Assembly: GCA_965219685.1 (NCBI GenBank)
Contig: CBDCOH010000002.1
Coordinates: forward strand, 2,112,001-2,176,000
DNA length: 64,000 nt
Reading direction: 5' to 3'
From: Candidatus Spongiisociaceae bacterium
Lineage (GTDB): Bacteria; Actinomycetota; Acidimicrobiia; Spongiisociales; Spongiisociaceae
A model generated the notes under the pieces. That model was not told where the DNA came from and searched no databases. It was given only the letters and a program-made list of their open reading frames with translations. The position numbers and the translations under genes are program-made. How positions within the stretch are numbered: the stretch's first letter is position 1; each line of letters opens with the position of its first letter. This document shows positions 1-64,000 of the stretch, in pieces.

Positions 1-1268
1 GACATGCCAAGATGTGCCGCTACCTGCGTGTCTACCGCTCTCTCGGCGGCTGCCCGGTCGAGCTTCTGGCTGCCTCCGGCTATCGAGTGGGGGTTGAGGT
101 AGCCGAGGACGAGGTTGGCGTCGGTCACGGTCACCTTGGTGCCTCCTGCGCCGTAGCAGACGGGGCCCGGTACGGCTCCGGCGCTTTGCGGGCCCACATG
201 CGGTGCACCGCCCTGGTCGATCCAGAAGATGCTCCCACCACCGGCGCCGACCTCGGCGATGTCGAGTGAAGGGATCCTGACCGTGAACCCACCCCCCTGG
301 ATGAACAGGCGGCTCTGGTTCATCCCGCCGCCGACCTCGTGCTCGGCGGCCTCGAAGGCCTGCCCGTTCTCGATCAGGGAAGCCTTGGCGGTGGTGCCTC
401 CCATGTCGAAGGCGATCACGTCGGGCTCCCCGAGATCGGCGGCCAGGGAGCGGGCCGCGATCACCCCCGCTGCCGGACCCGACTCGATCAGCCGTACGGG
501 CTGGTCCCGCGCGGTTCGGGAACCGAACAGAGACCCGTTCGACTGCATCACCTGCACCTCGCAGTCGAACCCGATCCCCGACAGGCCCTTCTCGAGGCTC
601 CGGAGATACCGCCCGACGGTCGGCCGGATGTAGGAGTTCACCACCGTCGTGCTGGTCCGCTCGTACTCCTTGAGCTCGGGGAGCAACTCGTACGAGGCCG
701 TTATGGGCACGGCGGGAAGGAGCTTCCGGAGGGATCGGGCGACAGCATGCTCGTTGACAGGGTTCCGGTAGGAGTGGAGGAAACAGATCGCCACCGCTTC
801 CACATCGTTCGCAGCGAGTTCTTCCGCCAGTGCCTCGACCTCGCTCCCCTGCGGTCGGCGTACCACCTGCCCTTCGGCGTCCATCCGCTCATCGATCTCG
901 AACCGCAGGTTCCTCGGAGCGAGAGGGGGCGGTTTCTCGAAGCCGGTGTCGAATAGGGCGGGCCGGCGCATGCGGGCGATCTCGAGGACATCCCGGAACC
1001 CCTTCGTCGTGACCAGGGCGGTCCGTGCTCCGCGACGCTCCAGCAGGGCGTTGGTCGCCACAGTGGTGCCGTGAGCGAGCCGGGTGACTCCCTCTCGATC
1101 CAGGTGGTTGCCGAACAGTTCGTCCAAGCCTCGGAGGATGGCCTGCTCGAAGTCGGGCGGCGTGGACGAGATCTTGAGTCGACCGCCGGCTCCGTCGTCT
1201 CCTTGCAGGACGATGTCCGTGAAGGTCCCGCCGATGTCGACAGCCAGTACGTACCGACCCTGGGCCAT
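1..1268 (-). CDS. Hydantoinase/oxoprolinase family subunit A (N-methylhydantoinase A-like), runs off the window edge
   Basis: Not in the ORF track (no stop inside the window). Manual translation from ATG 1268 gives MAQGRYVLAVDIGGTFTD...HGTTVATNALLERRGARTALVTTKGFRDVLEI...VTDANLVLGYL, the hydantoinase A signature motifs. Confidence 0.9.
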   Translation of the reverse strand, partial: MAQGRYVLAVDIGGTFTDIVLQGDDGAGGRLKISSTPPDFEQAILRGLDELFGNHLDREGVTRLAHGTTVATNALLERRGARTALVTTKGFRDVLEIARMRRPALFDTGFEKPPPLAPRNLRFEIDERMDAEGQVVRRPQGSEVEALAEELAANDVEAVAICFLHSYRNPVNEHAVARSLRKLLPAVPITASYELLPELKEYERTSTTVVNSYIRPTVGRYLRSLEKGLSGIGFDCEVQVMQSNGSLFGSRTARDQPVRLIESGPAAGVIAARSLAADLGEPDVIAFDMGGTTAKASLIENGQAFEAAEHEVGGGMNQSRLFIQGGGFTVRIPSLDIAEVGAGGGSIFWIDQGGAPHVGPQSAGAVPGPVCYGAGGTKVTVTDANLVLGYLNPHSIAGGSQKLDRAAAERAVDTQVAAHLGM

Positions 1269-1544
1269 GCCGCTCCATTCGGTCTATGCCGCTTCCGCTG
1301 GTCATGCTACTAATCACCAGCTGAGGTGAGCCGCGAGAGTATGGTTGCGTGCAATCCCGGGACCGGGCGGTAGGGCAACCTGTGCAGAGCCTCACCTGTG
1401 GGCGCGGAAAGGGGGTGCTAGCCTCCGTTCTGGGCTCAGAACTGGGGAAACACCGTCGAACACCTTCAGATATCGGTCTGCCAGGCGGACAGCGACATCG
1501 ACGAACGCGATCCGGCCGGATCCGTTCGTCGCAACTTCCTTAGG

Positions 1545-2300
1545 ATGCGCGACGCCCTGTCCGAAGCCGCCGCAGAAGGCAGCCGGCTCGTCATCTTCGG
1601 CGAGGGGTACCTGAACGGTTACCAATCCGGCGCGCTGCTCCCCCAGATCGCTCTCAGGCTCGACGGCGACCAAGAGGACCTACACGACCTGGCCGCCACG
1701 GTCGACGAGACCGGCGTCTCGCTGGTCTTCGGAGCTACCACCTCGCGGGGTTCATATCCCGGATCGCTGTACAACTCGGCGATCATCCTTCGCCCGGGCG
1801 CACAACCCATCGTGGTCGACAAGACCCACCTGTCCGAGTTCCGGTACAAGGGGCAACCGGTCGTCGCCGAGCGGATGGACTGGGCCGTCGGGGACCAACT
1901 CGGCCCGGTCTTCGACATCGACGGATTCAAGATAGGGGTCGAGATCTGCCACGACATCGTCTTCCCCGAAGTGGCGAGATCCCACTGCATGCGGGGCGCC
2001 GAGGTCATGATCAACGTCTCGGCCGCGGTCGGGGGTTTCGACTGGTTCTGGAACGCCATCCCCGCCACCAGGGCATTCGAGAACTGCGTCTGGTTCGTGC
2101 ATGTCACGGTCGTGTCGGACAAGGGTCAGCCTCCCCTGCTCGGACACAGCCGAGTGATCAGCCCGGTCGGAGCCGTGGTCTGCGAGGCGCCGGACGGGGT
2201 CGAGACCACCCTGACCTACACGCTCGACCGTACGTCGGTCTGGCGCGCCAGAGCGTCGCTCAAACCGTTCACGGAGCGGCGGCCGGACATCTACGAGTGA
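1545..2300 (+). CDS. Carbon-nitrogen hydrolase (nitrilase/amidase superfamily)
   Basis: Glu-Lys-Cys triad contexts IFGEGY, DKTHL, EICHD; RAFEN and GHSRVISPVG motifs. Homology appears to extend upstream to about 1455. Confidence 0.85.
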   Translation: MRDALSEAAAEGSRLVIFGEGYLNGYQSGALLPQIALRLDGDQEDLHDLAATVDETGVSLVFGATTSRGSYPGSLYNSAIILRPGAQPIVVDKTHLSEFRYKGQPVVAERMDWAVGDQLGPVFDIDGFKIGVEICHDIVFPEVARSHCMRGAEVMINVSAAVGGFDWFWNAIPATRAFENCVWFVHVTVVSDKGQPPLLGHSRVISPVGAVVCEAPDGVETTLTYTLDRTSVWRARASLKPFTERRPDIYE

Positions 2301-2350
2301 TCCGGCCTGTAGACCCGCTTACCTGACCGCGACCGATCCCCTCTCAGACT

Positions 2351-2410
2351 CCGCGAGAAACTATGCCAGGTCGCGAAAACCGACGCTAAGTCGCGAAAAA
2401 CGCCAGCGCC
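2351..2410. repeat. Imperfect 20-bp-period repeat, three copies of yCGCGArAA
   Basis: CCGCGAGAAA at 2351, TCGCGAAAAC at 2371, TCGCGAAAAA at 2391, between convergent genes. Confidence 0.4.
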
Positions 2411-2599
2411 TGGCTGTCCGTCGGGCCCGCCCCCGCCACCACCTGTCCTGGGTTGAAGCGCGTTGGGTCCCGCCCGCCCCGAGCGGTGAACACGCTTGAT
2501 TCATGATCCGTCGAGCAGCCGGATGACGTCCGGTCCGGCTTCGCCGGGTGTTTGGCATATCCGACTATGCAGCGGGGGTGTGACAAACGGTCCTTTCGG

Positions 2600-3403
2600 T
2601 CACCGGTGGCGCCTTCTCGGCACACTCGCGAGAAGGGTCCGGGTGTATTCGTGAGCGGGTTTGCGGAACACCTGCTCGGCCTCGCCTATCTCCACGATCT
2701 GCCCGCTCTGCATCACGGCGATCCGGTCGCTCATCGTGTAGACGATGGACAGATCGTGGGAGATGAACAGGTACGACAGGCCCAACTCGTCCTGCAGGTC
2801 CTTGAGCAGGTTGATGATCTGTGCCTGGACCGACACGTCCACCGAGGAGGTGGGTTCGTCGCAGACGACCAGTTTGGGGTTCAGGGCCAGGGCGCGGGCG
2901 ATGGCGACTCTCTGCCGCTGGCCGCCGGAGAACTCGCCGGGCGATCTGTGGGCGACATCGGAAGGCATACCCACGAGGTCCAGCAGTTCGAGGACCCGTT
3001 CCCGCCTTGCTTGCCGGTCACCCACCCGGTGCACCACGAGCGGCTCGGCGATGATCGAGGCGATGCTCATGCGGGGATCGAGCGACGAGTAGGGATCCTG
3101 GAACACGATCTGCATGTCTCTTCTCGCCTGCTTCAACTCGGACCGCCCGCAGTTCACCAGGTCGACCCCCATGAACGTGATCGAGCCTGCGGTCGGTGGC
3201 ACCAGTTGCAGGACGCAGTAGGCCGTGGTGGACTTTCCGGACCCCGACTCCCCCACCAACCCCAGGGTCTCGCCGCCGGCCAGCGAGAAACTCACGTTGT
3301 CGACGGCCCTCACCAAACCGCGGCTTCCGTCCGTTCCCCGCCGCATGGCGCGGGACGCCGAAAAGACCTTCGAGAGACCCTCCACGGCCAGAATGCCGGT
3401 CAT
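2600..3403 (-). CDS. Dipeptide/oligopeptide-type ABC ATP-binding protein (DppF-like, short)
   Basis: GESGSGKST Walker A, FQDP, FSGGQRQR, CDEPTS, SHDL. Start MTGILAV overlaps the upstream stop. Confidence 0.9.
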   Translation of the reverse strand: MTGILAVEGLSKVFSASRAMRRGTDGSRGLVRAVDNVSFSLAGGETLGLVGESGSGKSTTAYCVLQLVPPTAGSITFMGVDLVNCGRSELKQARRDMQIVFQDPYSSLDPRMSIASIIAEPLVVHRVGDRQARRERVLELLDLVGMPSDVAHRSPGEFSGGQRQRVAIARALALNPKLVVCDEPTSSVDVSVQAQIINLLKDLQDELGLSYLFISHDLSIVYTMSDRIAVMQSGQIVEIGEAEQVFRKPAHEYTRTLLASVPRRRHR

Positions 3404-4401
3404 GCCGGCGCCCGTTCGCCGGCCGGGTGGGCGCTCCGGACCCAATGGTCGGGCCTGATCTCTCTCAGAGCAGGCATGGTGGACGAGCAGGCGTCGTCGG
3501 GGGTCGCGTACCGGCAGCGCTCGGCGAACCGGCAGGTGGAGGGCAGGGACACCGCATTCGGAGGCGCCCCCGGAATCGCCGTGAGGCGCTGGTTGCGGAC
3601 CACCGGATGGCGCCTGTCGATCGACGGAATGGACCCCAGGAGTCCCTCGGTATAGGGATGCTCCGGCCTGGCGAACAACTCCCGGGCAGGCGCGTACTCG
3701 ACGATCTGTCCCGCGTACATCACCGCGACGGTGTCCGCCACGTTCGAGACCACGTTGAGATCGTGGCTGACCAGGATCAGCGCCATAGCGTGCTCGGATC
3801 GGAGGTTCTTCAACAGGGCGAGTATCTCCGCTTCGACAGTGACGTCCAGGGCGGTGGTCGGCTCGTCGGCGATGAGCAGTTTCGGTCGGCATGCCGTAGC
3901 GGCGGCGATCAGGGCTCGCTGCCGCATCCCGCCGGAGAACTCGTGCGGATAGGAGTTCACCCGCTGCGAGGCGTCGGGAATGCGGACCTCCTCCAGAAGT
4001 TCCACGGCCCTCGCGTTCGCCTCCGCCCTGGACATCCCCAGATGGCGGCGGAGCGGTTCGGCCACCTGGTTTCCCACCCTGAGCACGGGATTCAATGAAC
4101 TCATCGGGTCCTGGAAGACCATGCCGATGTGACGACCCCTGATCGAGGTCAGGCGGCTCTCGGATGCGGCCAGCATGTCCTCGCCCAGGAACCGGACCTT
4201 ACCGGACCGGCGGTGGACGAGCCGTTGGGGGAACAGGCCGACAATGGACCTCGCCGTGACCGACTTCCCGCTGCCGGACTCACCGACTATCGCCAGCGTC
4301 TCGCGCTCCTCGACACTGAAACTGACATCGTCGACGGCATGCACCAGCCCGCGTCGGGTCCTCAGATGGACGCTGAGGCGGTCGACTTCGAGGATGGACA
4401 T
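3400..4401 (-). CDS. Dipeptide/oligopeptide-type ABC ATP-binding protein (DppD-like)
   Basis: GESGSGKS, FQDPMSSLNP, FSGGMRQR, ADEPTTALD, HPYT, C-terminal CRFAERC. Confidence 0.92.
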   Translation of the reverse strand: MSILEVDRLSVHLRTRRGLVHAVDDVSFSVEERETLAIVGESGSGKSVTARSIVGLFPQRLVHRRSGKVRFLGEDMLAASESRLTSIRGRHIGMVFQDPMSSLNPVLRVGNQVAEPLRRHLGMSRAEANARAVELLEEVRIPDASQRVNSYPHEFSGGMRQRALIAAATACRPKLLIADEPTTALDVTVEAEILALLKNLRSEHAMALILVSHDLNVVSNVADTVAVMYAGQIVEYAPARELFARPEHPYTEGLLGSIPSIDRRHPVVRNQRLTAIPGAPPNAVSLPSTCRFAERCRYATPDDACSSTMPALREIRPDHWVRSAHPAGERAPA

Positions 4402-4405
4402 CCGC

Positions 4406-5236
4406 CTATCCCCGCCTCGACAGCATGCGTTGGACCCAGTCACCGACGAGGACGAATCCGAGACCCACGATGAAGATGGCCAGACCTGGCAGGGTCGAGA
4501 CATGAGGTGCCGTAGCGAGTATGACCCGGCCCTCGTTGACCATCCGGCCCCAGTCGGCCGTGGGAGGCTGGACACCAAGACCGACGAAGCTCAGTCCCGC
4601 CCCGAACACAACCATGATCCCGACCAGCGGGAATGCGTACGCAAGAGTGGGTCCGAGGGCGTTCGGCACGATGTGGCGAACCAGGATGAACCAGCGCGGC
4701 GCTCCAAGGGATCGGGCCGCCCTCACGTAGTCGCGTTCCTTGAGCGACTGCACCGTGCCCCGCGAAACCCGCGCTATGGGAGCGATCAGGACGGCTGTCA
4801 TGGCGATGACGAGGTTGCGCAGACCCGGTCCCAGCGCCGCCGCCACCGCTATGCCCATCAGAACAGGTGGAATGGCGATGAAGATGTCCACCACCCGCAT
4901 CGTGATCGTGTCCCCCACCGTTCCACCGAACCCGCTGATGATCCCCAGGACGTAGCCGACCAGGGTCGCGACCAGCACGGGTAGTACGCCCTGGACCAAC
5001 CCTGGGCGTGCTCCCCATATCAACCGGCTCCACAGATCACGGCCCAGTTCATCCGTGCCTAGGAAGTGGCCGGTCGTCCCAGGCGGCTGGAAAGAGTTCA
5101 CGATGTCGCCCTGGTTCGGATCGTAGGGTGCCAGCAGAGGCGCGGCGAGCGCGAACGCCAAGGCCACGAGCACAAGGGCGATGCCGACCAGATCCGCCGG
5201 TCGCAGGGCGCCGCGCAGGCGAGTTGCTACCTCCAT
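4406..5236 (-). CDS. Peptide/nickel-type ABC permease (DppC-like)
   Basis: HFLGTDELGRDLWSRLIWG, EAA-like loop YVRAARSLGA, HIVPNAL, hydrophobic segments. Confidence 0.9.
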   Translation of the reverse strand: MEVATRLRGALRPADLVGIALVLVALAFALAAPLLAPYDPNQGDIVNSFQPPGTTGHFLGTDELGRDLWSRLIWGARPGLVQGVLPVLVATLVGYVLGIISGFGGTVGDTITMRVVDIFIAIPPVLMGIAVAAALGPGLRNLVIAMTAVLIAPIARVSRGTVQSLKERDYVRAARSLGAPRWFILVRHIVPNALGPTLAYAFPLVGIMVVFGAGLSFVGLGVQPPTADWGRMVNEGRVILATAPHVSTLPGLAIFIVGLGFVLVGDWVQRMLSRRG

Positions 5237-6204
5237 GCCTCGACCGCTGACTCTCGTCCGAGACCCGCACGCGGATCGACATACCGATGTATCGCATCCA
5301 CGACCAGGTTGATGATCACGGTCGCCAGCGCGGCCAGAAGTACGACACCCTGGATCATCGGGAAGTCCCGGGACGACACCGCGTGGATGGTCTGCAACCC
5401 GATCCCCGGCCAGTTGAACACCACCTCGGCGAACACGATGGTTCCTCCGATCATGTAGGCGAACTGCAGGCCCACCTGGTGGATGACCATCGGCAGGACC
5501 GGCTTGATGATGTGGCGCGCAAGGAGCCTGGGAGCCCGGTTCCCCCGTCCCTTGGCGGCCCAGACGAAGTCCTCGTCGAGCACCTCGCGAACCGCGCTCC
5601 TGGAGGTGCGAGCGATGATGGCGGCCGGGATCGCGGCGGTCGTCAGCACCGGTAGGACGAGGTGGCGAAGCGTCTCCAAGAGCGTCGGGTCCCGACCGAT
5701 CGGTCCCATCCCGGCCGCCGGGAGCCACCCGAGCTCCAGGGAGAAGATCCAGACCAGGATCAAACCCAGCCAGAAGATCGGCATCGTGCCGGCGAACACC
5801 ACCAGCACCTGGAGGGTACGGTCGAGGATCCCGTCGGTCCGCAACGCCGCCAGGGCGCCGGCCACCAACCCCACCACCAGGGCCAGCAGGAAGCTCGGAA
5901 CGCCGAGGCGCAGCGTGTTGGCGAACCGTTCGAACAGGACGTCCGTCACCGGTGTGCGCAGTTGGATCGACGTGCCCAGATCCCCGGTCACGGTACGACC
6001 CAGCCAGCGGCCGTACTGGACCGGTACCGGTTGGTCCAATGCCAGGGCGGAGCGCATGGTGGCCCGGTCCTCCTCGCTCGCATAGGGACCGAGCAGCACG
6101 TTCACGGGATCGCCGGGGGCCATATGGACGAGCCCGAAAGAGAACATGGACGCACCGACCAGGACCGGCACTATGACCGCAATGCGAAGGGTCAGGAACC
6201 GCAC
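5227..6204 (-). CDS. Peptide/nickel-type ABC permease (DppB-like)
   Basis: APGDPV, GDLGTSI, HLVLP, EVVFNWPGIG, RDFPMIQG. Confidence 0.92.
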   Translation of the reverse strand: MRFLTLRIAVIVPVLVGASMFSFGLVHMAPGDPVNVLLGPYASEEDRATMRSALALDQPVPVQYGRWLGRTVTGDLGTSIQLRTPVTDVLFERFANTLRLGVPSFLLALVVGLVAGALAALRTDGILDRTLQVLVVFAGTMPIFWLGLILVWIFSLELGWLPAAGMGPIGRDPTLLETLRHLVLPVLTTAAIPAAIIARTSRSAVREVLDEDFVWAAKGRGNRAPRLLARHIIKPVLPMVIHQVGLQFAYMIGGTIVFAEVVFNWPGIGLQTIHAVSSRDFPMIQGVVLLAALATVIINLVVDAIHRYVDPRAGLGRESAVEAWR

Positions 6205-6396
6205 ACGAACCTACGCTCCCCTCGATCCCGCCGGTCGCCCGGCGTGCAATCCACCGACCTCATCGGTCCGTACGACCAAGACCGACCGCCTCCGGTTGCA
6301 ACCGGCGAGGCGCCAGACCACCGGGGGCCGGTCCCGGTCGTCAGCCGCTCGGCGATCCGCTTGCAGCCGACGACCGGACCGTGTGGACCCCGGGTA

Positions 6397-8130
6397 TCAG
6401 GCGCCTCGCGCCAACCGGAGGTTCTGGGCCCAGGCCGCGGCCGGCGCCCAGTCGAGGTCGTTGCTTATCCCGTACGGTGACAGTCCGTGGAAGATGTAGA
6501 TGTAGGGCCGGTCCTCCAGCATCCTCCGTTGAGCCGCCCTCAGGTGGCCGACCAGTTCTTCCCCGTCGGCGGCCCCAGCGGTCGCGGCAAGGTGGTTGTC
6601 GACCTCCTCGTTCGAGTACCAGGCGTAGTTGACGCCGCCCTCGGTCGGGAAGCTGCCCGTGCCTATGTAGGCGCCCAGGAGCATGTTGGTGTCCCATCCC
6701 ATGGCCATCGACAGCAGCGGGACCGGTTCCCCGGGCACCGGTTCGGGCACCCCAGCGAACCACTCACCCAGATAGGCCGTCCACTCCAGGATCTGGATCT
6801 GCATCTGGACCCCCACCGCCCCCAGATCGGCCTGGACCTGCTCGAGTATGCGGCCCGGGGTAGGAACACCCATCGCCGAGGTCGACGTCTTGATGTTCAC
6901 CACCAGGTCGGACACCCCCGCCTCGGACAGCAATGCGGCCGCCCGGTCCGGGTCGTAGGGGAAGGGGGTGAGGTCCGGGTCGTACGCCGAGTTGCCGAGA
7001 CCGTAGAACTGGCTGGCCGGTACCCCGGCACCTCGTAGCAGACCATCGGTGATGGCCTCGCGGTTGATGGCCAGGCTGAACGCCTCCCTCACCCTCGGGT
7101 CGCTCCACGGTTCATGGCCGATGTGCCCGGCGAATCCGAAGGTCACGGGCTTGCCGGCGAACTCGATGCGGAGATCCGGGGAGGCGTCGATCTGCGGGAT
7201 GCTGTCGGGGGTCAGCTCCTGGGCGATGTGGAAACTGCCCGTGACGAGGCCGGAGACCTTGGTCGGCTCGTCGGCCACCGGGACGAAGATGAGCCGCTCG
7301 ATGTCGGGAGCGCCGCCCCAGTAGTCGGCGTTCCGCACCAGGACCAACTCACTGCCCCGCTCGTAGGACTCGACCGCGAAGGGTCCCGTACCGATACCGA
7401 CGTTGGAGAACGCCTCGTTCCCCGACTCCATGACCGCGCTGGGACTCACCATGTAGAAGGTGGGCGCCCGGCCCAGGTAGTCGAACCAGCCGGCGTTCGG
7501 CTCCGCCAACTTCACCGTGAACTCGTGCTCCCCCGCCGCGTCGTAGCTCTCGACACCGCCGATGAAACCCGCCACGGTCGCGTTCGCCGTCTCGAAGTAG
7601 TGCTCGAAGCCCTCGTCGAACCACCGCCGGAAGTTGAACACCGCGGCCTCGCTGTTGAATGGTGTCCCGTCATGGAATGTGACACCCTGGCGGAGATTGA
7701 ACGTGTACGTCGTCCCGTCGGAAGAGATATCCCACGACTCGGCGAGGCCGGCCATCAGCGGAACGGGGGCCTCCTGGCTTGAGTAGTCGAGCATCGTGAG
7801 GCCGTCGAAGATGTTGCACAAGGCGATCCAGGCGTTCCCGGCAATGGTCGTGTGGGGGTCGAGCGTGTCCGGATCACCGCTCAGCCCGAACACGACCTCG
7901 GTCAGGGCGGGTGCGGGTGCGGCGGTTGTTGTGGTTTCTGCCGCCGCGGTCGTAGCCGGGGCAGCGGCAGTAGTCGTGGTGTCGTCGGTGGTCGCTCCGC
8001 AACTGGCGAGCAGCAGGTAGCCTATGCTGCCCCCCGCAGTCATCAGGAACTGTCGCCGGCTGAGGCCGTTGCTCGGGATCTCTCGTAATCCCCTGATGCT
8101 CGATAGGCTCTGATCTACGTCTCTGCCCAT
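6397..8130 (-). CDS. Family-5 ABC substrate-binding lipoprotein (DppA-like) with Tat signal
   Basis: SRRQFL twin-arginine motif, LASC lipobox, Thr/Ala linker, LAESWDIS...FNLRQGVTFHDG, GTGPF, DPRVREA. Confidence 0.9.
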   Translation of the reverse strand: MGRDVDQSLSSIRGLREIPSNGLSRRQFLMTAGGSIGYLLLASCGATTDDTTTTAAAPATTAAAETTTTAAPAPALTEVVFGLSGDPDTLDPHTTIAGNAWIALCNIFDGLTMLDYSSQEAPVPLMAGLAESWDISSDGTTYTFNLRQGVTFHDGTPFNSEAAVFNFRRWFDEGFEHYFETANATVAGFIGGVESYDAAGEHEFTVKLAEPNAGWFDYLGRAPTFYMVSPSAVMESGNEAFSNVGIGTGPFAVESYERGSELVLVRNADYWGGAPDIERLIFVPVADEPTKVSGLVTGSFHIAQELTPDSIPQIDASPDLRIEFAGKPVTFGFAGHIGHEPWSDPRVREAFSLAINREAITDGLLRGAGVPASQFYGLGNSAYDPDLTPFPYDPDRAAALLSEAGVSDLVVNIKTSTSAMGVPTPGRILEQVQADLGAVGVQMQIQILEWTAYLGEWFAGVPEPVPGEPVPLLSMAMGWDTNMLLGAYIGTGSFPTEGGVNYAWYSNEEVDNHLAATAGAADGEELVGHLRAAQRRMLEDRPYIYIFHGLSPYGISNDLDWAPAAAWAQNLRLARGA

Positions 8131-8248
8131 GGTCTCTTCGACCTTCCGGGACCCATTCGCTCCGCCCTGCGGCCTCCGCCCGGCAGCCGGACCGCGGTAT
8201 CCCGTTACGACTCGACTGCCTCCCCAAACTGGGGAGCAGCTTCTGGCA

Positions 8249-8292
8249 TGTCTAACCGCCCACTGTCGTGGTGTCAACTGGTCTTGGTGACA
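8249..8292 (-). promoter_or_regulatory. Possible sigma-70-type promoter for the Dpp-like operon with overlapping inverted repeat
   Basis: Minus strand TTGACA(8277-8272)-N17-TAGACA(8254-8249). TGTCA-N11-TGACA inverted repeat (8272-8292) overlaps the -35. Confidence 0.35.
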
Positions 8293-8410
8293 GAGCGAAA
8301 GATGTGGACAAGATCGAGCAAGTGCCGGGGGTCCATGGTTGTCTCGACATTCAACGGATGTTCGGCACCGGATCAGGGCGCAATAGAACCGCCCCGGCTT
8401 GGACAACGCT

Positions 8411-8463
8411 CCGGCGACCACCAACTAGAGACTACAAACTACCGACCAGAAACCAATCATCTA
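8411..8463 (-). repeat. Degenerate heptamer repeat tract
   Basis: Minus strand TAG ATGAT TGGTTTC TGGTCGG TAGTTTG TAGTCTC TAGTTGG TGGTCGC. Confidence 0.7.
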
Positions 8464-9302
8464 GGGCGTGTTCACTCTAAGTTACACCCATGTGATACCA
8501 TTAACATATGGAAATAACACAAGAACAATACCAACTCATAGCAGACGCGTTCCCGAAACAGCGGGGCAACGTCAAGGTATCCAACCTCGATGCTCTCAAC
8601 GCCATGCTCCACATACTGGAACAAGGCTGCAAATGGCGGGGCCTTCCCAAAGAGTTCGGGAACTGGCACACCATCTACATGCGGTTCAGGCGCTGGGCGG
8701 CCAGCGGTGTGCTGGTGCGGGTGTTCCAACGCCTACAGCAAGAACAACTCATCGACCTCGAAGTTCTGGGATTGGACAGCACAACAGTCAAGGTCCATCC
8801 CGACGCAGCCGGTGCTCTCAAAAAACATGGTCCCCAGGCCATCGGACGGTCCCGAGGGGGATTGACGACCAAGATTCATATGGTCGCCGCCGACGCTCGT
8901 ACAGCGATCATCTACGCTATTTCCCCAGGCCAGGACCATGATGGCCCCCACGGACGGGAACTCCTCGAAAAGCTCGGATCCCGAAAGAAGAAAGACACCG
9001 AAGCAGAAGGCGAACAACTGCAACTGTTCCTGGTAGCCGACCGCGCCTACGAAGGAGACAACACACGACAACTGGCGCTCGCTCTGGGATACACACCGGT
9101 CATCCCACCCAAAACCAACCGCCGCCACCCATGGGACTACGACCGCCAGATATACAAGCGGCGAAACGAAGTGGAACGGCTCTTCCGCCGGATCAAAGCC
9201 TACCGGCGTGTCTTTGTCCGCTACGACAAACTCGACATCATCTTCCTAGCATTCATCACCCTCGCCCTCATCCACGACACCCTCAAAAGCGTGAACACGC
9301 CC
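8464..9302 (+). mobile_element. IS5-family insertion sequence (IS427-like), 839 bp
   Basis: Perfect terminal inverted repeats GGGCGTGTTCAC (8464-8475) and GTGAACACGCCC (9291-9302), flanked by duplicated TA within a CTAG target. A-rich composition distinct from the flanks. Confidence 0.93.
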
Positions 9303-9305
9303 TAG
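8508..9305 (+). CDS. IS5-family DDE transposase, single ORF
   Basis: GCKWRGLP..FGNWHTIY, LDST, GRSRGGLTTKIH, ADRAY, Y(2)R(3)E(6)K motif YKRRNEVERLFRRIK. Confidence 0.95.
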   Translation: MEITQEQYQLIADAFPKQRGNVKVSNLDALNAMLHILEQGCKWRGLPKEFGNWHTIYMRFRRWAASGVLVRVFQRLQQEQLIDLEVLGLDSTTVKVHPDAAGALKKHGPQAIGRSRGGLTTKIHMVAADARTAIIYAISPGQDHDGPHGRELLEKLGSRKKKDTEAEGEQLQLFLVADRAYEGDNTRQLALALGYTPVIPPKTNRRHPWDYDRQIYKRRNEVERLFRRIKAYRRVFVRYDKLDIIFLAFITLALIHDTLKSVNTP

Positions 9306-10195
9306 TCCTGCTGCCGAGTTTCCAGGCTCCTGAGGGTGGCAACGGAGTGCGCAGCCAGTACGGCGAGCAGCAGGAGCCCACCCACCACGGTTGCGGTACC
9401 CGGTACCTCTCCGACCGCCAGCCATACCCAGTAGGCGCCCAGCACGGTCTGCAACAGCAGCAGCAACGCCACCTCGGCAGCAGGTATGAACCGGGGGCCG
9501 GTGGCGATCAGGCCGAAAGCGACGGGGCCCACGACCAGACCCAGGACGACGAGCAGAACCCAGTCGCGGAGACCGGCCGAAGCCGGGTTGGCGGCTGGTA
9601 GACCGACGAGGCCGGCCAAACCCGCTCCGAGCGCCACTGCCGGAACCAGGTTGAGCGATGGTCTCGACCTCAGCACCACCAGTGTCCCCCCGATCGCGAC
9701 CGCGGCGACGAGGCCGGCGAGTGTGCCTGCAAGGTCGCCCGTCACCAGCGAACCGTACATGATCACCAATGTCGCCACGGCCGCTCCTCCGATGGCGACC
9801 CACGTTCGTCGCGGCACCTCCTGCCTGAGGACGGCACGGGTGAGCAGGCCGGCGAAGAGTGGGCTCAGGCTGATCATCAGCAGGGTGTTCGCCACCGAGG
9901 TGTGGGTGATCGAGTAGATGAACATCACGTTGTCGAGAGCGAAAAGCAGCGCCGCCGTGATACCGGCGAGTCCCATCGCCGCCCGCAACTCAGCCTTCCA
10001 CCTGGTTCGCTCCACGACCAGGAAGAAGGCGAGCAGGCCGGGCGCCGACAGCACGCCCCGCACGAACATGAGCGTCCACGCGTCCACCTCTACGAGCCGG
10101 ATCGGGATTCCCTGGAGGCTCAGGACGACGACGCCCGCGGATGTGATCAACAGTCCTTTGGCCTGCCGTGAGAGGGACGAAAACCTACCTACCAA
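9302..10195 (-). CDS. EamA/DMT family transporter
   Basis: About 10 hydrophobic helices, TSVANT...SLSPLFA, GPRFIPAAEV. TTG start at 10195 behind an AGGAGG RBS. Confidence 0.88.
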   Translation of the reverse strand: MVGRFSSLSRQAKGLLITSAGVVVLSLQGIPIRLVEVDAWTLMFVRGVLSAPGLLAFFLVVERTRWKAELRAAMGLAGITAALLFALDNVMFIYSITHTSVANTLLMISLSPLFAGLLTRAVLRQEVPRRTWVAIGGAAVATLVIMYGSLVTGDLAGTLAGLVAAVAIGGTLVVLRSRPSLNLVPAVALGAGLAGLVGLPAANPASAGLRDWVLLVVLGLVVGPVAFGLIATGPRFIPAAEVALLLLLQTVLGAYWVWLAVGEVPGTATVVGGLLLLAVLAAHSVATLRSLETRQQD

Positions 10196-10585
10196 CGTAA
10201 ACCTCCTCGTCACCAGGCAGCCCGCAGCCGTGGTCAGTTGCATCGTCAGCCGAAGCCGGGACTCCGGACGGCGACAACACTAGGCGTCGTTCCGCCTGGG
10301 CGGAACTCGCTCTCGGCAGGTCCAGCCGGACCCGCCGTAGCTCCCGGGCAGTGGGTGACCCGGGAGGCGGACGAGATCACGACCGGAAATCGGAGTATCC
10401 TTCCGTTGGCCGAAACGGGACCGAAGATCACCTTGCGGCCTCACTAGGCCGGGCCAGCCGGCCGGTGCGAACCGGTAGGGAAGCGACGACCGCTCTCCCT
10501 GCGGTTGCCGCCATCGCAGTCGAGTCGAAGGTCACTCGATATCCCGCACCGCCATCGAACATCCGTCGAAGAACGAGGAGTATCC

Positions 10586-11125
10586 ATGCCAATTCGCGAA
10601 CAACCAGGCTGTTACCGCCATGTCGTCGGACTGCGCGCGGTGCGCCGATTCCGGACGATGGTGATCCCTGACGATGACGTCATTGCGATCCTGGAGGCCG
10701 GCCGGTGGACCGGGAGCGCTAGGAACCGTCAGGCCTGGGCGTTCGTCGTCATGAGCGGACCGGATGAGGTCGCCCGCTTGGCGGAGGTCAGCCTCCCCGA
10801 TAGTCCACTCACCCGCGCTCCGCTGGCCATCGCCCTCGTGCAACTCCCCAACGGGAACGACTTCGACATGGGCCGGACCGCCCAGAACATGATGTTGGCG
10901 GCCAGCGCCAGAGGCATCGGGTCGTGTCCGGTCACCTTGCGGGATCAGCAACTCGCCGCCGACGTGCTACACCTGCCCGAGGGTTACAAGGCCCGGCGGG
11001 CCATCGCCTTCGGCTACCCCGACGATCTAGCAGAGTCTGCGGAGCGTGCCGAACGCCGGGCGGGCGGAGGCACCGGCCGACGGCCCCTCGACCACCTCGC
11101 TCATTACGGCCGATTCCGGAGCTGA
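10586..11125 (+). CDS. Nitroreductase family flavoprotein
   Basis: RAVRRF, ILEAGRWTGSARNRQAW, DMGRTAQNMMLAASARGIGSC, AFGYP. AGGAG RBS before ATG 10586. Confidence 0.9.
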   Translation: MPIREQPGCYRHVVGLRAVRRFRTMVIPDDDVIAILEAGRWTGSARNRQAWAFVVMSGPDEVARLAEVSLPDSPLTRAPLAIALVQLPNGNDFDMGRTAQNMMLAASARGIGSCPVTLRDQQLAADVLHLPEGYKARRAIAFGYPDDLAESAERAERRAGGGTGRRPLDHLAHYGRFRS

Positions 11126-11274
11126 TCGCATCGGGACGCCGGACGAGTCGATCGTCGCAAGCGGTGCCGGCGCCGGGGTCATGACCACCGCCGCTCAGGC
11201 AGACCCGGGGAGATCGCCTCCGCCGGGGTCCCGCGTACTCGAATGGCGACTCGGCCGGTTTCGAGTGGTGATCC

Positions 11275-12192
11275 TCATGCAGCGTTCTCCGTCGAGGGGT
11301 GTTCCGTGAGGCTTCTCAGGGTTGCGACGGAGTGAGCCGCCAGCACCACCACCAGGATCACCCCGCCCACCACGGTCGCCAGGGTGGGAACCTCACCGAT
11401 GACCATCCAGACCAGTAGAGCCCCCAATACCGTCTCGAGAAGAAGGAACAAGGCCACTTCGGCAGCCGGAATGTACCTGGGCCCCGTAGCGATCAGCCCG
11501 AAAGCGACCGGAACGACGATCAGCCCCAGGACGACGAGGTACATCCAGTCCTGGGCACCGGCCGACGACGGGACTGCGGCGGGCAGGCCGACGAGCGCCG
11601 CCAGTCCCGAGCCCAATGCCACCGCAGGGACCATGTTGAGGTCCGGATGAGCCCGCAGCACCACCAGGGTCCCGCCGATCGCCGCCGCCGCTATGAGACC
11701 GGCGAGCGTACCCGCCAGATCGCCCTCGACCAGCGACCCGAGCATGATGATCAACGTCGCCACGGCTCCCCCCGCGATGGCCAGCCATGTTCGTCGAGGA
11801 ACCTGCTCGCGAAGCACGAGCCAGGTGAACAACCCGGCGAACAGCGGGCTGAGGCTGATCAGGAGAAGGGTGTTCGCCACCGAGGTGTGAGTGATCGAGT
11901 AGATGAAGCCGACGTTGTCGATCGCGAAGAGCACCGCTGCCAGAAGACCTGCGAGGCCCATAGACCGCAACTGGCCCCGCCACCCGCGCCTCTCCACAAT
12001 CAGGAAGAACAGGAACAGGCCCGGGGCCGCAAGCACTCCCCGCAGGAACAGCAGCGTCCAGGAGTCGATGTCGATCGATCGGATCAGGACGCCTTCGAAG
12101 CTGAGCACGAGGACGCCGACGATCGTGATGAGCTGCCCGAGAGCTGTTCGCGAGAGGCCGAGGGGCTCGGTTCCCGGCGTCGAGGCGCTCAT
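11275..12192 (-). CDS. EamA/DMT family transporter (paralogue of 9302-10195)
   Basis: Near-collinear with the first copy (YSITHTSVANTLL.ISLSPLFAGL, GDLAGTLAGL, AFGLIATGPR.IPAAEVAL). Confidence 0.88.
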   Translation of the reverse strand: MSASTPGTEPLGLSRTALGQLITIVGVLVLSFEGVLIRSIDIDSWTLLFLRGVLAAPGLFLFFLIVERRGWRGQLRSMGLAGLLAAVLFAIDNVGFIYSITHTSVANTLLLISLSPLFAGLFTWLVLREQVPRRTWLAIAGGAVATLIIMLGSLVEGDLAGTLAGLIAAAAIGGTLVVLRAHPDLNMVPAVALGSGLAALVGLPAAVPSSAGAQDWMYLVVLGLIVVPVAFGLIATGPRYIPAAEVALFLLLETVLGALLVWMVIGEVPTLATVVGGVILVVVLAAHSVATLRSLTEHPSTENAA

Positions 12193-12350
12193 ACAGACTG
12201 CCGCCTTGGGCAATACTCGCGCTCCGTCTCCGGACCTTTCCAACCGGTCGCACCTATTGGACGACGCCCCCGCTCGCGTACGGTCGACGGCCGTCGACGC
12301 AAGGGCCGCCTGCCGGAACCGGGGGAGGGCCTGATACCGGACACCGACAG

Positions 12351-13343
12351 TTAGGGCATGTACGAGCCGCTGTGGTCCAAAGAGCCCAGCAGGCGGCGGT
12401 ATGACATCGCCGCTGCATCCGGGACTTTCAGGTGGAGTTCCTGCCTCAGGTCCAGCGGTATCTCTTCGGGGCGTTGCGACTCGACGATGTCCCTGTCCTG
12501 CAGCAGCACGAACCTCTGGAAGTCGGCGACCGAATCATCGTCCTCGTCGAAAGAGTGGTCCCTCGCCCGCCAGCAGTAGACCCGGGTTCTGTTCGAGGAG
12601 ATTGGCGAGGTGATCATCGATATGTAGTCGTGCTCCCCCGGTCTGCTGTCCCATCCACCCTCTATGTGAGCAGTGAAAGGCAGGTGGAGGGTATAGGCGT
12701 AGTAGGAGTGGTTGCCCGCTCCCTTGTCACTAGCCTCCTCAAGGTCCTTGGGCATCGGCGGCCAGACCGTGTAGCTGATCGTGGAGCCTTCGGTCGTGAC
12801 GGTGTGGCGCGGTGTCACGGTGTTGTCACGGGTTCCGAGAATGCCGTCGTGTACCCAGGCGAAGTGGGACACATCGAGGAAGTTCTCGATCGCTCGACCA
12901 GCAGATGTCGACCAGACACCGTCGTAGACGAGCAAGGTCCGGAACCGGTGCCGGTCCCAAAGCCCATCGGGAAACGGCGGAACGGGTGCCGCCGGTTCAT
13001 CCAGACACACCCAGACCAGGTTGTATGCCTCGACCGCGCGATAGGCGGTCGTGCGGGCCTTCGGTGGAATCCGGGAACCTTCCGGCAACGACGGGATCCT
13101 GATGCAGCGGCCTGTCGGGTCATATCGCCAGCCGTGATAAGCACACGTGATGTTGCCATCCTCGACCCATCCGAGCGAGAGAGCGGTTCCCCGGTGGATG
13201 CACAGGTCCTTCAGCGCGACGATGCCGGACCCGGCCCGGAACAGGACGACTTGCTCGTCCAGCAGTCCCACCTGCACCGGTTTGGTAGTCACATCTCCGG
13301 CCCGTGCGACCGGGTGCCAGTAGTTGCGCAGTGTCGGGACCAA
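12351..13343 (-). CDS. Rieske non-heme iron oxygenase alpha subunit, NdmA/B/C- or VanA-like demethylase family (no. 1)
   Basis: CIH...CAYH Rieske ligands; ENFLDVSHFAWVH and QD mononuclear-iron ligands; ESQRPEEIPLDL..ELHL tail. Confidence 0.9.
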   Translation of the reverse strand: MVPTLRNYWHPVARAGDVTTKPVQVGLLDEQVVLFRAGSGIVALKDLCIHRGTALSLGWVEDGNITCAYHGWRYDPTGRCIRIPSLPEGSRIPPKARTTAYRAVEAYNLVWVCLDEPAAPVPPFPDGLWDRHRFRTLLVYDGVWSTSAGRAIENFLDVSHFAWVHDGILGTRDNTVTPRHTVTTEGSTISYTVWPPMPKDLEEASDKGAGNHSYYAYTLHLPFTAHIEGGWDSRPGEHDYISMITSPISSNRTRVYCWRARDHSFDEDDDSVADFQRFVLLQDRDIVESQRPEEIPLDLRQELHLKVPDAAAMSYRRLLGSLDHSGSYMP

Positions 13344-13573
13344 GCCTGCTTACCTCGATTCGAACTACAACTCAGGTTAGCCGTGGACCGACAACCCGGA
13401 CATGCCTGTGGTCTGCGGCCAGCCGATCCAACGGACCCGCACCTCCCCGAGCACCAGCCGATTCGTGGCAGCCGCCGGCACTCACTCGCGCATCGGGTGG
13501 TCGGGGGCGAGGGGAGCGTCCGAAGGAGCGACCTGGATCGGGATGGGGGATATTCGCGTTCAGGATCGTCGGC

Positions 13574-13903
13574 TCAGAGATCCCGAAGAACCGCGCGCAA
13601 CTCCGCCAGTGATAGGAAGAGGGCCGTCTGCTGCCCGCTCGCTGTGGTGTGATCACGGATCTCGAGGCTGCGAGTGTACGCGGACAGCGCGGACCGGAGA
13701 CGCCCGACCTCACTCGCAACCGCGTCGGGCCACTCGGTGAGTTCCTCCAGCGTCATACGGGCCTCTTCAAGGGCGGGAAGGGCCATGTCGAGCCCGACAC
13801 CCGGCGAGTCCCACCGGAGTTTGTAGACGCTGGCCTTGTAGATCTGGAGGTCGATGTCGGTCACCGCCGCCCATAGCAAAGCCTTGCTGCCCTCAGGGAT
13901 CAT
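13574..13903 (-). CDS. Hypothetical 109-aa helical protein downstream of UbiD
   Basis: GGGAGGG RBS shortly before ATG 13903, natural composition, co-oriented between UbiD and the Rieske gene. Confidence 0.6.
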   Translation of the reverse strand: MIPEGSKALLWAAVTDIDLQIYKASVYKLRWDSPGVGLDMALPALEEARMTLEELTEWPDAVASEVGRLRSALSAYTRSLEIRDHTTASGQQTALFLSLAELRAVLRDL

Positions 13904-13939
13904 CGTGCAACCCTCCCGCCGTGATCGTGTTGCCGGCCG

Positions 13940-15346
13940 TCATGACCTGTCCACCGACCGCCACTCGGTCAAGTAGTCCGACAGTTCCATGCCTTCCCAG
14001 ACCTCCCTGGGTACATCGGCGCGTTCCTCGAAGGGCGCCTCGACCGGCTTGGTGGCGTCGATCGCCCACTTGGTGTTCATGGTGTCCTTCTCCCAGCGGC
14101 TCCATATCGAGTAGGAGGCGGGGTCCAGCCGCGAGGTGGCGGACTCCGGGACGAAGAACGTGGAGCGGTCCGGCTGCGTCCGGGTCGCGATGGCCCACAA
14201 CACGTCGGCGTCGTTGTGAATGTCAACATCCTCGTCGACCACGACCGCCAGCTTCACGAAGGGATCGGACGACAGGGCGGCGAGAGCGGCCAGCTTGCCG
14301 GCTCCGTCGTACTCCTTGCGGATCCTGACGTAGGCGTGGAACCGGCATATCCCCGACATCGGCATGGCAACGTCGATGACGGACGGCACCGCGGCCTTGA
14401 CCCTTTTGTAGAGGACCGACTCCCGGCCGAGCCGACCGGTGAGGTTGTGCTCCGGGTGCGCCGCGAACAGATGGTGGAAGATCGCATCCTTGCGGTGGGT
14501 GATGGCGGTCACCTCCATCACGGGACTGGGCCGCTCGAGTCCGTAGTACCAGGTGAACTCCCCATATGGACCCTCACCCATACGCTGGTGAGGAAGGATC
14601 CGGCCTTCTATCACGACCTCGGCGTAGGCGGGGACCAGGACATCGACCGTCTTGGCCCTGGTGACCGCCAGCGGTTCCTGCAGGAGCCCGCCCATCACCT
14701 CGTACTCGTCCTCGCCGAAGGGGATCTTCGATTGGCATCCCAGCAGGCAGGCGGGGTGATGACCGATCCAGGTCACCGCTTCGAGCGGCTCGCCCCGTGC
14801 CTCGTACGGGCGATGGACCTGGCCGATGTGGGTGTGCTTCTCGTAGCTCATGCCCAACGTGTTGCGGGAGTGAACCATCATCCGGTATATGCCGGAGTTG
14901 AACTTGTCGGTTCCCGGGTGGCGAACCGTGGTGATACCCGCGCTGATGAACGGCCCGGAGTCCTTCCCGCAGTTGGTCACTATCGGGACCTCATGGAGGT
15001 TCACGTCGTCGGCCCCGATGACCACATCCTGGGCCGGCCCCGTATCGACCACCTCGTACGGGATGCGGGCATCTTCCCGATCGATATAGGCCTTCGTCAT
15101 CTCGGACGGGGTGGTCTCGAGCGCTTCGGCCAGCAGGGAGGCGCTGCCCAGCACGTTGGAGATGGTCCGCAGGTCCGATCCCTCGACCGACTCGAACAGC
15201 ACCACCGGGTAGCGGCCCTCCGACTGCAGCTTCCTCAGCACGCCGGGAAGTTCGTAGACCGGACTCACCGGGCGCGAGACACGAACCAACTCGGATGCGG
15301 CATTCGCTTCGACGCGCTTGAGGAAACTCCTCAGATCCTTGGCCAC
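13940..15346 (-). CDS. ubiD: UbiD-family prFMN-dependent decarboxylase (no. 1)
   Basis: KDLRSFL, NSGIYRM, EVVIEG, EGPYGEFTWYY, VVVDEDVDI, WAIATR, LDPAS, IDATKP. GTG start after GAGGAGG. Symbol denotes the family only. Confidence 0.93.
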   Translation of the reverse strand: MAKDLRSFLKRVEANAASELVRVSRPVSPVYELPGVLRKLQSEGRYPVVLFESVEGSDLRTISNVLGSASLLAEALETTPSEMTKAYIDREDARIPYEVVDTGPAQDVVIGADDVNLHEVPIVTNCGKDSGPFISAGITTVRHPGTDKFNSGIYRMMVHSRNTLGMSYEKHTHIGQVHRPYEARGEPLEAVTWIGHHPACLLGCQSKIPFGEDEYEVMGGLLQEPLAVTRAKTVDVLVPAYAEVVIEGRILPHQRMGEGPYGEFTWYYGLERPSPVMEVTAITHRKDAIFHHLFAAHPEHNLTGRLGRESVLYKRVKAAVPSVIDVAMPMSGICRFHAYVRIRKEYDGAGKLAALAALSSDPFVKLAVVVDEDVDIHNDADVLWAIATRTQPDRSTFFVPESATSRLDPASYSIWSRWEKDTMNTKWAIDATKPVEAPFEERADVPREVWEGMELSDYLTEWRSVDRS

Positions 15347-15565
15347 AGGACTCCCCTCCTCGTTCACAACTGCCCCATGAGACTAGCCACATGGGCGTTG
15401 CCGTCCGCGGCACGAACGCGGCCGTCCCTTCTATCGGGTTGCTGCGTGGCGATCCGGTCCGGACCGAAGCAACCCGCGCGGTCCAGGCCATAAGATGTCC
15501 CGGTACCGGGCACTGCGCCGCCGGCGGCGCGATCCCCCGCCCTCCCGCCGGCCTAGGAGACATGG

Positions 15566-16666
15566 ATGAACACCATCGAGAGCCGTAAGCACGAGCATGT
15601 GGAACTCGCCGTGTCCGGTGACTCCCAGAACCGTCGCTCCGCACTCTGGGAGGACGTACGTCTCGTGCCGGTCTCCGTACCCGACATCGGTCCCGCCGAC
15701 GTGGATCTCTCGGTTGACTTCCTCGGCCGGAGGCTGGCTACGCCTCTCGTGATCAGCGGAATGACCGGAGGCTACGCGCGGGCCCTCGAGATCAACCGTA
15801 ACCTGGCGGTCGCGGCCGAGAAGACCGGTCTCGCCATCGGCACGGGAAGCCAGCGGGCCGCACTGATGGACCCGGCCCTCGTCGAAACGTATTCGGTGGT
15901 GCGCGCTCATGCTCCGGGAGCGTTCGTTATCGGCAACATCGGCATGAGCCAGTTGATCCGCCAGGGCGGCGAACCCCCGATGGGACGGAGCCAGATCGAG
16001 CGTGCGGTGTCCATGATCGGCGCCGATGCGCTCGCCGTGCATCTCAACGCTGTCGAGGAACTCGTACAACCGGAAGGCGACAGGAACATGCGGAACCTGT
16101 CGGCCGGGATCGCCAGTGCCGTACGGTGGTCGCCGGTGCCGGTGATCGCCAAGGAGACAGGCGCCGGCATGGCGCGGGAGACGGCGCTCATGCTCGCCGA
16201 AGCTGGCGTCGCGGCCCTCGACGTGGGAGGCGCGGGCGGCACCAGCTTCGCCCGCATCGAGGCTCTTCGCGCCGACGCATTGGGGGACGCGACCGGTGCG
16301 AGGATCGGACGGACCTTCGCCGACTGGGGAGTCCCGACCACCCTCTCGATCATCGAGGCCGGATCCGCCGGACTGCCGCTGATCGGCACGGGAGGGGTTC
16401 GGAACGGGCTCCACGCCGCCAAGGCCCTGGCATTGGGCGCGTCGCTCGTGGGGATGGGCGGCCCGTTCATTCGAGCCGCCCTCGAAGGCCCCGAAGCCGT
16501 GATCGCGGAGGCACGCCTCGTACTCGAGGAGCTCCGGGTGGCCATGGTGCTGACGGGGGTCAGGGACGTTCGAGGACTGCGCGGCCTGGAACCGGTGTTG
16601 GTAGGGAGAGCCGCACAATGGCTCGCCGCGCGGGGCCGACCAGGTTCGAGAGGATCGAGACAGTGA
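15566..16666 (+). CDS. fni: Type-2 isopentenyl-diphosphate delta-isomerase (FMN-dependent)
   Basis: RKHEH, SGMTGG, GSQR, GNIG, HLN..EELVQPEGD, KETGAG, GAGGTSF, WGVPT, GGVRNG. Confidence 0.93.
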   Translation: MNTIESRKHEHVELAVSGDSQNRRSALWEDVRLVPVSVPDIGPADVDLSVDFLGRRLATPLVISGMTGGYARALEINRNLAVAAEKTGLAIGTGSQRAALMDPALVETYSVVRAHAPGAFVIGNIGMSQLIRQGGEPPMGRSQIERAVSMIGADALAVHLNAVEELVQPEGDRNMRNLSAGIASAVRWSPVPVIAKETGAGMARETALMLAEAGVAALDVGGAGGTSFARIEALRADALGDATGARIGRTFADWGVPTTLSIIEAGSAGLPLIGTGGVRNGLHAAKALALGASLVGMGGPFIRAALEGPEAVIAEARLVLEELRVAMVLTGVRDVRGLRGLEPVLVGRAAQWLAARGRPGSRGSRQ

Positions 16667-16690
16667 CCGACAGGAGAACGAGGAGGACGG

Positions 16691-17164
16691 ATGTCGCGTG
16701 TTGAAGGCTTAGAACTCGGTTCCGAGCTGGTATCGCTTCTCGACGGGAACGACCTTCACGGCAAGGTGGGTGAGACCATCCTGCTGCTGACGGTCAGCGA
16801 GACCGGATGGCCTCATCTGGCCATGCTGAGCGTGGGCGAGTTGCTCGCGGTAGCACCCGGCGAGGTGAGGATGGCGCTCTGGAAAGGAACCCGGACCGGT
16901 GACAACCTGCGCCGCACCTCGCAGGGGACGCTGGCGCTGGTTCATGGAGGCGCCGGCCACTACGTCGAGCTGCAAGTTACGGACTCAGGCCGCCTCGAAG
17001 CCGGCCCCATGACCCTCGACTACTTCTCTTGCAAGGTCGCCCGGGTGCTCACCGACGTGGTTGGCTACGCGACCCTCACCAGCGGGATCCGCTTCGACCT
17101 TCCCCGGCAGGACGAGGTGGTCTCCCGGTGGGAGCGGACCGTGGAGGCGATGCGGGCACTGTGA
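16691..17164 (+). CDS. PNPOx-like FMN-binding protein, YclD/PhdC-like prFMN maturase candidate
   Basis: TVSETGWPHLAMLSVGE, RMALWKGTRTGDNLRR, YATLTSGIRF, EVVSRWERT resemble B. subtilis YclD as recalled. Co-oriented directly after fni, divergent from UbiD. Confidence 0.75.
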   Translation: MSRVEGLELGSELVSLLDGNDLHGKVGETILLLTVSETGWPHLAMLSVGELLAVAPGEVRMALWKGTRTGDNLRRTSQGTLALVHGGAGHYVELQVTDSGRLEAGPMTLDYFSCKVARVLTDVVGYATLTSGIRFDLPRQDEVVSRWERTVEAMRAL

Positions 17165-17224
17165 AAACGGCAGCCGTTGTGCTTGCACTGCCGCGCCCGC
17201 ACATCGGCCCCACACATGTTCCCC

Positions 17225-17259
17225 CCGACCACCGACTATCAACTATCAACTATCAAGCA
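17225..17259 (-). repeat. Heptamer repeat tract overlapping the ATPase stop
   Basis: Plus strand CCGACCA CCGACTA TCAACTA TCAACTA TCAAGCA. Confidence 0.75.
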
Positions 17260-18028
17260 ACCCCGCCCTGATCTCGTTGATCAGACGGAAGAACCGGTCG
17301 TCCTCGCGAGTCCGAGCATCTCTAGGATGCGGGAGATCGATGAGCTTGTCGACGACTATCCGTCCGGGCCGTGGGCTCATCACGAGTACCCGGTTCGAAA
17401 GAAACACGGCCTCGGGGATCGAGTGGGTGATGAACAGGATGGTGGTGTGGGTGCTCTCCCAGATCCGCTGCAGTTCCGCATTCATCCGTTCTCTGGTCAG
17501 TTCGTCCAGAGCGCCGAAGGGCTCATCCATCAGGAGGATGTCGGGATTGAACGACAGGGCCCTGGCGATTGACACCCGCTGCTGCATGCCGCCCGAGAGT
17601 TGCCAGGGACTCCGGCGGGCGAAGTCCTGGAGCCCGACCAACTCCAGCATCTCGGCGGCGCGCCGGCGGCGATCGGCCTTGCGGACACCCGTCACCTCGA
17701 GGGGGAGTTCCACGTTGCGGCGGACCGAGCGCCATGCATAGAGGACCGGGTTCTGGAAGACCACCCCTATAGCCCTCTCCTGCCTGGCCTCCCGGGCGCT
17801 CTGGCCGGTCACACTGATCGAGCCGGACGAGGGTGGCAAAAGGTCGGCTATGAGCCTGAGCATGGTCGACTTGCCACATCCGGAAGGGCCGACGATCGAG
17901 ACGAACTCGTTCTGGCCGACCGAGAACGAGATGTCCTTCACCGCGACTACGGCGTCTGCCGTGGCCCCGAAGCGTTTGGTGACATCCTGCACTTCGATCG
18001 CGTTGACCGCGGTCCTGAGTGTGGCCAT
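17246..18028 (-). CDS. NitT/TauT (SsuB/TauB-like) ABC ATP-binding protein
   Basis: GPSGCGKST, VFQNP.LY.W, LSGGMQQR, MDEPFGALD, THSIPEAVFLS, SPRPGRI. Confidence 0.93.
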   Translation of the reverse strand: MATLRTAVNAIEVQDVTKRFGATADAVVAVKDISFSVGQNEFVSIVGPSGCGKSTMLRLIADLLPPSSGSISVTGQSAREARQERAIGVVFQNPVLYAWRSVRRNVELPLEVTGVRKADRRRRAAEMLELVGLQDFARRSPWQLSGGMQQRVSIARALSFNPDILLMDEPFGALDELTRERMNAELQRIWESTHTTILFITHSIPEAVFLSNRVLVMSPRPGRIVVDKLIDLPHPRDARTREDDRFFRLINEIRAGLLDS

Positions 18029-18163
18029 CGGCCCATCCTAGATGGCATGGGTGCGCGCAGTCGGGGCCCCAGCCATCGGGTACCGTGCTGACCGGTAGCA
18101 TCACTGCTGGCGGTCACCGGCTCGACGATGTTTCGATGGCCAACAGTCACAACGGAGAATCCC

Positions 18164-19021
18164 GTGAACTATGTGAAGCTGAACAAGGTTCAAATGCAGA
18201 AGAGCCCGGACCTCACCGAGCAGTGGGTGCAGAGTCGGCTCGTAGACGATCCTTCGCTCCTGGGGCTCGGCGAACTCGACGTGAGGCAAGTCGAGCGTCG
18301 TCAGCAACGGGCAGGGCGGCTTGACATGTTGCTCAGCGACCCGGACGGCGCCACCCGCTACGAAGTTGAACTACAACTGGGAGCCACCGACGAGTCCCAC
18401 ATCATCCGCACCCTCGAGTACTGGGACAACGAAAGGCGACGGTATCCCCAATACGAACATGTGGCAGTCATCGTCGCCGAGGAGATCACGAGCCGTTTCT
18501 TCAACGTGATCAGTCTCTTCAACGGCTTCATCCCGATCGTAGCCATTCAGATGACCGCCCTCCGCCTACCCGATGACCAGGTCAGCCTGGTCTTCACCAA
18601 GGTGCTTGACCTGCTCGTCCTGGGAACGGACGAAGAGGATAAGGCCGAACCAACCAATAGGTCCTACTGGGAAAACAAGTCTACGAAACAGATGATGCAG
18701 TTAGTGGATCTCCTACACTCCATGATTCAAGAACAGGATGACGGAGTCACGCTAAAATACAACAAGTATTACATCGGTCTCGCCAAGAACGATGTGGCCA
18801 ACAACTACATCTCCATGAGGCCGCAGAAGAAAAAGGTCAACCTCCACATCCGGATACCCCGCTCGGATGAAGTTACCGGGATGCTCGACGACTCAGGGTT
18901 AGACCGGCTGTCTTACGACACCAGGCACGGTAACTATCGAATAGGCATCTCAAACAGGTCGCTGATCGAGGAACACCGGCAACTATTGATCGGACTGATC
19001 AAAACTGCCAAACCCGACTGA
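18164..19021 (+). CDS. Hypothetical protein with NucS-like/PD-(D/E)XK-like N-terminal domain
   Basis: GRLDMLL...YEVELQLGATDESHIIRTLEYWD. GGAGA RBS before GTG 18164; AT-richer than neighbours; opposite strand to both flanks. Confidence 0.6.
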   Translation: MNYVKLNKVQMQKSPDLTEQWVQSRLVDDPSLLGLGELDVRQVERRQQRAGRLDMLLSDPDGATRYEVELQLGATDESHIIRTLEYWDNERRRYPQYEHVAVIVAEEITSRFFNVISLFNGFIPIVAIQMTALRLPDDQVSLVFTKVLDLLVLGTDEEDKAEPTNRSYWENKSTKQMMQLVDLLHSMIQEQDDGVTLKYNKYYIGLAKNDVANNYISMRPQKKKVNLHIRIPRSDEVTGMLDDSGLDRLSYDTRHGNYRIGISNRSLIEEHRQLLIGLIKTAKPD

Positions 19022-19056
19022 GTAGTAGTGACCGAGTATGGCTTTGAAGAGGGGTT

Positions 19057-20424
19057 TCACCGCATTCCCAGCCATTGCGACCAGTCCGGAACCCGGTCGA
19101 CGCCCGGGATCTCCACCACTTCGGCGAAGTCCGCTCCGTAGGGGATCGTGGCGTCGATACCCATCAGCGACGACCCGAACTTGCTGGGCGCGGACGGGTC
19201 GAGCTGGCCTCCGGCCGCTCTCGGGATGATGATCACGTCATCGGCCGGCTGGGAACGCGTGAGCACCGCCCACCAGACCTTGGCGGGGTCGTAGATGTCG
19301 ATGTCGTCGTCCACGACGATCACGACCTTCGGGTGGGCAACGCTGCCGAGGGCTGTCAACAGCACGTTCTTCGCCTGGTTGACGTACCGCTGCTTCATGC
19401 TGATCACCGCGAGGAACTCGGCGCCGCCCTCCGGTGCGTAGTGGACCCCGGTGATGTCCGGATAGACCTGCCTCATTGCCGTCAGGAGGTTCGCCTCCAT
19501 CGGGAGCAGCTTGAGGACGTGGTTCTCGGTCACCGGGATGCCGGTCAGGCCGGCCTGGAAGATCGGATCGGTGCGGGAGGTGATTGCGGTGCAGGTGAAC
19601 ACCGGCTCCGGTCCCCCGGGTCCCACGTAACCGGTCATCTCCCCGAACGGCCCCTCCTCGCGGCGCACGTGGGGTTCGAGGTATCCCTCGATGACCAACT
19701 CCGACGTGGCCGGAACCTCCAGATCGATCGTCCGGCACTTGACGAGTTCGACCGGCGATCCGTGGAGTCCCCCCGCGATGCCGAGCTCGTCCACGCCGAA
19801 GGGCACCCTGGCCTGGGTCGCCAGCTGGATCACCGGATCCACACCGATGGCGACCGCCACTTCCAGGCGCTGCCCGAGTTCCTCCGCATGGACCCGGATC
19901 GCGTCGAAGTCCGAGTAGGGGCTGACCGCTATGCCCATTTCGGTGGGCCCGTACAACTGCATCCGGTAGATACCGGCGTTGCGTGCCCCGCTGACCGGGT
20001 CCCTGGCGATCTCGACCCCGACGGTGATGAAGGGACCGGGGTCCTGCTTCGAGTAGGTGGGGATGGGCAGGGCGGTCAGGTCCACGTCATCGCCGGTGAC
20101 GACTACCTCGTGGCACGGACCGTCGTCGACCAGCACGGGGGGAATGGGATTCTCCAAGCCGTTGATGAACACCTCGAGCGCGTCGCCCGGCCCCGCGCAG
20201 CGGAGGGCGTGTACGGCCTTGGACGGCGAGCAGAAGACACCGGCCGCGACCCGCATGTCGCTCCCCTTGGCCTCGTCGAAGAGGAACGCCGGTCCGAGCA
20301 TGTCGGAACTCTTGCGGATGTACGCCGCTATCTCGTATAGCGGGTCGACGGGCGTGGGAACGTGTGCCAACTCGCCTCTGTCGGCCAGATAGCTCAGAAA
20401 CCCGCGCAGGTCCTTGTGCAGCAT
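19057..20424 (-). CDS. ubiD: UbiD-family prFMN-dependent decarboxylase (no. 2)
   Basis: KDLRGFL, NAGIYRMQ, ELVIEG, EEGPFGEMTGY, IVVDDDIDI, LDPS, GIDAT. Symbol denotes the family only. Confidence 0.93.
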   Translation of the reverse strand: MLHKDLRGFLSYLADRGELAHVPTPVDPLYEIAAYIRKSSDMLGPAFLFDEAKGSDMRVAAGVFCSPSKAVHALRCAGPGDALEVFINGLENPIPPVLVDDGPCHEVVVTGDDVDLTALPIPTYSKQDPGPFITVGVEIARDPVSGARNAGIYRMQLYGPTEMGIAVSPYSDFDAIRVHAEELGQRLEVAVAIGVDPVIQLATQARVPFGVDELGIAGGLHGSPVELVKCRTIDLEVPATSELVIEGYLEPHVRREEGPFGEMTGYVGPGGPEPVFTCTAITSRTDPIFQAGLTGIPVTENHVLKLLPMEANLLTAMRQVYPDITGVHYAPEGGAEFLAVISMKQRYVNQAKNVLLTALGSVAHPKVVIVVDDDIDIYDPAKVWWAVLTRSQPADDVIIIPRAAGGQLDPSAPSKFGSSLMGIDATIPYGADFAEVVEIPGVDRVPDWSQWLGMR

Positions 20425-20432
20425 GGTTCTCC

Positions 20433-20478
20433 TAGTTGTTAGTTTCTAGCTAGTTGTTAGTTGTTGGTTGTTAGTCGC
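20433..20478 (+). repeat. Heptamer repeat tract (TAGTTGT-like)
   Basis: TAGTTGT TAGTTTC TAGC TAGTTGT TAGTTGT TGGTTGT TAGTCGC, directly upstream of the UbiD RBS. Confidence 0.75.
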
Positions 20479-20552
20479 GTCGGATCGGCTGGTCTTCCGG
20501 TCTCGGCGACGCTGACCGAGTTACATGCCCGCCCGGGCTCGGAGCCACCCAT

Positions 20553-22949
20553 CTAGTGTCGCAGCCGATCCGACGCCGGCCCATTCGCCTCGGCATCGCG
20601 AATGGCTCCCCAGACCCTCGCCGGGGTCATCGGGATCTCGTTGATGCGTACGCCGTAGTCGCGGAGCGCGTCCTCCACCGCGCTCACGACTGCGCCCAGC
20701 CCGCAGCCCAGCCCGGACTCCCCCGCACCCTTCGTCCCGAGCGGGGTGAAAGGAGACGGGTTCTCCTGGTGCTCGACCATGATTCGGGGCATCTCCACTG
20801 CGGTGGGGATCGTGTAGTCCATGAGGGTGGCCGTCTGTATCTGGCCGTTCTCGTCGTAGCTGATCTGCTCGTACAGTGCGCCGCCCAGAGTCTGGGCGGT
20901 CGCCCCGTGGAGATTCGCGTCCACCAGTAGCGGGTTCACGATGGTCCCCGCGTCCTCCACCAGGTAGTAGTCGAGAACCTCGATCATCCCCGTCTCCGGG
21001 TCGACGGCCACGACGCAGGCGGCGGTGGCGCTCGGCCAGGTCGGGTAGGCGTTGAAACGTCCCTGCGTGGCCGGCTGGTGGTAGATGTTCTCGGCGCGGT
21101 AATAGCGGGTGACCTCCAGCCCCGGCTCCACGTCCTCGGTGGCCGGGCCGTACGGCCTCCTGTACATCTCGTCGGCAACGTCGGAGACAAGGACCGATCG
21201 CCGGGGAGCGCCGATGACGCTTATGCGCCCGTCGACGGCCTCCAGGTCCTCGGAGGAGACCTCCAACATGTTCGCGGCGACCGCAAGCAGGCGGGCCTTC
21301 AAGTCTGCGGCCGCGTCGCCGACCACCGAGCCACCGATGATCACGCCCCGCGAGCTGTAGTTCCCGAGACCCCAGGGACAGATGACGGTGTCACCCTGCA
21401 CGACGCGCACATCCTCGAAACGGACCCCGAGACCGTCGGCGGCGATCTGGGCGAGGGCGGTCTCGTTGCCGTTGCCCGGCGATGTAATACCGCTCAGCAC
21501 GGTGACCTCCCCGGTCGGACCCACCCGTACGGTGGCGCCGTCGTAGGCCGAGATCATCACCGAGCCGGGCATCGCGCATCCCTCCGGGGTCAGTTCGTGG
21601 CCCAGCCCGATCCCGATGCAACGGCCCTCCTCACGTGCTGAGCGCCGGCGCTCTTCGAATCCCCGGTATCCGACCAGGTCCATAGCCGCCCGGAGGGTCG
21701 CGTGGTAGTCGCCGCTCCCGATGACTCCCCCTCCCTCACGAGCGAAGGGAAACTCGTCCGCCCGGAGGAAGTTGCGCATTCGCACCTCGCCGCGGTCCAG
21801 GCCGGTCGCCCTGGCCACTTCGTCCATCACCCGCTCGAGCCAGAGATTGGCGATGTCCTTGCCGAACCCCCGGTAGGAGTTCCACGGCGTCTTGTTGGTG
21901 ACCACCGTCTTCAGCCGGACGCGGCTGTTGGGAATCCGGTAGGGACCCGGGATCAGGCCGCTGGCAGCAAAGGTCATGCCCCAACCGACCAGGCTGGTCG
22001 GTGCACCCACATCGGCGACAATCCGCACGTCCACGCCGGACACCACACCCTGTTCGTCGTAGCCGGCCCTGAGCCGCGCCGTCATCTCCCGGGCGTGACC
22101 GATGGAGATGAAGTGCTCGTCCCGCGACTCGATCCACTTGACCGACCGGCGTAGCTTGAGGGCCAGATACGCGATGAGCGGCTCCTCCTGGAAGGTAGGT
22201 TGCTTGAGGCCGAAGGCCCCGCCCACCTGGGGCTGGATCACCCTTATTCGGGACTCGGGAACTCGCAGCGTCTGGGAGAGGTAGACGCGCAGGGGATGCG
22301 GGTTCTGGGTCGAGTTCCACAGTGTGAGGGTCTCCCGTTTCCGGTCGAAGGCGGCGACCAGACCGCGCGGCTCGATGGGCACCCCCGTACCGCGATGGGC
22401 GATGACCTCGGTCTCGACCACGCCGTACGCCTCGGATAGCGCGAGCGCGGCGTCACCCACCTTGAGATCCCGCCTGACCAACACGTTGGTGCCCCAGTCC
22501 GGCTCGACGAGGGGCGCTCCGGGCTCGAGCGCCACCCGGATGTCGGTTACAGCCGGAAGGGGCTCGTATTCGACGTTGATGTGCCCGAGGGCCAGGTTGG
22601 CGGTGTGTTTGGTGTCGGCCACGACCGCGGCCACCGCCTCGCCGACGTAGCGGGCACGGTCGACGCACAACGCGCGCCACTCGACTTGGTGGGCACCGAT
22701 CGCAGCCGTGTCCCAGCCCTGCGGGATCGGATTCGTGTTCTCGGCGATCTCGCCGCCGGTGACCACGGCCACGACGCCCGGGAGGGCCTCGGCCCGCGAC
22801 GTGTCGATGGACTTTATGCGAGCATGCGCGTGCGGGCTCCGGAGCACCGCCATGAAGCACATGTCGCCACCCGGACGGACATCGTCCACGTAGGTGCCCC
22901 GACCCATGACCAGAGTCCGGTTGGTGCGACCTGGGTAGCGCTTGCCCAC
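20553..22949 (-). CDS. Xanthine dehydrogenase/CoxL-family molybdopterin large subunit (orphan no. 1)
   Basis: LRSPHAHA, GGAFGLK, SYRGFGK active-site loop, YSSRG, KGAGESG catalytic Glu. True start may be CTG at 22976. Confidence 0.92.
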   Translation of the reverse strand: MGKRYPGRTNRTLVMGRGTYVDDVRPGGDMCFMAVLRSPHAHARIKSIDTSRAEALPGVVAVVTGGEIAENTNPIPQGWDTAAIGAHQVEWRALCVDRARYVGEAVAAVVADTKHTANLALGHINVEYEPLPAVTDIRVALEPGAPLVEPDWGTNVLVRRDLKVGDAALALSEAYGVVETEVIAHRGTGVPIEPRGLVAAFDRKRETLTLWNSTQNPHPLRVYLSQTLRVPESRIRVIQPQVGGAFGLKQPTFQEEPLIAYLALKLRRSVKWIESRDEHFISIGHAREMTARLRAGYDEQGVVSGVDVRIVADVGAPTSLVGWGMTFAASGLIPGPYRIPNSRVRLKTVVTNKTPWNSYRGFGKDIANLWLERVMDEVARATGLDRGEVRMRNFLRADEFPFAREGGGVIGSGDYHATLRAAMDLVGYRGFEERRRSAREEGRCIGIGLGHELTPEGCAMPGSVMISAYDGATVRVGPTGEVTVLSGITSPGNGNETALAQIAADGLGVRFEDVRVVQGDTVICPWGLGNYSSRGVIIGGSVVGDAAADLKARLLAVAANMLEVSSEDLEAVDGRISVIGAPRRSVLVSDVADEMYRRPYGPATEDVEPGLEVTRYYRAENIYHQPATQGRFNAYPTWPSATAACVVAVDPETGMIEVLDYYLVEDAGTIVNPLLVDANLHGATAQTLGGALYEQISYDENGQIQTATLMDYTIPTAVEMPRIMVEHQENPSPFTPLGTKGAGESGLGCGLGAVVSAVEDALRDYGVRINEIPMTPARVWGAIRDAEANGPASDRLRH

Positions 22950-22972
22950 ATGAGTATCCGGCCCGCCTGCAG

Positions 22973-25411
22973 TCAGCTTCGATCCCCCTCTTCACCGCAC
23001 GATCCAGACCCTGCCTCCCTGATTCCGTTCCACACGCGTCCGGGATTGAGCGGCAACTCCTCGAACCAGACCCCGCTATCGGGAAACGCGTTCTCGATCG
23101 CGTTGCAGACAGCGCCCAGCGCGGCTCCCAGCCCCGACTCTCCCACCCCTTTCACGCCCAGCGGCGTGAAAGGGGAAGGGGTGTGCTGGTGTCGGAGGTC
23201 GAAACGCGGAAGCTCCACCGCGGTGGGAATCGTGTAGTCCATCAGGTTCGCGGTCATCAACTGACCGTTGTCGTCGTATCGCACCTGCTCGTACATTACG
23301 CTCCCCAGCCCCTGGGCTATCCCCCCGTGCATGGTGGCGTCGGCCAGCAACGGATTGATGATGTTGCCGGCATCCTCGACCATGCAGTACCGGAGGATGG
23401 TCACCCCGCCCGTCTCCGCGTCGACCTCGACAACGCAGGCGGCCACACCATTGGGCCACGTCGGGTAGACCGAGAAGCGACCGTCCCGCTCCGGTTGGTG
23501 GTAGATGTTGGGGATCCGGAAGTAGCGGGTCGCCTCGAGGCCGGGCTCGACCAGGTCGGCATGCTCCTCGAACGCATGCCAGTACACACGCTCCACCACC
23601 TCCGAGAACCCGACCGAACGGTCCGGCTCCCCATCCACCCAGATCCTCCCGTCCGCGGCGGCCAGGTTCGCCGGCTCGGTAGCCAACATCGAGGCCGCGA
23701 CGACGTGCATCCTCTCCCTCAGTTCCCTGCCCGCTTCGAAGACGGCGGATCCGCCGATGATGATGCTCCGCGAGCTGTAATTGCCCAGCCCCCAGGGGCA
23801 GGACTCGGTGTCCCCCTGGACGACACTCACGAGGTCGACCTCGCATCCGAGAGTGTCGGCAGCTATCTGGGCCAGTGCGGTCTCGTTCCCGTTGCCGGGG
23901 GAGGTGACCCCGGTGAGGACCATCACCTCGCCGGTCGGCATCACGCGCACCGTGGCGCCGTCGTACCCGTTGTTGGTGATGCTTCCCGGCATGGCCACGC
24001 CCTCGGGGGTGAGTTCCTGGCCGATACCGAGTCCGATATACCGACCCTCCGCCCTAGCGGCCGATTGCAGCTGCGGGAACTCCGCGTAGCCGATCGACTC
24101 CAGCACCGTGTCGAGTGCCTGCTCGTAGGCCCCGCTGTCGAGCATCGCGCCGGACACCTGCGGGTAGGGGAAGGCGTGGCTTGGAACGAAGTTCCGGCGG
24201 CGGACATCCGGACTCGGGACTCGTAGATGCCGCGCCACCTTCTCGACCACCCGGTCCATCAGGAAGGATGCTATGTCCTTCCCGAATCCCCGGTAGGGAG
24301 TCCAGGGGCACTTGTTGGTGACAACGCTGGTGAGGCGGACCCTGACGTTCTCGATCTCGTACACGGTGGGGAGCGAGTACATGGTCACGTACGACATTCC
24401 CCAGCCCAGATATGAAGTGGGCGCCCCCACATCGGCGATGATGTCGACTGCGAGCGCGGTGATGTTTCCGTCCGGTTCGAACCCCACGCGGTACCGGCAT
24501 TCGGTCTCCCTGGCGTGGCCCCCAACCATGAAGCTCTCGGACCGGCTCTCCAGCCAACGTACCGGCCGTCGCAGGCGGCGAGCCGCGAACGCGACGATCA
24601 CCTCCTCCTGGGAGGTGGGCTGCTTGAGGCCGAACGCGCCGCCCACGTCGGTCTGTATGACCCGTATGGACGCCTCCCGCACCCCTAGGGACGCCGCCAG
24701 GAAGGTCTGGACCTGGTGGGGTTGCTGGGTCGATTCCCAGAAGGTGAGCAGGTCTGCGATCGGGTCGTACTCGGCCACGATGCCGCGGGGTTCCAGCGGC
24801 ACGCCGGTGAGGCGCTGGGACTTGACCCTTCCGGCGGCGGTGTGTCTTGCCTGCTCCATAGCGGCGTCGAAGTCCCCCGCCTCGAAGCCGTCGGACACCA
24901 GAACGTTGTCCGCCCACGAGGGTTCCACCTTCACCGCCCCGGGACGGAGGGCCTCGCCGGCCGAACTGATCGCGTCGAGGACTTCGTACTCGACCCCTAC
25001 CCTGCCTGCGGCGGATCTGGCGATATAGGGATCGGTTGCGACCACCGCGGCTACCGCTTCACCCACATACCGGACGCGACCCTGGGCCAGGGCGTACCAG
25101 TCGACGCCCCTGGCGCCTGCCTCGGCGGTGTCCCAACCCTCCGGGATCGGCCGCGTTCCTTCCGCCACGTCGGTGGGCAGGATCACGTCGACGACGCCAT
25201 CGATGGCCAATGCCTCCGATCCGTCGACCTTCAGGATCCGAGCGTGTGCATGAGGACTGCGCACCACCGAGAGGTGATGCATATCGGCCCGCCGCAGATC
25301 ACCCACATACTCTCCGTCACCACGAGCCAGCCGCCGGTTGTTGGCGCCTATCCGGGGAGTCCCCACCGCCCTCAGCACGGGCTGTCCTACGCCGTCGCCC
25401 ATCCTGGTCAT
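22973..25411 (-). CDS. Xanthine dehydrogenase/CoxL-family molybdopterin large subunit (orphan no. 2)
   Basis: VRSPHAHA, GGAFGLK, PYRGFGK, YSSRS, KGVGESG. Clear paralogue of 20553-22949. Start at 25411 or 25402. Confidence 0.92.
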   Translation of the reverse strand: MTRMGDGVGQPVLRAVGTPRIGANNRRLARGDGEYVGDLRRADMHHLSVVRSPHAHARILKVDGSEALAIDGVVDVILPTDVAEGTRPIPEGWDTAEAGARGVDWYALAQGRVRYVGEAVAAVVATDPYIARSAAGRVGVEYEVLDAISSAGEALRPGAVKVEPSWADNVLVSDGFEAGDFDAAMEQARHTAAGRVKSQRLTGVPLEPRGIVAEYDPIADLLTFWESTQQPHQVQTFLAASLGVREASIRVIQTDVGGAFGLKQPTSQEEVIVAFAARRLRRPVRWLESRSESFMVGGHARETECRYRVGFEPDGNITALAVDIIADVGAPTSYLGWGMSYVTMYSLPTVYEIENVRVRLTSVVTNKCPWTPYRGFGKDIASFLMDRVVEKVARHLRVPSPDVRRRNFVPSHAFPYPQVSGAMLDSGAYEQALDTVLESIGYAEFPQLQSAARAEGRYIGLGIGQELTPEGVAMPGSITNNGYDGATVRVMPTGEVMVLTGVTSPGNGNETALAQIAADTLGCEVDLVSVVQGDTESCPWGLGNYSSRSIIIGGSAVFEAGRELRERMHVVAASMLATEPANLAAADGRIWVDGEPDRSVGFSEVVERVYWHAFEEHADLVEPGLEATRYFRIPNIYHQPERDGRFSVYPTWPNGVAACVVEVDAETGGVTILRYCMVEDAGNIINPLLADATMHGGIAQGLGSVMYEQVRYDDNGQLMTANLMDYTIPTAVELPRFDLRHQHTPSPFTPLGVKGVGESGLGAALGAVCNAIENAFPDSGVWFEELPLNPGRVWNGIREAGSGSCGEEGDRS

Positions 25412-25522
25412 AGGAGACGGCCGGGATCCCGGTTTGGGGGGTGTCCGCGGACCGCTCCGGCTGCCGCGACAAGCGGCCCGTGCATCGACCATGTCAAGGC
25501 CGCCAACACCTTCGGCGTCGGC

Positions 25523-25546
25523 GGGAACGTGTCAGGGAACGTGTCA
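25523..25546. repeat. 12-bp direct repeat x2 in a divergent promoter region
   Basis: GGGAACGTGTCA GGGAACGTGTCA. Confidence 0.6.
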
Positions 25547-25686
25547 GGAGCGGGCCGGCACGAACCGGAAACGAACGGCATCGACGCATCCTATCCGATT
25601 GACGGCTGCGGATCGGGCTGGCCGGTACTGCTGTGATAGGTTGCAGACGGTAGCCACGGCGCCTTCCCGGACAGAGAGAGTTGCGG

Positions 25687-26562
25687 GTGTACCCTCCGAC
25701 CTTCAAGTACTTGCCCGTGCGGTCCGTCGAGGACGCCGTCGGGTCACTGAGCCGGTATGGCTACGAGGCGAAGATCCTGGCCGGAGGCCAGAGCCTGATA
25801 CCCATGATGAAGCTCCGGCTGGCGTCCCCTTCGGTTCTCGTCGACATCTCCCGCTTGCCGGACCTGTCTGCGATCAACGACACCGGCGATGATCTCCGGG
25901 TCGGAGCGATGGTGAGCGAGTCGGACCTCGAACACTCCACGGCGGTGGCGCGCTGGGCGGCCGGCCTCGTGGATACGAGCCGGGTCATCGCCGACCCGCT
26001 GGTCCGGAACCTGGCGACCGTTGGTGGGAACGTGGCGCACGGTGACCCCGCCAACGACCATCCCGCCGCGATGGTGGCGGTATCGGCGTCGTTCGTGCTG
26101 GTCGGGACGATGGGACCTCGGACCGTCCGCGCGGAGGACTTCTTCATCGACGTGTTCACCACCGCCCTCGAACCGGACGAGATGCTCACCGAGATCCGGA
26201 TACCCAAGCAGCGGGCCGGGACCGGGAGCGCCTACGTGAAGTACGAACGCCAGGTGGGCGACTACGCGGTGGCAGGAGCCGCCGTGTGCCTCCGCTCGAA
26301 GGACGGGTCGTCGATCGAGGAGGCAAGGGTCGCCCTCACCAACCTGGGACCGATCCCGGTTCGGGCCGCCGAGGCAGAGTCCCTCCTCGTAGGAGAGGTC
26401 GTCACCGCGGAGTTGTTCGAGCGGGCCGGGATGGCGGCCTCGGTCGCCGCCGAACCCTGGTCGGATCGGCGCGGATCGGCCGAGTACCGGCGCCGGGTCG
26501 CGGCGATGGTGACCCGGGACGCTCTCCGGAAGGCTTGGGTCAGGGCAGGGAACGGCCCATGA
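25687..26562 (+). CDS. Molybdenum hydroxylase FAD-binding medium subunit (CoxM-like)
   Basis: KILAGGQSLIPMMKLRLA, VRNLATVGGNVAHGDPAND, D.RGSAEYR. Confidence 0.93.
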   Translation: MYPPTFKYLPVRSVEDAVGSLSRYGYEAKILAGGQSLIPMMKLRLASPSVLVDISRLPDLSAINDTGDDLRVGAMVSESDLEHSTAVARWAAGLVDTSRVIADPLVRNLATVGGNVAHGDPANDHPAAMVAVSASFVLVGTMGPRTVRAEDFFIDVFTTALEPDEMLTEIRIPKQRAGTGSAYVKYERQVGDYAVAGAAVCLRSKDGSSIEEARVALTNLGPIPVRAAEAESLLVGEVVTAELFERAGMAASVAAEPWSDRRGSAEYRRRVAAMVTRDALRKAWVRAGNGP

Positions 26563-27107
26563 GTGAGAACGTGGGCGGTGATCTCCGCCAGACCATATCG
26601 ATGACCGCATCGACGACCATATCGACGACCGTATCGATGACCGTGAACGGAGAACCGGTCGAATCCTCAGCCGAGACCCGCAAGCTCCTCGCGCACTTCC
26701 TCCGCGAGGACCTGAACCTGGCGGGAGTGAGGATCGGGTGCGACACGACCAGCTGCGGTGCATGCGCGGTGTTGCTCGACGGGCGCGCCGTCAAGTCCTG
26801 CACGATGTTCGCTGTCCAGGCCGGCGGCAGGACCGTGACGACCATCGAAGGCATCGGCGCGCGGGACACCCTCCACCCGGTGCAGGCGGCGTTCCACGAG
26901 GAGCATGCCCTCCAGTGCGGTTTCTGCACGTCCGGCTTTGTGATGGCGACGCTGGAACTCCTGCGGAACACTCCGGATCCGTCGGAACACGAGATCCGCG
27001 AGGGCATCTCCGGCAACCTGTGCCGCTGCACAGGCTATGCCAACATCGTGAATGCGGTCCGGGCTACGGCCGAGGTCCTGCGACAAGGCGGGGCGGGTCG
27101 AGATTGA
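26559..27107 (+). CDS. Molybdenum hydroxylase 2x[2Fe-2S] small subunit (CoxS-like)
   Basis: GCDTTSCGAC...KSC and QCGFC...GNLCRCTGY. ATGA overlap with the medium subunit. Confidence 0.95.
   Translation: MSENVGGDLRQTISMTASTTISTTVSMTVNGEPVESSAETRKLLAHFLREDLNLAGVRIGCDTTSCGACAVLLDGRAVKSCTMFAVQAGGRTVTTIEGIGARDTLHPVQAAFHEEHALQCGFCTSGFVMATLELLRNTPDPSEHEIREGISGNLCRCTGYANIVNAVRATAEVLRQGGAGRD
26592..26639 (+). repeat. 12-bp tandem repeat x4 in the small-subunit N-terminus
   Basis: ACCATATCGATG ACCGCATCGACG ACCATATCGACG ACCGTATCGATG, encoding TISM TAST TIST TVSM. Confidence 0.8.
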
Positions 27108-29413
27108 GGCTCACCGGAACAGCTGTCCATAGGGTCGAAGACCGAGCCGTCCTCACGGGTCGGTCCAGATACGTCGACGACATCCGGATTCCGGGAACCC
27201 TCCACTGCTCGATCGTCCGGAGCCAGTTCGCCCGGGCCGACGTGACTTCGATCGACGTCTCCGATGCCGTTTCGACGCGGGACGTTGTGGCGGTGTTCAC
27301 CGCGGACGATCTCGGCGCCGCCAACGGTCCCGTCCTCCAGCCGACCTGGTTCCCTGCCCCGGAAGGTCTGCAGCAGCATGTAGACGTCATGTCCAGGCCC
27401 GAGTACACGCACCTCCTGGCGCCGGGACGGGTGCGCTACGTCGGCGAACCGGTGGCAATGGTGCTGGCGACGAATGCGTATGCAGCCGCCGACGGGGCCC
27501 GCAACGTCTATGTCGATTACGAACCCGGAGAGCCGGTCGTCGACGTCGATCAGTCCCGAGCACTCCTGGGGGGACCACTCAACGACGGGTGGCCCGACAA
27601 CCTCGCAGCCAGGTTCGTGATCCGCAAGGGAGACGTGGACCGCGCGTTCTCCCAGGCGGATCATGTGGTGAGCGGTACCTTCCGGACCGGTCGCCAGACC
27701 GGAACGCCCATCGAACCACGAGGCGTGCTCGCCGACCCCACCCGACCGGTGTTCACCGTCTGGTCGTCCAACCAGGCGCCCCACTGGCTCCGCGATGCCT
27801 TGGCGGACTACTTCGGGCGCGACCGCGACGAGATAAGGGTCGTGGCACCGGACGTGGGGGGCGGCTTCGGCATCAAGTCGATGGTGTATCCCGAAGAGTT
27901 GCTGATCCCGGAGATTGCCCGGCGCCTCGAGTCGCCGGTCAAATGGATCGAGACCCGCACCGAGAACTTCCTGGCGGCCGTTCATGCACGGGACCAGCGC
28001 CACCACATCGAACTCGCGCTGACCCGCGACGGTGAGTTCCTGGCGCTGCGGGACCGGTACACCACCGACGTCGGCGCTGCGAATCTGGAGAGCCTGGTGG
28101 TGCCCTACAACACGGCGGCCCACCTCCAGGGGAACTACCGGATCCCTGCCGCGCTGATCGTTCATGAGTCGTACGTGACGAACAAGTCGCCCCTCTCGGC
28201 CTACCGGGGTGCGGGCCGACCGGAGGCGGTCTTCGCGATGGAGCGGATCATCGACGTCGCATCTCGAGAACTGCGAATCGATCCCGCGGTGGTCAGGCAG
28301 AAGAACCTGATCACGGGGGACGAGATGCCCTACGACGCGGGTGTTCGCTACCGGGACGGCACGGCTCTCAGCCTGGACGGGGGCGACTACCGGGCCGTGT
28401 TCGACGAGGCGCTGCGGCGGGCCGACATTCCGGAGTGGCGTCGCGAACAGACCCGGGCCAGGAAGCAGGGTCGCCTCCTCGGCATCGGCTTCGCCAACTA
28501 CATCGAAGGGACCGGGATCGGACCCGCCGAGTTGGCGACTGCGACCTTGGAACCGGACGGGCAGGTCTCGGTCGTGGTCGGTCTCCCGTCGCAGGGGCAG
28601 GGCCACGCCACGATCCTCAGCCAGGTGGCAGCCGATGCTCTGGGGGTGCCCCTCGACAGCGTGCGCGTGAGGCAGGGCGATACGGGCCTGATGCCTACCG
28701 GCGCGGGAACCATCGCCAGCCGCACCGCGGTCGTGGTGGGCAACGCCGTCGCCGCGGCGGGCTCCGAACTCCGCGAGCAGGTGTTGGCGCGTGCCTCGGA
28801 ACTCCTCGAGGTCGACCCCGGCGACCTGACCGTCCAAGAAGGGCGAGTCTCTGTTGTCGGCGCTCCGTCTCGCTCGATCTCGCTCGCCGGTTGCGCCGAC
28901 CCTCTAGCCGGACCGCGCCTGGCCGCCACATCGGGATTCGATCCCGGACGGGCGACGTTCGCCTACGGAACGCATGTCGCGGTGGTCGAGGTCCATCCGG
29001 TCACCGGGCACGTGTCCGTCTTGAAATACGTGGTGGTCCACGACTGCGGACAGCTCATCAACCCCATGATCGTCGATGGTCAGGTGGTAGGTGGGGTAGC
29101 ACAGGGGATAGGTGCGGCGCTGTCCGAGGAGCTTGCCTACGACGAGAGCGGGCAACTCACCACCGCCAGCTTCCTCGACTACCAGATACCGCGCGCTACC
29201 GACATGCCGAGTCCTGAGGTCTATCACGTGGAGACGCCTTCCGAATTGAACCCGCTGGGCGTTCGTGGAGTCGGGGAGGCCGGCACCATCGGACCGCCCG
29301 CCGCGCTGGCAGGCGCGATCGAGGACGCGATCGGGCGCACGGACACAGTGATCGATCGCTGCCCGATGCCCCCGTCCTACGTGGCGGGGCTGATCGATCC
29401 CAGCGTCGCGTAG
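27104..29413 (+). CDS. Molybdenum hydroxylase large subunit with form-II CoxL-like AYRGAGR loop
   Basis: TTG start overlapping the small-subunit stop; GGGFGIK, AYRGAGRPEA, QGQGH, IASR, RGVGEAG. Confidence 0.92.
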   Translation: MRLTGTAVHRVEDRAVLTGRSRYVDDIRIPGTLHCSIVRSQFARADVTSIDVSDAVSTRDVVAVFTADDLGAANGPVLQPTWFPAPEGLQQHVDVMSRPEYTHLLAPGRVRYVGEPVAMVLATNAYAAADGARNVYVDYEPGEPVVDVDQSRALLGGPLNDGWPDNLAARFVIRKGDVDRAFSQADHVVSGTFRTGRQTGTPIEPRGVLADPTRPVFTVWSSNQAPHWLRDALADYFGRDRDEIRVVAPDVGGGFGIKSMVYPEELLIPEIARRLESPVKWIETRTENFLAAVHARDQRHHIELALTRDGEFLALRDRYTTDVGAANLESLVVPYNTAAHLQGNYRIPAALIVHESYVTNKSPLSAYRGAGRPEAVFAMERIIDVASRELRIDPAVVRQKNLITGDEMPYDAGVRYRDGTALSLDGGDYRAVFDEALRRADIPEWRREQTRARKQGRLLGIGFANYIEGTGIGPAELATATLEPDGQVSVVVGLPSQGQGHATILSQVAADALGVPLDSVRVRQGDTGLMPTGAGTIASRTAVVVGNAVAAAGSELREQVLARASELLEVDPGDLTVQEGRVSVVGAPSRSISLAGCADPLAGPRLAATSGFDPGRATFAYGTHVAVVEVHPVTGHVSVLKYVVVHDCGQLINPMIVDGQVVGGVAQGIGAALSEELAYDESGQLTTASFLDYQIPRATDMPSPEVYHVETPSELNPLGVRGVGEAGTIGPPAALAGAIEDAIGRTDTVIDRCPMPPSYVAGLIDPSVA

Positions 29414-29430
29414 GACGGCTACCGGATAAT

Positions 29431-29479
29431 TGGTTCCCAGTCGGTAGTCGGTAGTTAGTGGTCTGCAGCCGGTGGTTCA
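29431..29479 (+). repeat. Degenerate heptamer repeat tract
   Basis: TGGTTCC CAGTCGG TAGTCGG TAGTTAG TGGTCTG CAGCCGG TGGTTCA just after the large-subunit stop. Confidence 0.7.
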
Positions 29480-29621
29480 GTTTCTTCAGGTGCTCGTTGA
29501 TCTGCCGGTCCCGCCCAGCGGACCGGATCCCGCTCGAAGGGTGACAGGGCGCCGTGAGTGGCTCGGGTAGCCATACCGTGACAGTAACAGCCTCTCACAC
29601 GTACGGGCAGGCTAACAAACC

Positions 29622-29646
29622 CTAGTTATCAACTATCAACTATCAA
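29622..29646 (-). repeat. Heptamer repeat tract overlapping the UbiD stop
   Basis: Plus strand TTATCAA CTATCAA CTATCAA; minus strand reads TGA TAG TTG ATA GTT GAT AAC TAG. Confidence 0.7.
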
Positions 29647-30986
29647 ATAGTGAACTCGTCGGCGCCGGGAACCCGTACTACCTCCGGATAGGGAACACCG
29701 AACGGCCGGGTCGCGTCTACCCCCCACACCGAGATGACCTCCTTCTCGGGCGCGGAGGGATCGAGAGGGCCGCCGGCCACCCTCGGAACGATGATGGTGT
29801 CCTCCGCCGGTTGGCTGCGGGTCATGATGGCCCAGTTGACCATTTCGGTGTCGTAGACGTCTATGTCGTCGTCGACGACGATCACCAGCTTGGGCCGGGA
29901 CGAGTCACCGAGCGCGGTGAGGATCACGTGTCGAGCCTGGGCCTTGTAGCGCTGCTCGAGGGCGATCACCGCCGCATACTGGACGCCCCCCCAGTTCGGG
30001 TAGGCGACTGCGGTCACCTCCGGGAAGGTCTCCCGCAGCTTCTCGTACAGCGCGCTCTCGTAGGCGAACGACTTCAGAATATGGTTGTCGGTCGGGGGCA
30101 GGCCCGTCATCCCGGCCAGGAAAATCGGATCACGGCGGTGGGTGATCGCAGTCACCTCGATCACATGGTTCTCCTCGGCGGGCCCGTAGTAACCCGTGAA
30201 CTCGCCGAATGGTCCCTCCATCACCCGTTCGCCCGGGAGCACCCGACCCTCGATGACTATCTCGGCCGAGGCAGGCACCTCCAGGTCCACCGAGACGCAC
30301 TTGACGACATCCACCGGCTCGCCCCTGATACCCCCGGCCACCGTCATCTCGTTGACCCCTTGGGGAACTTTGGCCTGGGACGCATAGAGGAGAACCGGAT
30401 CGCAACCGTTGACGATCGCGACCTCCAAGGACTCACCGAGTCGTTCGGCCCGGGCCATGTGGGTCCCGAGGCCCTGGAAGGCATGCGACATCACCGACAT
30501 GCGGTTCCTGCCGGTGCGCATCACGCGATAGACGGAGGCGTTGACGGTCCGGTCGACCGGATCCTTGCTGACCTCTAGGGCCACAGTCACGTAGGGCCCG
30601 CCGTCCTTCTCCGAGTACACGGGCATGGGAAACGAGTGCAGATCGATGTCGCCGCCCGTGTGGACCACGTCCTGGCACTCACCCGACGCGACCAGGCGCG
30701 GTTCGATCGGATTCCTCAATCCGTGGGAGAACCTCGCGTTGCCCTCCGCCGCCGAGTCCACCTCCAACGCGAGGAGCGCCTTGGATCTGGTGGTGAAGAC
30801 GGCCCCGACCACCGGCATGTCATGGCCGGTGACGTTCTCGAACCACAGAGTGGGACCACCGAGGTCCGACATCTTCCTGATACCCGCCGCGATCTCGAAC
30901 CGCGTGTCAACGGGGCGCCTGACCCGGGCCAGATCTCCGGCTGCATCCAGCACCGCCAGAAACTCGCGGAGGTCATGGAAAGGCAT
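29643..30986 (-). CDS. ubiD: UbiD-family prFMN-dependent decarboxylase (no. 3)
   Basis: HDLREFL, NASVYRV, EIVIEG, MEGPFGEFTGYY, IVVDDDIDV, LDPS, GVDATRP. Closer to no. 2 than to no. 1. Symbol denotes the family only. Confidence 0.93.
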   Translation of the reverse strand: MPFHDLREFLAVLDAAGDLARVRRPVDTRFEIAAGIRKMSDLGGPTLWFENVTGHDMPVVGAVFTTRSKALLALEVDSAAEGNARFSHGLRNPIEPRLVASGECQDVVHTGGDIDLHSFPMPVYSEKDGGPYVTVALEVSKDPVDRTVNASVYRVMRTGRNRMSVMSHAFQGLGTHMARAERLGESLEVAIVNGCDPVLLYASQAKVPQGVNEMTVAGGIRGEPVDVVKCVSVDLEVPASAEIVIEGRVLPGERVMEGPFGEFTGYYGPAEENHVIEVTAITHRRDPIFLAGMTGLPPTDNHILKSFAYESALYEKLRETFPEVTAVAYPNWGGVQYAAVIALEQRYKAQARHVILTALGDSSRPKLVIVVDDDIDVYDTEMVNWAIMTRSQPAEDTIIVPRVAGGPLDPSAPEKEVISVWGVDATRPFGVPYPEVVRVPGADEFTI

Positions 30987-31084
30987 AGCGAGCGACCTCC
31001 ATCTCGTGTAGTTGCCGCCGAACTGTACGCCCGCACGCCCATCGGGGCAACAGCCCTCGGACGCGAGATCTCGGGCGGCGAGCC

Positions 31085-31552
31085 CTACGAGTCGGCGGCT
31101 CGGCGCTCCTCCAGCAACCGGGAGACGTTGGCCAGGGCCCCGATGATGACCTGCTCGGCCTTGGTGGCGATTATCCGCTGCGCGAACGTCGCAACCCTTC
31201 CGACCATCCCGACCTCCGCCGTTATGAGGATCTCGGTCGCCGCCCCGCCATCCGCCTCACTGAACGTGAACACCTGCTCGGAACTTACGGAACTCGCGAG
31301 GGCGTTGTCGGCGCCTTCGACCACGGCGGTCACGCTCTCGTGAGGAACCAGGTCCTTGAGGGTCGTCCGGAGCCGGAAGCGGGCGGTAACGGGCCCGACG
31401 CGCTGGCTCAACATGGCGGTGAACTCGTTCGGCCCTGTCTCCTTGTAGTCGCTGATCCCCGGAATGCACAGGGCCACCGCCTCGATATCGTCCAGGAGAC
31501 CCCAGATCTCGGCGGGCGAGGCTTCGACTCTCACCGTCTTGTCGAATCTCAT
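31085..31552 (-). CDS. coxG: CoxG/SRPBCC family protein
   Basis: IWGLLDD...CIPG, VGPV.ARF, GRVATFAQRII; 155 aa with no C-terminal membrane anchor. Confidence 0.8.
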   Translation of the reverse strand: MRFDKTVRVEASPAEIWGLLDDIEAVALCIPGISDYKETGPNEFTAMLSQRVGPVTARFRLRTTLKDLVPHESVTAVVEGADNALASSVSSEQVFTFSEADGGAATEILITAEVGMVGRVATFAQRIIATKAEQVIIGALANVSRLLEERRAADS

Positions 31553-31918
31553 GCATACCTCCGTCTTCGCAAACCCTCCGGCGGGTGCACCGCGCTACAC
31601 GACGGTAGGCGGGTGGCTCCGGAGTCTTGTGGCCAGAGCAAGGGTCGTCGGTCGATCCCTCGGGAACACCGGACAACTTAACAGCCCGGCCCGTCCGGCA
31701 GGAGCGGAGTTCGCAATGTGAGAGGGGGACACGATCCGACCCACGCGCAATAGTGCCCGGGGTTGCCGGCGGATTCTGCCTCTCCCCCTTCCACTCTGCG
31801 AAGCACGGTTGAATCGGCATAGGCCACTCTGTACCATCGGCCGAGGGTCGGCCGTTTTCTTCGACCCCAGCTAGGCGACCCGGTAGCGACCGGGCCTGGA
31901 CAACAGAGGAGGGCCATC

Positions 31919-32800
31919 GTGCGACGGGATATGGAACTGCTGCGCGGAGCTATCGATATGCACGCACACACGGCACCCGCTCTGTTTCCCCGCCCGATAA
32001 CCGATCACGATCTGGGCAGCTACGCGCTCGACTACGGCATGCGCGGGTTCGTCCTCAAGGACCATGACAGCGCTACCTTCCACCGGGCCGCCAACCTCAA
32101 GCGCTCCATGCCCGGTATCAATCCGATCGGTGCGATCGTGCTGAACCGATCGGTCGGCGGCATCAACCCTTATGTCGTCGAGGCAGCCCTCCAGTACGGG
32201 GCCAAGGTGATCTGGATGCCCAGCAACCACTCCAAGCATCACGACGACTACTTCGGGATACCGGACTACCCGCAACTCGGCCGGATGCAGCGCCAACTCC
32301 CCGGGCCCGGTGTCACCGTGCTCGATGCGAATGGCCGCTTGACCGAAGACGCCAAGACGGTGATCAAGCTGGTCGCGGACGCGGGTGCCTGCCTCTGCAC
32401 CGGACACCTGAACCTCGACGAGACCCGGCTCGTATTGAAGGAAGCCAACCGGGTGGGACTCGAGAAGGTTCTCGTAACCCACGTCAACTGGGCCCTGACC
32501 AAGTACGACCTCGATATCCAGCGGGAACTCGTCGATGCAGGGGCATACCTGGAGATCGTTGCGATAACGTGCACATCGCCGACGTTCTACGAACAGACTC
32601 CGGCAGAGCTCGCACCGGTGATCGACGCCCACGGCGGCGAGAGGCTGATCCTCAGTTCCGACCTCGGCCAGGGCTCCGGCCCGCCACATCCCGAGGGAAT
32701 CCGTATGGCCGTCTACTCACTTCTCGACGAGGGCGTCGACTACAGCGCCCTGGAGAAGATGACCAAGGAAAACCCCGCTTACCTGACGGGCCTCGGTTGA
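31919..32800 (+). CDS. Metal-dependent TIM-barrel hydrolase (DUF6282-like)
   Basis: DMHAHTAP, KDHD, VLNRSVGGINP, TGHL, THVN, SSDLGQ, NPA. Confidence 0.75.
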   Translation: MRRDMELLRGAIDMHAHTAPALFPRPITDHDLGSYALDYGMRGFVLKDHDSATFHRAANLKRSMPGINPIGAIVLNRSVGGINPYVVEAALQYGAKVIWMPSNHSKHHDDYFGIPDYPQLGRMQRQLPGPGVTVLDANGRLTEDAKTVIKLVADAGACLCTGHLNLDETRLVLKEANRVGLEKVLVTHVNWALTKYDLDIQRELVDAGAYLEIVAITCTSPTFYEQTPAELAPVIDAHGGERLILSSDLGQGSGPPHPEGIRMAVYSLLDEGVDYSALEKMTKENPAYLTGLG

Positions 32801-32904
32801 TGGCGGGACGCCCGGCCCGGTTCGCTCCGCCTCCGACAGCCACCCGTTCCCGGCGCACCGGTGACGGTCCGCTGCGGATCCGGTCCTTCCCAGATCGGTC
32901 CTGA

Positions 32905-34500
32905 TTGGCCCGGACGGTGCGCCCGCACGTCCACAACTCCGCTGAGGAAGGGGCGGAACAGGACCGGACCCGATCAGACGCAGGGGAAAACGGCACCGCG
33001 CCGGTGCTGCGAATGGAGGGCATCCGCAAGACCTATCCAGGCGTGGTCGCCAACGACAACGTCGATCTGGACGTGTATCCGGGAGAGATCCACGGCCTTC
33101 TAGGCGAGAACGGCGCCGGGAAGACGACCTTGATGAAGATCCTCTACGGTCTGGCACAGCCCGATGCGGGATCGATCGAGATCAAGGGACGCCCGACCGC
33201 CGTTCGCTCCCCCAAGGACGCCGTAGAGGCCGGCATCGGCATGGTCCACCAGCACTTCATGCTCGTGCCGGACATGACCGTGGCCGAGAACGTGGCTCTC
33301 GGATTCCGAACGGAACGCTATCCGCTCACCGACCTGGGGAGAATCTCGGCTGATGTGACGGAACTGTCACGCATCCACGGACTCGATGTTGACCCGAATG
33401 CCGTCGTCGAAGATCTCTCGGTCGGGACGAGACAGCGGGTGGAGATCCTGAAATTGCTGCACCGGTCGGCCGAAATCCTGATCCTCGACGAGCCTACGTC
33501 GGTACTGACACCCCAGGAGTGGGACGACCTGGCCGAGGTGCTTCGGTCACTCGTGGCGGAGGGTCGGGCCGCGGTGTTCATCACCCACAAGCTGGACGAG
33601 GTGATGGAAGTGGCGGACCGGTGTACCGTTCTGCGCGACGGAGCCGTCGTGGGAACGGTGAACGTGAAAGACACCGACAAGGCCTCCCTCGCGAGGATGA
33701 TGGTCGGTCGCCCGGTCGTCTTCCGGGCCGAGCGCGTTGAGGTGGAGCCGGGTGACCCGGTGCTCGAGGTTCGCGATCTGTCGCTCACCGATAGCGGCGG
33801 CAAGGCGGTCCTCGACAGAATCACGTTCGAGGTTCGGGCCGGGGAGATTCTTGGCGTCGCCGGAGTCGACGGGAATGGGCAGACGCAGCTGGTCGATGTC
33901 CTCACCGGCATGATCCGGCCCACCACCGGACGGATCCTCATCGCGGGCGAAGAGGTGGATCACCTCACTCCGGCCGGATTCCGGCGCCTATCCGGCGGGG
34001 TCATCACGGAGGACCGGCACCACACCGGACTCGCCCTGGATCTCTCCCTACGCGACAACCTGATCATGCGCGACTACCGGGACCGGCCGCTCTCATCCCG
34101 CGGTCTGCTCGACCTGGGTTCCATCCGGGATCATTGCCTCAACCTGATCCGCCGCTTCGATGTAAGGACCCCCGGCCAGACGATCAGGATGCGCCAGCTC
34201 TCCGGGGGTAACCAGCAGAAGTCGATACTGGCCCGGGAACTACACGCGGCCCCGAACCTGCTCGTAGCGTCGCAACCGACCCGGGGCTTGGACGTAGGGG
34301 CCATGGAGTTCGTCTATTCGACCCTGCTCGAACGCAAACGCGCCGGGTCCGCCCTGTTGCTCATCTCCACCGAACTCGACGAGATCCTCTCCCTCAGCGA
34401 CCGGATCGCGGTGATCGCAAACGGGCGATTCCTACGTATCCTTGCTGCAGACGACGCGGATGCCGAGACTCTCGGGCTCCTGATGGGAGGTGCGGTCTAG
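32905..34500 (+). CDS. Nucleoside/sugar (CUT2) ABC ATP-binding protein, tandem domains
   Basis: GENGAGKTT, MVHQHF, LDEPT, GVDGNGQ, LSGGNQQK, QPTRGLD. Start uncertain. Confidence 0.92.
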   Translation: MARTVRPHVHNSAEEGAEQDRTRSDAGENGTAPVLRMEGIRKTYPGVVANDNVDLDVYPGEIHGLLGENGAGKTTLMKILYGLAQPDAGSIEIKGRPTAVRSPKDAVEAGIGMVHQHFMLVPDMTVAENVALGFRTERYPLTDLGRISADVTELSRIHGLDVDPNAVVEDLSVGTRQRVEILKLLHRSAEILILDEPTSVLTPQEWDDLAEVLRSLVAEGRAAVFITHKLDEVMEVADRCTVLRDGAVVGTVNVKDTDKASLARMMVGRPVVFRAERVEVEPGDPVLEVRDLSLTDSGGKAVLDRITFEVRAGEILGVAGVDGNGQTQLVDVLTGMIRPTTGRILIAGEEVDHLTPAGFRRLSGGVITEDRHHTGLALDLSLRDNLIMRDYRDRPLSSRGLLDLGSIRDHCLNLIRRFDVRTPGQTIRMRQLSGGNQQKSILARELHAAPNLLVASQPTRGLDVGAMEFVYSTLLERKRAGSALLLISTELDEILSLSDRIAVIANGRFLRILAADDADAETLGLLMGGAV

Positions 34501-34675
34501 TGGCCTGCCTGCAAGACAACAGGCATCGCCCGGCTTGCCATCGATCGGCCTCGCTGCGTTCCGCCTCCTCGACGTACCGCTGCAGGTACGCCCTCGGCGG
34601 CGGGCCCGGCGAGAAACGGGGCTTCCGGCGCACGTCTCGGTGCCGTTTCACATACAGACCACCGGTGCCAGATCG

Positions 34676-35776
34676 ATGAACCCCGTGGCGCGCAAACTGT
34701 TGCTGAACGGAGCAATCGCCATCGGCCCGGTCTTCGCCGCTCTGATCGTTGCCGCGATCGTGCTGGCGATGGCGGGTGCGCCACCTCTTGAGGCGCTCAA
34801 CGCGCTCCTGGCCGGATCGCTCGGGGGGCGTATCCAACTGGCCCGCACGCTCAGCTTCCTCGTCCCGCTGGTCCTCATCGCGCTGGCCTGGATCATCGCC
34901 TTCAGCACCAAACGCATCAACCTCGGACTCGAGGGTCAGATAATCGTCGGCGGGATCCTCGCCACCCTGGTCGGGCTGCATATCGGTCTCCCCACCGGCG
35001 CCCACATCATGGTCGGGACGGTCGCAGGCGCGGTCGCAGGCGCGCTGTACGCGGGGATTGCAGCCTGGTTCTGGGCGAAGCGGGATGTGAACGAGATCAT
35101 CTCGACCCTGATGCTGACGCTGATCGCCGCGGAGGCTCTCAGTTGGCTGGTGCGAGGACCTATGCAGGAACCGGGGGTCGTATTCCCGAGGAGCAGCGAG
35201 GTCGCGGAGACTGCCCAATGGGGGACGATCGTCGCGAACAGTGCCCTCACCTGGGATATCCTGCTGGTCCCGGTGGCCGTGATCGCGGTCGCCTTCCTGC
35301 AGAACCGAACCACGTTCGGCCTGACCCTCCGCATCACCGGCGCCAATCCGGCCGCTGCGCGGCGCGTTGGTATCAAGACCGTGCGGACCAACGTTCTGTC
35401 CCTGATCCTGTCAGGCGGCATCGCAGGGATAGTCGGTGCATCCCTCGTCCTGGGAGGGGAGACCGCTCGCATGGGCGATGGGTTCTCCGCCGGGTTCGGA
35501 TTCGAGGGAATCGTCGTGGCGCTCGTGGCCCGGAACAACCCGTTCGGGGCTGTGCCGGCGGCACTCCTCTTCGCCGTGCTCGACTCGGGCAGCGGCCTGA
35601 TGGAGACCCGGGTCGGGATCGCTTCGGAACTCGTCTACGTGACCCAGGGTCTGGTGATCCTGTTCGTCGCCGGCACGTCGTACCTCTACAACCGGGCCAG
35701 GCGGACCCGGGTCGATGCTTCCGACGCGAGGCCGGTCGCTCCGGTAGCGGCAACCGAAGTGGCAGGCCCGCGCTGA
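34676..35776 (+). CDS. Nucleoside ABC permease 1
   Basis: NLGLEGQ, NEIISTLML, GFEGIVVALVARNNP. Confidence 0.9.
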   Translation: MNPVARKLLLNGAIAIGPVFAALIVAAIVLAMAGAPPLEALNALLAGSLGGRIQLARTLSFLVPLVLIALAWIIAFSTKRINLGLEGQIIVGGILATLVGLHIGLPTGAHIMVGTVAGAVAGALYAGIAAWFWAKRDVNEIISTLMLTLIAAEALSWLVRGPMQEPGVVFPRSSEVAETAQWGTIVANSALTWDILLVPVAVIAVAFLQNRTTFGLTLRITGANPAAARRVGIKTVRTNVLSLILSGGIAGIVGASLVLGGETARMGDGFSAGFGFEGIVVALVARNNPFGAVPAALLFAVLDSGSGLMETRVGIASELVYVTQGLVILFVAGTSYLYNRARRTRVDASDARPVAPVAATEVAGPR

Positions 35777-36852
35777 TGGGAGTGTTCGACGCCTTCTGGC
35801 TGGCCACCACCCTCCGTCTCTCGACGCCGTTGATCCTCGCATCCAGCGGCGAACTGCTCGCCGAACGCACCGGTGTGCTCAACATCGGCCTCGAGGGCTT
35901 CATGCTGGCGGGCGCCTTTTTCGGGTTCCTGGGGACCTACCTGTCAGGGAGTTTCCTGGTGGGGATCGTTTTCGCGATCGTGGCCGGGGTGATCTTCGCA
36001 GCCGCCATGGCGTTTCTATCGATCCGTCTCAGCGCGGACCAGATAGTTGTGGGGATCGGCATCAACATCCTGGCGCTGGGGTTGACCTCATTCGTGTTCC
36101 GCGAAGTGTTCAGCGGGCCGCAGGTGCTCCTGGAGCGTCCGGCGCCATGGAGATGGCCGATCCTGTCCGGCATCCCGGGGATCGGCGAAGCCCTGTTCGC
36201 TCAGCCCGGATGGGTGTACGCGGCCCTGGTCGTCGTGGTGGCCGTGTGGTTCGTCCTGCAGCGCACCACGTGGGGACTCTCGATGAGGGCCACCGGCGAG
36301 TTGCCCGAGGCAGCCGACACGGCCGGCTCCAGCGTCTTCCGCAACCGCTGGGTCGCCACCCTGGTGGCCGGCGGTCTGGCAGGCGCAGGCGGGTCATTCC
36401 TTTCCATCGAACTCGGAGTATTCATCGAGGGAATGACCAACGGGCGAGGCTACCTGGCCCTGGCGGCCGTCATATTCGGACGGTGGCGCGCCCCCGGCGT
36501 CCTGCTGGCGTGCCTCCTCTTCGGAGGGGCCGACGCTCTGCAACTCCGGCTCCAGGCCGAGGCCACCGTTCCCTTGGAGGTCTGGCTGGTGCTGGCCCTG
36601 CTCGGTCCTGCCTACCTGGTGGCCCGAAGGCGGTCGATGAGATCCCACCATCCCCTAGCGCTGGCCGCCATAGCTTGTGTCACTTTGCTCGGCATCGCCC
36701 TCGCGCTAGCCCAACCTCAATTCACCCTTCCCGCACAGCTCTGGCGGACTTTCCCGTTCGTTCTCACGATCGTGGTCCTGGCGGGATTCATCGGGCGATC
36801 GTGGATGCCTTCGACCCTGGCCATCCCGTACAGCCGGGAGTCCGACACCTGA
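35776..36852 (+). CDS. Nucleoside ABC permease 2
   Basis: GELLAERTGVLNIGLEG, GRGYLALAAVIFGRW, PYSRE. Confidence 0.9.
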   Translation: MGVFDAFWLATTLRLSTPLILASSGELLAERTGVLNIGLEGFMLAGAFFGFLGTYLSGSFLVGIVFAIVAGVIFAAAMAFLSIRLSADQIVVGIGINILALGLTSFVFREVFSGPQVLLERPAPWRWPILSGIPGIGEALFAQPGWVYAALVVVVAVWFVLQRTTWGLSMRATGELPEAADTAGSSVFRNRWVATLVAGGLAGAGGSFLSIELGVFIEGMTNGRGYLALAAVIFGRWRAPGVLLACLLFGGADALQLRLQAEATVPLEVWLVLALLGPAYLVARRRSMRSHHPLALAAIACVTLLGIALALAQPQFTLPAQLWRTFPFVLTIVVLAGFIGRSWMPSTLAIPYSRESDT

Positions 36853-36930
36853 CACACCTCTGCCCGGTAGAGTTCGTCTTTCACGAAGCGAGAGCCAGAT
36901 GTCGCACTGCGGAGACGATCCTAGAATCGA

Positions 36931-36970
36931 ACCGTCTTTCGTGACTCGGGACCGTCTTTCGTGACTCGGG
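36931..36970. repeat. Perfect 20-bp tandem duplication
   Basis: ACCGTCTTTCGTGACTCGGG x2, 28 bp upstream of the BMP start. Confidence 0.85.
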
Positions 36971-36998
36971 ACGGAAGGCTCGCAACACAGGAGGGATC

Positions 36999-37991
36999 GT
37001 GAGAGGAAAGGCATCGGCATTCCGGAGAGGGTTGCTAGCGGTCATGTTGGCCTTGGCCGTGGTCGCCGCGGCATGCGCCGAGGAAGAGGAGTCGGATGAA
37101 CTGACCGTGGGTATGGCATTGCCCGGTCCGAAGAACGACAAAGGCTTCTCGCAGGCGCACTACGACGGCCTCCTTCTGGTGGAGAGCGAACTCGGCGCGG
37201 TTATCTCCGTGCAGGAGAGCGTCCTGGATCCCCAGGCCCGGGTCGAGGCGCTACGCGACCTCGCCCAGGACAACGAACTGGTCATCGGTGTCGGAGCCGA
37301 ATTCGCCGAGCCGGGCGTGACCGTTGCCCCGCAGTTCCCCGACACCACTTTCATGGTGATCAACGGACAGACCTCCGACGCCGACAACCTCTTCGTGTAC
37401 GGCGTGCGGGAAGGCGTGCCCGCCTACATCGCCGGTGTCGTGGCCGCTCAGTTGACGACCTCCAACCAGGCCGGGTTCGTGGGCGGCGAGGAGATACCAC
37501 CCCTCTACATGGCGGATGACGGATTCTCCGCCGGGCTGAAGTCGGTGAACCCGGACATCGAGATCGCATCGACGATCGTCGGTTCCTTCATCGATCCCCA
37601 GGGGGCCTTCGCGGCCGCGTCGGCTCAGTTGGCAGCCGGAGCGGATGTCATCTACAGCTACGTCGACTCGGGCATCGCCGGAGTCATCGAGGCGATCGGC
37701 GACGCCGGTGGGAATGCGCTGACCTTCGGCATCATCTTCCCCCGTTGCGCCGACTTCCCGGAGATCGTGGGCACTTCCATCCTCAACGCGTCGGGTCTGG
37801 TACTCACCATGACCAACGACTACGTGAACGACACGGTTCCCGATCAGCCCCAGTTCTTCGGGGTCGAGAACCCGGATGTGCAGCGGTTCGAGCTTTGCCC
37901 GGACCATGCCACCGACGAGTTGCAGCAGATCGTCGACGATACGACCGCCGGCATCAACGACGGCTCGATCCAGTTGCCGGCCGGGGTCTGA
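36999..37991 (+). CDS. BMP/PnrA-family substrate-binding lipoprotein
   Basis: AAAC lipobox, DKGFSQA, GFVGGEEIP, GADVI. Confidence 0.88.
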   Translation: MRGKASAFRRGLLAVMLALAVVAAACAEEEESDELTVGMALPGPKNDKGFSQAHYDGLLLVESELGAVISVQESVLDPQARVEALRDLAQDNELVIGVGAEFAEPGVTVAPQFPDTTFMVINGQTSDADNLFVYGVREGVPAYIAGVVAAQLTTSNQAGFVGGEEIPPLYMADDGFSAGLKSVNPDIEIASTIVGSFIDPQGAFAAASAQLAAGADVIYSYVDSGIAGVIEAIGDAGGNALTFGIIFPRCADFPEIVGTSILNASGLVLTMTNDYVNDTVPDQPQFFGVENPDVQRFELCPDHATDELQQIVDDTTAGINDGSIQLPAGV

Positions 37992-38136
37992 GCGATACCG
38001 GGAGACAGGTTTATCAGGGTTCGCTGGTTGGCCGACTACCAGGTCTGAGAGCCGTGGGCTGACGGCGAACCCCTACCTGCACGGTCTTACCCTGCCGGAG
38101 CCGGATCATGACGACGGCGACGTCAGCCCTCGACAC

Positions 38137-39228
38137 TCACGGGAAGGAGATCACGCTCCGGATGGTCTCCCCCCGGTTCATGGCGCCGAAGGCTGTACCG
38201 ACGTCGTCGAGTCCGATCTTCTCGGTGACCAGGCCATCCAGGTCAAGTTTCCCGTCGAGGTACCAGTCGATGAGTTGGGGAAAGTCGCGTGATGCGAGCG
38301 AGTCACCATTGAGCGAGACCTTGAGGGTAGTGCCGGGGAAGAAGAAGGCCTGCATGGGGATGGACAGAACCTCTTCCGCGGAAGGAAACCCGATCAGCAC
38401 CGCGGTGCCCCGGTAGTCAATCACCTTTACGCACTGGCGCATGGTGGCGGCGAGACCCACCGCGTCGAAAGCGTAGTCCACTCCCCTGCCGCCGGTGAGT
38501 TCCCGTATCGCTTCGACGGGATCCGCCGAGGAGGCGTCGACGAGGTCGGTAGCGCCGAACGAGCGCGCCCAGTCGAGTTTTCTCGACACCAGGTCCACCG
38601 CGATTATCCGGCTGGCTCGCGCCAGGCGAGCTCCCTGAATCACGTTGATCCCGACTCCGCCGGCTCCGAACACGGCGACGCTCGCCCCGGGTTCGACCCC
38701 GGCCGTTCGAAGCACCGATCCGACGCCTGTCGAAACCGCACATCCGAGTAGGGACGCCTGCTCGGGAGGGCAGTCGGTGGAGACCGGGATCGCTTGTGGC
38801 GCGGCAGCAACCAGGTACTCGGAGAAGGTGCCCAGGCCCAGAGCGGGGGTGAGGCCCCTTCCGTCTACCGTCTCAGGTCGCGTTGCGGCTTCAACTGGCC
38901 TACGACAGTGGTCGACTCGACCGGCCAGGCAGGAAACGCACGCGTGGCATGGTGCCCGGTAGGTGAGCACCACGAATTGGCCGACTCGACGGGTAACAAC
39001 CCCCTCCCCTACCGCCTCGATGTAGCCGGAGCCTTCATGGCCCAGCAAGAACGGGAAGTCGTCTCCCAGGTGGCCGTCCACGTAGTGCATGTCGCTGTGA
39101 CAGACTCCGCTGGCTGCGACCCGTACTAGGACTTCCCCCGGACCGGGATCCCGGCCCCGGAGCTCCTCGACCCTGAAGGGCCCGCCCTTAGCTACGGCCA
39201 CCACTCCACGCCCGGCTCCAGAACCCAC
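38137..39228 (-). CDS. Zn-dependent dehydrogenase, S-(hydroxymethyl)mycothiol dehydrogenase (MscR/AdhE2)-like
   Basis: GVCHSD, FPFLLGHEG, structural Zn C-x2-C-x2-C-x7-C, PALGLG, LLGC, GAGGVG, KLDWARSFGAT. GTG start after GGGAGGAG. Confidence 0.82.
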   Translation of the reverse strand: MGSGAGRGVVAVAKGGPFRVEELRGRDPGPGEVLVRVAASGVCHSDMHYVDGHLGDDFPFLLGHEGSGYIEAVGEGVVTRRVGQFVVLTYRAPCHACVSCLAGRVDHCRRPVEAATRPETVDGRGLTPALGLGTFSEYLVAAAPQAIPVSTDCPPEQASLLGCAVSTGVGSVLRTAGVEPGASVAVFGAGGVGINVIQGARLARASRIIAVDLVSRKLDWARSFGATDLVDASSADPVEAIRELTGGRGVDYAFDAVGLAATMRQCVKVIDYRGTAVLIGFPSAEEVLSIPMQAFFFPGTTLKVSLNGDSLASRDFPQLIDWYLDGKLDLDGLVTEKIGLDDVGTAFGAMNRGETIRSVISFP

Positions 39229-39429
39229 GTCTCCTCCCTTCCTGATTGCCTCCGGCTCCCCCTCGGCACGCGACGCTTCGATCGGGCTTCCCGACGATAG
39301 CGACCTATTCACGGCCCAACCCGAGAACGGCGGGGATGGGCAGATGCCTGAGCCGGTCCGGCATCGGCTCGCGTGATACGCTCGCGCAGGGTTGAAGCCC
39401 AGAGGTGCCGAGATCGGAGGGATGCTGCG

Positions 39430-40404
39430 ATGGGCGACGAACTGCGGAACTACTGGCATCCGGTGGCAAGGGTGGCAGCCATCGGCGCGAAGCCTGTACC
39501 GGCCACCCTGCTGGGCGAACAGTTGGTCCTCTTCCGGTCCGGTGACGAGATCGTCGTGCTTCGGGACCTCTGCATCCACCGGGGAACGCCGCTCTCGCTC
39601 GGTTGGCTCGAGGGTGACGAGATAGTCTGCCACTATCACGGTTGGCGGTACGACAAGACCGGTGTCTGCACCCTCATCCCTACGCTTCCCCCCGGTGGTC
39701 GTATCCCACCCGCCGCCAGGGTTCCGAAGTACCGGTGCGAGCAGCGCTACGGGCTGCTCTGGGTGGCTCTCGAGGAACCCAAGCATCCGATTCCCGACTA
39801 CCCGGCATACGAGAGCCGGTCGATGACGACGGTGCTCTACGATGACTTTCGCTGGAAGGCCAACGCTGCCCGGGTCATCGAGAACGTGCTGGACTACACA
39901 CACTTCCCATGGGTGCACGACGGCCTCCTGGGTCAGCGCGACGAGCCCATGTATCCCCATGTGCGGCCGGAGATCTTCGGTGACGGGTTCACCTACGACG
40001 TCCCGGACGACCGCAACAACACCATCCGCACCTACCGCCTGTTCCTTCCGTTCACGGTCACCCTCACCGTGACCACCCGGATACCGGACGAGGAGCGCCA
40101 CACCGAGTCGATGAGCCCCAAGGGCCGGAACTACTCGATGATGTTCACGTGCACCCCGGTGACGTCCAGGGACACCATCCAGTACTTCTTCACCTCGCGC
40201 GACTGGAACCTCACCAAGCCGGATGAGGACTGGTACGCATTCGACGCGGTCGTCATGTCCCAGGACCAGATGGTCGTGGAGAACCAGCGACCCGAAGAAC
40301 TGCCCCTCGACCTGACCGCCGAACTCCATCTGCGCGGTACCGACGCCGGGGCCCTGGCCTACCGCAGGATGCTGCGGGATCGCGGGGTCGCATGGCATCA
40401 CTAG
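39430..40404 (+). CDS. Rieske oxygenase alpha subunit, NdmA/B/C- or VanA-like (no. 2)
   Basis: CIH...CHYH, ENVLDYTHFPWVH, SQDQ, ENQRPEELPLDLTAELHL. Confidence 0.9.
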   Translation: MGDELRNYWHPVARVAAIGAKPVPATLLGEQLVLFRSGDEIVVLRDLCIHRGTPLSLGWLEGDEIVCHYHGWRYDKTGVCTLIPTLPPGGRIPPAARVPKYRCEQRYGLLWVALEEPKHPIPDYPAYESRSMTTVLYDDFRWKANAARVIENVLDYTHFPWVHDGLLGQRDEPMYPHVRPEIFGDGFTYDVPDDRNNTIRTYRLFLPFTVTLTVTTRIPDEERHTESMSPKGRNYSMMFTCTPVTSRDTIQYFFTSRDWNLTKPDEDWYAFDAVVMSQDQMVVENQRPEELPLDLTAELHLRGTDAGALAYRRMLRDRGVAWHH

Positions 40405-40458
40405 ACAATTGGTTCCTAGTCGGTAGTCTATAGCTGTTAGGTGGTGATCGGTGGTTAA
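40402..40458 (+). repeat. Degenerate heptamer repeat tract after the stop
   Basis: TAG ACAAT TGGTTCC TAGTCGG TAGTCTA TAGCTGT TAGGTGG TGATCGG TGGTTAA. Confidence 0.75.
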
Positions 40459-40704
40459 CGTTAGATCAGATCATATGCCATCATCCGTCGCACTGTTTGG
40501 GTCTCACGTCCATGCCGCGGGTAGCTCTTCCCGAAATGGAAGCCCCGGGGGTCCGAGTCCACAACAGGAGCAGTACAAGTTACTGATGTGTTGCGCAGCG
40601 TTGCGTAGCGATCGTAGAGTACGGTCGCTTCCGGTCAGATCCCTTGGAACTACTCGTCTAGAAGGCACGGTTCTGGCGTGCCGCGCCCGCGGGGTGGGAG
40701 TTCC

Positions 40705-41268
40705 GTGCGCAGGCTGATCGTCGGCATTTCCGGATCGAGCGGCGCCATATACGGCGTGAGGCTCGTCGAGGTGCTGTCCACCGTTCCAGATGTCGAGACG
40801 CATGTGATCGTCTCGTCGGGAGCCGAGGCAACCATCTCCTACGAGACTGGCCGTGACCCGGCGCGTGTCCACGCGATGGCGGACCATGTCTACGGCAATT
40901 CGAAGGTCGGCGCCGGCCCGGCGTCCGGAACCTTCGTTACCGACGGGATGATCGTGGCGCCATGCTCGATGAAGACGTTGAGCTCGATCGCCAACAGCTA
41001 CGGCAACACCCTCATAGCCAGAGCAGCCGACGTCTGCCTCAAGGAGCGCCGCAAACTGGTCCTGGTCACCCGTGAGACCCCCCTCCACCTGGGGCACCTG
41101 AGGTTGATGAGTTCGGTCACCGAGGCCGGAGCCGTGGTGCTCCCGCCGGTCCCCGGCTTCTACACCCGACCCGAGTCGGTGGCGGATATCGTCGACCACA
41201 CGGTGACCAAGATCCTCGACCAGTTCGGGATCGAGGCGAACCTCATCGAGAGATGGGCAGGGATCTAG
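40705..41268 (+). CDS. ubiX: Flavin prenyltransferase
   Basis: GISGSSG, ASGTF, APCSMKTL, RAADVCLKERRKLVLVTRETP, PPVPGFY. Confidence 0.95.
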   Translation: MRRLIVGISGSSGAIYGVRLVEVLSTVPDVETHVIVSSGAEATISYETGRDPARVHAMADHVYGNSKVGAGPASGTFVTDGMIVAPCSMKTLSSIANSYGNTLIARAADVCLKERRKLVLVTRETPLHLGHLRLMSSVTEAGAVVLPPVPGFYTRPESVADIVDHTVTKILDQFGIEANLIERWAGI

Positions 41269-41314
41269 TTGGTGAGTGGTGAATGGTGAATAGTGAATAG
41301 TGAATGGTGATAGG
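41266..41314 (+). repeat. Heptamer tandem repeat x7, each unit starting with a stop codon
   Basis: TAGTTGG TGAGTGG TGAATGG TGAATAG TGAATAG TGAATGG TGATAGG; the first TAG is the ubiX stop. Confidence 0.85.
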
Positions 41315-41325
41315 AGACGGGAGTT

Positions 41326-42708
41326 TCAGATCTTGGCGAGGCTGGCCAGCCCGTCGCCACTGACTGCCGTTCCTTCCTTGAGGACCGCCCAAGGTCGACG
41401 GAGGCAGGCGAGGTCCTCCAGCGGGTTGCCGTCGACGACCAATATGTCCGCCAGCTTGCCCTTCTCAACGGTTCCGAGATCGCTGTCGACACCCAGTAGT
41501 TCCGCCCCCACCCGGGTGGCGGCTTCGATCACGGCTTGGCGGGGCATCCCCGACGCATGGAGCAGTTGCAGCTCGTCGTGCAGGCCCGATCCCGGGAGTA
41601 TGAAAGGGTTGGGCATGTCGGTCCCTGCCGCGATCCTGACCCCGCGCCGGTACGCCCGGCCTACGAACTCGAGTTGCCGTGACCACTCGGTGGGCGCCGC
41701 ATCCCAGTCCTCGGCGGAGTAATCGTTGATCCAGCCCTTACGTTCCCAGGTGTCGATGACCGCATCCGGCATCCGTTCGATTCCCTCCGGCTCGCGCACC
41801 TGGTCCTCCCGGTTGAGCAGCGCGCTTCGCGACAGGGTCAGGGTCGGAGTGAGGAAGACGCCTCGCTCCACGAGAAGATCCAGCAGGGCACCCGTACGGT
41901 CGGACTCGACGTCGATGTAGCGCCAAGGCCGGAACGACAGCAGGTGATCGTGCGCCCGGACGGGTTGGCGGGCCACTTCGGCGAGTTGCTCGCCGGTCAG
42001 CAGTTCGGCGCCGACCCGGATGTGTTCGAGCGCGTCCACACCGAGGAATACCGCCTCCTCCGCCGTGAGTGAGTGACCGACATGGGCGGCCACCTTCCGA
42101 CCTCGGGAATGCGCCGCCGACACGACCGCTCTCAGGATCTCGCCGGTCATCCACACGTACACCTTTACGAAGTCGGCGCCGTTGTCGAGCAGGTCGAGAG
42201 TCTGGGCTCGGGCCTCCTCGGGAGTCCGCACCACCCGGAGGCCCGGATGCGGACCGCCCGGCGGGCCGTCCAGATTCGGTCCCGAGCCGTAGAACCGCGG
42301 CCACCGGGAGTTCCCCTCCTTCAGAATCCCGAACGACCAGTCGAGGTCCGGGCTCCCCGTACACCTGACCGTGGTCACGCCATACTCGACGAACGCCCTC
42401 ATGAACCGGTCGAAGAGGGGCATCGGGTCTTCGACGCCGAACCGGTTGTACGGAAGCAACCCCAGGTGGACGTGGCTGTCGATCAGGCCGGGAAGGATGG
42501 TCTTGCCGGAGAGGTCGACCGTGTTGCTGCCGGCTACGGGCGGTGCGTCCCCTCGACGGGAGACGTTCGTGATGCGGCCACCGACCACCTCGACCACGGC
42601 GTCGTCGATCGGATTCCGCCCGGTCCCGTCGAAGAGCCTTGCGCCCGTGAGCACCAGAGCGGGAGCCGGTCCGCCTCCGGAACCTCCCGCAGCTACCTCA
42701 GCCGCCAT
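41326..42708 (-). CDS. Amidohydrolase family protein
   Basis: PGLIDSHVH, FVKVY, AAHVG, LEHI, AGTD, GTVEKGKLADI. Confidence 0.9.
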   Translation of the reverse strand: MAAEVAAGGSGGGPAPALVLTGARLFDGTGRNPIDDAVVEVVGGRITNVSRRGDAPPVAGSNTVDLSGKTILPGLIDSHVHLGLLPYNRFGVEDPMPLFDRFMRAFVEYGVTTVRCTGSPDLDWSFGILKEGNSRWPRFYGSGPNLDGPPGGPHPGLRVVRTPEEARAQTLDLLDNGADFVKVYVWMTGEILRAVVSAAHSRGRKVAAHVGHSLTAEEAVFLGVDALEHIRVGAELLTGEQLAEVARQPVRAHDHLLSFRPWRYIDVESDRTGALLDLLVERGVFLTPTLTLSRSALLNREDQVREPEGIERMPDAVIDTWERKGWINDYSAEDWDAAPTEWSRQLEFVGRAYRRGVRIAAGTDMPNPFILPGSGLHDELQLLHASGMPRQAVIEAATRVGAELLGVDSDLGTVEKGKLADILVVDGNPLEDLACLRRPWAVLKEGTAVSGDGLASLAKI

Positions 42709-43489
42709 TCGACCGCACCGACGCATGCCAGGGGATCGCGAAGGTCTCGACCAGTTGGACGACCTGGAACCAGACCACGCCGAGGATGGCGACGATGAGC
42801 ATGGATGCGTAGGCATCCGGCGTGTCGAAGGTCTCGAGACTCCGGGTCAGGAGTGTTCCGAGGCCTCTCTGCGAGGTGACGAACTCGGTGACGATCGCGC
42901 CGACGAGTGCCAACGTCACATTGAGTTTGAGGGAAGTGAAGATCCAGGGCAGGGCGCTCGGGATCTTCAGCTTCGTCAACCCGCCCAGCCTCCCGACCGC
43001 CAGTGACTCCAGAAGCTCCTCGGATTCGCGATCGATGGAGGTCAAGCCCTTGTAGACCGAGATGACTGTGGGCGGTACCGACATGAGGACGACCACCGCG
43101 ATGGCGGAGTTCGGACCCAGGCCGAAGTACAGGACCATGAGCGGGGCAGTAGCAAGGATCGGCATTGCCGCAAAGCCGCTGGTCACGGGCAGGAGGTAGC
43201 GACGCAACGCGTCAACCTCGGAGAGCACGATGGCCAAGGTGACTCCCGCGACCGATCCGAGCACGTATCCGACTCCGGCCGCGTAGAAGGTGTCGTACGC
43301 GTGCCTGCGGAAGGTGCGCCACCCCTCGAAGAACGCCTTGACGACCGCGCTCGGATAGGGAACGGTGAAGATCTTGAGATCGAACAGGTTGTGGTACAAA
43401 CCCCGCTCCCAGGTTATGAGCAGCGCGACCAGCACCACCAGGGGAGGGAGGATCCGTAGGGCGGTCAGGCGTATCCGTTTGCGCGTCAT
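42698..43489 (-). CDS. NitT/TauT-type ABC permease
   Basis: KLKIPSALPWIFTSLK, GAIVTEF...GLG. Confidence 0.88.
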   Translation of the reverse strand: MTRKRIRLTALRILPPLVVLVALLITWERGLYHNLFDLKIFTVPYPSAVVKAFFEGWRTFRRHAYDTFYAAGVGYVLGSVAGVTLAIVLSEVDALRRYLLPVTSGFAAMPILATAPLMVLYFGLGPNSAIAVVVLMSVPPTVISVYKGLTSIDRESEELLESLAVGRLGGLTKLKIPSALPWIFTSLKLNVTLALVGAIVTEFVTSQRGLGTLLTRSLETFDTPDAYASMLIVAILGVVWFQVVQLVETFAIPWHASVRSNGG

Positions 43490-43496
43490 CGGACCC

Positions 43497-44345
43497 CTAT
43501 CCCCGGAACTCCGGTTGCCACGGGGTGATCAGGCGTTCGAGCAGAGCTGCCCCCCGGTAGAAGATCACCCCCAGAAGGAGGGTCAGGATCACCGCTGCCC
43601 AGAACAGGCTGGCGAACTGGGGCCCGTAGTACTGGGTGATGAGGATCAGGTAACCGACCCCGTCGGTTGCTCCGGACAGCTCCACGACGATCTCCGCGAC
43701 CACGGCGAGCGGGGCGGCGATCTTGAACCCCGTGAAGAAGAAGGGCGCGGCGGCAGGGATCCGGAGCTTCGTCAGCGTCTGCAGCCGCGACGAGTTGTAG
43801 CTGGCCATCAACTCGGCCTCCTCGGGTGGAACGCTCTTGAGTCCCTTGAGCACGTTGAGCGACATCGGGAAGAACGTGATGTAGCTCGCCACCACTATGC
43901 GGGTGATGGTGAAGTCCCTGAGTATCGCCAGCAGGATCGGGGCCAGGGCGATGGTCGGGACCATCTGCCCGAACACCACGTAGGGGTAGAAGGCGCTCTC
44001 CCATATCCGGGAGCGCCCTGCGATGAGTGCCAGCAGCACACCGATGGTGGTTCCGATCACCAGCCCTACCATCGCGCCGCTCGCGGTGGTCCGTACCGCC
44101 GACCACAGGTCGGGCCAGTTCTGCACCATGGCAATCGCCACGTCGTGGAGGAAGGGAAACTTCTTGCCGGCCAGGGGCGTATCGCTCGCCGCCACCCTCC
44201 AGGCGTTCAACTGCCAGAGCCCACCGAAGGCGAGCGCCAGCAACACGCCGACAGTCCATGTCCGTGACCTGGTCCACTCCGACCGTGTCTCGACCGGGGA
44301 AGAAGCCGAACCACTTCCCCGATCGATCACACCCGGCTCGCTCAC
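43497..44345 (-). CDS. NitT/TauT-type ABC permease
   Basis: QMVPTIALAP, FFPM, KLRIPAAAPFFFTGFK. Confidence 0.88.
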   Translation of the reverse strand: MSEPGVIDRGSGSASSPVETRSEWTRSRTWTVGVLLALAFGGLWQLNAWRVAASDTPLAGKKFPFLHDVAIAMVQNWPDLWSAVRTTASGAMVGLVIGTTIGVLLALIAGRSRIWESAFYPYVVFGQMVPTIALAPILLAILRDFTITRIVVASYITFFPMSLNVLKGLKSVPPEEAELMASYNSSRLQTLTKLRIPAAAPFFFTGFKIAAPLAVVAEIVVELSGATDGVGYLILITQYYGPQFASLFWAAVILTLLLGVIFYRGAALLERLITPWQPEFRG

Positions 44346-44381
44346 TTGTACCTCAGGCGTTCGGAACCCTCGGGGCTAGAT

Positions 44382-45461
44382 TCACCCGGTCGCCATCTCC
44401 CAGATCGATGCGTCGTACGCGTCGCCGGCCGGGACCTCGTCGTCGAGCATCCCGAAGCCGAACAGGTCGGTGGAGAGTCGCTCGAATACCGCGACGTCGA
44501 TGCTTCCGTACTCCGACGCGGGGAAGCCCGCCGGGAAGTGCAGGTCCTCGAGCGCGGTGAGCATGTTGGTCTGGTGCAGTTCGGAAGCCTGTACGGCCTG
44601 TTCGAGGATCACGCTGACGGTCTCGTCCGGATTGTCGAAGGCATACTTCCAACCGCGGATGGTCGCCTTGACGAAGCGGGCTATAGCCTCGCCCTTCTCG
44701 GCCAGGATCTCCTCGGTCGTATGCAGCACTCCGTGGGGGCTGCCCACGCCGTAGTCGTCGAAGTCGATGATGACCAGATCGTCCGCGGTCAGGCCCTCCT
44801 CGTACAACGACTGGAGTTCGTTCCAGTAGGTCGGAGTGATGGTGTCGTACTCCCCGTTCAGGAACGGGTCGAGGCTGAAACCCTGCTCCACCAATTCGAA
44901 GTCGACGCCGGGCTCGAGGCCGATCTGGGCGGCGAGCGCCAACAACTCGACCTCGTCACCGCCGCCGTGGAAAGCTGCGACGGTCTTGCCGGCGAGATCC
45001 TCCGGGCCCTGGATCCCGCTGTCGGCCATCGCCACGATGGGGAATCCGGACTTGCGATGGAACTGGGCCACCGCCACCAGTGGGACTCCGCGGCTGCGGG
45101 CCACGAAGATAGAAGCCGCCTTGCCGAGCGTGAGATCGGCCGCTCCGGTGATGATCTGCTGGTCGGGACTGACATCCGGTCCGCCGGGAAGCACCTCAAC
45201 GTCGAGGTTCTCCTCGTCGTAGAAGCCCTTGCGATCGGCCATGATGTAGCCGGCGAACTGCGACTGCGGCACCCAGGTGAGCTGCATCACCAGGCTCACC
45301 CTCTCCGGCCCGGCGGTCGTCGTGGGCCCTGCGGTCGTCGCCGGCGCGGCGGTGGTTGGCGGAGCGGTTGTGGTGGCCGGTTCATCGTCCTCGCCGCACG
45401 CCATTGCGACAAGTGTCAACGCGATAAGTCCGACGAGAATCCTGCCGCGGATACGCTTCAT
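44382..45461 (-). CDS. NMT1/THI5-like substrate-binding lipoprotein
   Basis: AMAC lipobox, Thr/Ala/Pro linker, QLTWVPQSQFAGYIMA..KGFY.EE.LDV, PGGPD, YWNE, A.IRGW.YA. Confidence 0.88.
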   Translation of the reverse strand: MKRIRGRILVGLIALTLVAMACGEDDEPATTTAPPTTAAPATTAGPTTTAGPERVSLVMQLTWVPQSQFAGYIMADRKGFYDEENLDVEVLPGGPDVSPDQQIITGAADLTLGKAASIFVARSRGVPLVAVAQFHRKSGFPIVAMADSGIQGPEDLAGKTVAAFHGGGDEVELLALAAQIGLEPGVDFELVEQGFSLDPFLNGEYDTITPTYWNELQSLYEEGLTADDLVIIDFDDYGVGSPHGVLHTTEEILAEKGEAIARFVKATIRGWKYAFDNPDETVSVILEQAVQASELHQTNMLTALEDLHFPAGFPASEYGSIDVAVFERLSTDLFGFGMLDDEVPAGDAYDASIWEMATG

Positions 45462-45677
45462 GGTCACCTCCCATGGGTCCAGATCCAGTCCTGGCCGAAT
45501 CAACCACCGGTCCAGGCCGAGTTGACGAGTCAGGGTATCAGCCCGCCCTCCTGTTGTCCCAGACAAACTCACACTGTGGAACCTTCGCCCCGTCCTCCTG
45601 CGGGAGGACGGACCATGAGTCCGGAGTCCCGCTCGCCGCCGGCCATCCCCGGTCGCGTGACCGGCAACGGATAACGG

Positions 45678-46625
45678 TCAGCGGCTCTCTCTCCGGTAGG
45701 GGGTAGCGAGAGCGGCCGGCGCGCCCAGTTTTCTGGCCAGTCTCGTGTTGCTCGTGAAGAGGATCAGGAACAGGAGGGTGAAGGCGAACGGCATCATCAG
45801 CAAGAAGTCGGATGGGATCGGTATGTCCAGAAGCTGGAAGGTCAGACCCAGGTTGGTCAATCCCCCGAAGGCGTAGGAGGCGAACAGCGCCCTCCACGGG
45901 CGCCAACCCGAGAAGGCCACCATCGCAAACGCTATCCATCCGAGTCCGCCCGAGAAACCCTGCTGCCATGCCCCCACCAGCGCCACCGAGAGATAGCCGC
46001 CCGCCAACCCCGTGAAGGCTCCCCCAACCAGGACATGCACGTATCGCGTCAGAGCGACCGGTACACCGGCCGCGTCGGCCGTGGCGGGATCCTCTCCCAC
46101 TGCTCTCGCCGCCAAGCCCCGGCGCGTCCTGAAGAGGTAGAAGCTGGCCGCGGCGACGAGCAGCCACGATATGTAGACGAGCGGATCGTGCCCCAGAAGT
46201 ATCGGCCCCAGTAGCGGCAGGTCAGAAAGAGCCTCCGGAAACACCGGATCCAGGTCTCGGGGCGGCGACCTGCGGATCAGGGGCGTACTGCCGATCTCGC
46301 CCAGGAATGCCGATAACCCGCTCCCGAGAATGAACAGGCCCAGTCCGGAGACGATCTGGTTGACCCGCAGGCTCACGGACAGCACCGCATGGATCAGAGA
46401 GAAAAGCATGCCCGCCACTATCGCGACCACGAGTCCCAGCCAAGGATTGTCGGTCGCGGACGCAGCCCAGAAGCCGGTCACGCCCCCGACCAGCAACATG
46501 CCTTCGATACCCAGGTTCATCACACCGGAACGCTCGGCCAGGATCTCCCCCACCGATACCAGCACGAGGGTCGTTCCCGAGGCAATCGCCGCGACGATCG
46601 ACAGCACGAAGACGGTGTCGTTCAT
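45678..46625 (-). CDS. Nucleoside/purine ABC permease 2
   Basis: GEILAERSGVMNLGIEG, GLGWIAFAMVAFSGWRP, PYRRESR. Confidence 0.9.
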   Translation of the reverse strand: MNDTVFVLSIVAAIASGTTLVLVSVGEILAERSGVMNLGIEGMLLVGGVTGFWAASATDNPWLGLVVAIVAGMLFSLIHAVLSVSLRVNQIVSGLGLFILGSGLSAFLGEIGSTPLIRRSPPRDLDPVFPEALSDLPLLGPILLGHDPLVYISWLLVAAASFYLFRTRRGLAARAVGEDPATADAAGVPVALTRYVHVLVGGAFTGLAGGYLSVALVGAWQQGFSGGLGWIAFAMVAFSGWRPWRALFASYAFGGLTNLGLTFQLLDIPIPSDFLLMMPFAFTLLFLILFTSNTRLARKLGAPAALATPYRRESR

Positions 46626-47785
46626 GTCGCCTTCCCCTGTGGCGCCACGCCTGATCCGGATCGATCGACCACCCGAACCCGGTAGAGCGCGAAGAACTGT
46701 CCCGCCGCCGCGGCGAGGAGGAGCATGCCGTGAAATGCGACCACGACGGAGTTGGGGATTCCGAGCGTCTGCAGGGCTTGGCCGGAGTTCGTGATCGCCG
46801 CCACCACGATGCCCACCGGTATAACCGCGGCCATGTTGAGACGGGCGAGCGCCGCGACGACGATACCGGTGTAGCCCAGGCCTATCGACAGTGCTCCTGG
46901 CTCCAGCGCACGGAGGACCCCTGACACCTCGATCCCGCCTGCCAGACCGGCGAGCCCGCCTGAGAGCAGCAGCACCGCGATAGTCTTGCGGGTCACGTTC
47001 ATCCCCGCATAGCGTGCTGCTTTCGGGGTGTCCCCTATCGCTCTCACCTCGAAGCCCCAGGGGCTATGCCTGATCGCTGACCAGAGACTCAAGGCCAGGA
47101 TGACCGCGATCAGAAAACCGATGTGCAGTCCCCGGCGACCCGTACCCCACAGCAGCGGTAGTTCGGCCACTTCGGGAATGGGTTCCCCGGTGGGGAAGTT
47201 CGGCCGGTCGAGATCCCGCCAGGGGCTGGTACTACCCAGAACGAGGTAGTTCATGACGAAGAGGGCCATGAAGTTCAACATCAGTGTGGATGTCACCTCG
47301 TCGGTTCCGAAGTAGGCGCGCGGAACAGCGGCGATCAACGCCAGAAGACCACCACCGAGCACTCCGGCGGCGAGCACGACCGGGACCGCAATCCAGGTAG
47401 GCCGGCCTTCCAAGAACAGGACACCGATTCCCGACGCAAAGATGGCTCCCAGATACAGCTGTCCCTCGGCGCCGATGTTCCATAGGACCATCTTGAATGC
47501 GAGCGCGGCCGCGAGGCCGGTGAGGATGAGCGGCGTCGCCAGGATCAGCGTCCGCCGCACGGCCAACTCGGAGCGAAAACCTCCGGTGATCATCAGTCTC
47601 AGCGAAGGTATGGGCTCGAAGCCCGTAACGAGAAGCAACACCGCGCCGGCCACCAAGGCCCCGGCCAGGACTCCGAGTAGGAGGGCCAGCTTGAATCGAG
47701 CCGACTGGCGTGGCCGGGGTTCGATCCGTAACGACCGCGCGAACGCGATCAGGCCTGCGGGAGACCGGAAGGAGAGGTCGCTCAT
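46622..47785 (-). CDS. Nucleoside/purine ABC permease 1
   Basis: WNIGAEGQ, DEVTSTLMLN, GYTGIVVAALARL. Confidence 0.9.
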   Translation of the reverse strand: MSDLSFRSPAGLIAFARSLRIEPRPRQSARFKLALLLGVLAGALVAGAVLLLVTGFEPIPSLRLMITGGFRSELAVRRTLILATPLILTGLAAALAFKMVLWNIGAEGQLYLGAIFASGIGVLFLEGRPTWIAVPVVLAAGVLGGGLLALIAAVPRAYFGTDEVTSTLMLNFMALFVMNYLVLGSTSPWRDLDRPNFPTGEPIPEVAELPLLWGTGRRGLHIGFLIAVILALSLWSAIRHSPWGFEVRAIGDTPKAARYAGMNVTRKTIAVLLLSGGLAGLAGGIEVSGVLRALEPGALSIGLGYTGIVVAALARLNMAAVIPVGIVVAAITNSGQALQTLGIPNSVVVAFHGMLLLAAAAGQFFALYRVRVVDRSGSGVAPQGKAT

Positions 47786-47803
47786 CGACCCGGGCCCGTT
47801 GCC

Positions 47804-48991
47804 CTACGTCGGAATGCTCGCTCCCTCGAGGAATGACACCAGCCAGTCGCAGCAGCCCTGGACCTCCACCAGACCCAGGGACTCTCCGTCTGCAACCCTT
47901 TCGACACCCTCGTTGTCCGCTATCGGTCCTCGGAAGACCTCGAAGGTGCCGCTGACCAGCTCCTCCTTCTTCTGTTCGATCGCCTCGAGGACGGCCGAAG
48001 TAACGGCAGGGCCGTAGTTGGCTTCGACAAGCATGCCTTCGGCAATCCCTCCGTAATAGAGCTCCGGCTCCCAGACGCCCGCGATCATGTCCTCCACGGC
48101 CTTCTTGTAATAGGCATCCCACCGGATACGGAAGCCGCCCATCCAGGACTCGGGATTGACGTCCGAGAGATCCTGGTCGTAGCTCGAGAACAACAGACCC
48201 TCACGGTCGGCGAAGGACGGTACCCCCGGCGAACTCATGTCGCTGACGATCACATCCGCGCCAGCCTCGAAGAGCGTACGCGCTGCCTCACGTTCGAGGT
48301 CCGGGTCGTACCACGAGTTGACCCACAACACCTCCATCCGTGCCTCCGGGTTCACAGCTTCCACTCCCAGAGCTACGGCATTGAGCGTCCGCACCTCGAT
48401 CGGCACCGGGAACCCCGAGATGAAGCCGATGACATTCGTTTCGGTCAGCATCCCCGCCATCATCCCGTGGAGGTACCGGATCTCTTCGATCGCGGTGAAG
48501 TACTGGGCGAGGTTGTCCGCGAGCAACGTCCCGCCGACGGTCGCGAACTTCGAGTCGGGGTAGTCCTCGTTGATGGTCAGAATGTCCTCGGTGTGGCTCG
48601 AGCCCGTGGCCAGGATCAACTGGTGGCCCTGCGAGGCCAACTCCTCCAGAGCGAGCTGGGCACGCTGACCGGGGTTGGCTCCCTCGATCCTGGTCACTTC
48701 GATTCCGGGATAGGCCTCCTTCACACGGTCGACTGCGGCGCTGTGCGACTCGTTCCAGCCCCCGTCAAGGAGCGGTCCGTCGAAGATGACGCCGACCTTC
48801 AAACCCGAGCCGTCGGCACCGATGCCGCTACCCGCGGCTTCCGTCGTGGTGGCTGCGGTGGTCGTCGGGGCCTGAGTGGTCGCCGGAGCCTGGGTGGCCG
48901 CCGTCGTCTCGGCGACCTCGTCGCCGCCACAAGCTCCCGCCAACAGGGCGAAAGCCAATGCGAGAACTAGTGGTAGTCGTTTACCGGCCAT
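47804..48991 (-). CDS. BMP-family (purine/nucleoside) substrate-binding lipoprotein
   Basis: AGAC lipobox, ATTQAP linker, DGGWNESH, GF..GFPVP, WVNSWYDP, GADVI. Confidence 0.9.
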   Translation of the reverse strand: MAGKRLPLVLALAFALLAGACGGDEVAETTAATQAPATTQAPTTTAATTTEAAGSGIGADGSGLKVGVIFDGPLLDGGWNESHSAAVDRVKEAYPGIEVTRIEGANPGQRAQLALEELASQGHQLILATGSSHTEDILTINEDYPDSKFATVGGTLLADNLAQYFTAIEEIRYLHGMMAGMLTETNVIGFISGFPVPIEVRTLNAVALGVEAVNPEARMEVLWVNSWYDPDLEREAARTLFEAGADVIVSDMSSPGVPSFADREGLLFSSYDQDLSDVNPESWMGGFRIRWDAYYKKAVEDMIAGVWEPELYYGGIAEGMLVEANYGPAVTSAVLEAIEQKKEELVSGTFEVFRGPIADNEGVERVADGESLGLVEVQGCCDWLVSFLEGASIPT

Positions 48992-49289
48992 CCTGACCCT
49001 CCTAGGTTTGGCGTGACACGTTGGAAACTGGATAGTGCGTCCCAGGGCTTGTGTCAAGCGAATGCAGAAAAACCGCTGGTCCGCCGGATGCGGTCTAACG
49101 CATGATGCGCCTCTAGGAGGAGAACCCCGGATCGGACATCGGGCGACGTAACCCCATAGCGCCGATCGGGCAACCATGTAATAATTGCCGCGATTTGCCT
49201 GGCCTGAAAGACGTGGACCCGGAGCGGCGCGGCTCCAAACCGTCGGCGTTCGGAAGAACCGGAACCGCACGCGGCGCCACGACATCCGG

Positions 49290-50885
49290 ATGGACTTGAG
49301 TAGGGATTCGCAGGACCCTGGCGGACCCGCAACGGGGGGCTCATCGGGAGCCGAGTCCGCAGACCTGCAACCGCGCGCAGGGTTCGCCGCCGAGCTCCAT
49401 TCGATCGAGAAGTCCTTCTTCGGCGTGGCGGCCAATGACAACATCGACTTCGACGTCAGGTGGGGCGAGGTCCATGCTCTGCTCGGCGAGAACGGTGCGG
49501 GCAAGTCGACCCTGTGCTCGGTCCTCGCCGGGCTCTATCGACCTGACGCCGGCCAGATCGTCATCGACGGAACGCCGGTCCAGTTCCGGTCCCCCCACGA
49601 TGCCCTCGCCGCAGGAGTCGGGATGGTCTACCAGCACTTTCGCCTGGTCGACACGTTCACGGTCGCGGAGAACCTCGCCCTCGGCCACGAAACTGAGGGC
49701 CGGCTCTCCCGCCGCAAGATCGAGGCCGACGTAGCGGCTCTCAGCGAGGCTTACCAACTACCGGTCTCCCCCAAGGCCCAGATATGGCAATTGTCCGTGG
49801 GTGAACAGCAACGCGTCGAGATCCTGAAGCTGCTCCATATCGGCGTGCGCGTCCTTATTCTGGACGAGCCGACCGCGGTCCTGACGCCGCAGGAGTCGCA
49901 GTCGTTGTTCCGAACGGTCCGCCTGATGGCCGAGCAGGGCAAGGCCGTCATCTTCGTGTCTCACAAGCTCGACGAGGTTCTAGCCGTTTCGGATCGAGTT
50001 ACCGTGCTGCGAGCCACGAAGAAGGTCGCAGAGCTTCCCACGGCCACCACCGATGCGGGCACCCTGGCCCGATTGATGGTCGGGCGTGACGTCGAGCTAC
50101 CCGAGCGAAGGGCCGGGGAGACAACCGGAAAGCCGGTCTTGGCGGTCCGCGGACTGGCGGTACCGGGTGATCGCGGTTTCGAAGCCGTCCGAGGCGTCGA
50201 TCTGGACGTACGGGGCGGGGAGATCGTCGGGATCGCCGGCGTGGCCGGAAACGGTCAGCGTGAACTGGCCGAAGCGCTTGCCGGGCTACGGAAGGCCGAG
50301 CGCGGGAGGGTGACTCTCGACGGAACCGAGATAACCGGGGCCTCGCCCCTGGATCGGATCCGGATGGGCCTGGGATTCATACCCGAAGACCGGTTGGGTA
50401 TGGGTCTGGTGAGCGGACTCCCTCTGGAGGACAACCTCATTCTGAAGTCCTACAGGTGGCCCCCGCACCGGCGGGGCCCGATTCTGTCATCCCGCGCGAT
50501 CAAGCGAAGCGCTCGGCGCCTGATCGAACGATTCGACATCCGCGGGACCCTCACGGAGTTCCCGGTCCGGTTTCTCTCCGGCGGGAACCTGCAGCGAGCG
50601 ATCCTCGCCAGGGAGATCTCGCAACGTCCCAAGGTATTGATCGCGAGTTCACCGACCAGAGGACTGGACATAGCCGCCATCGGGGCCGTTCGCGAGGTCT
50701 TGCTGGAGGAGCGCGCCAGCGGAACTGCCATCCTCCTGCTGTCCGAAGACCTGGATGAACTACGTTCGATGGCGGATGTCATCCTCGTGATGTTCGAGGG
50801 TCGGATCGTGGGAGAGGTCTCGCCGGATCGATTCGACCGGGAGCAGATCGGGCTGATGATGGCAGGGCGCGCCGACGCGCGCTAG
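49290..50885 (+). CDS. Nucleoside/purine ABC ATP-binding protein, divergent from its permeases
   Basis: GENGAGKST, MVYQHF, LSVGEQQR, LSGGNLQR, SPTRGLD. Start uncertain. Confidence 0.92.
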   Translation: MDLSRDSQDPGGPATGGSSGAESADLQPRAGFAAELHSIEKSFFGVAANDNIDFDVRWGEVHALLGENGAGKSTLCSVLAGLYRPDAGQIVIDGTPVQFRSPHDALAAGVGMVYQHFRLVDTFTVAENLALGHETEGRLSRRKIEADVAALSEAYQLPVSPKAQIWQLSVGEQQRVEILKLLHIGVRVLILDEPTAVLTPQESQSLFRTVRLMAEQGKAVIFVSHKLDEVLAVSDRVTVLRATKKVAELPTATTDAGTLARLMVGRDVELPERRAGETTGKPVLAVRGLAVPGDRGFEAVRGVDLDVRGGEIVGIAGVAGNGQRELAEALAGLRKAERGRVTLDGTEITGASPLDRIRMGLGFIPEDRLGMGLVSGLPLEDNLILKSYRWPPHRRGPILSSRAIKRSARRLIERFDIRGTLTEFPVRFLSGGNLQRAILAREISQRPKVLIASSPTRGLDIAAIGAVREVLLEERASGTAILLLSEDLDELRSMADVILVMFEGRIVGEVSPDRFDREQIGLMMAGRADAR

Positions 50886-50983
50886 GTGTGACAGGTCCGG
50901 TGCCTTGCGCGTTCTCCCCGCAAGAGTGCATCATGGACGATCACTCCACCTGAACGAGTTGGTCATACCGAAAGAAGGACGAG

Positions 50984-51739
50984 ATGGGTGCTTTCGATAG
51001 CAAGGTCGTGGTGGTCACCGGCACCGCCATGGGCATCGGCCAGGCATACGCGCTGGGCTTCGCGAGGGAGGGTGCCCATGTGGTCGCCGCGGACATAGCC
51101 GATAACAGCGAAACGGTCGGGCTCATCGAAGCGGAAGGAGGCAGCGTCCTGCCCGTCCACGTCGACGTGACCGACCTCGAGTCGACTGCCGCCATGGCCA
51201 AGACCGCCGGCGATGCCTTCGGCAGGATCGATGTCCTTGTCAACAACGCCGCCTACTACCGGACCCAGCAACTGCTCCCGTTCGACGAGATGTCCGTCGA
51301 GGAGTGGGACAAGGCCTTTGATGTCAACACCAAGGGCTCCTGGTTGTGTGCTCGAGCAGTCTTCCCGTACATGAAGCGGCAGAACTCCGGGAAGGTGATC
51401 AACATCTCGTCGATGACCGCCTTCAAGAAGTACGTGCTTCCCGAGGGTCAGGGGTTCCTGCACTACGTCGCTTCGAAGGCTGCGGTAGTCGGGCTGACCC
51501 GAGGGCTCGCCATCGAGATGGGCCCGCACAACATCTGCGTGAACACCGTGGTGCCCGAGTACATCCCGACCGGCATCTGGGACGACGATGTCGACCGCTA
51601 CGTCATCGAAGAGCGGATCTTCAAGCGCACCCAGACTCCCGAGGATATGGTCGGCGTCGTTCTCTTCCTGGCCGGATCCGGGTCGGACATGGTAACCGGC
51701 CAGACGATCATGGTGAACGGAGGCACGCACCTCCACTGA
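50984..51739 (+). CDS. Short-chain dehydrogenase/reductase
   Basis: TGTAMGIG, NNAA, NISS, YVASK, TGQTIMVNGG. Confidence 0.93.
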   Translation: MGAFDSKVVVVTGTAMGIGQAYALGFAREGAHVVAADIADNSETVGLIEAEGGSVLPVHVDVTDLESTAAMAKTAGDAFGRIDVLVNNAAYYRTQQLLPFDEMSVEEWDKAFDVNTKGSWLCARAVFPYMKRQNSGKVINISSMTAFKKYVLPEGQGFLHYVASKAAVVGLTRGLAIEMGPHNICVNTVVPEYIPTGIWDDDVDRYVIEERIFKRTQTPEDMVGVVLFLAGSGSDMVTGQTIMVNGGTHLH

Positions 51740-51745
51740 ACTGAT

Positions 51746-51787
51746 TAGTTCGTAGTCGGTGGTTAATAGTTCGTAGCCGGTGGTACC
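51746..51787 (+). repeat. Heptamer tract with 21-bp higher-order duplication
   Basis: TAGTTCG TAGTCGG TGGTTAA / TAGTTCG TAGCCGG TGGTACC between convergent stops. Confidence 0.75.
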
Positions 51788-51795
51788 GGCTTTTG

Positions 51796-52854
51796 TCAGG
51801 GTGCCAGCGCGCTCGCGCCCAGTCCTCGCTCGGCTAGGAGTTTGCGAAGGGCTATCGCCGGAGCGTCTACTCCCTTTATGTGGAGTTCGGCCGTGATGTC
51901 GAGCGGCAATTCCTCCGGTCGCTGTGCCTCGACGATCGGCTGATCCTGCATCGCGACCGTGTGCTGGGTGGACCGGTACTTCTCGTCCGACTCGGGGTCC
52001 AGGTCGTAGTTGCGGGTTATCCACGTGTACCGCCTAGTCCTGGTCTGGCCCATGGGCTGGAGAACGATGTCAAACCGGTAGTGGGCATCCGAAGTCTCCC
52101 CCTCGTCCGGTTGCTCCTCGTCGCCATGGAACACCTTCTCCGTGGGTCTGAACCCCGCCTCGGTGATCATGAACCAGAAGGGCAGCGTGAATCGGTAGAA
52201 GATACCCTCCCGCACCCAACCACCCTCGGCCGTCTCATCGCGAATGTCGGTCTCGACCACGTAGCTGAAGCCTTCGTCGTCGTGCGTCACCGGACCGGTG
52301 TACACCATCGGCCGCTCCGGATCACCGAGCAAGCCGGTGTGGACCCAGGCGAAGTGGCCGGCGTCGAGGAAGTTCTCCATCATCCGGCCGGCGCTCGCCT
52401 GCCATTCGAACGGAGGCAGGAAAATGGTCCGGCATGCCGGGTCGTCCCACTCCGGCATCGGGCCGGGCCCGTTGACCGGGTTTCCCAACGTGGCCCAGAT
52501 GACACCGAATCGTTCGATCGTGGGATAGGTGGGAACTCTCGCCTTGGAAGGGATAGGAGCTGACGGATCCCGCTGTGGGATCCGGACACACGCTCCCGAA
52601 CGATCGTACTGCCAGCCGTGGTAACCGCAGGTGAGTCTCGGCCCTTCGACCCACCCCATCGACAACGGGCTCCCGCGATGGATGCACAGATCCTTGTAGA
52701 CCACCGGCTCGCCCTCGAGCCTGACAACCGCAAGCCTCTCTCCATGCAGGCTGGTTCCCAAGGGCTTGTCGGTCACTTCCGACGACATCGCCACCGGATA
52801 CCAGTAGTCACGCGGGGCCGGGTGGACACCTGGATGCGGTTTCGTCTCGTTCAT
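51796..52854 (-). CDS. Rieske oxygenase alpha subunit, NdmA/B/C- or VanA-like (no. 3)
   Basis: CIH...CGYH, ENFLDAGHFAWVH, MQDQ, EAQRPEELPLDITAELHI. Confidence 0.9.
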   Translation of the reverse strand: MNETKPHPGVHPAPRDYWYPVAMSSEVTDKPLGTSLHGERLAVVRLEGEPVVYKDLCIHRGSPLSMGWVEGPRLTCGYHGWQYDRSGACVRIPQRDPSAPIPSKARVPTYPTIERFGVIWATLGNPVNGPGPMPEWDDPACRTIFLPPFEWQASAGRMMENFLDAGHFAWVHTGLLGDPERPMVYTGPVTHDDEGFSYVVETDIRDETAEGGWVREGIFYRFTLPFWFMITEAGFRPTEKVFHGDEEQPDEGETSDAHYRFDIVLQPMGQTRTRRYTWITRNYDLDPESDEKYRSTQHTVAMQDQPIVEAQRPEELPLDITAELHIKGVDAPAIALRKLLAERGLGASALAP

Positions 52855-52933
52855 GGTCGCACAGCCTCCTATGTCACCTGCCGGTCCCGGAACCACCTCG
52901 GGATCCAACCGCGGGCTCTCTCGTTCGACCTGG

Positions 52934-55330
52934 TCAACTATGCCCCACCGAGTCGGCCCGGCCGGCACGCTGGATGAGACGGAGGACCAGCGGTGGCGAG
53001 ATCGGAGTACGGGTGATCTCCTCGATGTCGAATTCCGCCAGAGCGTCCTCAACCGCCGCAGCGATGGCCGGGGCCGGTCCGACGATCCCCGCCTCGCCCA
53101 CTCCCTTCGCCCCCCACGGGAGGAGGAGCGAGGGTGTCTCGATGTGCTCGATGTGGATGGGGGGCACCTCGGCTGCCGAGGGAAGGTGGTAGTCGAGGAA
53201 CGACGTCGACTGCGGGTTGCCGTATTCGTCGTAGTGGAACTCCTCGAGAATCGCCCCGCCTATGCCCTGGGCAATCCCGCCCGCGATCTGTCCCTCGACG
53301 ATCAGGGGATTGATCAGAGTGCCGCAGTCATGGACGATCAGATAGTCGAGTAGCTCGACATGCCCGGTCGTGATGTCGACCTTCACGACCGCCGCCTGAC
53401 TGGCGTTCGTATACGCCGCGCAGGCGTTCATCTTCCCGTCAGCATTGGGGACGTGGTCCAGTCCGGGCGGGTCGTAGAATGCCGTGGCCTCAAGGCCGGG
53501 ATCGACCTCGTCGGGTAGATTCATCACGAGGATGTTGGCGGTGGTCGCCACTTCCTTCCACGAAACCCGGGAGTCGGGGCTGCCTCTGACACCGAACCCG
53601 CCGTCCTGGATCTCGAGGTCGTCTGGGGAGGCTTCGAGCAGATGGGCGGCTATCAGGCGTCCCTTCCCGAGGATCTCCTCCACCGCCTTCTCGAGCGCCC
53701 CGGACGCTACGTTGGTACTGCGGCTCCCCCACGCGCCCAGGCTGTAGGGGGTGCGATCGGTGTCACCCATCACCACCCGGACGTCGGTGGCAGGAACGCC
53801 GAGGGACTCGGCGGTCAGCGTCGTCAGCATGGAGACCAGGCCTTGGCCCATGGCTTGGACACCTACCAGGACGACCACCGATCCGTCCGGGTTCATCCGG
53901 ACGGAGGCTGCGTCCTGCGAGGCCCAGTGTCCGGTCGTGCCGAAATAGGTGGGTGTGCCCCCCTCGACGTAGTTGGTCGCCGCAGTTCCGACCCGGACCG
54001 TCGGAACTCCCTCATACTCCTTGCGCCAACGCGCCACACTCGAGTCTGCCATCTCGACGAGGCGCTCGAACGCCAGCCGGTGGCTTCCCGAGTCGTATTC
54101 GGATCCCACGGCATTGGTGTAGGGCAGGTCGGACCGCTCGAGGAGATTGCGGCGACGGACTTCGAGACGGTCCAGGCCGAGCTTGTTCGCCGCCTTGTCC
54201 ATGAGACGCTCCATGGCGAATGCCGCCTCGGGAGCGCCGAACCCCCGGTACGCACCGCTGGGTGTCTTGTTGGTGACCACCGACGTGACGCCCACCGCCG
54301 CCAGCGGGATCTTGTACGGGCCGGTGAGCCCGCCCGCGGTGACATGTGCAGGCGCGAACCCGGCGGGTATCGCCTCACCGCTTCCGGCGTCCTGGTACAC
54401 CATTCCCCTGAGGGCCAGGAACCGCCCGCGACTGTCAACCGCGGCCTCCAAATCCACGTATGTCTCTCGAGCATGCACGCTCGAGACCATGTGCTCCCTT
54501 CGATCCTCGATCCAACGCACCGGTCGGCCGAGCCTCATGGCGACCCACGGGATCAACACTTCCTCGGGATAGAACTGGGCCTTGACACCGAAGCCCCCGC
54601 CGATGTCAGGGACCATCACCCGGATCGCGTCCTCGGACAGACCTAGCGTGTAGGACAGCAGGGTGCGGGCGATGTGGGGAAACTGGGTGGAACTCCACAC
54701 CGTCAAGCGCCCGTCCCGGAACTCGGCCAGCACGCCCCGGGTCTCCATGGGCACACCGCCATGACGTTGGAAGCCGTACCGACCGGAAACGACCTGGTGG
54801 GCTGCGAAGGCCTCGTCGACTGCATCGGACTGCGGTGCATATACGGTCAACCGGTTGTCGGCCCACTCCGGGTAGAGGAGCGCCGCCTCCGGGGCCAGCG
54901 CCTCCTCGACGGATGTCACTACCGGCAGGGGATCGACGTCGGGCATGACCGCGTCCCGGCCATCCTCGGCCTGGTAACGGTTTCCGGCCACCACCACTGC
55001 CAGCGGAGTCCCGACGAAACGAACACGTCCCCGGCCCAGCGGGAGGAGCTTCACCGGGTTGACGAACTCCTCGGGGTGAAAGTCGGGGAACGGGCTGACC
55101 TCGGTGAGATCGTCAGCCGTGAAGACACCGATTACCCCTTCGACGGCCAGTGCCTCGTCAACCTCTATCTCCTCCACGATCCCGTGGGCGACGGGACTGC
55201 GGACGATGGCAGCCTCCACCATGCCCGGCATCTTGATGTCGGCAACGTAAGCCGCTTGCCCGGCCAGGAGGCGGTCGTCCTCGAGTCGAGGAACGATTGC
55301 GCCGATCAGGGACGGTCGCAACACGGTCAT
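52934..55330 (-). CDS. Molybdenum hydroxylase large subunit (AYRGFGA loop)
   Basis: RSPVAHG, GGGFGVK, AYRGFGAPEA, WGSRS, KGVGEAG. Confidence 0.92.
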   Translation of the reverse strand: MTVLRPSLIGAIVPRLEDDRLLAGQAAYVADIKMPGMVEAAIVRSPVAHGIVEEIEVDEALAVEGVIGVFTADDLTEVSPFPDFHPEEFVNPVKLLPLGRGRVRFVGTPLAVVVAGNRYQAEDGRDAVMPDVDPLPVVTSVEEALAPEAALLYPEWADNRLTVYAPQSDAVDEAFAAHQVVSGRYGFQRHGGVPMETRGVLAEFRDGRLTVWSSTQFPHIARTLLSYTLGLSEDAIRVMVPDIGGGFGVKAQFYPEEVLIPWVAMRLGRPVRWIEDRREHMVSSVHARETYVDLEAAVDSRGRFLALRGMVYQDAGSGEAIPAGFAPAHVTAGGLTGPYKIPLAAVGVTSVVTNKTPSGAYRGFGAPEAAFAMERLMDKAANKLGLDRLEVRRRNLLERSDLPYTNAVGSEYDSGSHRLAFERLVEMADSSVARWRKEYEGVPTVRVGTAATNYVEGGTPTYFGTTGHWASQDAASVRMNPDGSVVVLVGVQAMGQGLVSMLTTLTAESLGVPATDVRVVMGDTDRTPYSLGAWGSRSTNVASGALEKAVEEILGKGRLIAAHLLEASPDDLEIQDGGFGVRGSPDSRVSWKEVATTANILVMNLPDEVDPGLEATAFYDPPGLDHVPNADGKMNACAAYTNASQAAVVKVDITTGHVELLDYLIVHDCGTLINPLIVEGQIAGGIAQGIGGAILEEFHYDEYGNPQSTSFLDYHLPSAAEVPPIHIEHIETPSLLLPWGAKGVGEAGIVGPAPAIAAAVEDALAEFDIEEITRTPISPPLVLRLIQRAGRADSVGHS

Positions 55331-55815
55331 CAGATTCTGCCCCAGGCTTCTTTGACAGCGTCGACGACTCCCACGTAGCCGGTACAACGACAGATGTTGC
55401 CGCTCAGCAGCTCGCGAATGCTCTCCTCGTCCGGGTAGTCGGATGGTTCGACGCCCGAAAGGGTCATCAAGAATCCGGGAGTGCAGAAACCACATTGCAG
55501 CCCATGCTGGTTCTTGAAGGCCTCCTGCAGGCGGTTCAGGCCCGCATCGTCGGAGATCCCCTCGACGGTGAGGATCTCCATCCCGTCGACCTGTGCTGCC
55601 AGCATGATGCAGGACCTGACGGGATCTCCGTCCACCAGCACCGTGCAAGCTCCACACACGCCATGCTCACAACCCAGGTGGGTGCCCGTAAGATCAAGCT
55701 GGTCGCGCAGGAAGTCGGCCAGGAGCAGGCGGCTGTCGACCGTGGCCTCGGTGAGTCTCCCGTTGATCGTCACGCTTACCAGCAGTTTGGACGCAGGTTG
55801 CCTTACCGGCCTCAT
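55330..55815 (-). CDS. Molybdenum hydroxylase 2x[2Fe-2S] small subunit
   Basis: GCEHGVCGAC...RSC; QCGFCTPG...GNICRCTGY. Confidence 0.95.
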   Translation of the reverse strand: MRPVRQPASKLLVSVTINGRLTEATVDSRLLLADFLRDQLDLTGTHLGCEHGVCGACTVLVDGDPVRSCIMLAAQVDGMEILTVEGISDDAGLNRLQEAFKNQHGLQCGFCTPGFLMTLSGVEPSDYPDEESIRELLSGNICRCTGYVGVVDAVKEAWGRI

Positions 55816-56666
55816 CGGATCATCTCCACAAGAACACGATACGTGTATTCGCCCACCACCGCCGCACGATACGCTCCGTCCGCGTGCACATCACCGAAGG
55901 AAGGGTCAATCGCGGAGCCGGCAAGTCTCATCGCTTCCGTGAGGAGGTCGGGAGCCGGTTCGCGTCCGCGCACCGCATCCTCCGCTTCCGTCAACCGCTG
56001 AGGCACAGCATCGACTCCGAAGGCGACAATATCCAAGTCGGCGACCCTCCCACCCGACAGGGTGAGCTGGCCGCATACACCCGCCAGTGCAAAGTCTCCC
56101 TTCCGCAGGGAGAGCTCGAGGATGTGAGACCTTGCCGAGGGATTGATCGGGATCCTGATATCACACAGCATCTCGCTATCTCCGAGAACGGTCGTAAAGG
56201 GACCGACAAAGAACTCTTCGGCCGGGATCGAGCGCTCGCCTCCGGCGGATCGGACAACCATTGTCGCCCCCAAGCAGATCATCACGGCGGGCAACTCCGC
56301 AGCCGGGTCGGCATGGGCGAGCGAGCCCCCCACGGTCCCCCTGATCCGGTTCTGAAGATGGCCGATGTGAGAGATGGATTCTGAGAGCAACGGCGAGGCC
56401 GCCGCCACATCGGTAGACAGCTCCGCCACACGTTGCGGAACGCCCGCCCCTATCGAGAGCATGCCGCCCTCGACTCTGATGGCCCTGATCTCTTCAACCA
56501 GTGCGACATCGACCAGAACGGCGGGCCGGGCAAGGCGGAAGTTGAGAAGCGGTATCAGGCTCTGGCCACCTGCAAGGATCTTGGCGTCCGCTCCGTACTC
56601 GTCGAGAATCGACAACGCCTCCTCAAGGGTCTGCGGCCGGGCGTAGAGAAACTGCGGCGGCTTCAT
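55812..56666 (-). CDS. Molybdenum hydroxylase FAD-binding medium subunit
   Basis: MKPPQF.Y, LAGGQSLIP.LNFRLARP, RGTVGGSLAHADPAAELP. Confidence 0.93.
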   Translation of the reverse strand: MKPPQFLYARPQTLEEALSILDEYGADAKILAGGQSLIPLLNFRLARPAVLVDVALVEEIRAIRVEGGMLSIGAGVPQRVAELSTDVAAASPLLSESISHIGHLQNRIRGTVGGSLAHADPAAELPAVMICLGATMVVRSAGGERSIPAEEFFVGPFTTVLGDSEMLCDIRIPINPSARSHILELSLRKGDFALAGVCGQLTLSGGRVADLDIVAFGVDAVPQRLTEAEDAVRGREPAPDLLTEAMRLAGSAIDPSFGDVHADGAYRAAVVGEYTYRVLVEMIR

Positions 56667-56816
56667 ATCCCGGGCACGGCAGCCGAGCCGAGCACTCGTT
56701 GGAGCGACGTCCTACCCATGCCGCCCTATCCAAGCAGCCATGAGCCGGAGCAGTCGACATATGCTCCGATCCGGTCCGGCTGGAATGTCCCGCTCATACC
56801 AGGCGCTCTCCTGGGT

Positions 56817-56834
56817 TTGACTGGCGCGCGTCAA
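56817..56834. promoter_or_regulatory. Possible operator palindrome upstream of the second M-S-L operon
   Basis: TTGAC-N8-GTCAA in the 56667-56908 intergenic gap. Confidence 0.3.
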
Positions 56835-56908
56835 CACTACTTCGGTCGCGGCTGCAGCCCTTTGACAGACAGACCAATAATCGTCTCTGGACCGATCGGA
56901 CCACTCCG

Positions 56909-57856
56909 CTACCTGCTCTCCCTCGCGAACGGTCTACCCAAAGCGTCCGGTGCTCCCAGGCGGCGGGCGGCCTCCGGGCGGGACGAAATCACCGCGAGCA
57001 CCAGGATGGTCATGATGAACGGAAGCATGGCCAGGAAGTCGGTGGGCACGCCGAACCCGACGATCTGGAACGTGAACCCCAACGTGGTGAGTGCGCCGAA
57101 CACGTACGCGGCCACCATCGCCCGCCATGGCCTCCATCCCGAGAAGATCACGAGACAGAACGCGATCCAGCCCAGCCCGGCGGTCAGGGAGTCCTGCCAG
57201 GTACCGAGTATCTGGATGGAGAGGTACGCCCCTGCCATCCCGGCCAGTGCCCCACCCACCAGCGTCGCGCCGTAACGAATCGCAACCACGGGTATCCCCG
57301 CCGCATCGGCGGTGGCAGGATCATCACCTACCGCCCACAATGAGAGTCCCGGCCTGGTACGGAACAGGAAGTAGCTCGCTACGGCCACGATCGCCCAGGA
57401 GAGGTAGATCACGACATCGTGGTCGAGGACGAGCGGTCCGACGATCGGCAGATCGGTCATGGCCTCCGGGAACAGACTCGAGAATCGGGCGCCGGGAGGC
57501 CGTCCGGTGAGCTTCGGGGTGGTGGCGTCACCGAGAAAGCCGGACAAACCCGTCCCGATGATCACGAGCGCCAAGCCGGAGATGATCTGGTTGACGCGCA
57601 GGCTGACAGCAAGGACAGCATGAACGGCAGCGAGCAGGGTGCCTGCGACTATGCCCACCAGCATCCCGAGCGCAAGGCTCTCTGTCTCGCTCGTGATCCA
57701 GAAGCCGCTCGCGGCTGATATCAGCATCATTCCCTCGATCCCGAGGTTCATGACCCCGGAGCGCTCCGCGAGGATCTCTCCGGTCGCGGCCAACAGCATC
57801 GGGGTGCCGGCAGCGATCATGGAAGCCAACGAGAGGATCAGGACCGTGTCGTTCAT
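56909..57856 (-). CDS. Nucleoside/purine ABC permease 2 (paralogue of 45678-46625)
   Basis: MNDTV start, GEILAERSGVMNLGIEGM, FSGWRPWR, RESR end. Confidence 0.9.
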   Translation of the reverse strand: MNDTVLILSLASMIAAGTPMLLAATGEILAERSGVMNLGIEGMMLISAASGFWITSETESLALGMLVGIVAGTLLAAVHAVLAVSLRVNQIISGLALVIIGTGLSGFLGDATTPKLTGRPPGARFSSLFPEAMTDLPIVGPLVLDHDVVIYLSWAIVAVASYFLFRTRPGLSLWAVGDDPATADAAGIPVVAIRYGATLVGGALAGMAGAYLSIQILGTWQDSLTAGLGWIAFCLVIFSGWRPWRAMVAAYVFGALTTLGFTFQIVGFGVPTDFLAMLPFIMTILVLAVISSRPEAARRLGAPDALGRPFARESR

Positions 57857-58956
57857 CAGCGACCGCGCCTTGCGACGAGGGTGACGCGGTAGCGGAGGAA
57901 GAACTCTCCCGCGGCCACGAACAACAGCACGAGACCTTGTAGCAGCAGGACGATGTCGATCGGGATGCCCATCTGCTGGAGCGCTGTCCCGGAACTGACG
58001 AGACCGGAAAGGAAGACCGCCACCGGAACCAGCATCAGGGGATGCAGGCGTGCCATGGAGGCTGCGATTATTCCCGTGAAACCGACCCCTGTCTCCAGCG
58101 CCGTGGGCTGGAGCGTGTGGTTGACGCCGGCCACCTCGACGGCTCCGCCGAGGCCCGCGAGGGCACCGGACACGCACAGCACGGCGATGATGTTTCGCGA
58201 GACGCTCATCCCGGCATATCTGCCGGCCGTCGGTGAGTCGCCTATGACCTTCGTTTCATAGCCCCACCGGCTCGACTTGAGCACCCACCACACCACCAGC
58301 GCGGCGAGAACGGCGACTAGGAATCCGACATGGAGGCGTCCCCAGAATCGGGGAAGCTCGGCTATTTCAGGAATCGGCTTCCCCGTGGCGTAGGCAACGC
58401 TCTCCGGATCCCGCCAGTAGCTGAAGCTCCCAAAGATCAGATACTCCATGAAGTGGGTCGCTATGAACGTCAGCATGAGGGTGGAGATGACCTCATCAGT
58501 GGAGAGGAAGACCTTCAGCGCTGCAGCGATTCCCGCCCACAACATCCCGCCGACGACTCCTGCAACCAGGATGGCGGGTATCAGCACCCAGAACGGTGCC
58601 TGCGGCAGAGCGATGGCAATACCGCTTGCCGCGACCGCTCCCATCATCAACTGGCCGTCCCCGCCGATATTCCAGATTCTCATCCTGAACGAGACGGCTG
58701 CGGCAAGCGCGGTGAACACCAGCGGCGTGGACAGCAGCAGCGTCCTCACTAGGGGATTCCTGCCACCGAAGGCCGACTGAACGAGTTCAACATAGGCTTC
58801 CAGAGGCGAGTGGCCATCGACCGCCAGTACAACTGCGCCGACCAGGGTGGCAGTCAGGACCGAGGCAATCGGAACCACAATCCGGGCCGCCGGCGAGGCC
58901 CTCTCTTTGGGCTCGAGACGCAGGCGAGCCCTCGGCACGTCGAAGGCCGTGCTCAT
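57856..58956 (-). CDS. Nucleoside/purine ABC permease 1
   Basis: WNIGGDGQ, DEVISTLML, GFTGIIAA.MARL. Confidence 0.9.
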   Translation of the reverse strand: MSTAFDVPRARLRLEPKERASPAARIVVPIASVLTATLVGAVVLAVDGHSPLEAYVELVQSAFGGRNPLVRTLLLSTPLVFTALAAAVSFRMRIWNIGGDGQLMMGAVAASGIAIALPQAPFWVLIPAILVAGVVGGMLWAGIAAALKVFLSTDEVISTLMLTFIATHFMEYLIFGSFSYWRDPESVAYATGKPIPEIAELPRFWGRLHVGFLVAVLAALVVWWVLKSSRWGYETKVIGDSPTAGRYAGMSVSRNIIAVLCVSGALAGLGGAVEVAGVNHTLQPTALETGVGFTGIIAASMARLHPLMLVPVAVFLSGLVSSGTALQQMGIPIDIVLLLQGLVLLFVAAGEFFLRYRVTLVARRGR

Positions 58957-58960
58957 GGAC

Positions 58961-60544
58961 TCATGATCTGCGTACCCCGGCCATCATCAACCCGATCGCC
59001 TCGATGTCGAACTCGGTTGGATCCACCTGCCCGACGATCTCGCCCTCGAACATCACAAGGATGGTATCGGCAAGGGCCCGGACCTCATCGAGATCCTCCG
59101 ATATGAGCAAGATCCCGAGTCCACCAAGCGCAGCCTCGAGAAGGAGCCGACGCACAGAGTCTGTTGCGGCGAGATCGAGGCCCCTCGTCGGGGATGCCGC
59201 CAGCAACACGTTCGGGCCCTCCGAGATCTCGCGAGCGAGAATGGAACGCTGCAGGTTGCCTCCCGAGAGGAGGCGGATGGGAAGCTCTTCACGGCCACCG
59301 CGGATGTCGTACTCCTCCACCAGCCGCTCCGCCCTCTTGCGGATCTCCCTGTCCGAGAGCAACAAGCCGCGCGAAATCGGAGGCCGTCGGTAAGCCTTGA
59401 GGGCGAGATTCTCCTTCAGGGACAGATTGGAAGCCAGCCCCATCACCAGCCGGTCTTCGGGGACGAACCCGAATCCCGCCTTGATGCGCGCACGCGGACT
59501 TCTGTGCGTGACATCTTCCCCATCGATCGTAACCGACCCGTTCGCGGTCGGCCGTAGCCCCGCGATTGCCTCAGCCAGTTCGCGCTGCCCGTTACCGGCC
59601 ACACCGGCGATACCGACCACCCTGCCTCTGTGCACATCGATACTCACATCCCTGACGGCGTCCCTCCCGCGGTCACCCAGCACCGACAGCTCCCTGATTG
59701 TGAGAACCGGATCCCCAGGTTCAGGCTTCCGGACGTGCGGCACACTCGGCTCCCTTCCCCGTCCGTGCAAGACGAAGTCTCTGCCCACCATCATCCTGGC
59801 CAGCCGGCTCGCATCGGCTTCAGCGGTGGCCACCTCGCCGGTCTTCCGACCATCGACGAGCACGGACACCCGGTCGGAGACCTCCAACACCTCGTCGAGC
59901 TTGTGGGACACGAAGACGATTGCCCTCCCGTCCTCAGCAAGCTTGCGGACCCTGGCGATGAGCACGTGGGACTCCTGCGGCGTCAGCACGGCCGTCGGCT
60001 CGTCGAGAATCAGCACCCGCACTCCGCGATAGAGCAGCCGAAGGATCTCCACACGCTGTTGCTCGCCGACGGAGAGTTGCCAGGTTCTTGCCGAGGGAGA
60101 AACCGGCAAACCCACATCCTCGATAAACGCGCCGATCTCTGCTTCGATCTGGCTTCTCGGTAGCCGCACCGGCGTGTTGGGATGTCCAAGCACCAGGTTC
60201 TCGGCCACGGTGAACCGCTCCACCAGCCTGAAGTGCTGGTAGACCATGCCGATTCCCTTCGCCAGCGCATCGCTCGGTGACCGGAAGACCACAGGTTGCC
60301 CCTCAACGGTGATCTCACCCGAGTCGGGCCGATACAGACCCGCCAGGACCGAGCACAAGGTGGACTTGCCCGCCCCGTTCTCTCCAAGCAGAGCGTGAAC
60401 CTCACCCCAGCGGAGATCGAGGTCTACGCGGTCGTTGGCCTGGGCACCGTAAAAGGCCTTGGAGATAGACGCCGCGCGGACGGCCGCGACCGGAGCAGCC
60501 AGCGCACTCTTCGTGTCCTCAGCCACAGGAACGCCGCCGGTCAC
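58961..60544 (-). CDS. Nucleoside/purine ABC ATP-binding protein
   Basis: WGEVHALLGENGAGKSTLCSVLAGLYRPD, identical to 49290-50885; LSGGNLQR. Confidence 0.92.
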   Translation of the reverse strand: MTGGVPVAEDTKSALAAPVAAVRAASISKAFYGAQANDRVDLDLRWGEVHALLGENGAGKSTLCSVLAGLYRPDSGEITVEGQPVVFRSPSDALAKGIGMVYQHFRLVERFTVAENLVLGHPNTPVRLPRSQIEAEIGAFIEDVGLPVSPSARTWQLSVGEQQRVEILRLLYRGVRVLILDEPTAVLTPQESHVLIARVRKLAEDGRAIVFVSHKLDEVLEVSDRVSVLVDGRKTGEVATAEADASRLARMMVGRDFVLHGRGREPSVPHVRKPEPGDPVLTIRELSVLGDRGRDAVRDVSIDVHRGRVVGIAGVAGNGQRELAEAIAGLRPTANGSVTIDGEDVTHRSPRARIKAGFGFVPEDRLVMGLASNLSLKENLALKAYRRPPISRGLLLSDREIRKRAERLVEEYDIRGGREELPIRLLSGGNLQRSILAREISEGPNVLLAASPTRGLDLAATDSVRRLLLEAALGGLGILLISEDLDEVRALADTILVMFEGEIVGQVDPTEFDIEAIGLMMAGVRRS

Positions 60545-60573
60545 CGACCCGAAACCCTATCGCCAGGGACTGG

Positions 60574-61743
60574 TCAGGACTCAGCTATCTCACCTTCGAT
60601 GTTCTGGTTCAGCCATGTGCAGCAAAGGACCCGCTCATCCAATGGAATCGTCTCTCCAGCAGCCACTTGGGTGTTTCCCTCATTGTCGACAAGTGGTCCG
60701 GCAAAAACGTCGAACGTGCCGTCGATGATCTGTTGACGTCGCTCCAGAGCCAGGTCAAGTACGTCTTGAGGGATATCAGGATGGAACTTGGATAGACCCA
60801 TGATCCCGTCGGCGAGCACTCCATAGTAGACGTGCGGCTCGAACGTGCCATCGCGTACGGATTCCGCCACCCAGACGTAGTAGGGCCCCCACTCGTACGT
60901 GAAGGCGGTGAGCCAATGGTCCGGCGCCAAGGCCGACTCGTCTTCACCGTAACCGAGGTACCAGGTGTCCTGGGCAGTGGCCACCTGGGCCGTGGCCGGC
61001 GAGTTCAGACCGGATACCAACACGTCGGCGCCCGCCGCCACGAAGGCCTCGGCGGCCTGCTGTTCCTTCGGCGGATCGAACCACGAGTTGGTGAATATGG
61101 CGAGGATCTTGGCGTCTGGATTCACCTCATGAACACCGAAGGCAAACCCGTTCAATTCCTTCACGACGCCCTCAAGCGGGAATCCGAGCACGTAGCCGAT
61201 GATGTTGGACTCCGTCATCGCGCCGGCGATGATCCCGTCGACGTACCTTCCCTCCTCGGCGGCGGCATCATAGGCTCCCGAGTTCTCCGTGTTCTCGTAC
61301 CCGCCCCAATGGAGGAATACCGTATCCGGGTACTGCGGAGCCACCTCTAGGATGTCGGGCTGGAAGAAGCTCGTCAGAATGACAATGTCATAGCCATCCT
61401 CCGCAAGCTCCGCCATCGCAGCCTGGCCGGGCTGACCGGGCAAGATCTGTTCCACGTTGACGGTCTCGATCCCAGGAAGCTGCTCCTCCACGTACTGACG
61501 CGCGCGGTCGTGACCCTGCCCCCAACCACCAACAATGCCCCCATCGTATATCCAAGCCATCCTGAGGCCTTCACCAGGCATAGCCGCCTCAGTGGTCGCC
61601 GGGGCCTGTGTCGTCGGTGCCTGGGTCGTCGGTGCCTGGGTGGTCGGCGCCTGAGTCGTCTCAACTTCATCGTCGCCACACGAAATGGCGACGAGCATAA
61701 CGACCACGGCTACAGCGAACGCCTTGAACATCCGGTTGATCAT
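60574..61743 (-). CDS. BMP-family substrate-binding lipoprotein
   Basis: AISC lipobox, (TTQAP)4 linker, GGWGQGHD, NSWFDP, GADVL. Confidence 0.9.
   Translation of the reverse strand: MINRMFKAFAVAVVVMLVAISCGDDEVETTQAPTTQAPTTQAPTTQAPATTEAAMPGEGLRMAWIYDGGIVGGWGQGHDRARQYVEEQLPGIETVNVEQILPGQPGQAAMAELAEDGYDIVILTSFFQPDILEVAPQYPDTVFLHWGGYENTENSGAYDAAAEEGRYVDGIIAGAMTESNIIGYVLGFPLEGVVKELNGFAFGVHEVNPDAKILAIFTNSWFDPPKEQQAAEAFVAAGADVLVSGLNSPATAQVATAQDTWYLGYGEDESALAPDHWLTAFTYEWGPYYVWVAESVRDGTFEPHVYYGVLADGIMGLSKFHPDIPQDVLDLALERRQQIIDGTFDVFAGPLVDNEGNTQVAAGETIPLDERVLCCTWLNQNIEGEIAES
61600..61659 (-). repeat. 15-bp coding tandem repeat x4 (TTQAP tether)
   Basis: ACGACTCAGGCGCCG ACCACCCAGGCACCG ACGACCCAGGCACCG ACGACACAGGCCCCG. 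Confidence 0.85.
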
Positions 61744-62046
61744 CTTGACTCCTCCCGTGTCTCGAACCTGCCGTTCACACAGCCGTGTAGTTATGTCGAC
61801 GCGTTCCTCCGGTACGTCGGCGGGTTCCTCCAGAATCGGACACTAGCAACGATGCATCGAGATTAGCCACCGTAAGCCGGTGTCACCGGCGTAGCAGAAC
61901 GTTACGGGAATGGCTTGCGCCAACACGACCACTGTTCCGGCACCCACCTGCCAGCCTCCGGACCTGAATCCCCGATGTGGAGTTCCCCCAGGTGGCCTAA
62001 CCCGGTCGGGCACCGAACTGGCCTTCCCGACCAATCGGGCGATCCT

Positions 62047-62212
62047 CTAATGCCGGTATGGACCGATAGTGAGTTGCACGCGGCCGGCTACGCGCTCGGA
62101 AGCCTGCTGTGCACGCTCCAGCAGTTGCCCCTCCTCCAACTCAGATAGTGCAGTGAGGCGACCCCCGTGCATCAGAATCCTGCCATCGACTACCACGGTG
62201 GCGACCTCGTGA
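62047..62212 (-). pseudogene. 3' remnant of a deaminase-type amidohydrolase
   Basis: Manual translation HEVATVVVDGRILMHGGRLTALSELEEGQLLERAQQASERV..., a typical C-terminus of MTA/SAH-, guanine- or AtzA-like deaminases. No N-terminal part; in-frame stop upstream near 62276. Confidence 0.65.
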
Positions 62213-62365
62213 CGGACATCGTGACGGCACCGGTACTGGCTCTCCAGGATTAGGCCGGTCCATTCTTTGAGAACCTAATCACGGCGGGGTACCCGCGGTC
62301 GCTTGGCCCACTGGTCCGCCTTTGATCAAGACCCAACACGCGTCAGGTTGGCCGATTGGCTCTAA

Positions 62366-63331
62366 CTATTCGGTCGAAAACGTGACTCCAAGGTCTACGA
62401 GCCACCGACGATACGCTACGGCCAAGCGATCCGACTTGAGGTGAAGTTCAGCCTGGAGATCAAGTGGCAGTAGCTCCGGACGTTGTGATTCCACGATTGG
62501 TACATCCTGGAATGTGACGCTGTCCTGCCACGCCCGGAGTTCTTGGTCGGTGTCATCGGAGAGAGCATCAAACGCTAGGTAGATCCAACCGGTACTCTGA
62601 AGTATGCCTCGCGGGGACACGAAAAGGATCACAGAGTATTTGGGACCTTCATTCTCGCTGATGAGGTATGCCGTGAGGGGCCGATAAACGTGGTAGGTCC
62701 AGAGAACCATCTCATTGCCTGTCCCCAGCATCTCTGGTGCATAGCAACCAACCCCCGTCGCGTGGATACCCTCCGAGCCGAACTCAACCCGGTAGTCAGG
62801 AATCTCTGGTCGTGCAGAGTCACCGAGAATACCGTCATGAACAAAAGACAGGTGGGCGATGTCCAAGAAATTCTCGATGGTGCGCGGTCCGCCGGCATCG
62901 AACTCGTAAGGCCCACAAAGGACCTTACGAAACTCTTGCTTGTACCAGTCGGGATAAGGTGGGATATCCCGATCAGGGTCTCCCAGAGTCACCCATACGA
63001 GGCCATATCGCTCCTTCGCCCTGTACGTATCAACCTTCGCTCGAGATGGGATCCTGGTTTCGGGGTGAGCCGGGATACGCACACATCGGCCGTCGGCGTC
63101 GTAAGTCCAACCGTGATAGGGGCATATCAGGCACGAATCCTGTACGCGCCCTAGGGAGAGTCGAGTGCCACGGTGGACACACAGATCTCGCCATGCCCTG
63201 AGCGCGCCGTTGTCACGCCAGATCACAAGATCCTCATCGAGAAGTCGAGTGCCCAGAACCTCTCCGTCGCCTATGTCCTTGGATCTGCAGACGGGATGCC
63301 AGTCATCAAGGAGTATCGGATCGTCCAACAT
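62366..63331 (-). CDS. Rieske oxygenase alpha subunit, most NdmC-like (no. 4)
   Basis: DDWHPV, CVH...CPYH, RTIENFLDIAHLSFVHDGILG, YHVYRP, FQDVPIVESQRP, AYRRWL..LGVTF. Confidence 0.9.
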   Translation of the reverse strand: MLDDPILLDDWHPVCRSKDIGDGEVLGTRLLDEDLVIWRDNGALRAWRDLCVHRGTRLSLGRVQDSCLICPYHGWTYDADGRCVRIPAHPETRIPSRAKVDTYRAKERYGLVWVTLGDPDRDIPPYPDWYKQEFRKVLCGPYEFDAGGPRTIENFLDIAHLSFVHDGILGDSARPEIPDYRVEFGSEGIHATGVGCYAPEMLGTGNEMVLWTYHVYRPLTAYLISENEGPKYSVILFVSPRGILQSTGWIYLAFDALSDDTDQELRAWQDSVTFQDVPIVESQRPELLPLDLQAELHLKSDRLAVAYRRWLVDLGVTFSTE

Positions 63332-63467
63332 CAGGTAATCCTCTCTGAACGGTGACACGCGAGACCTGGCAAACTGCCCACCATCGCCACGGTAACAGAG
63401 CGCCGGTGCCGAGGCCTCTCTCCGCTCGGAGCTTTCGGGACCGCCAAGCCCTCTCGCCGGCGACTGG

Positions 63468-64000
63468 TCAGGACTCAGCTATCTCGCCTTCGATGTTCTG
63501 GTTCAGCCACGTGCAACAAAGGACCCGCTCATTCATCGGGATGGTCTCGCCTTCGGCGATCGGCGTGTTTCCCTCATTGTCGACCACGGGTCCGGCGAAG
63601 ATGTCGAACTCGCCGTCGATGATCTGTTGCCGCCGCTCCAGCGCCCTGTCCAAAACGTCCTGGGGGATATCCGAGTGGAACTTGGAGAGACCCATGACCC
63701 CGTCGGCCAGACCCCCGTAGAAGAAGTGTGGCTCGAAAGTGCCATCGAGGACTGATTGCGCAACCGAGAGGTAGTAGGGACCCCACTCGTAAGTGAAGGA
63801 GGTGACCCAATGGTCGGGCGCCAGGCCCGACTCGTCCTCACCGTAACCCAGATACCACTTGTCCTCCGCAGTGGCCACCTGCGCCATGGCCGGCGAGTTC
63901 AGATTGGAGACCAGCACGTCGGCGCCCGCTGCCACGAAGGCCTCCCCGGCCTGCTGCTCCTTGGGCGGATCGAACCACGAGTTGGTGAATATGGCGATGA
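63468..64000 (-). CDS. BMP-family substrate-binding lipoprotein, 3' part; close paralogue of 60574-61743
   Basis: Near-identical C-terminus ...ERVLCCTWLNQNIEGEIAES; 5' end lies outside the window. Confidence 0.9.
   Translation of the reverse strand, partial: IAIFTNSWFDPPKEQQAGEAFVAAGADVLVSNLNSPAMAQVATAEDKWYLGYGEDESGLAPDHWVTSFTYEWGPYYLSVAQSVLDGTFEPHFFYGGLADGVMGLSKFHSDIPQDVLDRALERRQQIIDGEFDIFAGPVVDNEGNTPIAEGETIPMNERVLCCTWLNQNIEGEIAES

Follow-up and report, generated by a model that had tools for sequence, protein, structure and literature searches.

A type-2 IPP isomerase variant linked to prFMN genes in a Candidatus Spongiisociaceae bacterium and its relatives

The genes described here lie in a 64,000-nucleotide stretch of the genome of a Candidatus Spongiisociaceae bacterium, referred to as the window. 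The positions given in an earlier note on this DNA for ubiD1, fni, a maturase homologue, ubiD2, ubiD3 and ubiX were confirmed. ubiD1 (13940..15346, minus strand) encodes a prFMN-dependent decarboxylase, assigned from family matches and an intact catalytic motif; its open reading frame opens at 15367 and the likely start is 15346. The gene fni (15566..16666, plus strand) encodes a type-2 IPP isomerase (IDI-2) with Glu at residue 164, identified by TIGR02151 and by alignments to solved enzymes. It is followed after 24 nt by the gene for a PhdC/YclD-type prFMN maturase homologue of 157 aa (16691..17164, plus strand), which has its own ribosome-binding site and was recognised from its fold, Glu50 and an alignment of homologues. 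The two genes are one operon facing ubiD1, and the head-to-head arrangement described earlier, of fni and a PNPOx-like gene against the first ubiD, was borne out with a divergent intergenic region of 219 bp (15347..15565). ubiD2 (19057..20424, minus strand) and ubiD3 (29643..30986, minus strand) were assigned from family matches and motif, and ubiX (40705..41268, plus strand), the flavin prenyltransferase gene and the genome's only copy, from family matches. These three sit amid ABC transporters, Rieske oxygenases and molybdenum hydroxylases. No further isoprenoid gene was found among the 65 scanned of the window's 231 open reading frames of at least 90 aa, in agreement with the earlier claim. 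Directly 3' of ubiD1 lies a gene of 109 aa (13574..13903, minus strand) with no match in Pfam or NCBIfam; its best score in the Atlas comparison, 0.80, is a lead only. Copies 76-81% identical follow ubiD1 in G002, G003, G005 and G006, and the product is a possible UbiD accessory subunit.

The surroundings have the look of a large catabolic island for heterocycles or N/O-demethylation. Molybdenum-hydroxylase (CoxL/M-like) genes were assigned from family matches at 20553..29413, and four Rieske oxygenases (VanA_C) and four CoxL-like subunits are spread over 12351-13343, 39373-40404, 51796-53052, 62366-63358, 20553-29413 and 52934-56666; about ten close Rieske paralogues occur in the host genome. 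An ABC importer of the NMT1/THI5 type is split over the island, with the ATPase (17246-18028) adjoining the maturase gene and the binding protein and permeases (42698-45572) adjoining ubiX. This importer is kept in ubiX-less genomes and is a candidate for the uptake of substrate or flavin. An IS5-family transposase gene (8508-9305) and a DUF5655 gene (18128-19021) that some relatives share and that G005 has in split form look like recent insertions.

Five UbiDs are encoded in the host genome (96.7% complete, 5.9% contamination), and the catalytic set of Arg and Glu-x4-Glu/Asp was intact in all of them. The fourth copy, located 6.6 kb past the window (G000:C2:2182572-2183975), has Asp as the last catalytic acid. 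Among solved structures, 6H6V was nearest to both ubiD1 (E 1.6e-79) and ubiD2. The ubiX product scored as a member of the UbiX family and carries His174 at the donor-specificity position, which is position 181 in P. aeruginosa; His or Gln, not Phe, at this position was the criterion used for a DMAPP-using UbiX. His174 aligns with His164 of O157 UbiX, an enzyme that, according to the available text of its report, accepts both DMAP and DMAPP and gives a higher yield from DMAPP (PMC6541611). By analogy, the direct use of DMAPP that had been proposed for the window UbiX is plausible. Against this, the same text states that donor choice is not set by the residue alone (PMC6541611), and DMAP could come from the products of six Nudix genes located in other parts of the host genome. 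Dephosphorylation of DMAPP by Nudix enzymes and phosphorylation of prenol by ThiM are both prenyl-donor routes for UbiX (Wang 2018, as cited in the accessible part of PMC12359138).

Fni scored 363.8 bits against TIGR02151, for which the curated cut-off is 281.3. Comparison with 2ZRU and 120 homologues showed that the N-terminal Arg/Lys/His motif, Met-Thr-Gly-Gly, Ser..Arg, His-x-Asn and the Mg-binding Glu are kept, and the diphosphate contacts Arg7, Lys8, Ser95, Arg97, His159 and Glu165 are retained. Judged from its sequence, Fni is likely an FMNH2-dependent IPP/DMAPP isomerase. Glu164, a change absent from the earlier note, replaces a Gln found in all four solved IDI-2 enzymes aligned (Gln160 in Sulfolobus shibatae). 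That Gln, printed as Gln161, is counted among the substrate-contacting residues in the available part of an IDI-2 review (PMC3509576), and Fni, without it, is therefore classed as an IDI-2 variant. The equivalent residue was Gln in 72, Glu in 5, Met in 2 and His in 1 of 80 genome loci, and Glu in 98 of 121 sequences comprising the query and its nearest 120 homologues. In a FastTree phylogeny of 194 sequences, Glu was confined to one clade (support 0.998), and within this clade Gln recurs, including in a carotenoid-linked group (support 0.997). fni is under purifying selection (dN/dS ~0.12-0.16). Its closest named records are from Acidimicrobiia, one of them labelled Ca. Spongiisociaceae; the family name is our only reason for supposing a sponge habitat of the host.

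The maturase homologue has the PhdC fold with the C-terminal helix present, and its Glu50 corresponds to PhdC Glu47 (Glu in 116 of 117 homologues), so that the proposed identity of 16691-17164 as a PhdC/YclD homologue holds. The second PhdC glutamate, Glu136, is tentatively placed at Glu142 by an end register (model residue 157 set to residue 151 of 9SRG) and at Ser145 by an alternative register. Position 142 is Glu in 20 and Asp in 26 of the 117 homologues, and this glutamate appears not to be conserved in the subfamily. The protein is 41% identical over 88% to the product of a Peribacillus gene that shares an operon with ubiD and ubiX (order ubiD-ubiX-gene), and among 64 metagenome loci with a phdC-like gene ubiX was found in 19 and ubiD in 17. 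The homologue is predicted to oxidise the prFMN radical to the iminium form.

fni is the only IDI gene of either type in the host genome. IspH makes both IPP and DMAPP, mostly IPP; ispG and ispH are both found in the host, and its 96.7% complete genome gave no match to HMG-CoA reductase. Six of 101 relatives carry fni, as do 8 of 401 genomes of the class; type-1 idi occurred in 11 of the 101 relatives and in none of genus g1. ispH was present in all five genomes tested, with and without fni, and two relatives assembled as single contigs, G005 and G006, have ispH but no IDI of either type. Because the host has ispG and ispH, fni is rare and these two relatives have ispH without an IDI, fni was considered accessory rather than housekeeping. 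The objection foreseen earlier, that fni might be the sole housekeeping copy, is thus true in the letter as regards the sole copy; in substance it fails, for this copy does no housekeeping.

Searches led by fni gave eight distinct genomes with a Glu-type gene, and in all eight a prFMN gene was its direct neighbour. The neighbour was phdC-like in G000, G001, G002, G007 and G021, and ubiX, head-to-head, in G032, G268 and G329, which belong to three different families; seven of the eight genomes also have ubiX. At 75 non-Glu fni loci, a phdC-like gene or ubiX was the direct neighbour in two (Binatia), ubiX lay within 6 kb in one more and ubiD within 6 kb in three. In a blind class sample of 401 genomes, 23 of them with ubiX, all four genomes with Glu-type fni have ubiX, three head-to-head in three other families, and none of the four with Gln-type fni has it. 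Near the Gln-type loci L206 and L208 (two of four scanned with Pfam) lie carotenoid genes, namely phytoene synthase/desaturase-like ones and one with a lycopene cyclase domain, and L067, from an earlier locus set, has similar neighbours. fni was found at 9 of the 64 metagenome phdC-like loci, in several gene orders, and all seven with a readable motif are Glu-type; the other 55, many on short contigs, show no fni. The ubiX partners of Glu-type fni are 68-72% identical to the window ubiX, compared with 49-61% for other full-length ubiX. Glu-type fni and its ubiX partners look like one module, moved and rearranged, and the Glu-type counts are therefore not independent events. The UbiD beside fni-ubiX in G032 (L035:11902-13287) has a catalytic motif that is divergent in the alignment.

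Independent linkages exist in Binatia and in G069. Two Binatia (L089:5305-8049 and L120:5311-8099) have an operon of ubiX, a distant Gln-type fni, a second PNPOx-family gene, possibly a flavin reductase or second maturase, and a phdC-like gene; the Gln-type fni of this operon means that Glu is unnecessary for linkage to prFMN genes. In G069 (L036:6780-9659), ubiD, a HAD phosphatase and a type-1 idi form one run with ubiX 4 kb upstream, a possible route from IPP to DMAPP to DMAP by unrelated enzymes. At L113:10221-11173 a PAC_bac (PF21758) gene, which from its fold resemblance we take to be a likely LpdD-type chaperone, overlaps ubiX 3 kb from a fni-polyprenyl synthase pair.

It appears probable that the Glu-variant Fni turns IPP into extra DMAPP for UbiX and that the PhdC homologue matures prFMN for the five UbiDs, as a booster and not a required step. 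IPP from the MEP pathway would be converted to DMAPP by Fni while the catabolic island is active; since IspH supplies mostly IPP, an isomerase co-expressed with the island would raise DMAPP at high cofactor demand. UbiX would join DMAPP directly to FMNH2, as in O157 UbiX, the PhdC homologue would oxidise the resulting radical for the decarboxylases, and Glu164 would tune the isomerase activity rather than abolish it. fni likely serves prenyl donor supply rather than general lipid synthesis. Its recruitment to prFMN supply, as the earlier note had it, is favoured by the conserved linkage, by its disappearance together with ubiX from a single lineage and by the rarity of the gene (8 of 401), and is weakened by linkage counts that are not independent and by the 19 of 23 ubiX genomes of the class sample that have no fni. 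The description of the chain as 'self-contained' found no support, because it depends on outside sources for IPP and reduced FMN and can do without fni.

Changed chemistry of the Glu variant within the prFMN pathway is a tentative alternative that we consider unlikely. Fni would isomerise IP to DMAP, the extra carboxylate replacing the missing phosphate, or would mainly deliver FMNH2 to UbiX. The exchange of Gln for Glu strikes a residue listed as substrate-contacting in the available review text, where IDI-2 is also described as reducing its own FMN with NAD(P)H, which speaks for FMNH2 delivery (PMC3509576). The residue moreover tracks context, as the carotenoid-linked relatives nested in the Glu clade carry Gln. 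However, the remaining diphosphate contacts are retained, the partner UbiX has a DMAPP-compatible His, the Binatia make the same pairing with Gln, and no source of IP is evident.

It is rather improbable that fni encodes an ordinary isomerase for pool balancing and travels with a mobile catabolic island, its linkage to prFMN genes being inherited and not functional. Such a role would fit the sole IDI of the genome, Glu-type genes that are mostly of one clade, the retention of fni without ubiX in G021, and the IS5 transposase at 8508-9305. Yet the direct neighbour switches between ubiX and phdC-like and remains a prFMN gene in eight of eight genomes, the linkages in Binatia and G069 are independent, and fni has been lost along with ubiX 25 kb off while flanking genes were kept. 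In an RpoB tree of 27 genomes, which leaves out G008 and G012, the genomes concerned (G003, G005 and G006) group together in a single clade whose sister is G001. In all three, ubiD1-3 and the maturase gene remain syntenic, with fni cleanly missing and ubiX missing too; the joint loss represents a single lineage and two loci.

G021, with an intact fni (dN/dS ~0.13-0.16), a phdC-like gene and UbiD and no ubiX, would also fit a Glu-variant Fni acting as an alternative flavin prenyltransferase in its own right, with the dimethylallyl cation trapped on N5 of its FMN. In the available review text the IDI-2 substrate is placed ~3-4 Å from N5 of reduced FMN, and N5 adducts with analogues are described (PMC3509576). 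Such an activity is nevertheless very unlikely, as ubiX is present in seven of eight Glu-type genomes, head-to-head in three, and 18 other family members have UbiD but neither fni nor ubiX. The archaeal-type mevalonate pathway uses UbiD, UbiX and IDI-2, its UbiD-family member being anhydromevalonate-phosphate decarboxylase, and the presence of two aconitase-X genes in the host genome would fit it, but that fni, ubiD and ubiX form its lower part is scarcely credible: the aconitase-X genes lie >300 kb away, the UbiDs sit amid transporters, Rieske oxygenases and molybdenum hydroxylases, and the absence of HMG-CoA reductase from the 96.7% complete genome with ispG and ispH present largely excludes the route.

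In the host family, UbiD was found in 23 of 28 relatives and ubiX in only four. Nineteen of the 28 have one to five UbiD genes and no detectable ubiX, namely G003, G004, G005, G006, G010, G015, G018 and 12 of genus g7, where ubiX was found in none of the 12 (for example L046-L051 and L210-L213); several of these genomes are single contigs. The catalytic residues of UbiDs from ubiX-less genomes were intact in those aligned, and dN/dS of ubiD1 was ~0.02. It is suggested that these genomes obtain prFMN from outside or by another route of synthesis. A broader proposal is that Glu-type IDI-2 is a dedicated prFMN-pathway enzyme with altered chemistry (a monophosphate isomerase or a coupled DMAPP/FMNH2 donor), and that the few producers with fni and ubiX cross-feed prenylated flavin to ubiX-less UbiD relatives, some using the maturase to rescue a scavenged radical form; we give it a small chance of being correct.

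The phdABC operon of Mycolicibacterium fortuitum encodes the UbiD PhdA, the UbiX PhdB and the maturase PhdC (PMC13040415). By comparison, the window adds an IPP isomerase, ubiX lies 24 kb from the maturase gene, there are five UbiD clients in the genome, and the maturase homologue appears to be without the Glu-x-Trp motif at the expected register. Likeness to YclD of Priestia megaterium and vdcBC-linked Bacillaceae genes was judged through the Peribacillus gene (41%); on the end register, Glu142/Val144 would correspond to the YclD pattern, with Glu136 kept and Trp138 not. The 14 kb Peribacillus region has no isomerase, unlike the window. Fni keeps the flavin- and diphosphate-binding motifs of the IDI-2 of Sulfolobus shibatae (2ZRU) and Bacillus subtilis (1P0K), but differs in having Glu for Gln and a prFMN context instead of mevalonate or carotenoid genes. 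The chaperone LpdD, accessory to prFMN formation according to the available text of PMC10865409, serves prFMN as do the Nudix and ThiM routes, but these are moonlighting enzymes or a chaperone and not a cluster-linked isomerase. In the literature searched, which took in accessible parts of PMC10865409, PMC10807440 and PMC4930227 and few subscription papers, no report of an isomerase linked to ubiX or phdC or of the Glu variant was found. Each component belongs to a known family; the linkage of an isomerase to prFMN genes and the Glu variant appear to be new.

The supply of prenyl donor to UbiX has so far been explained by moonlighting enzymes. The Glu residue offers a marker by which IDI-2 enzymes that serve prFMN can be told from those that serve carotenoids. 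UbiD biocatalysis is held back by low prFMN loading, and a cassette of fni and the maturase gene is therefore a practical candidate for co-expression. The UbiD-rich, ubiX-less genomes raise the question of prFMN uptake from outside, which may outweigh the main finding.
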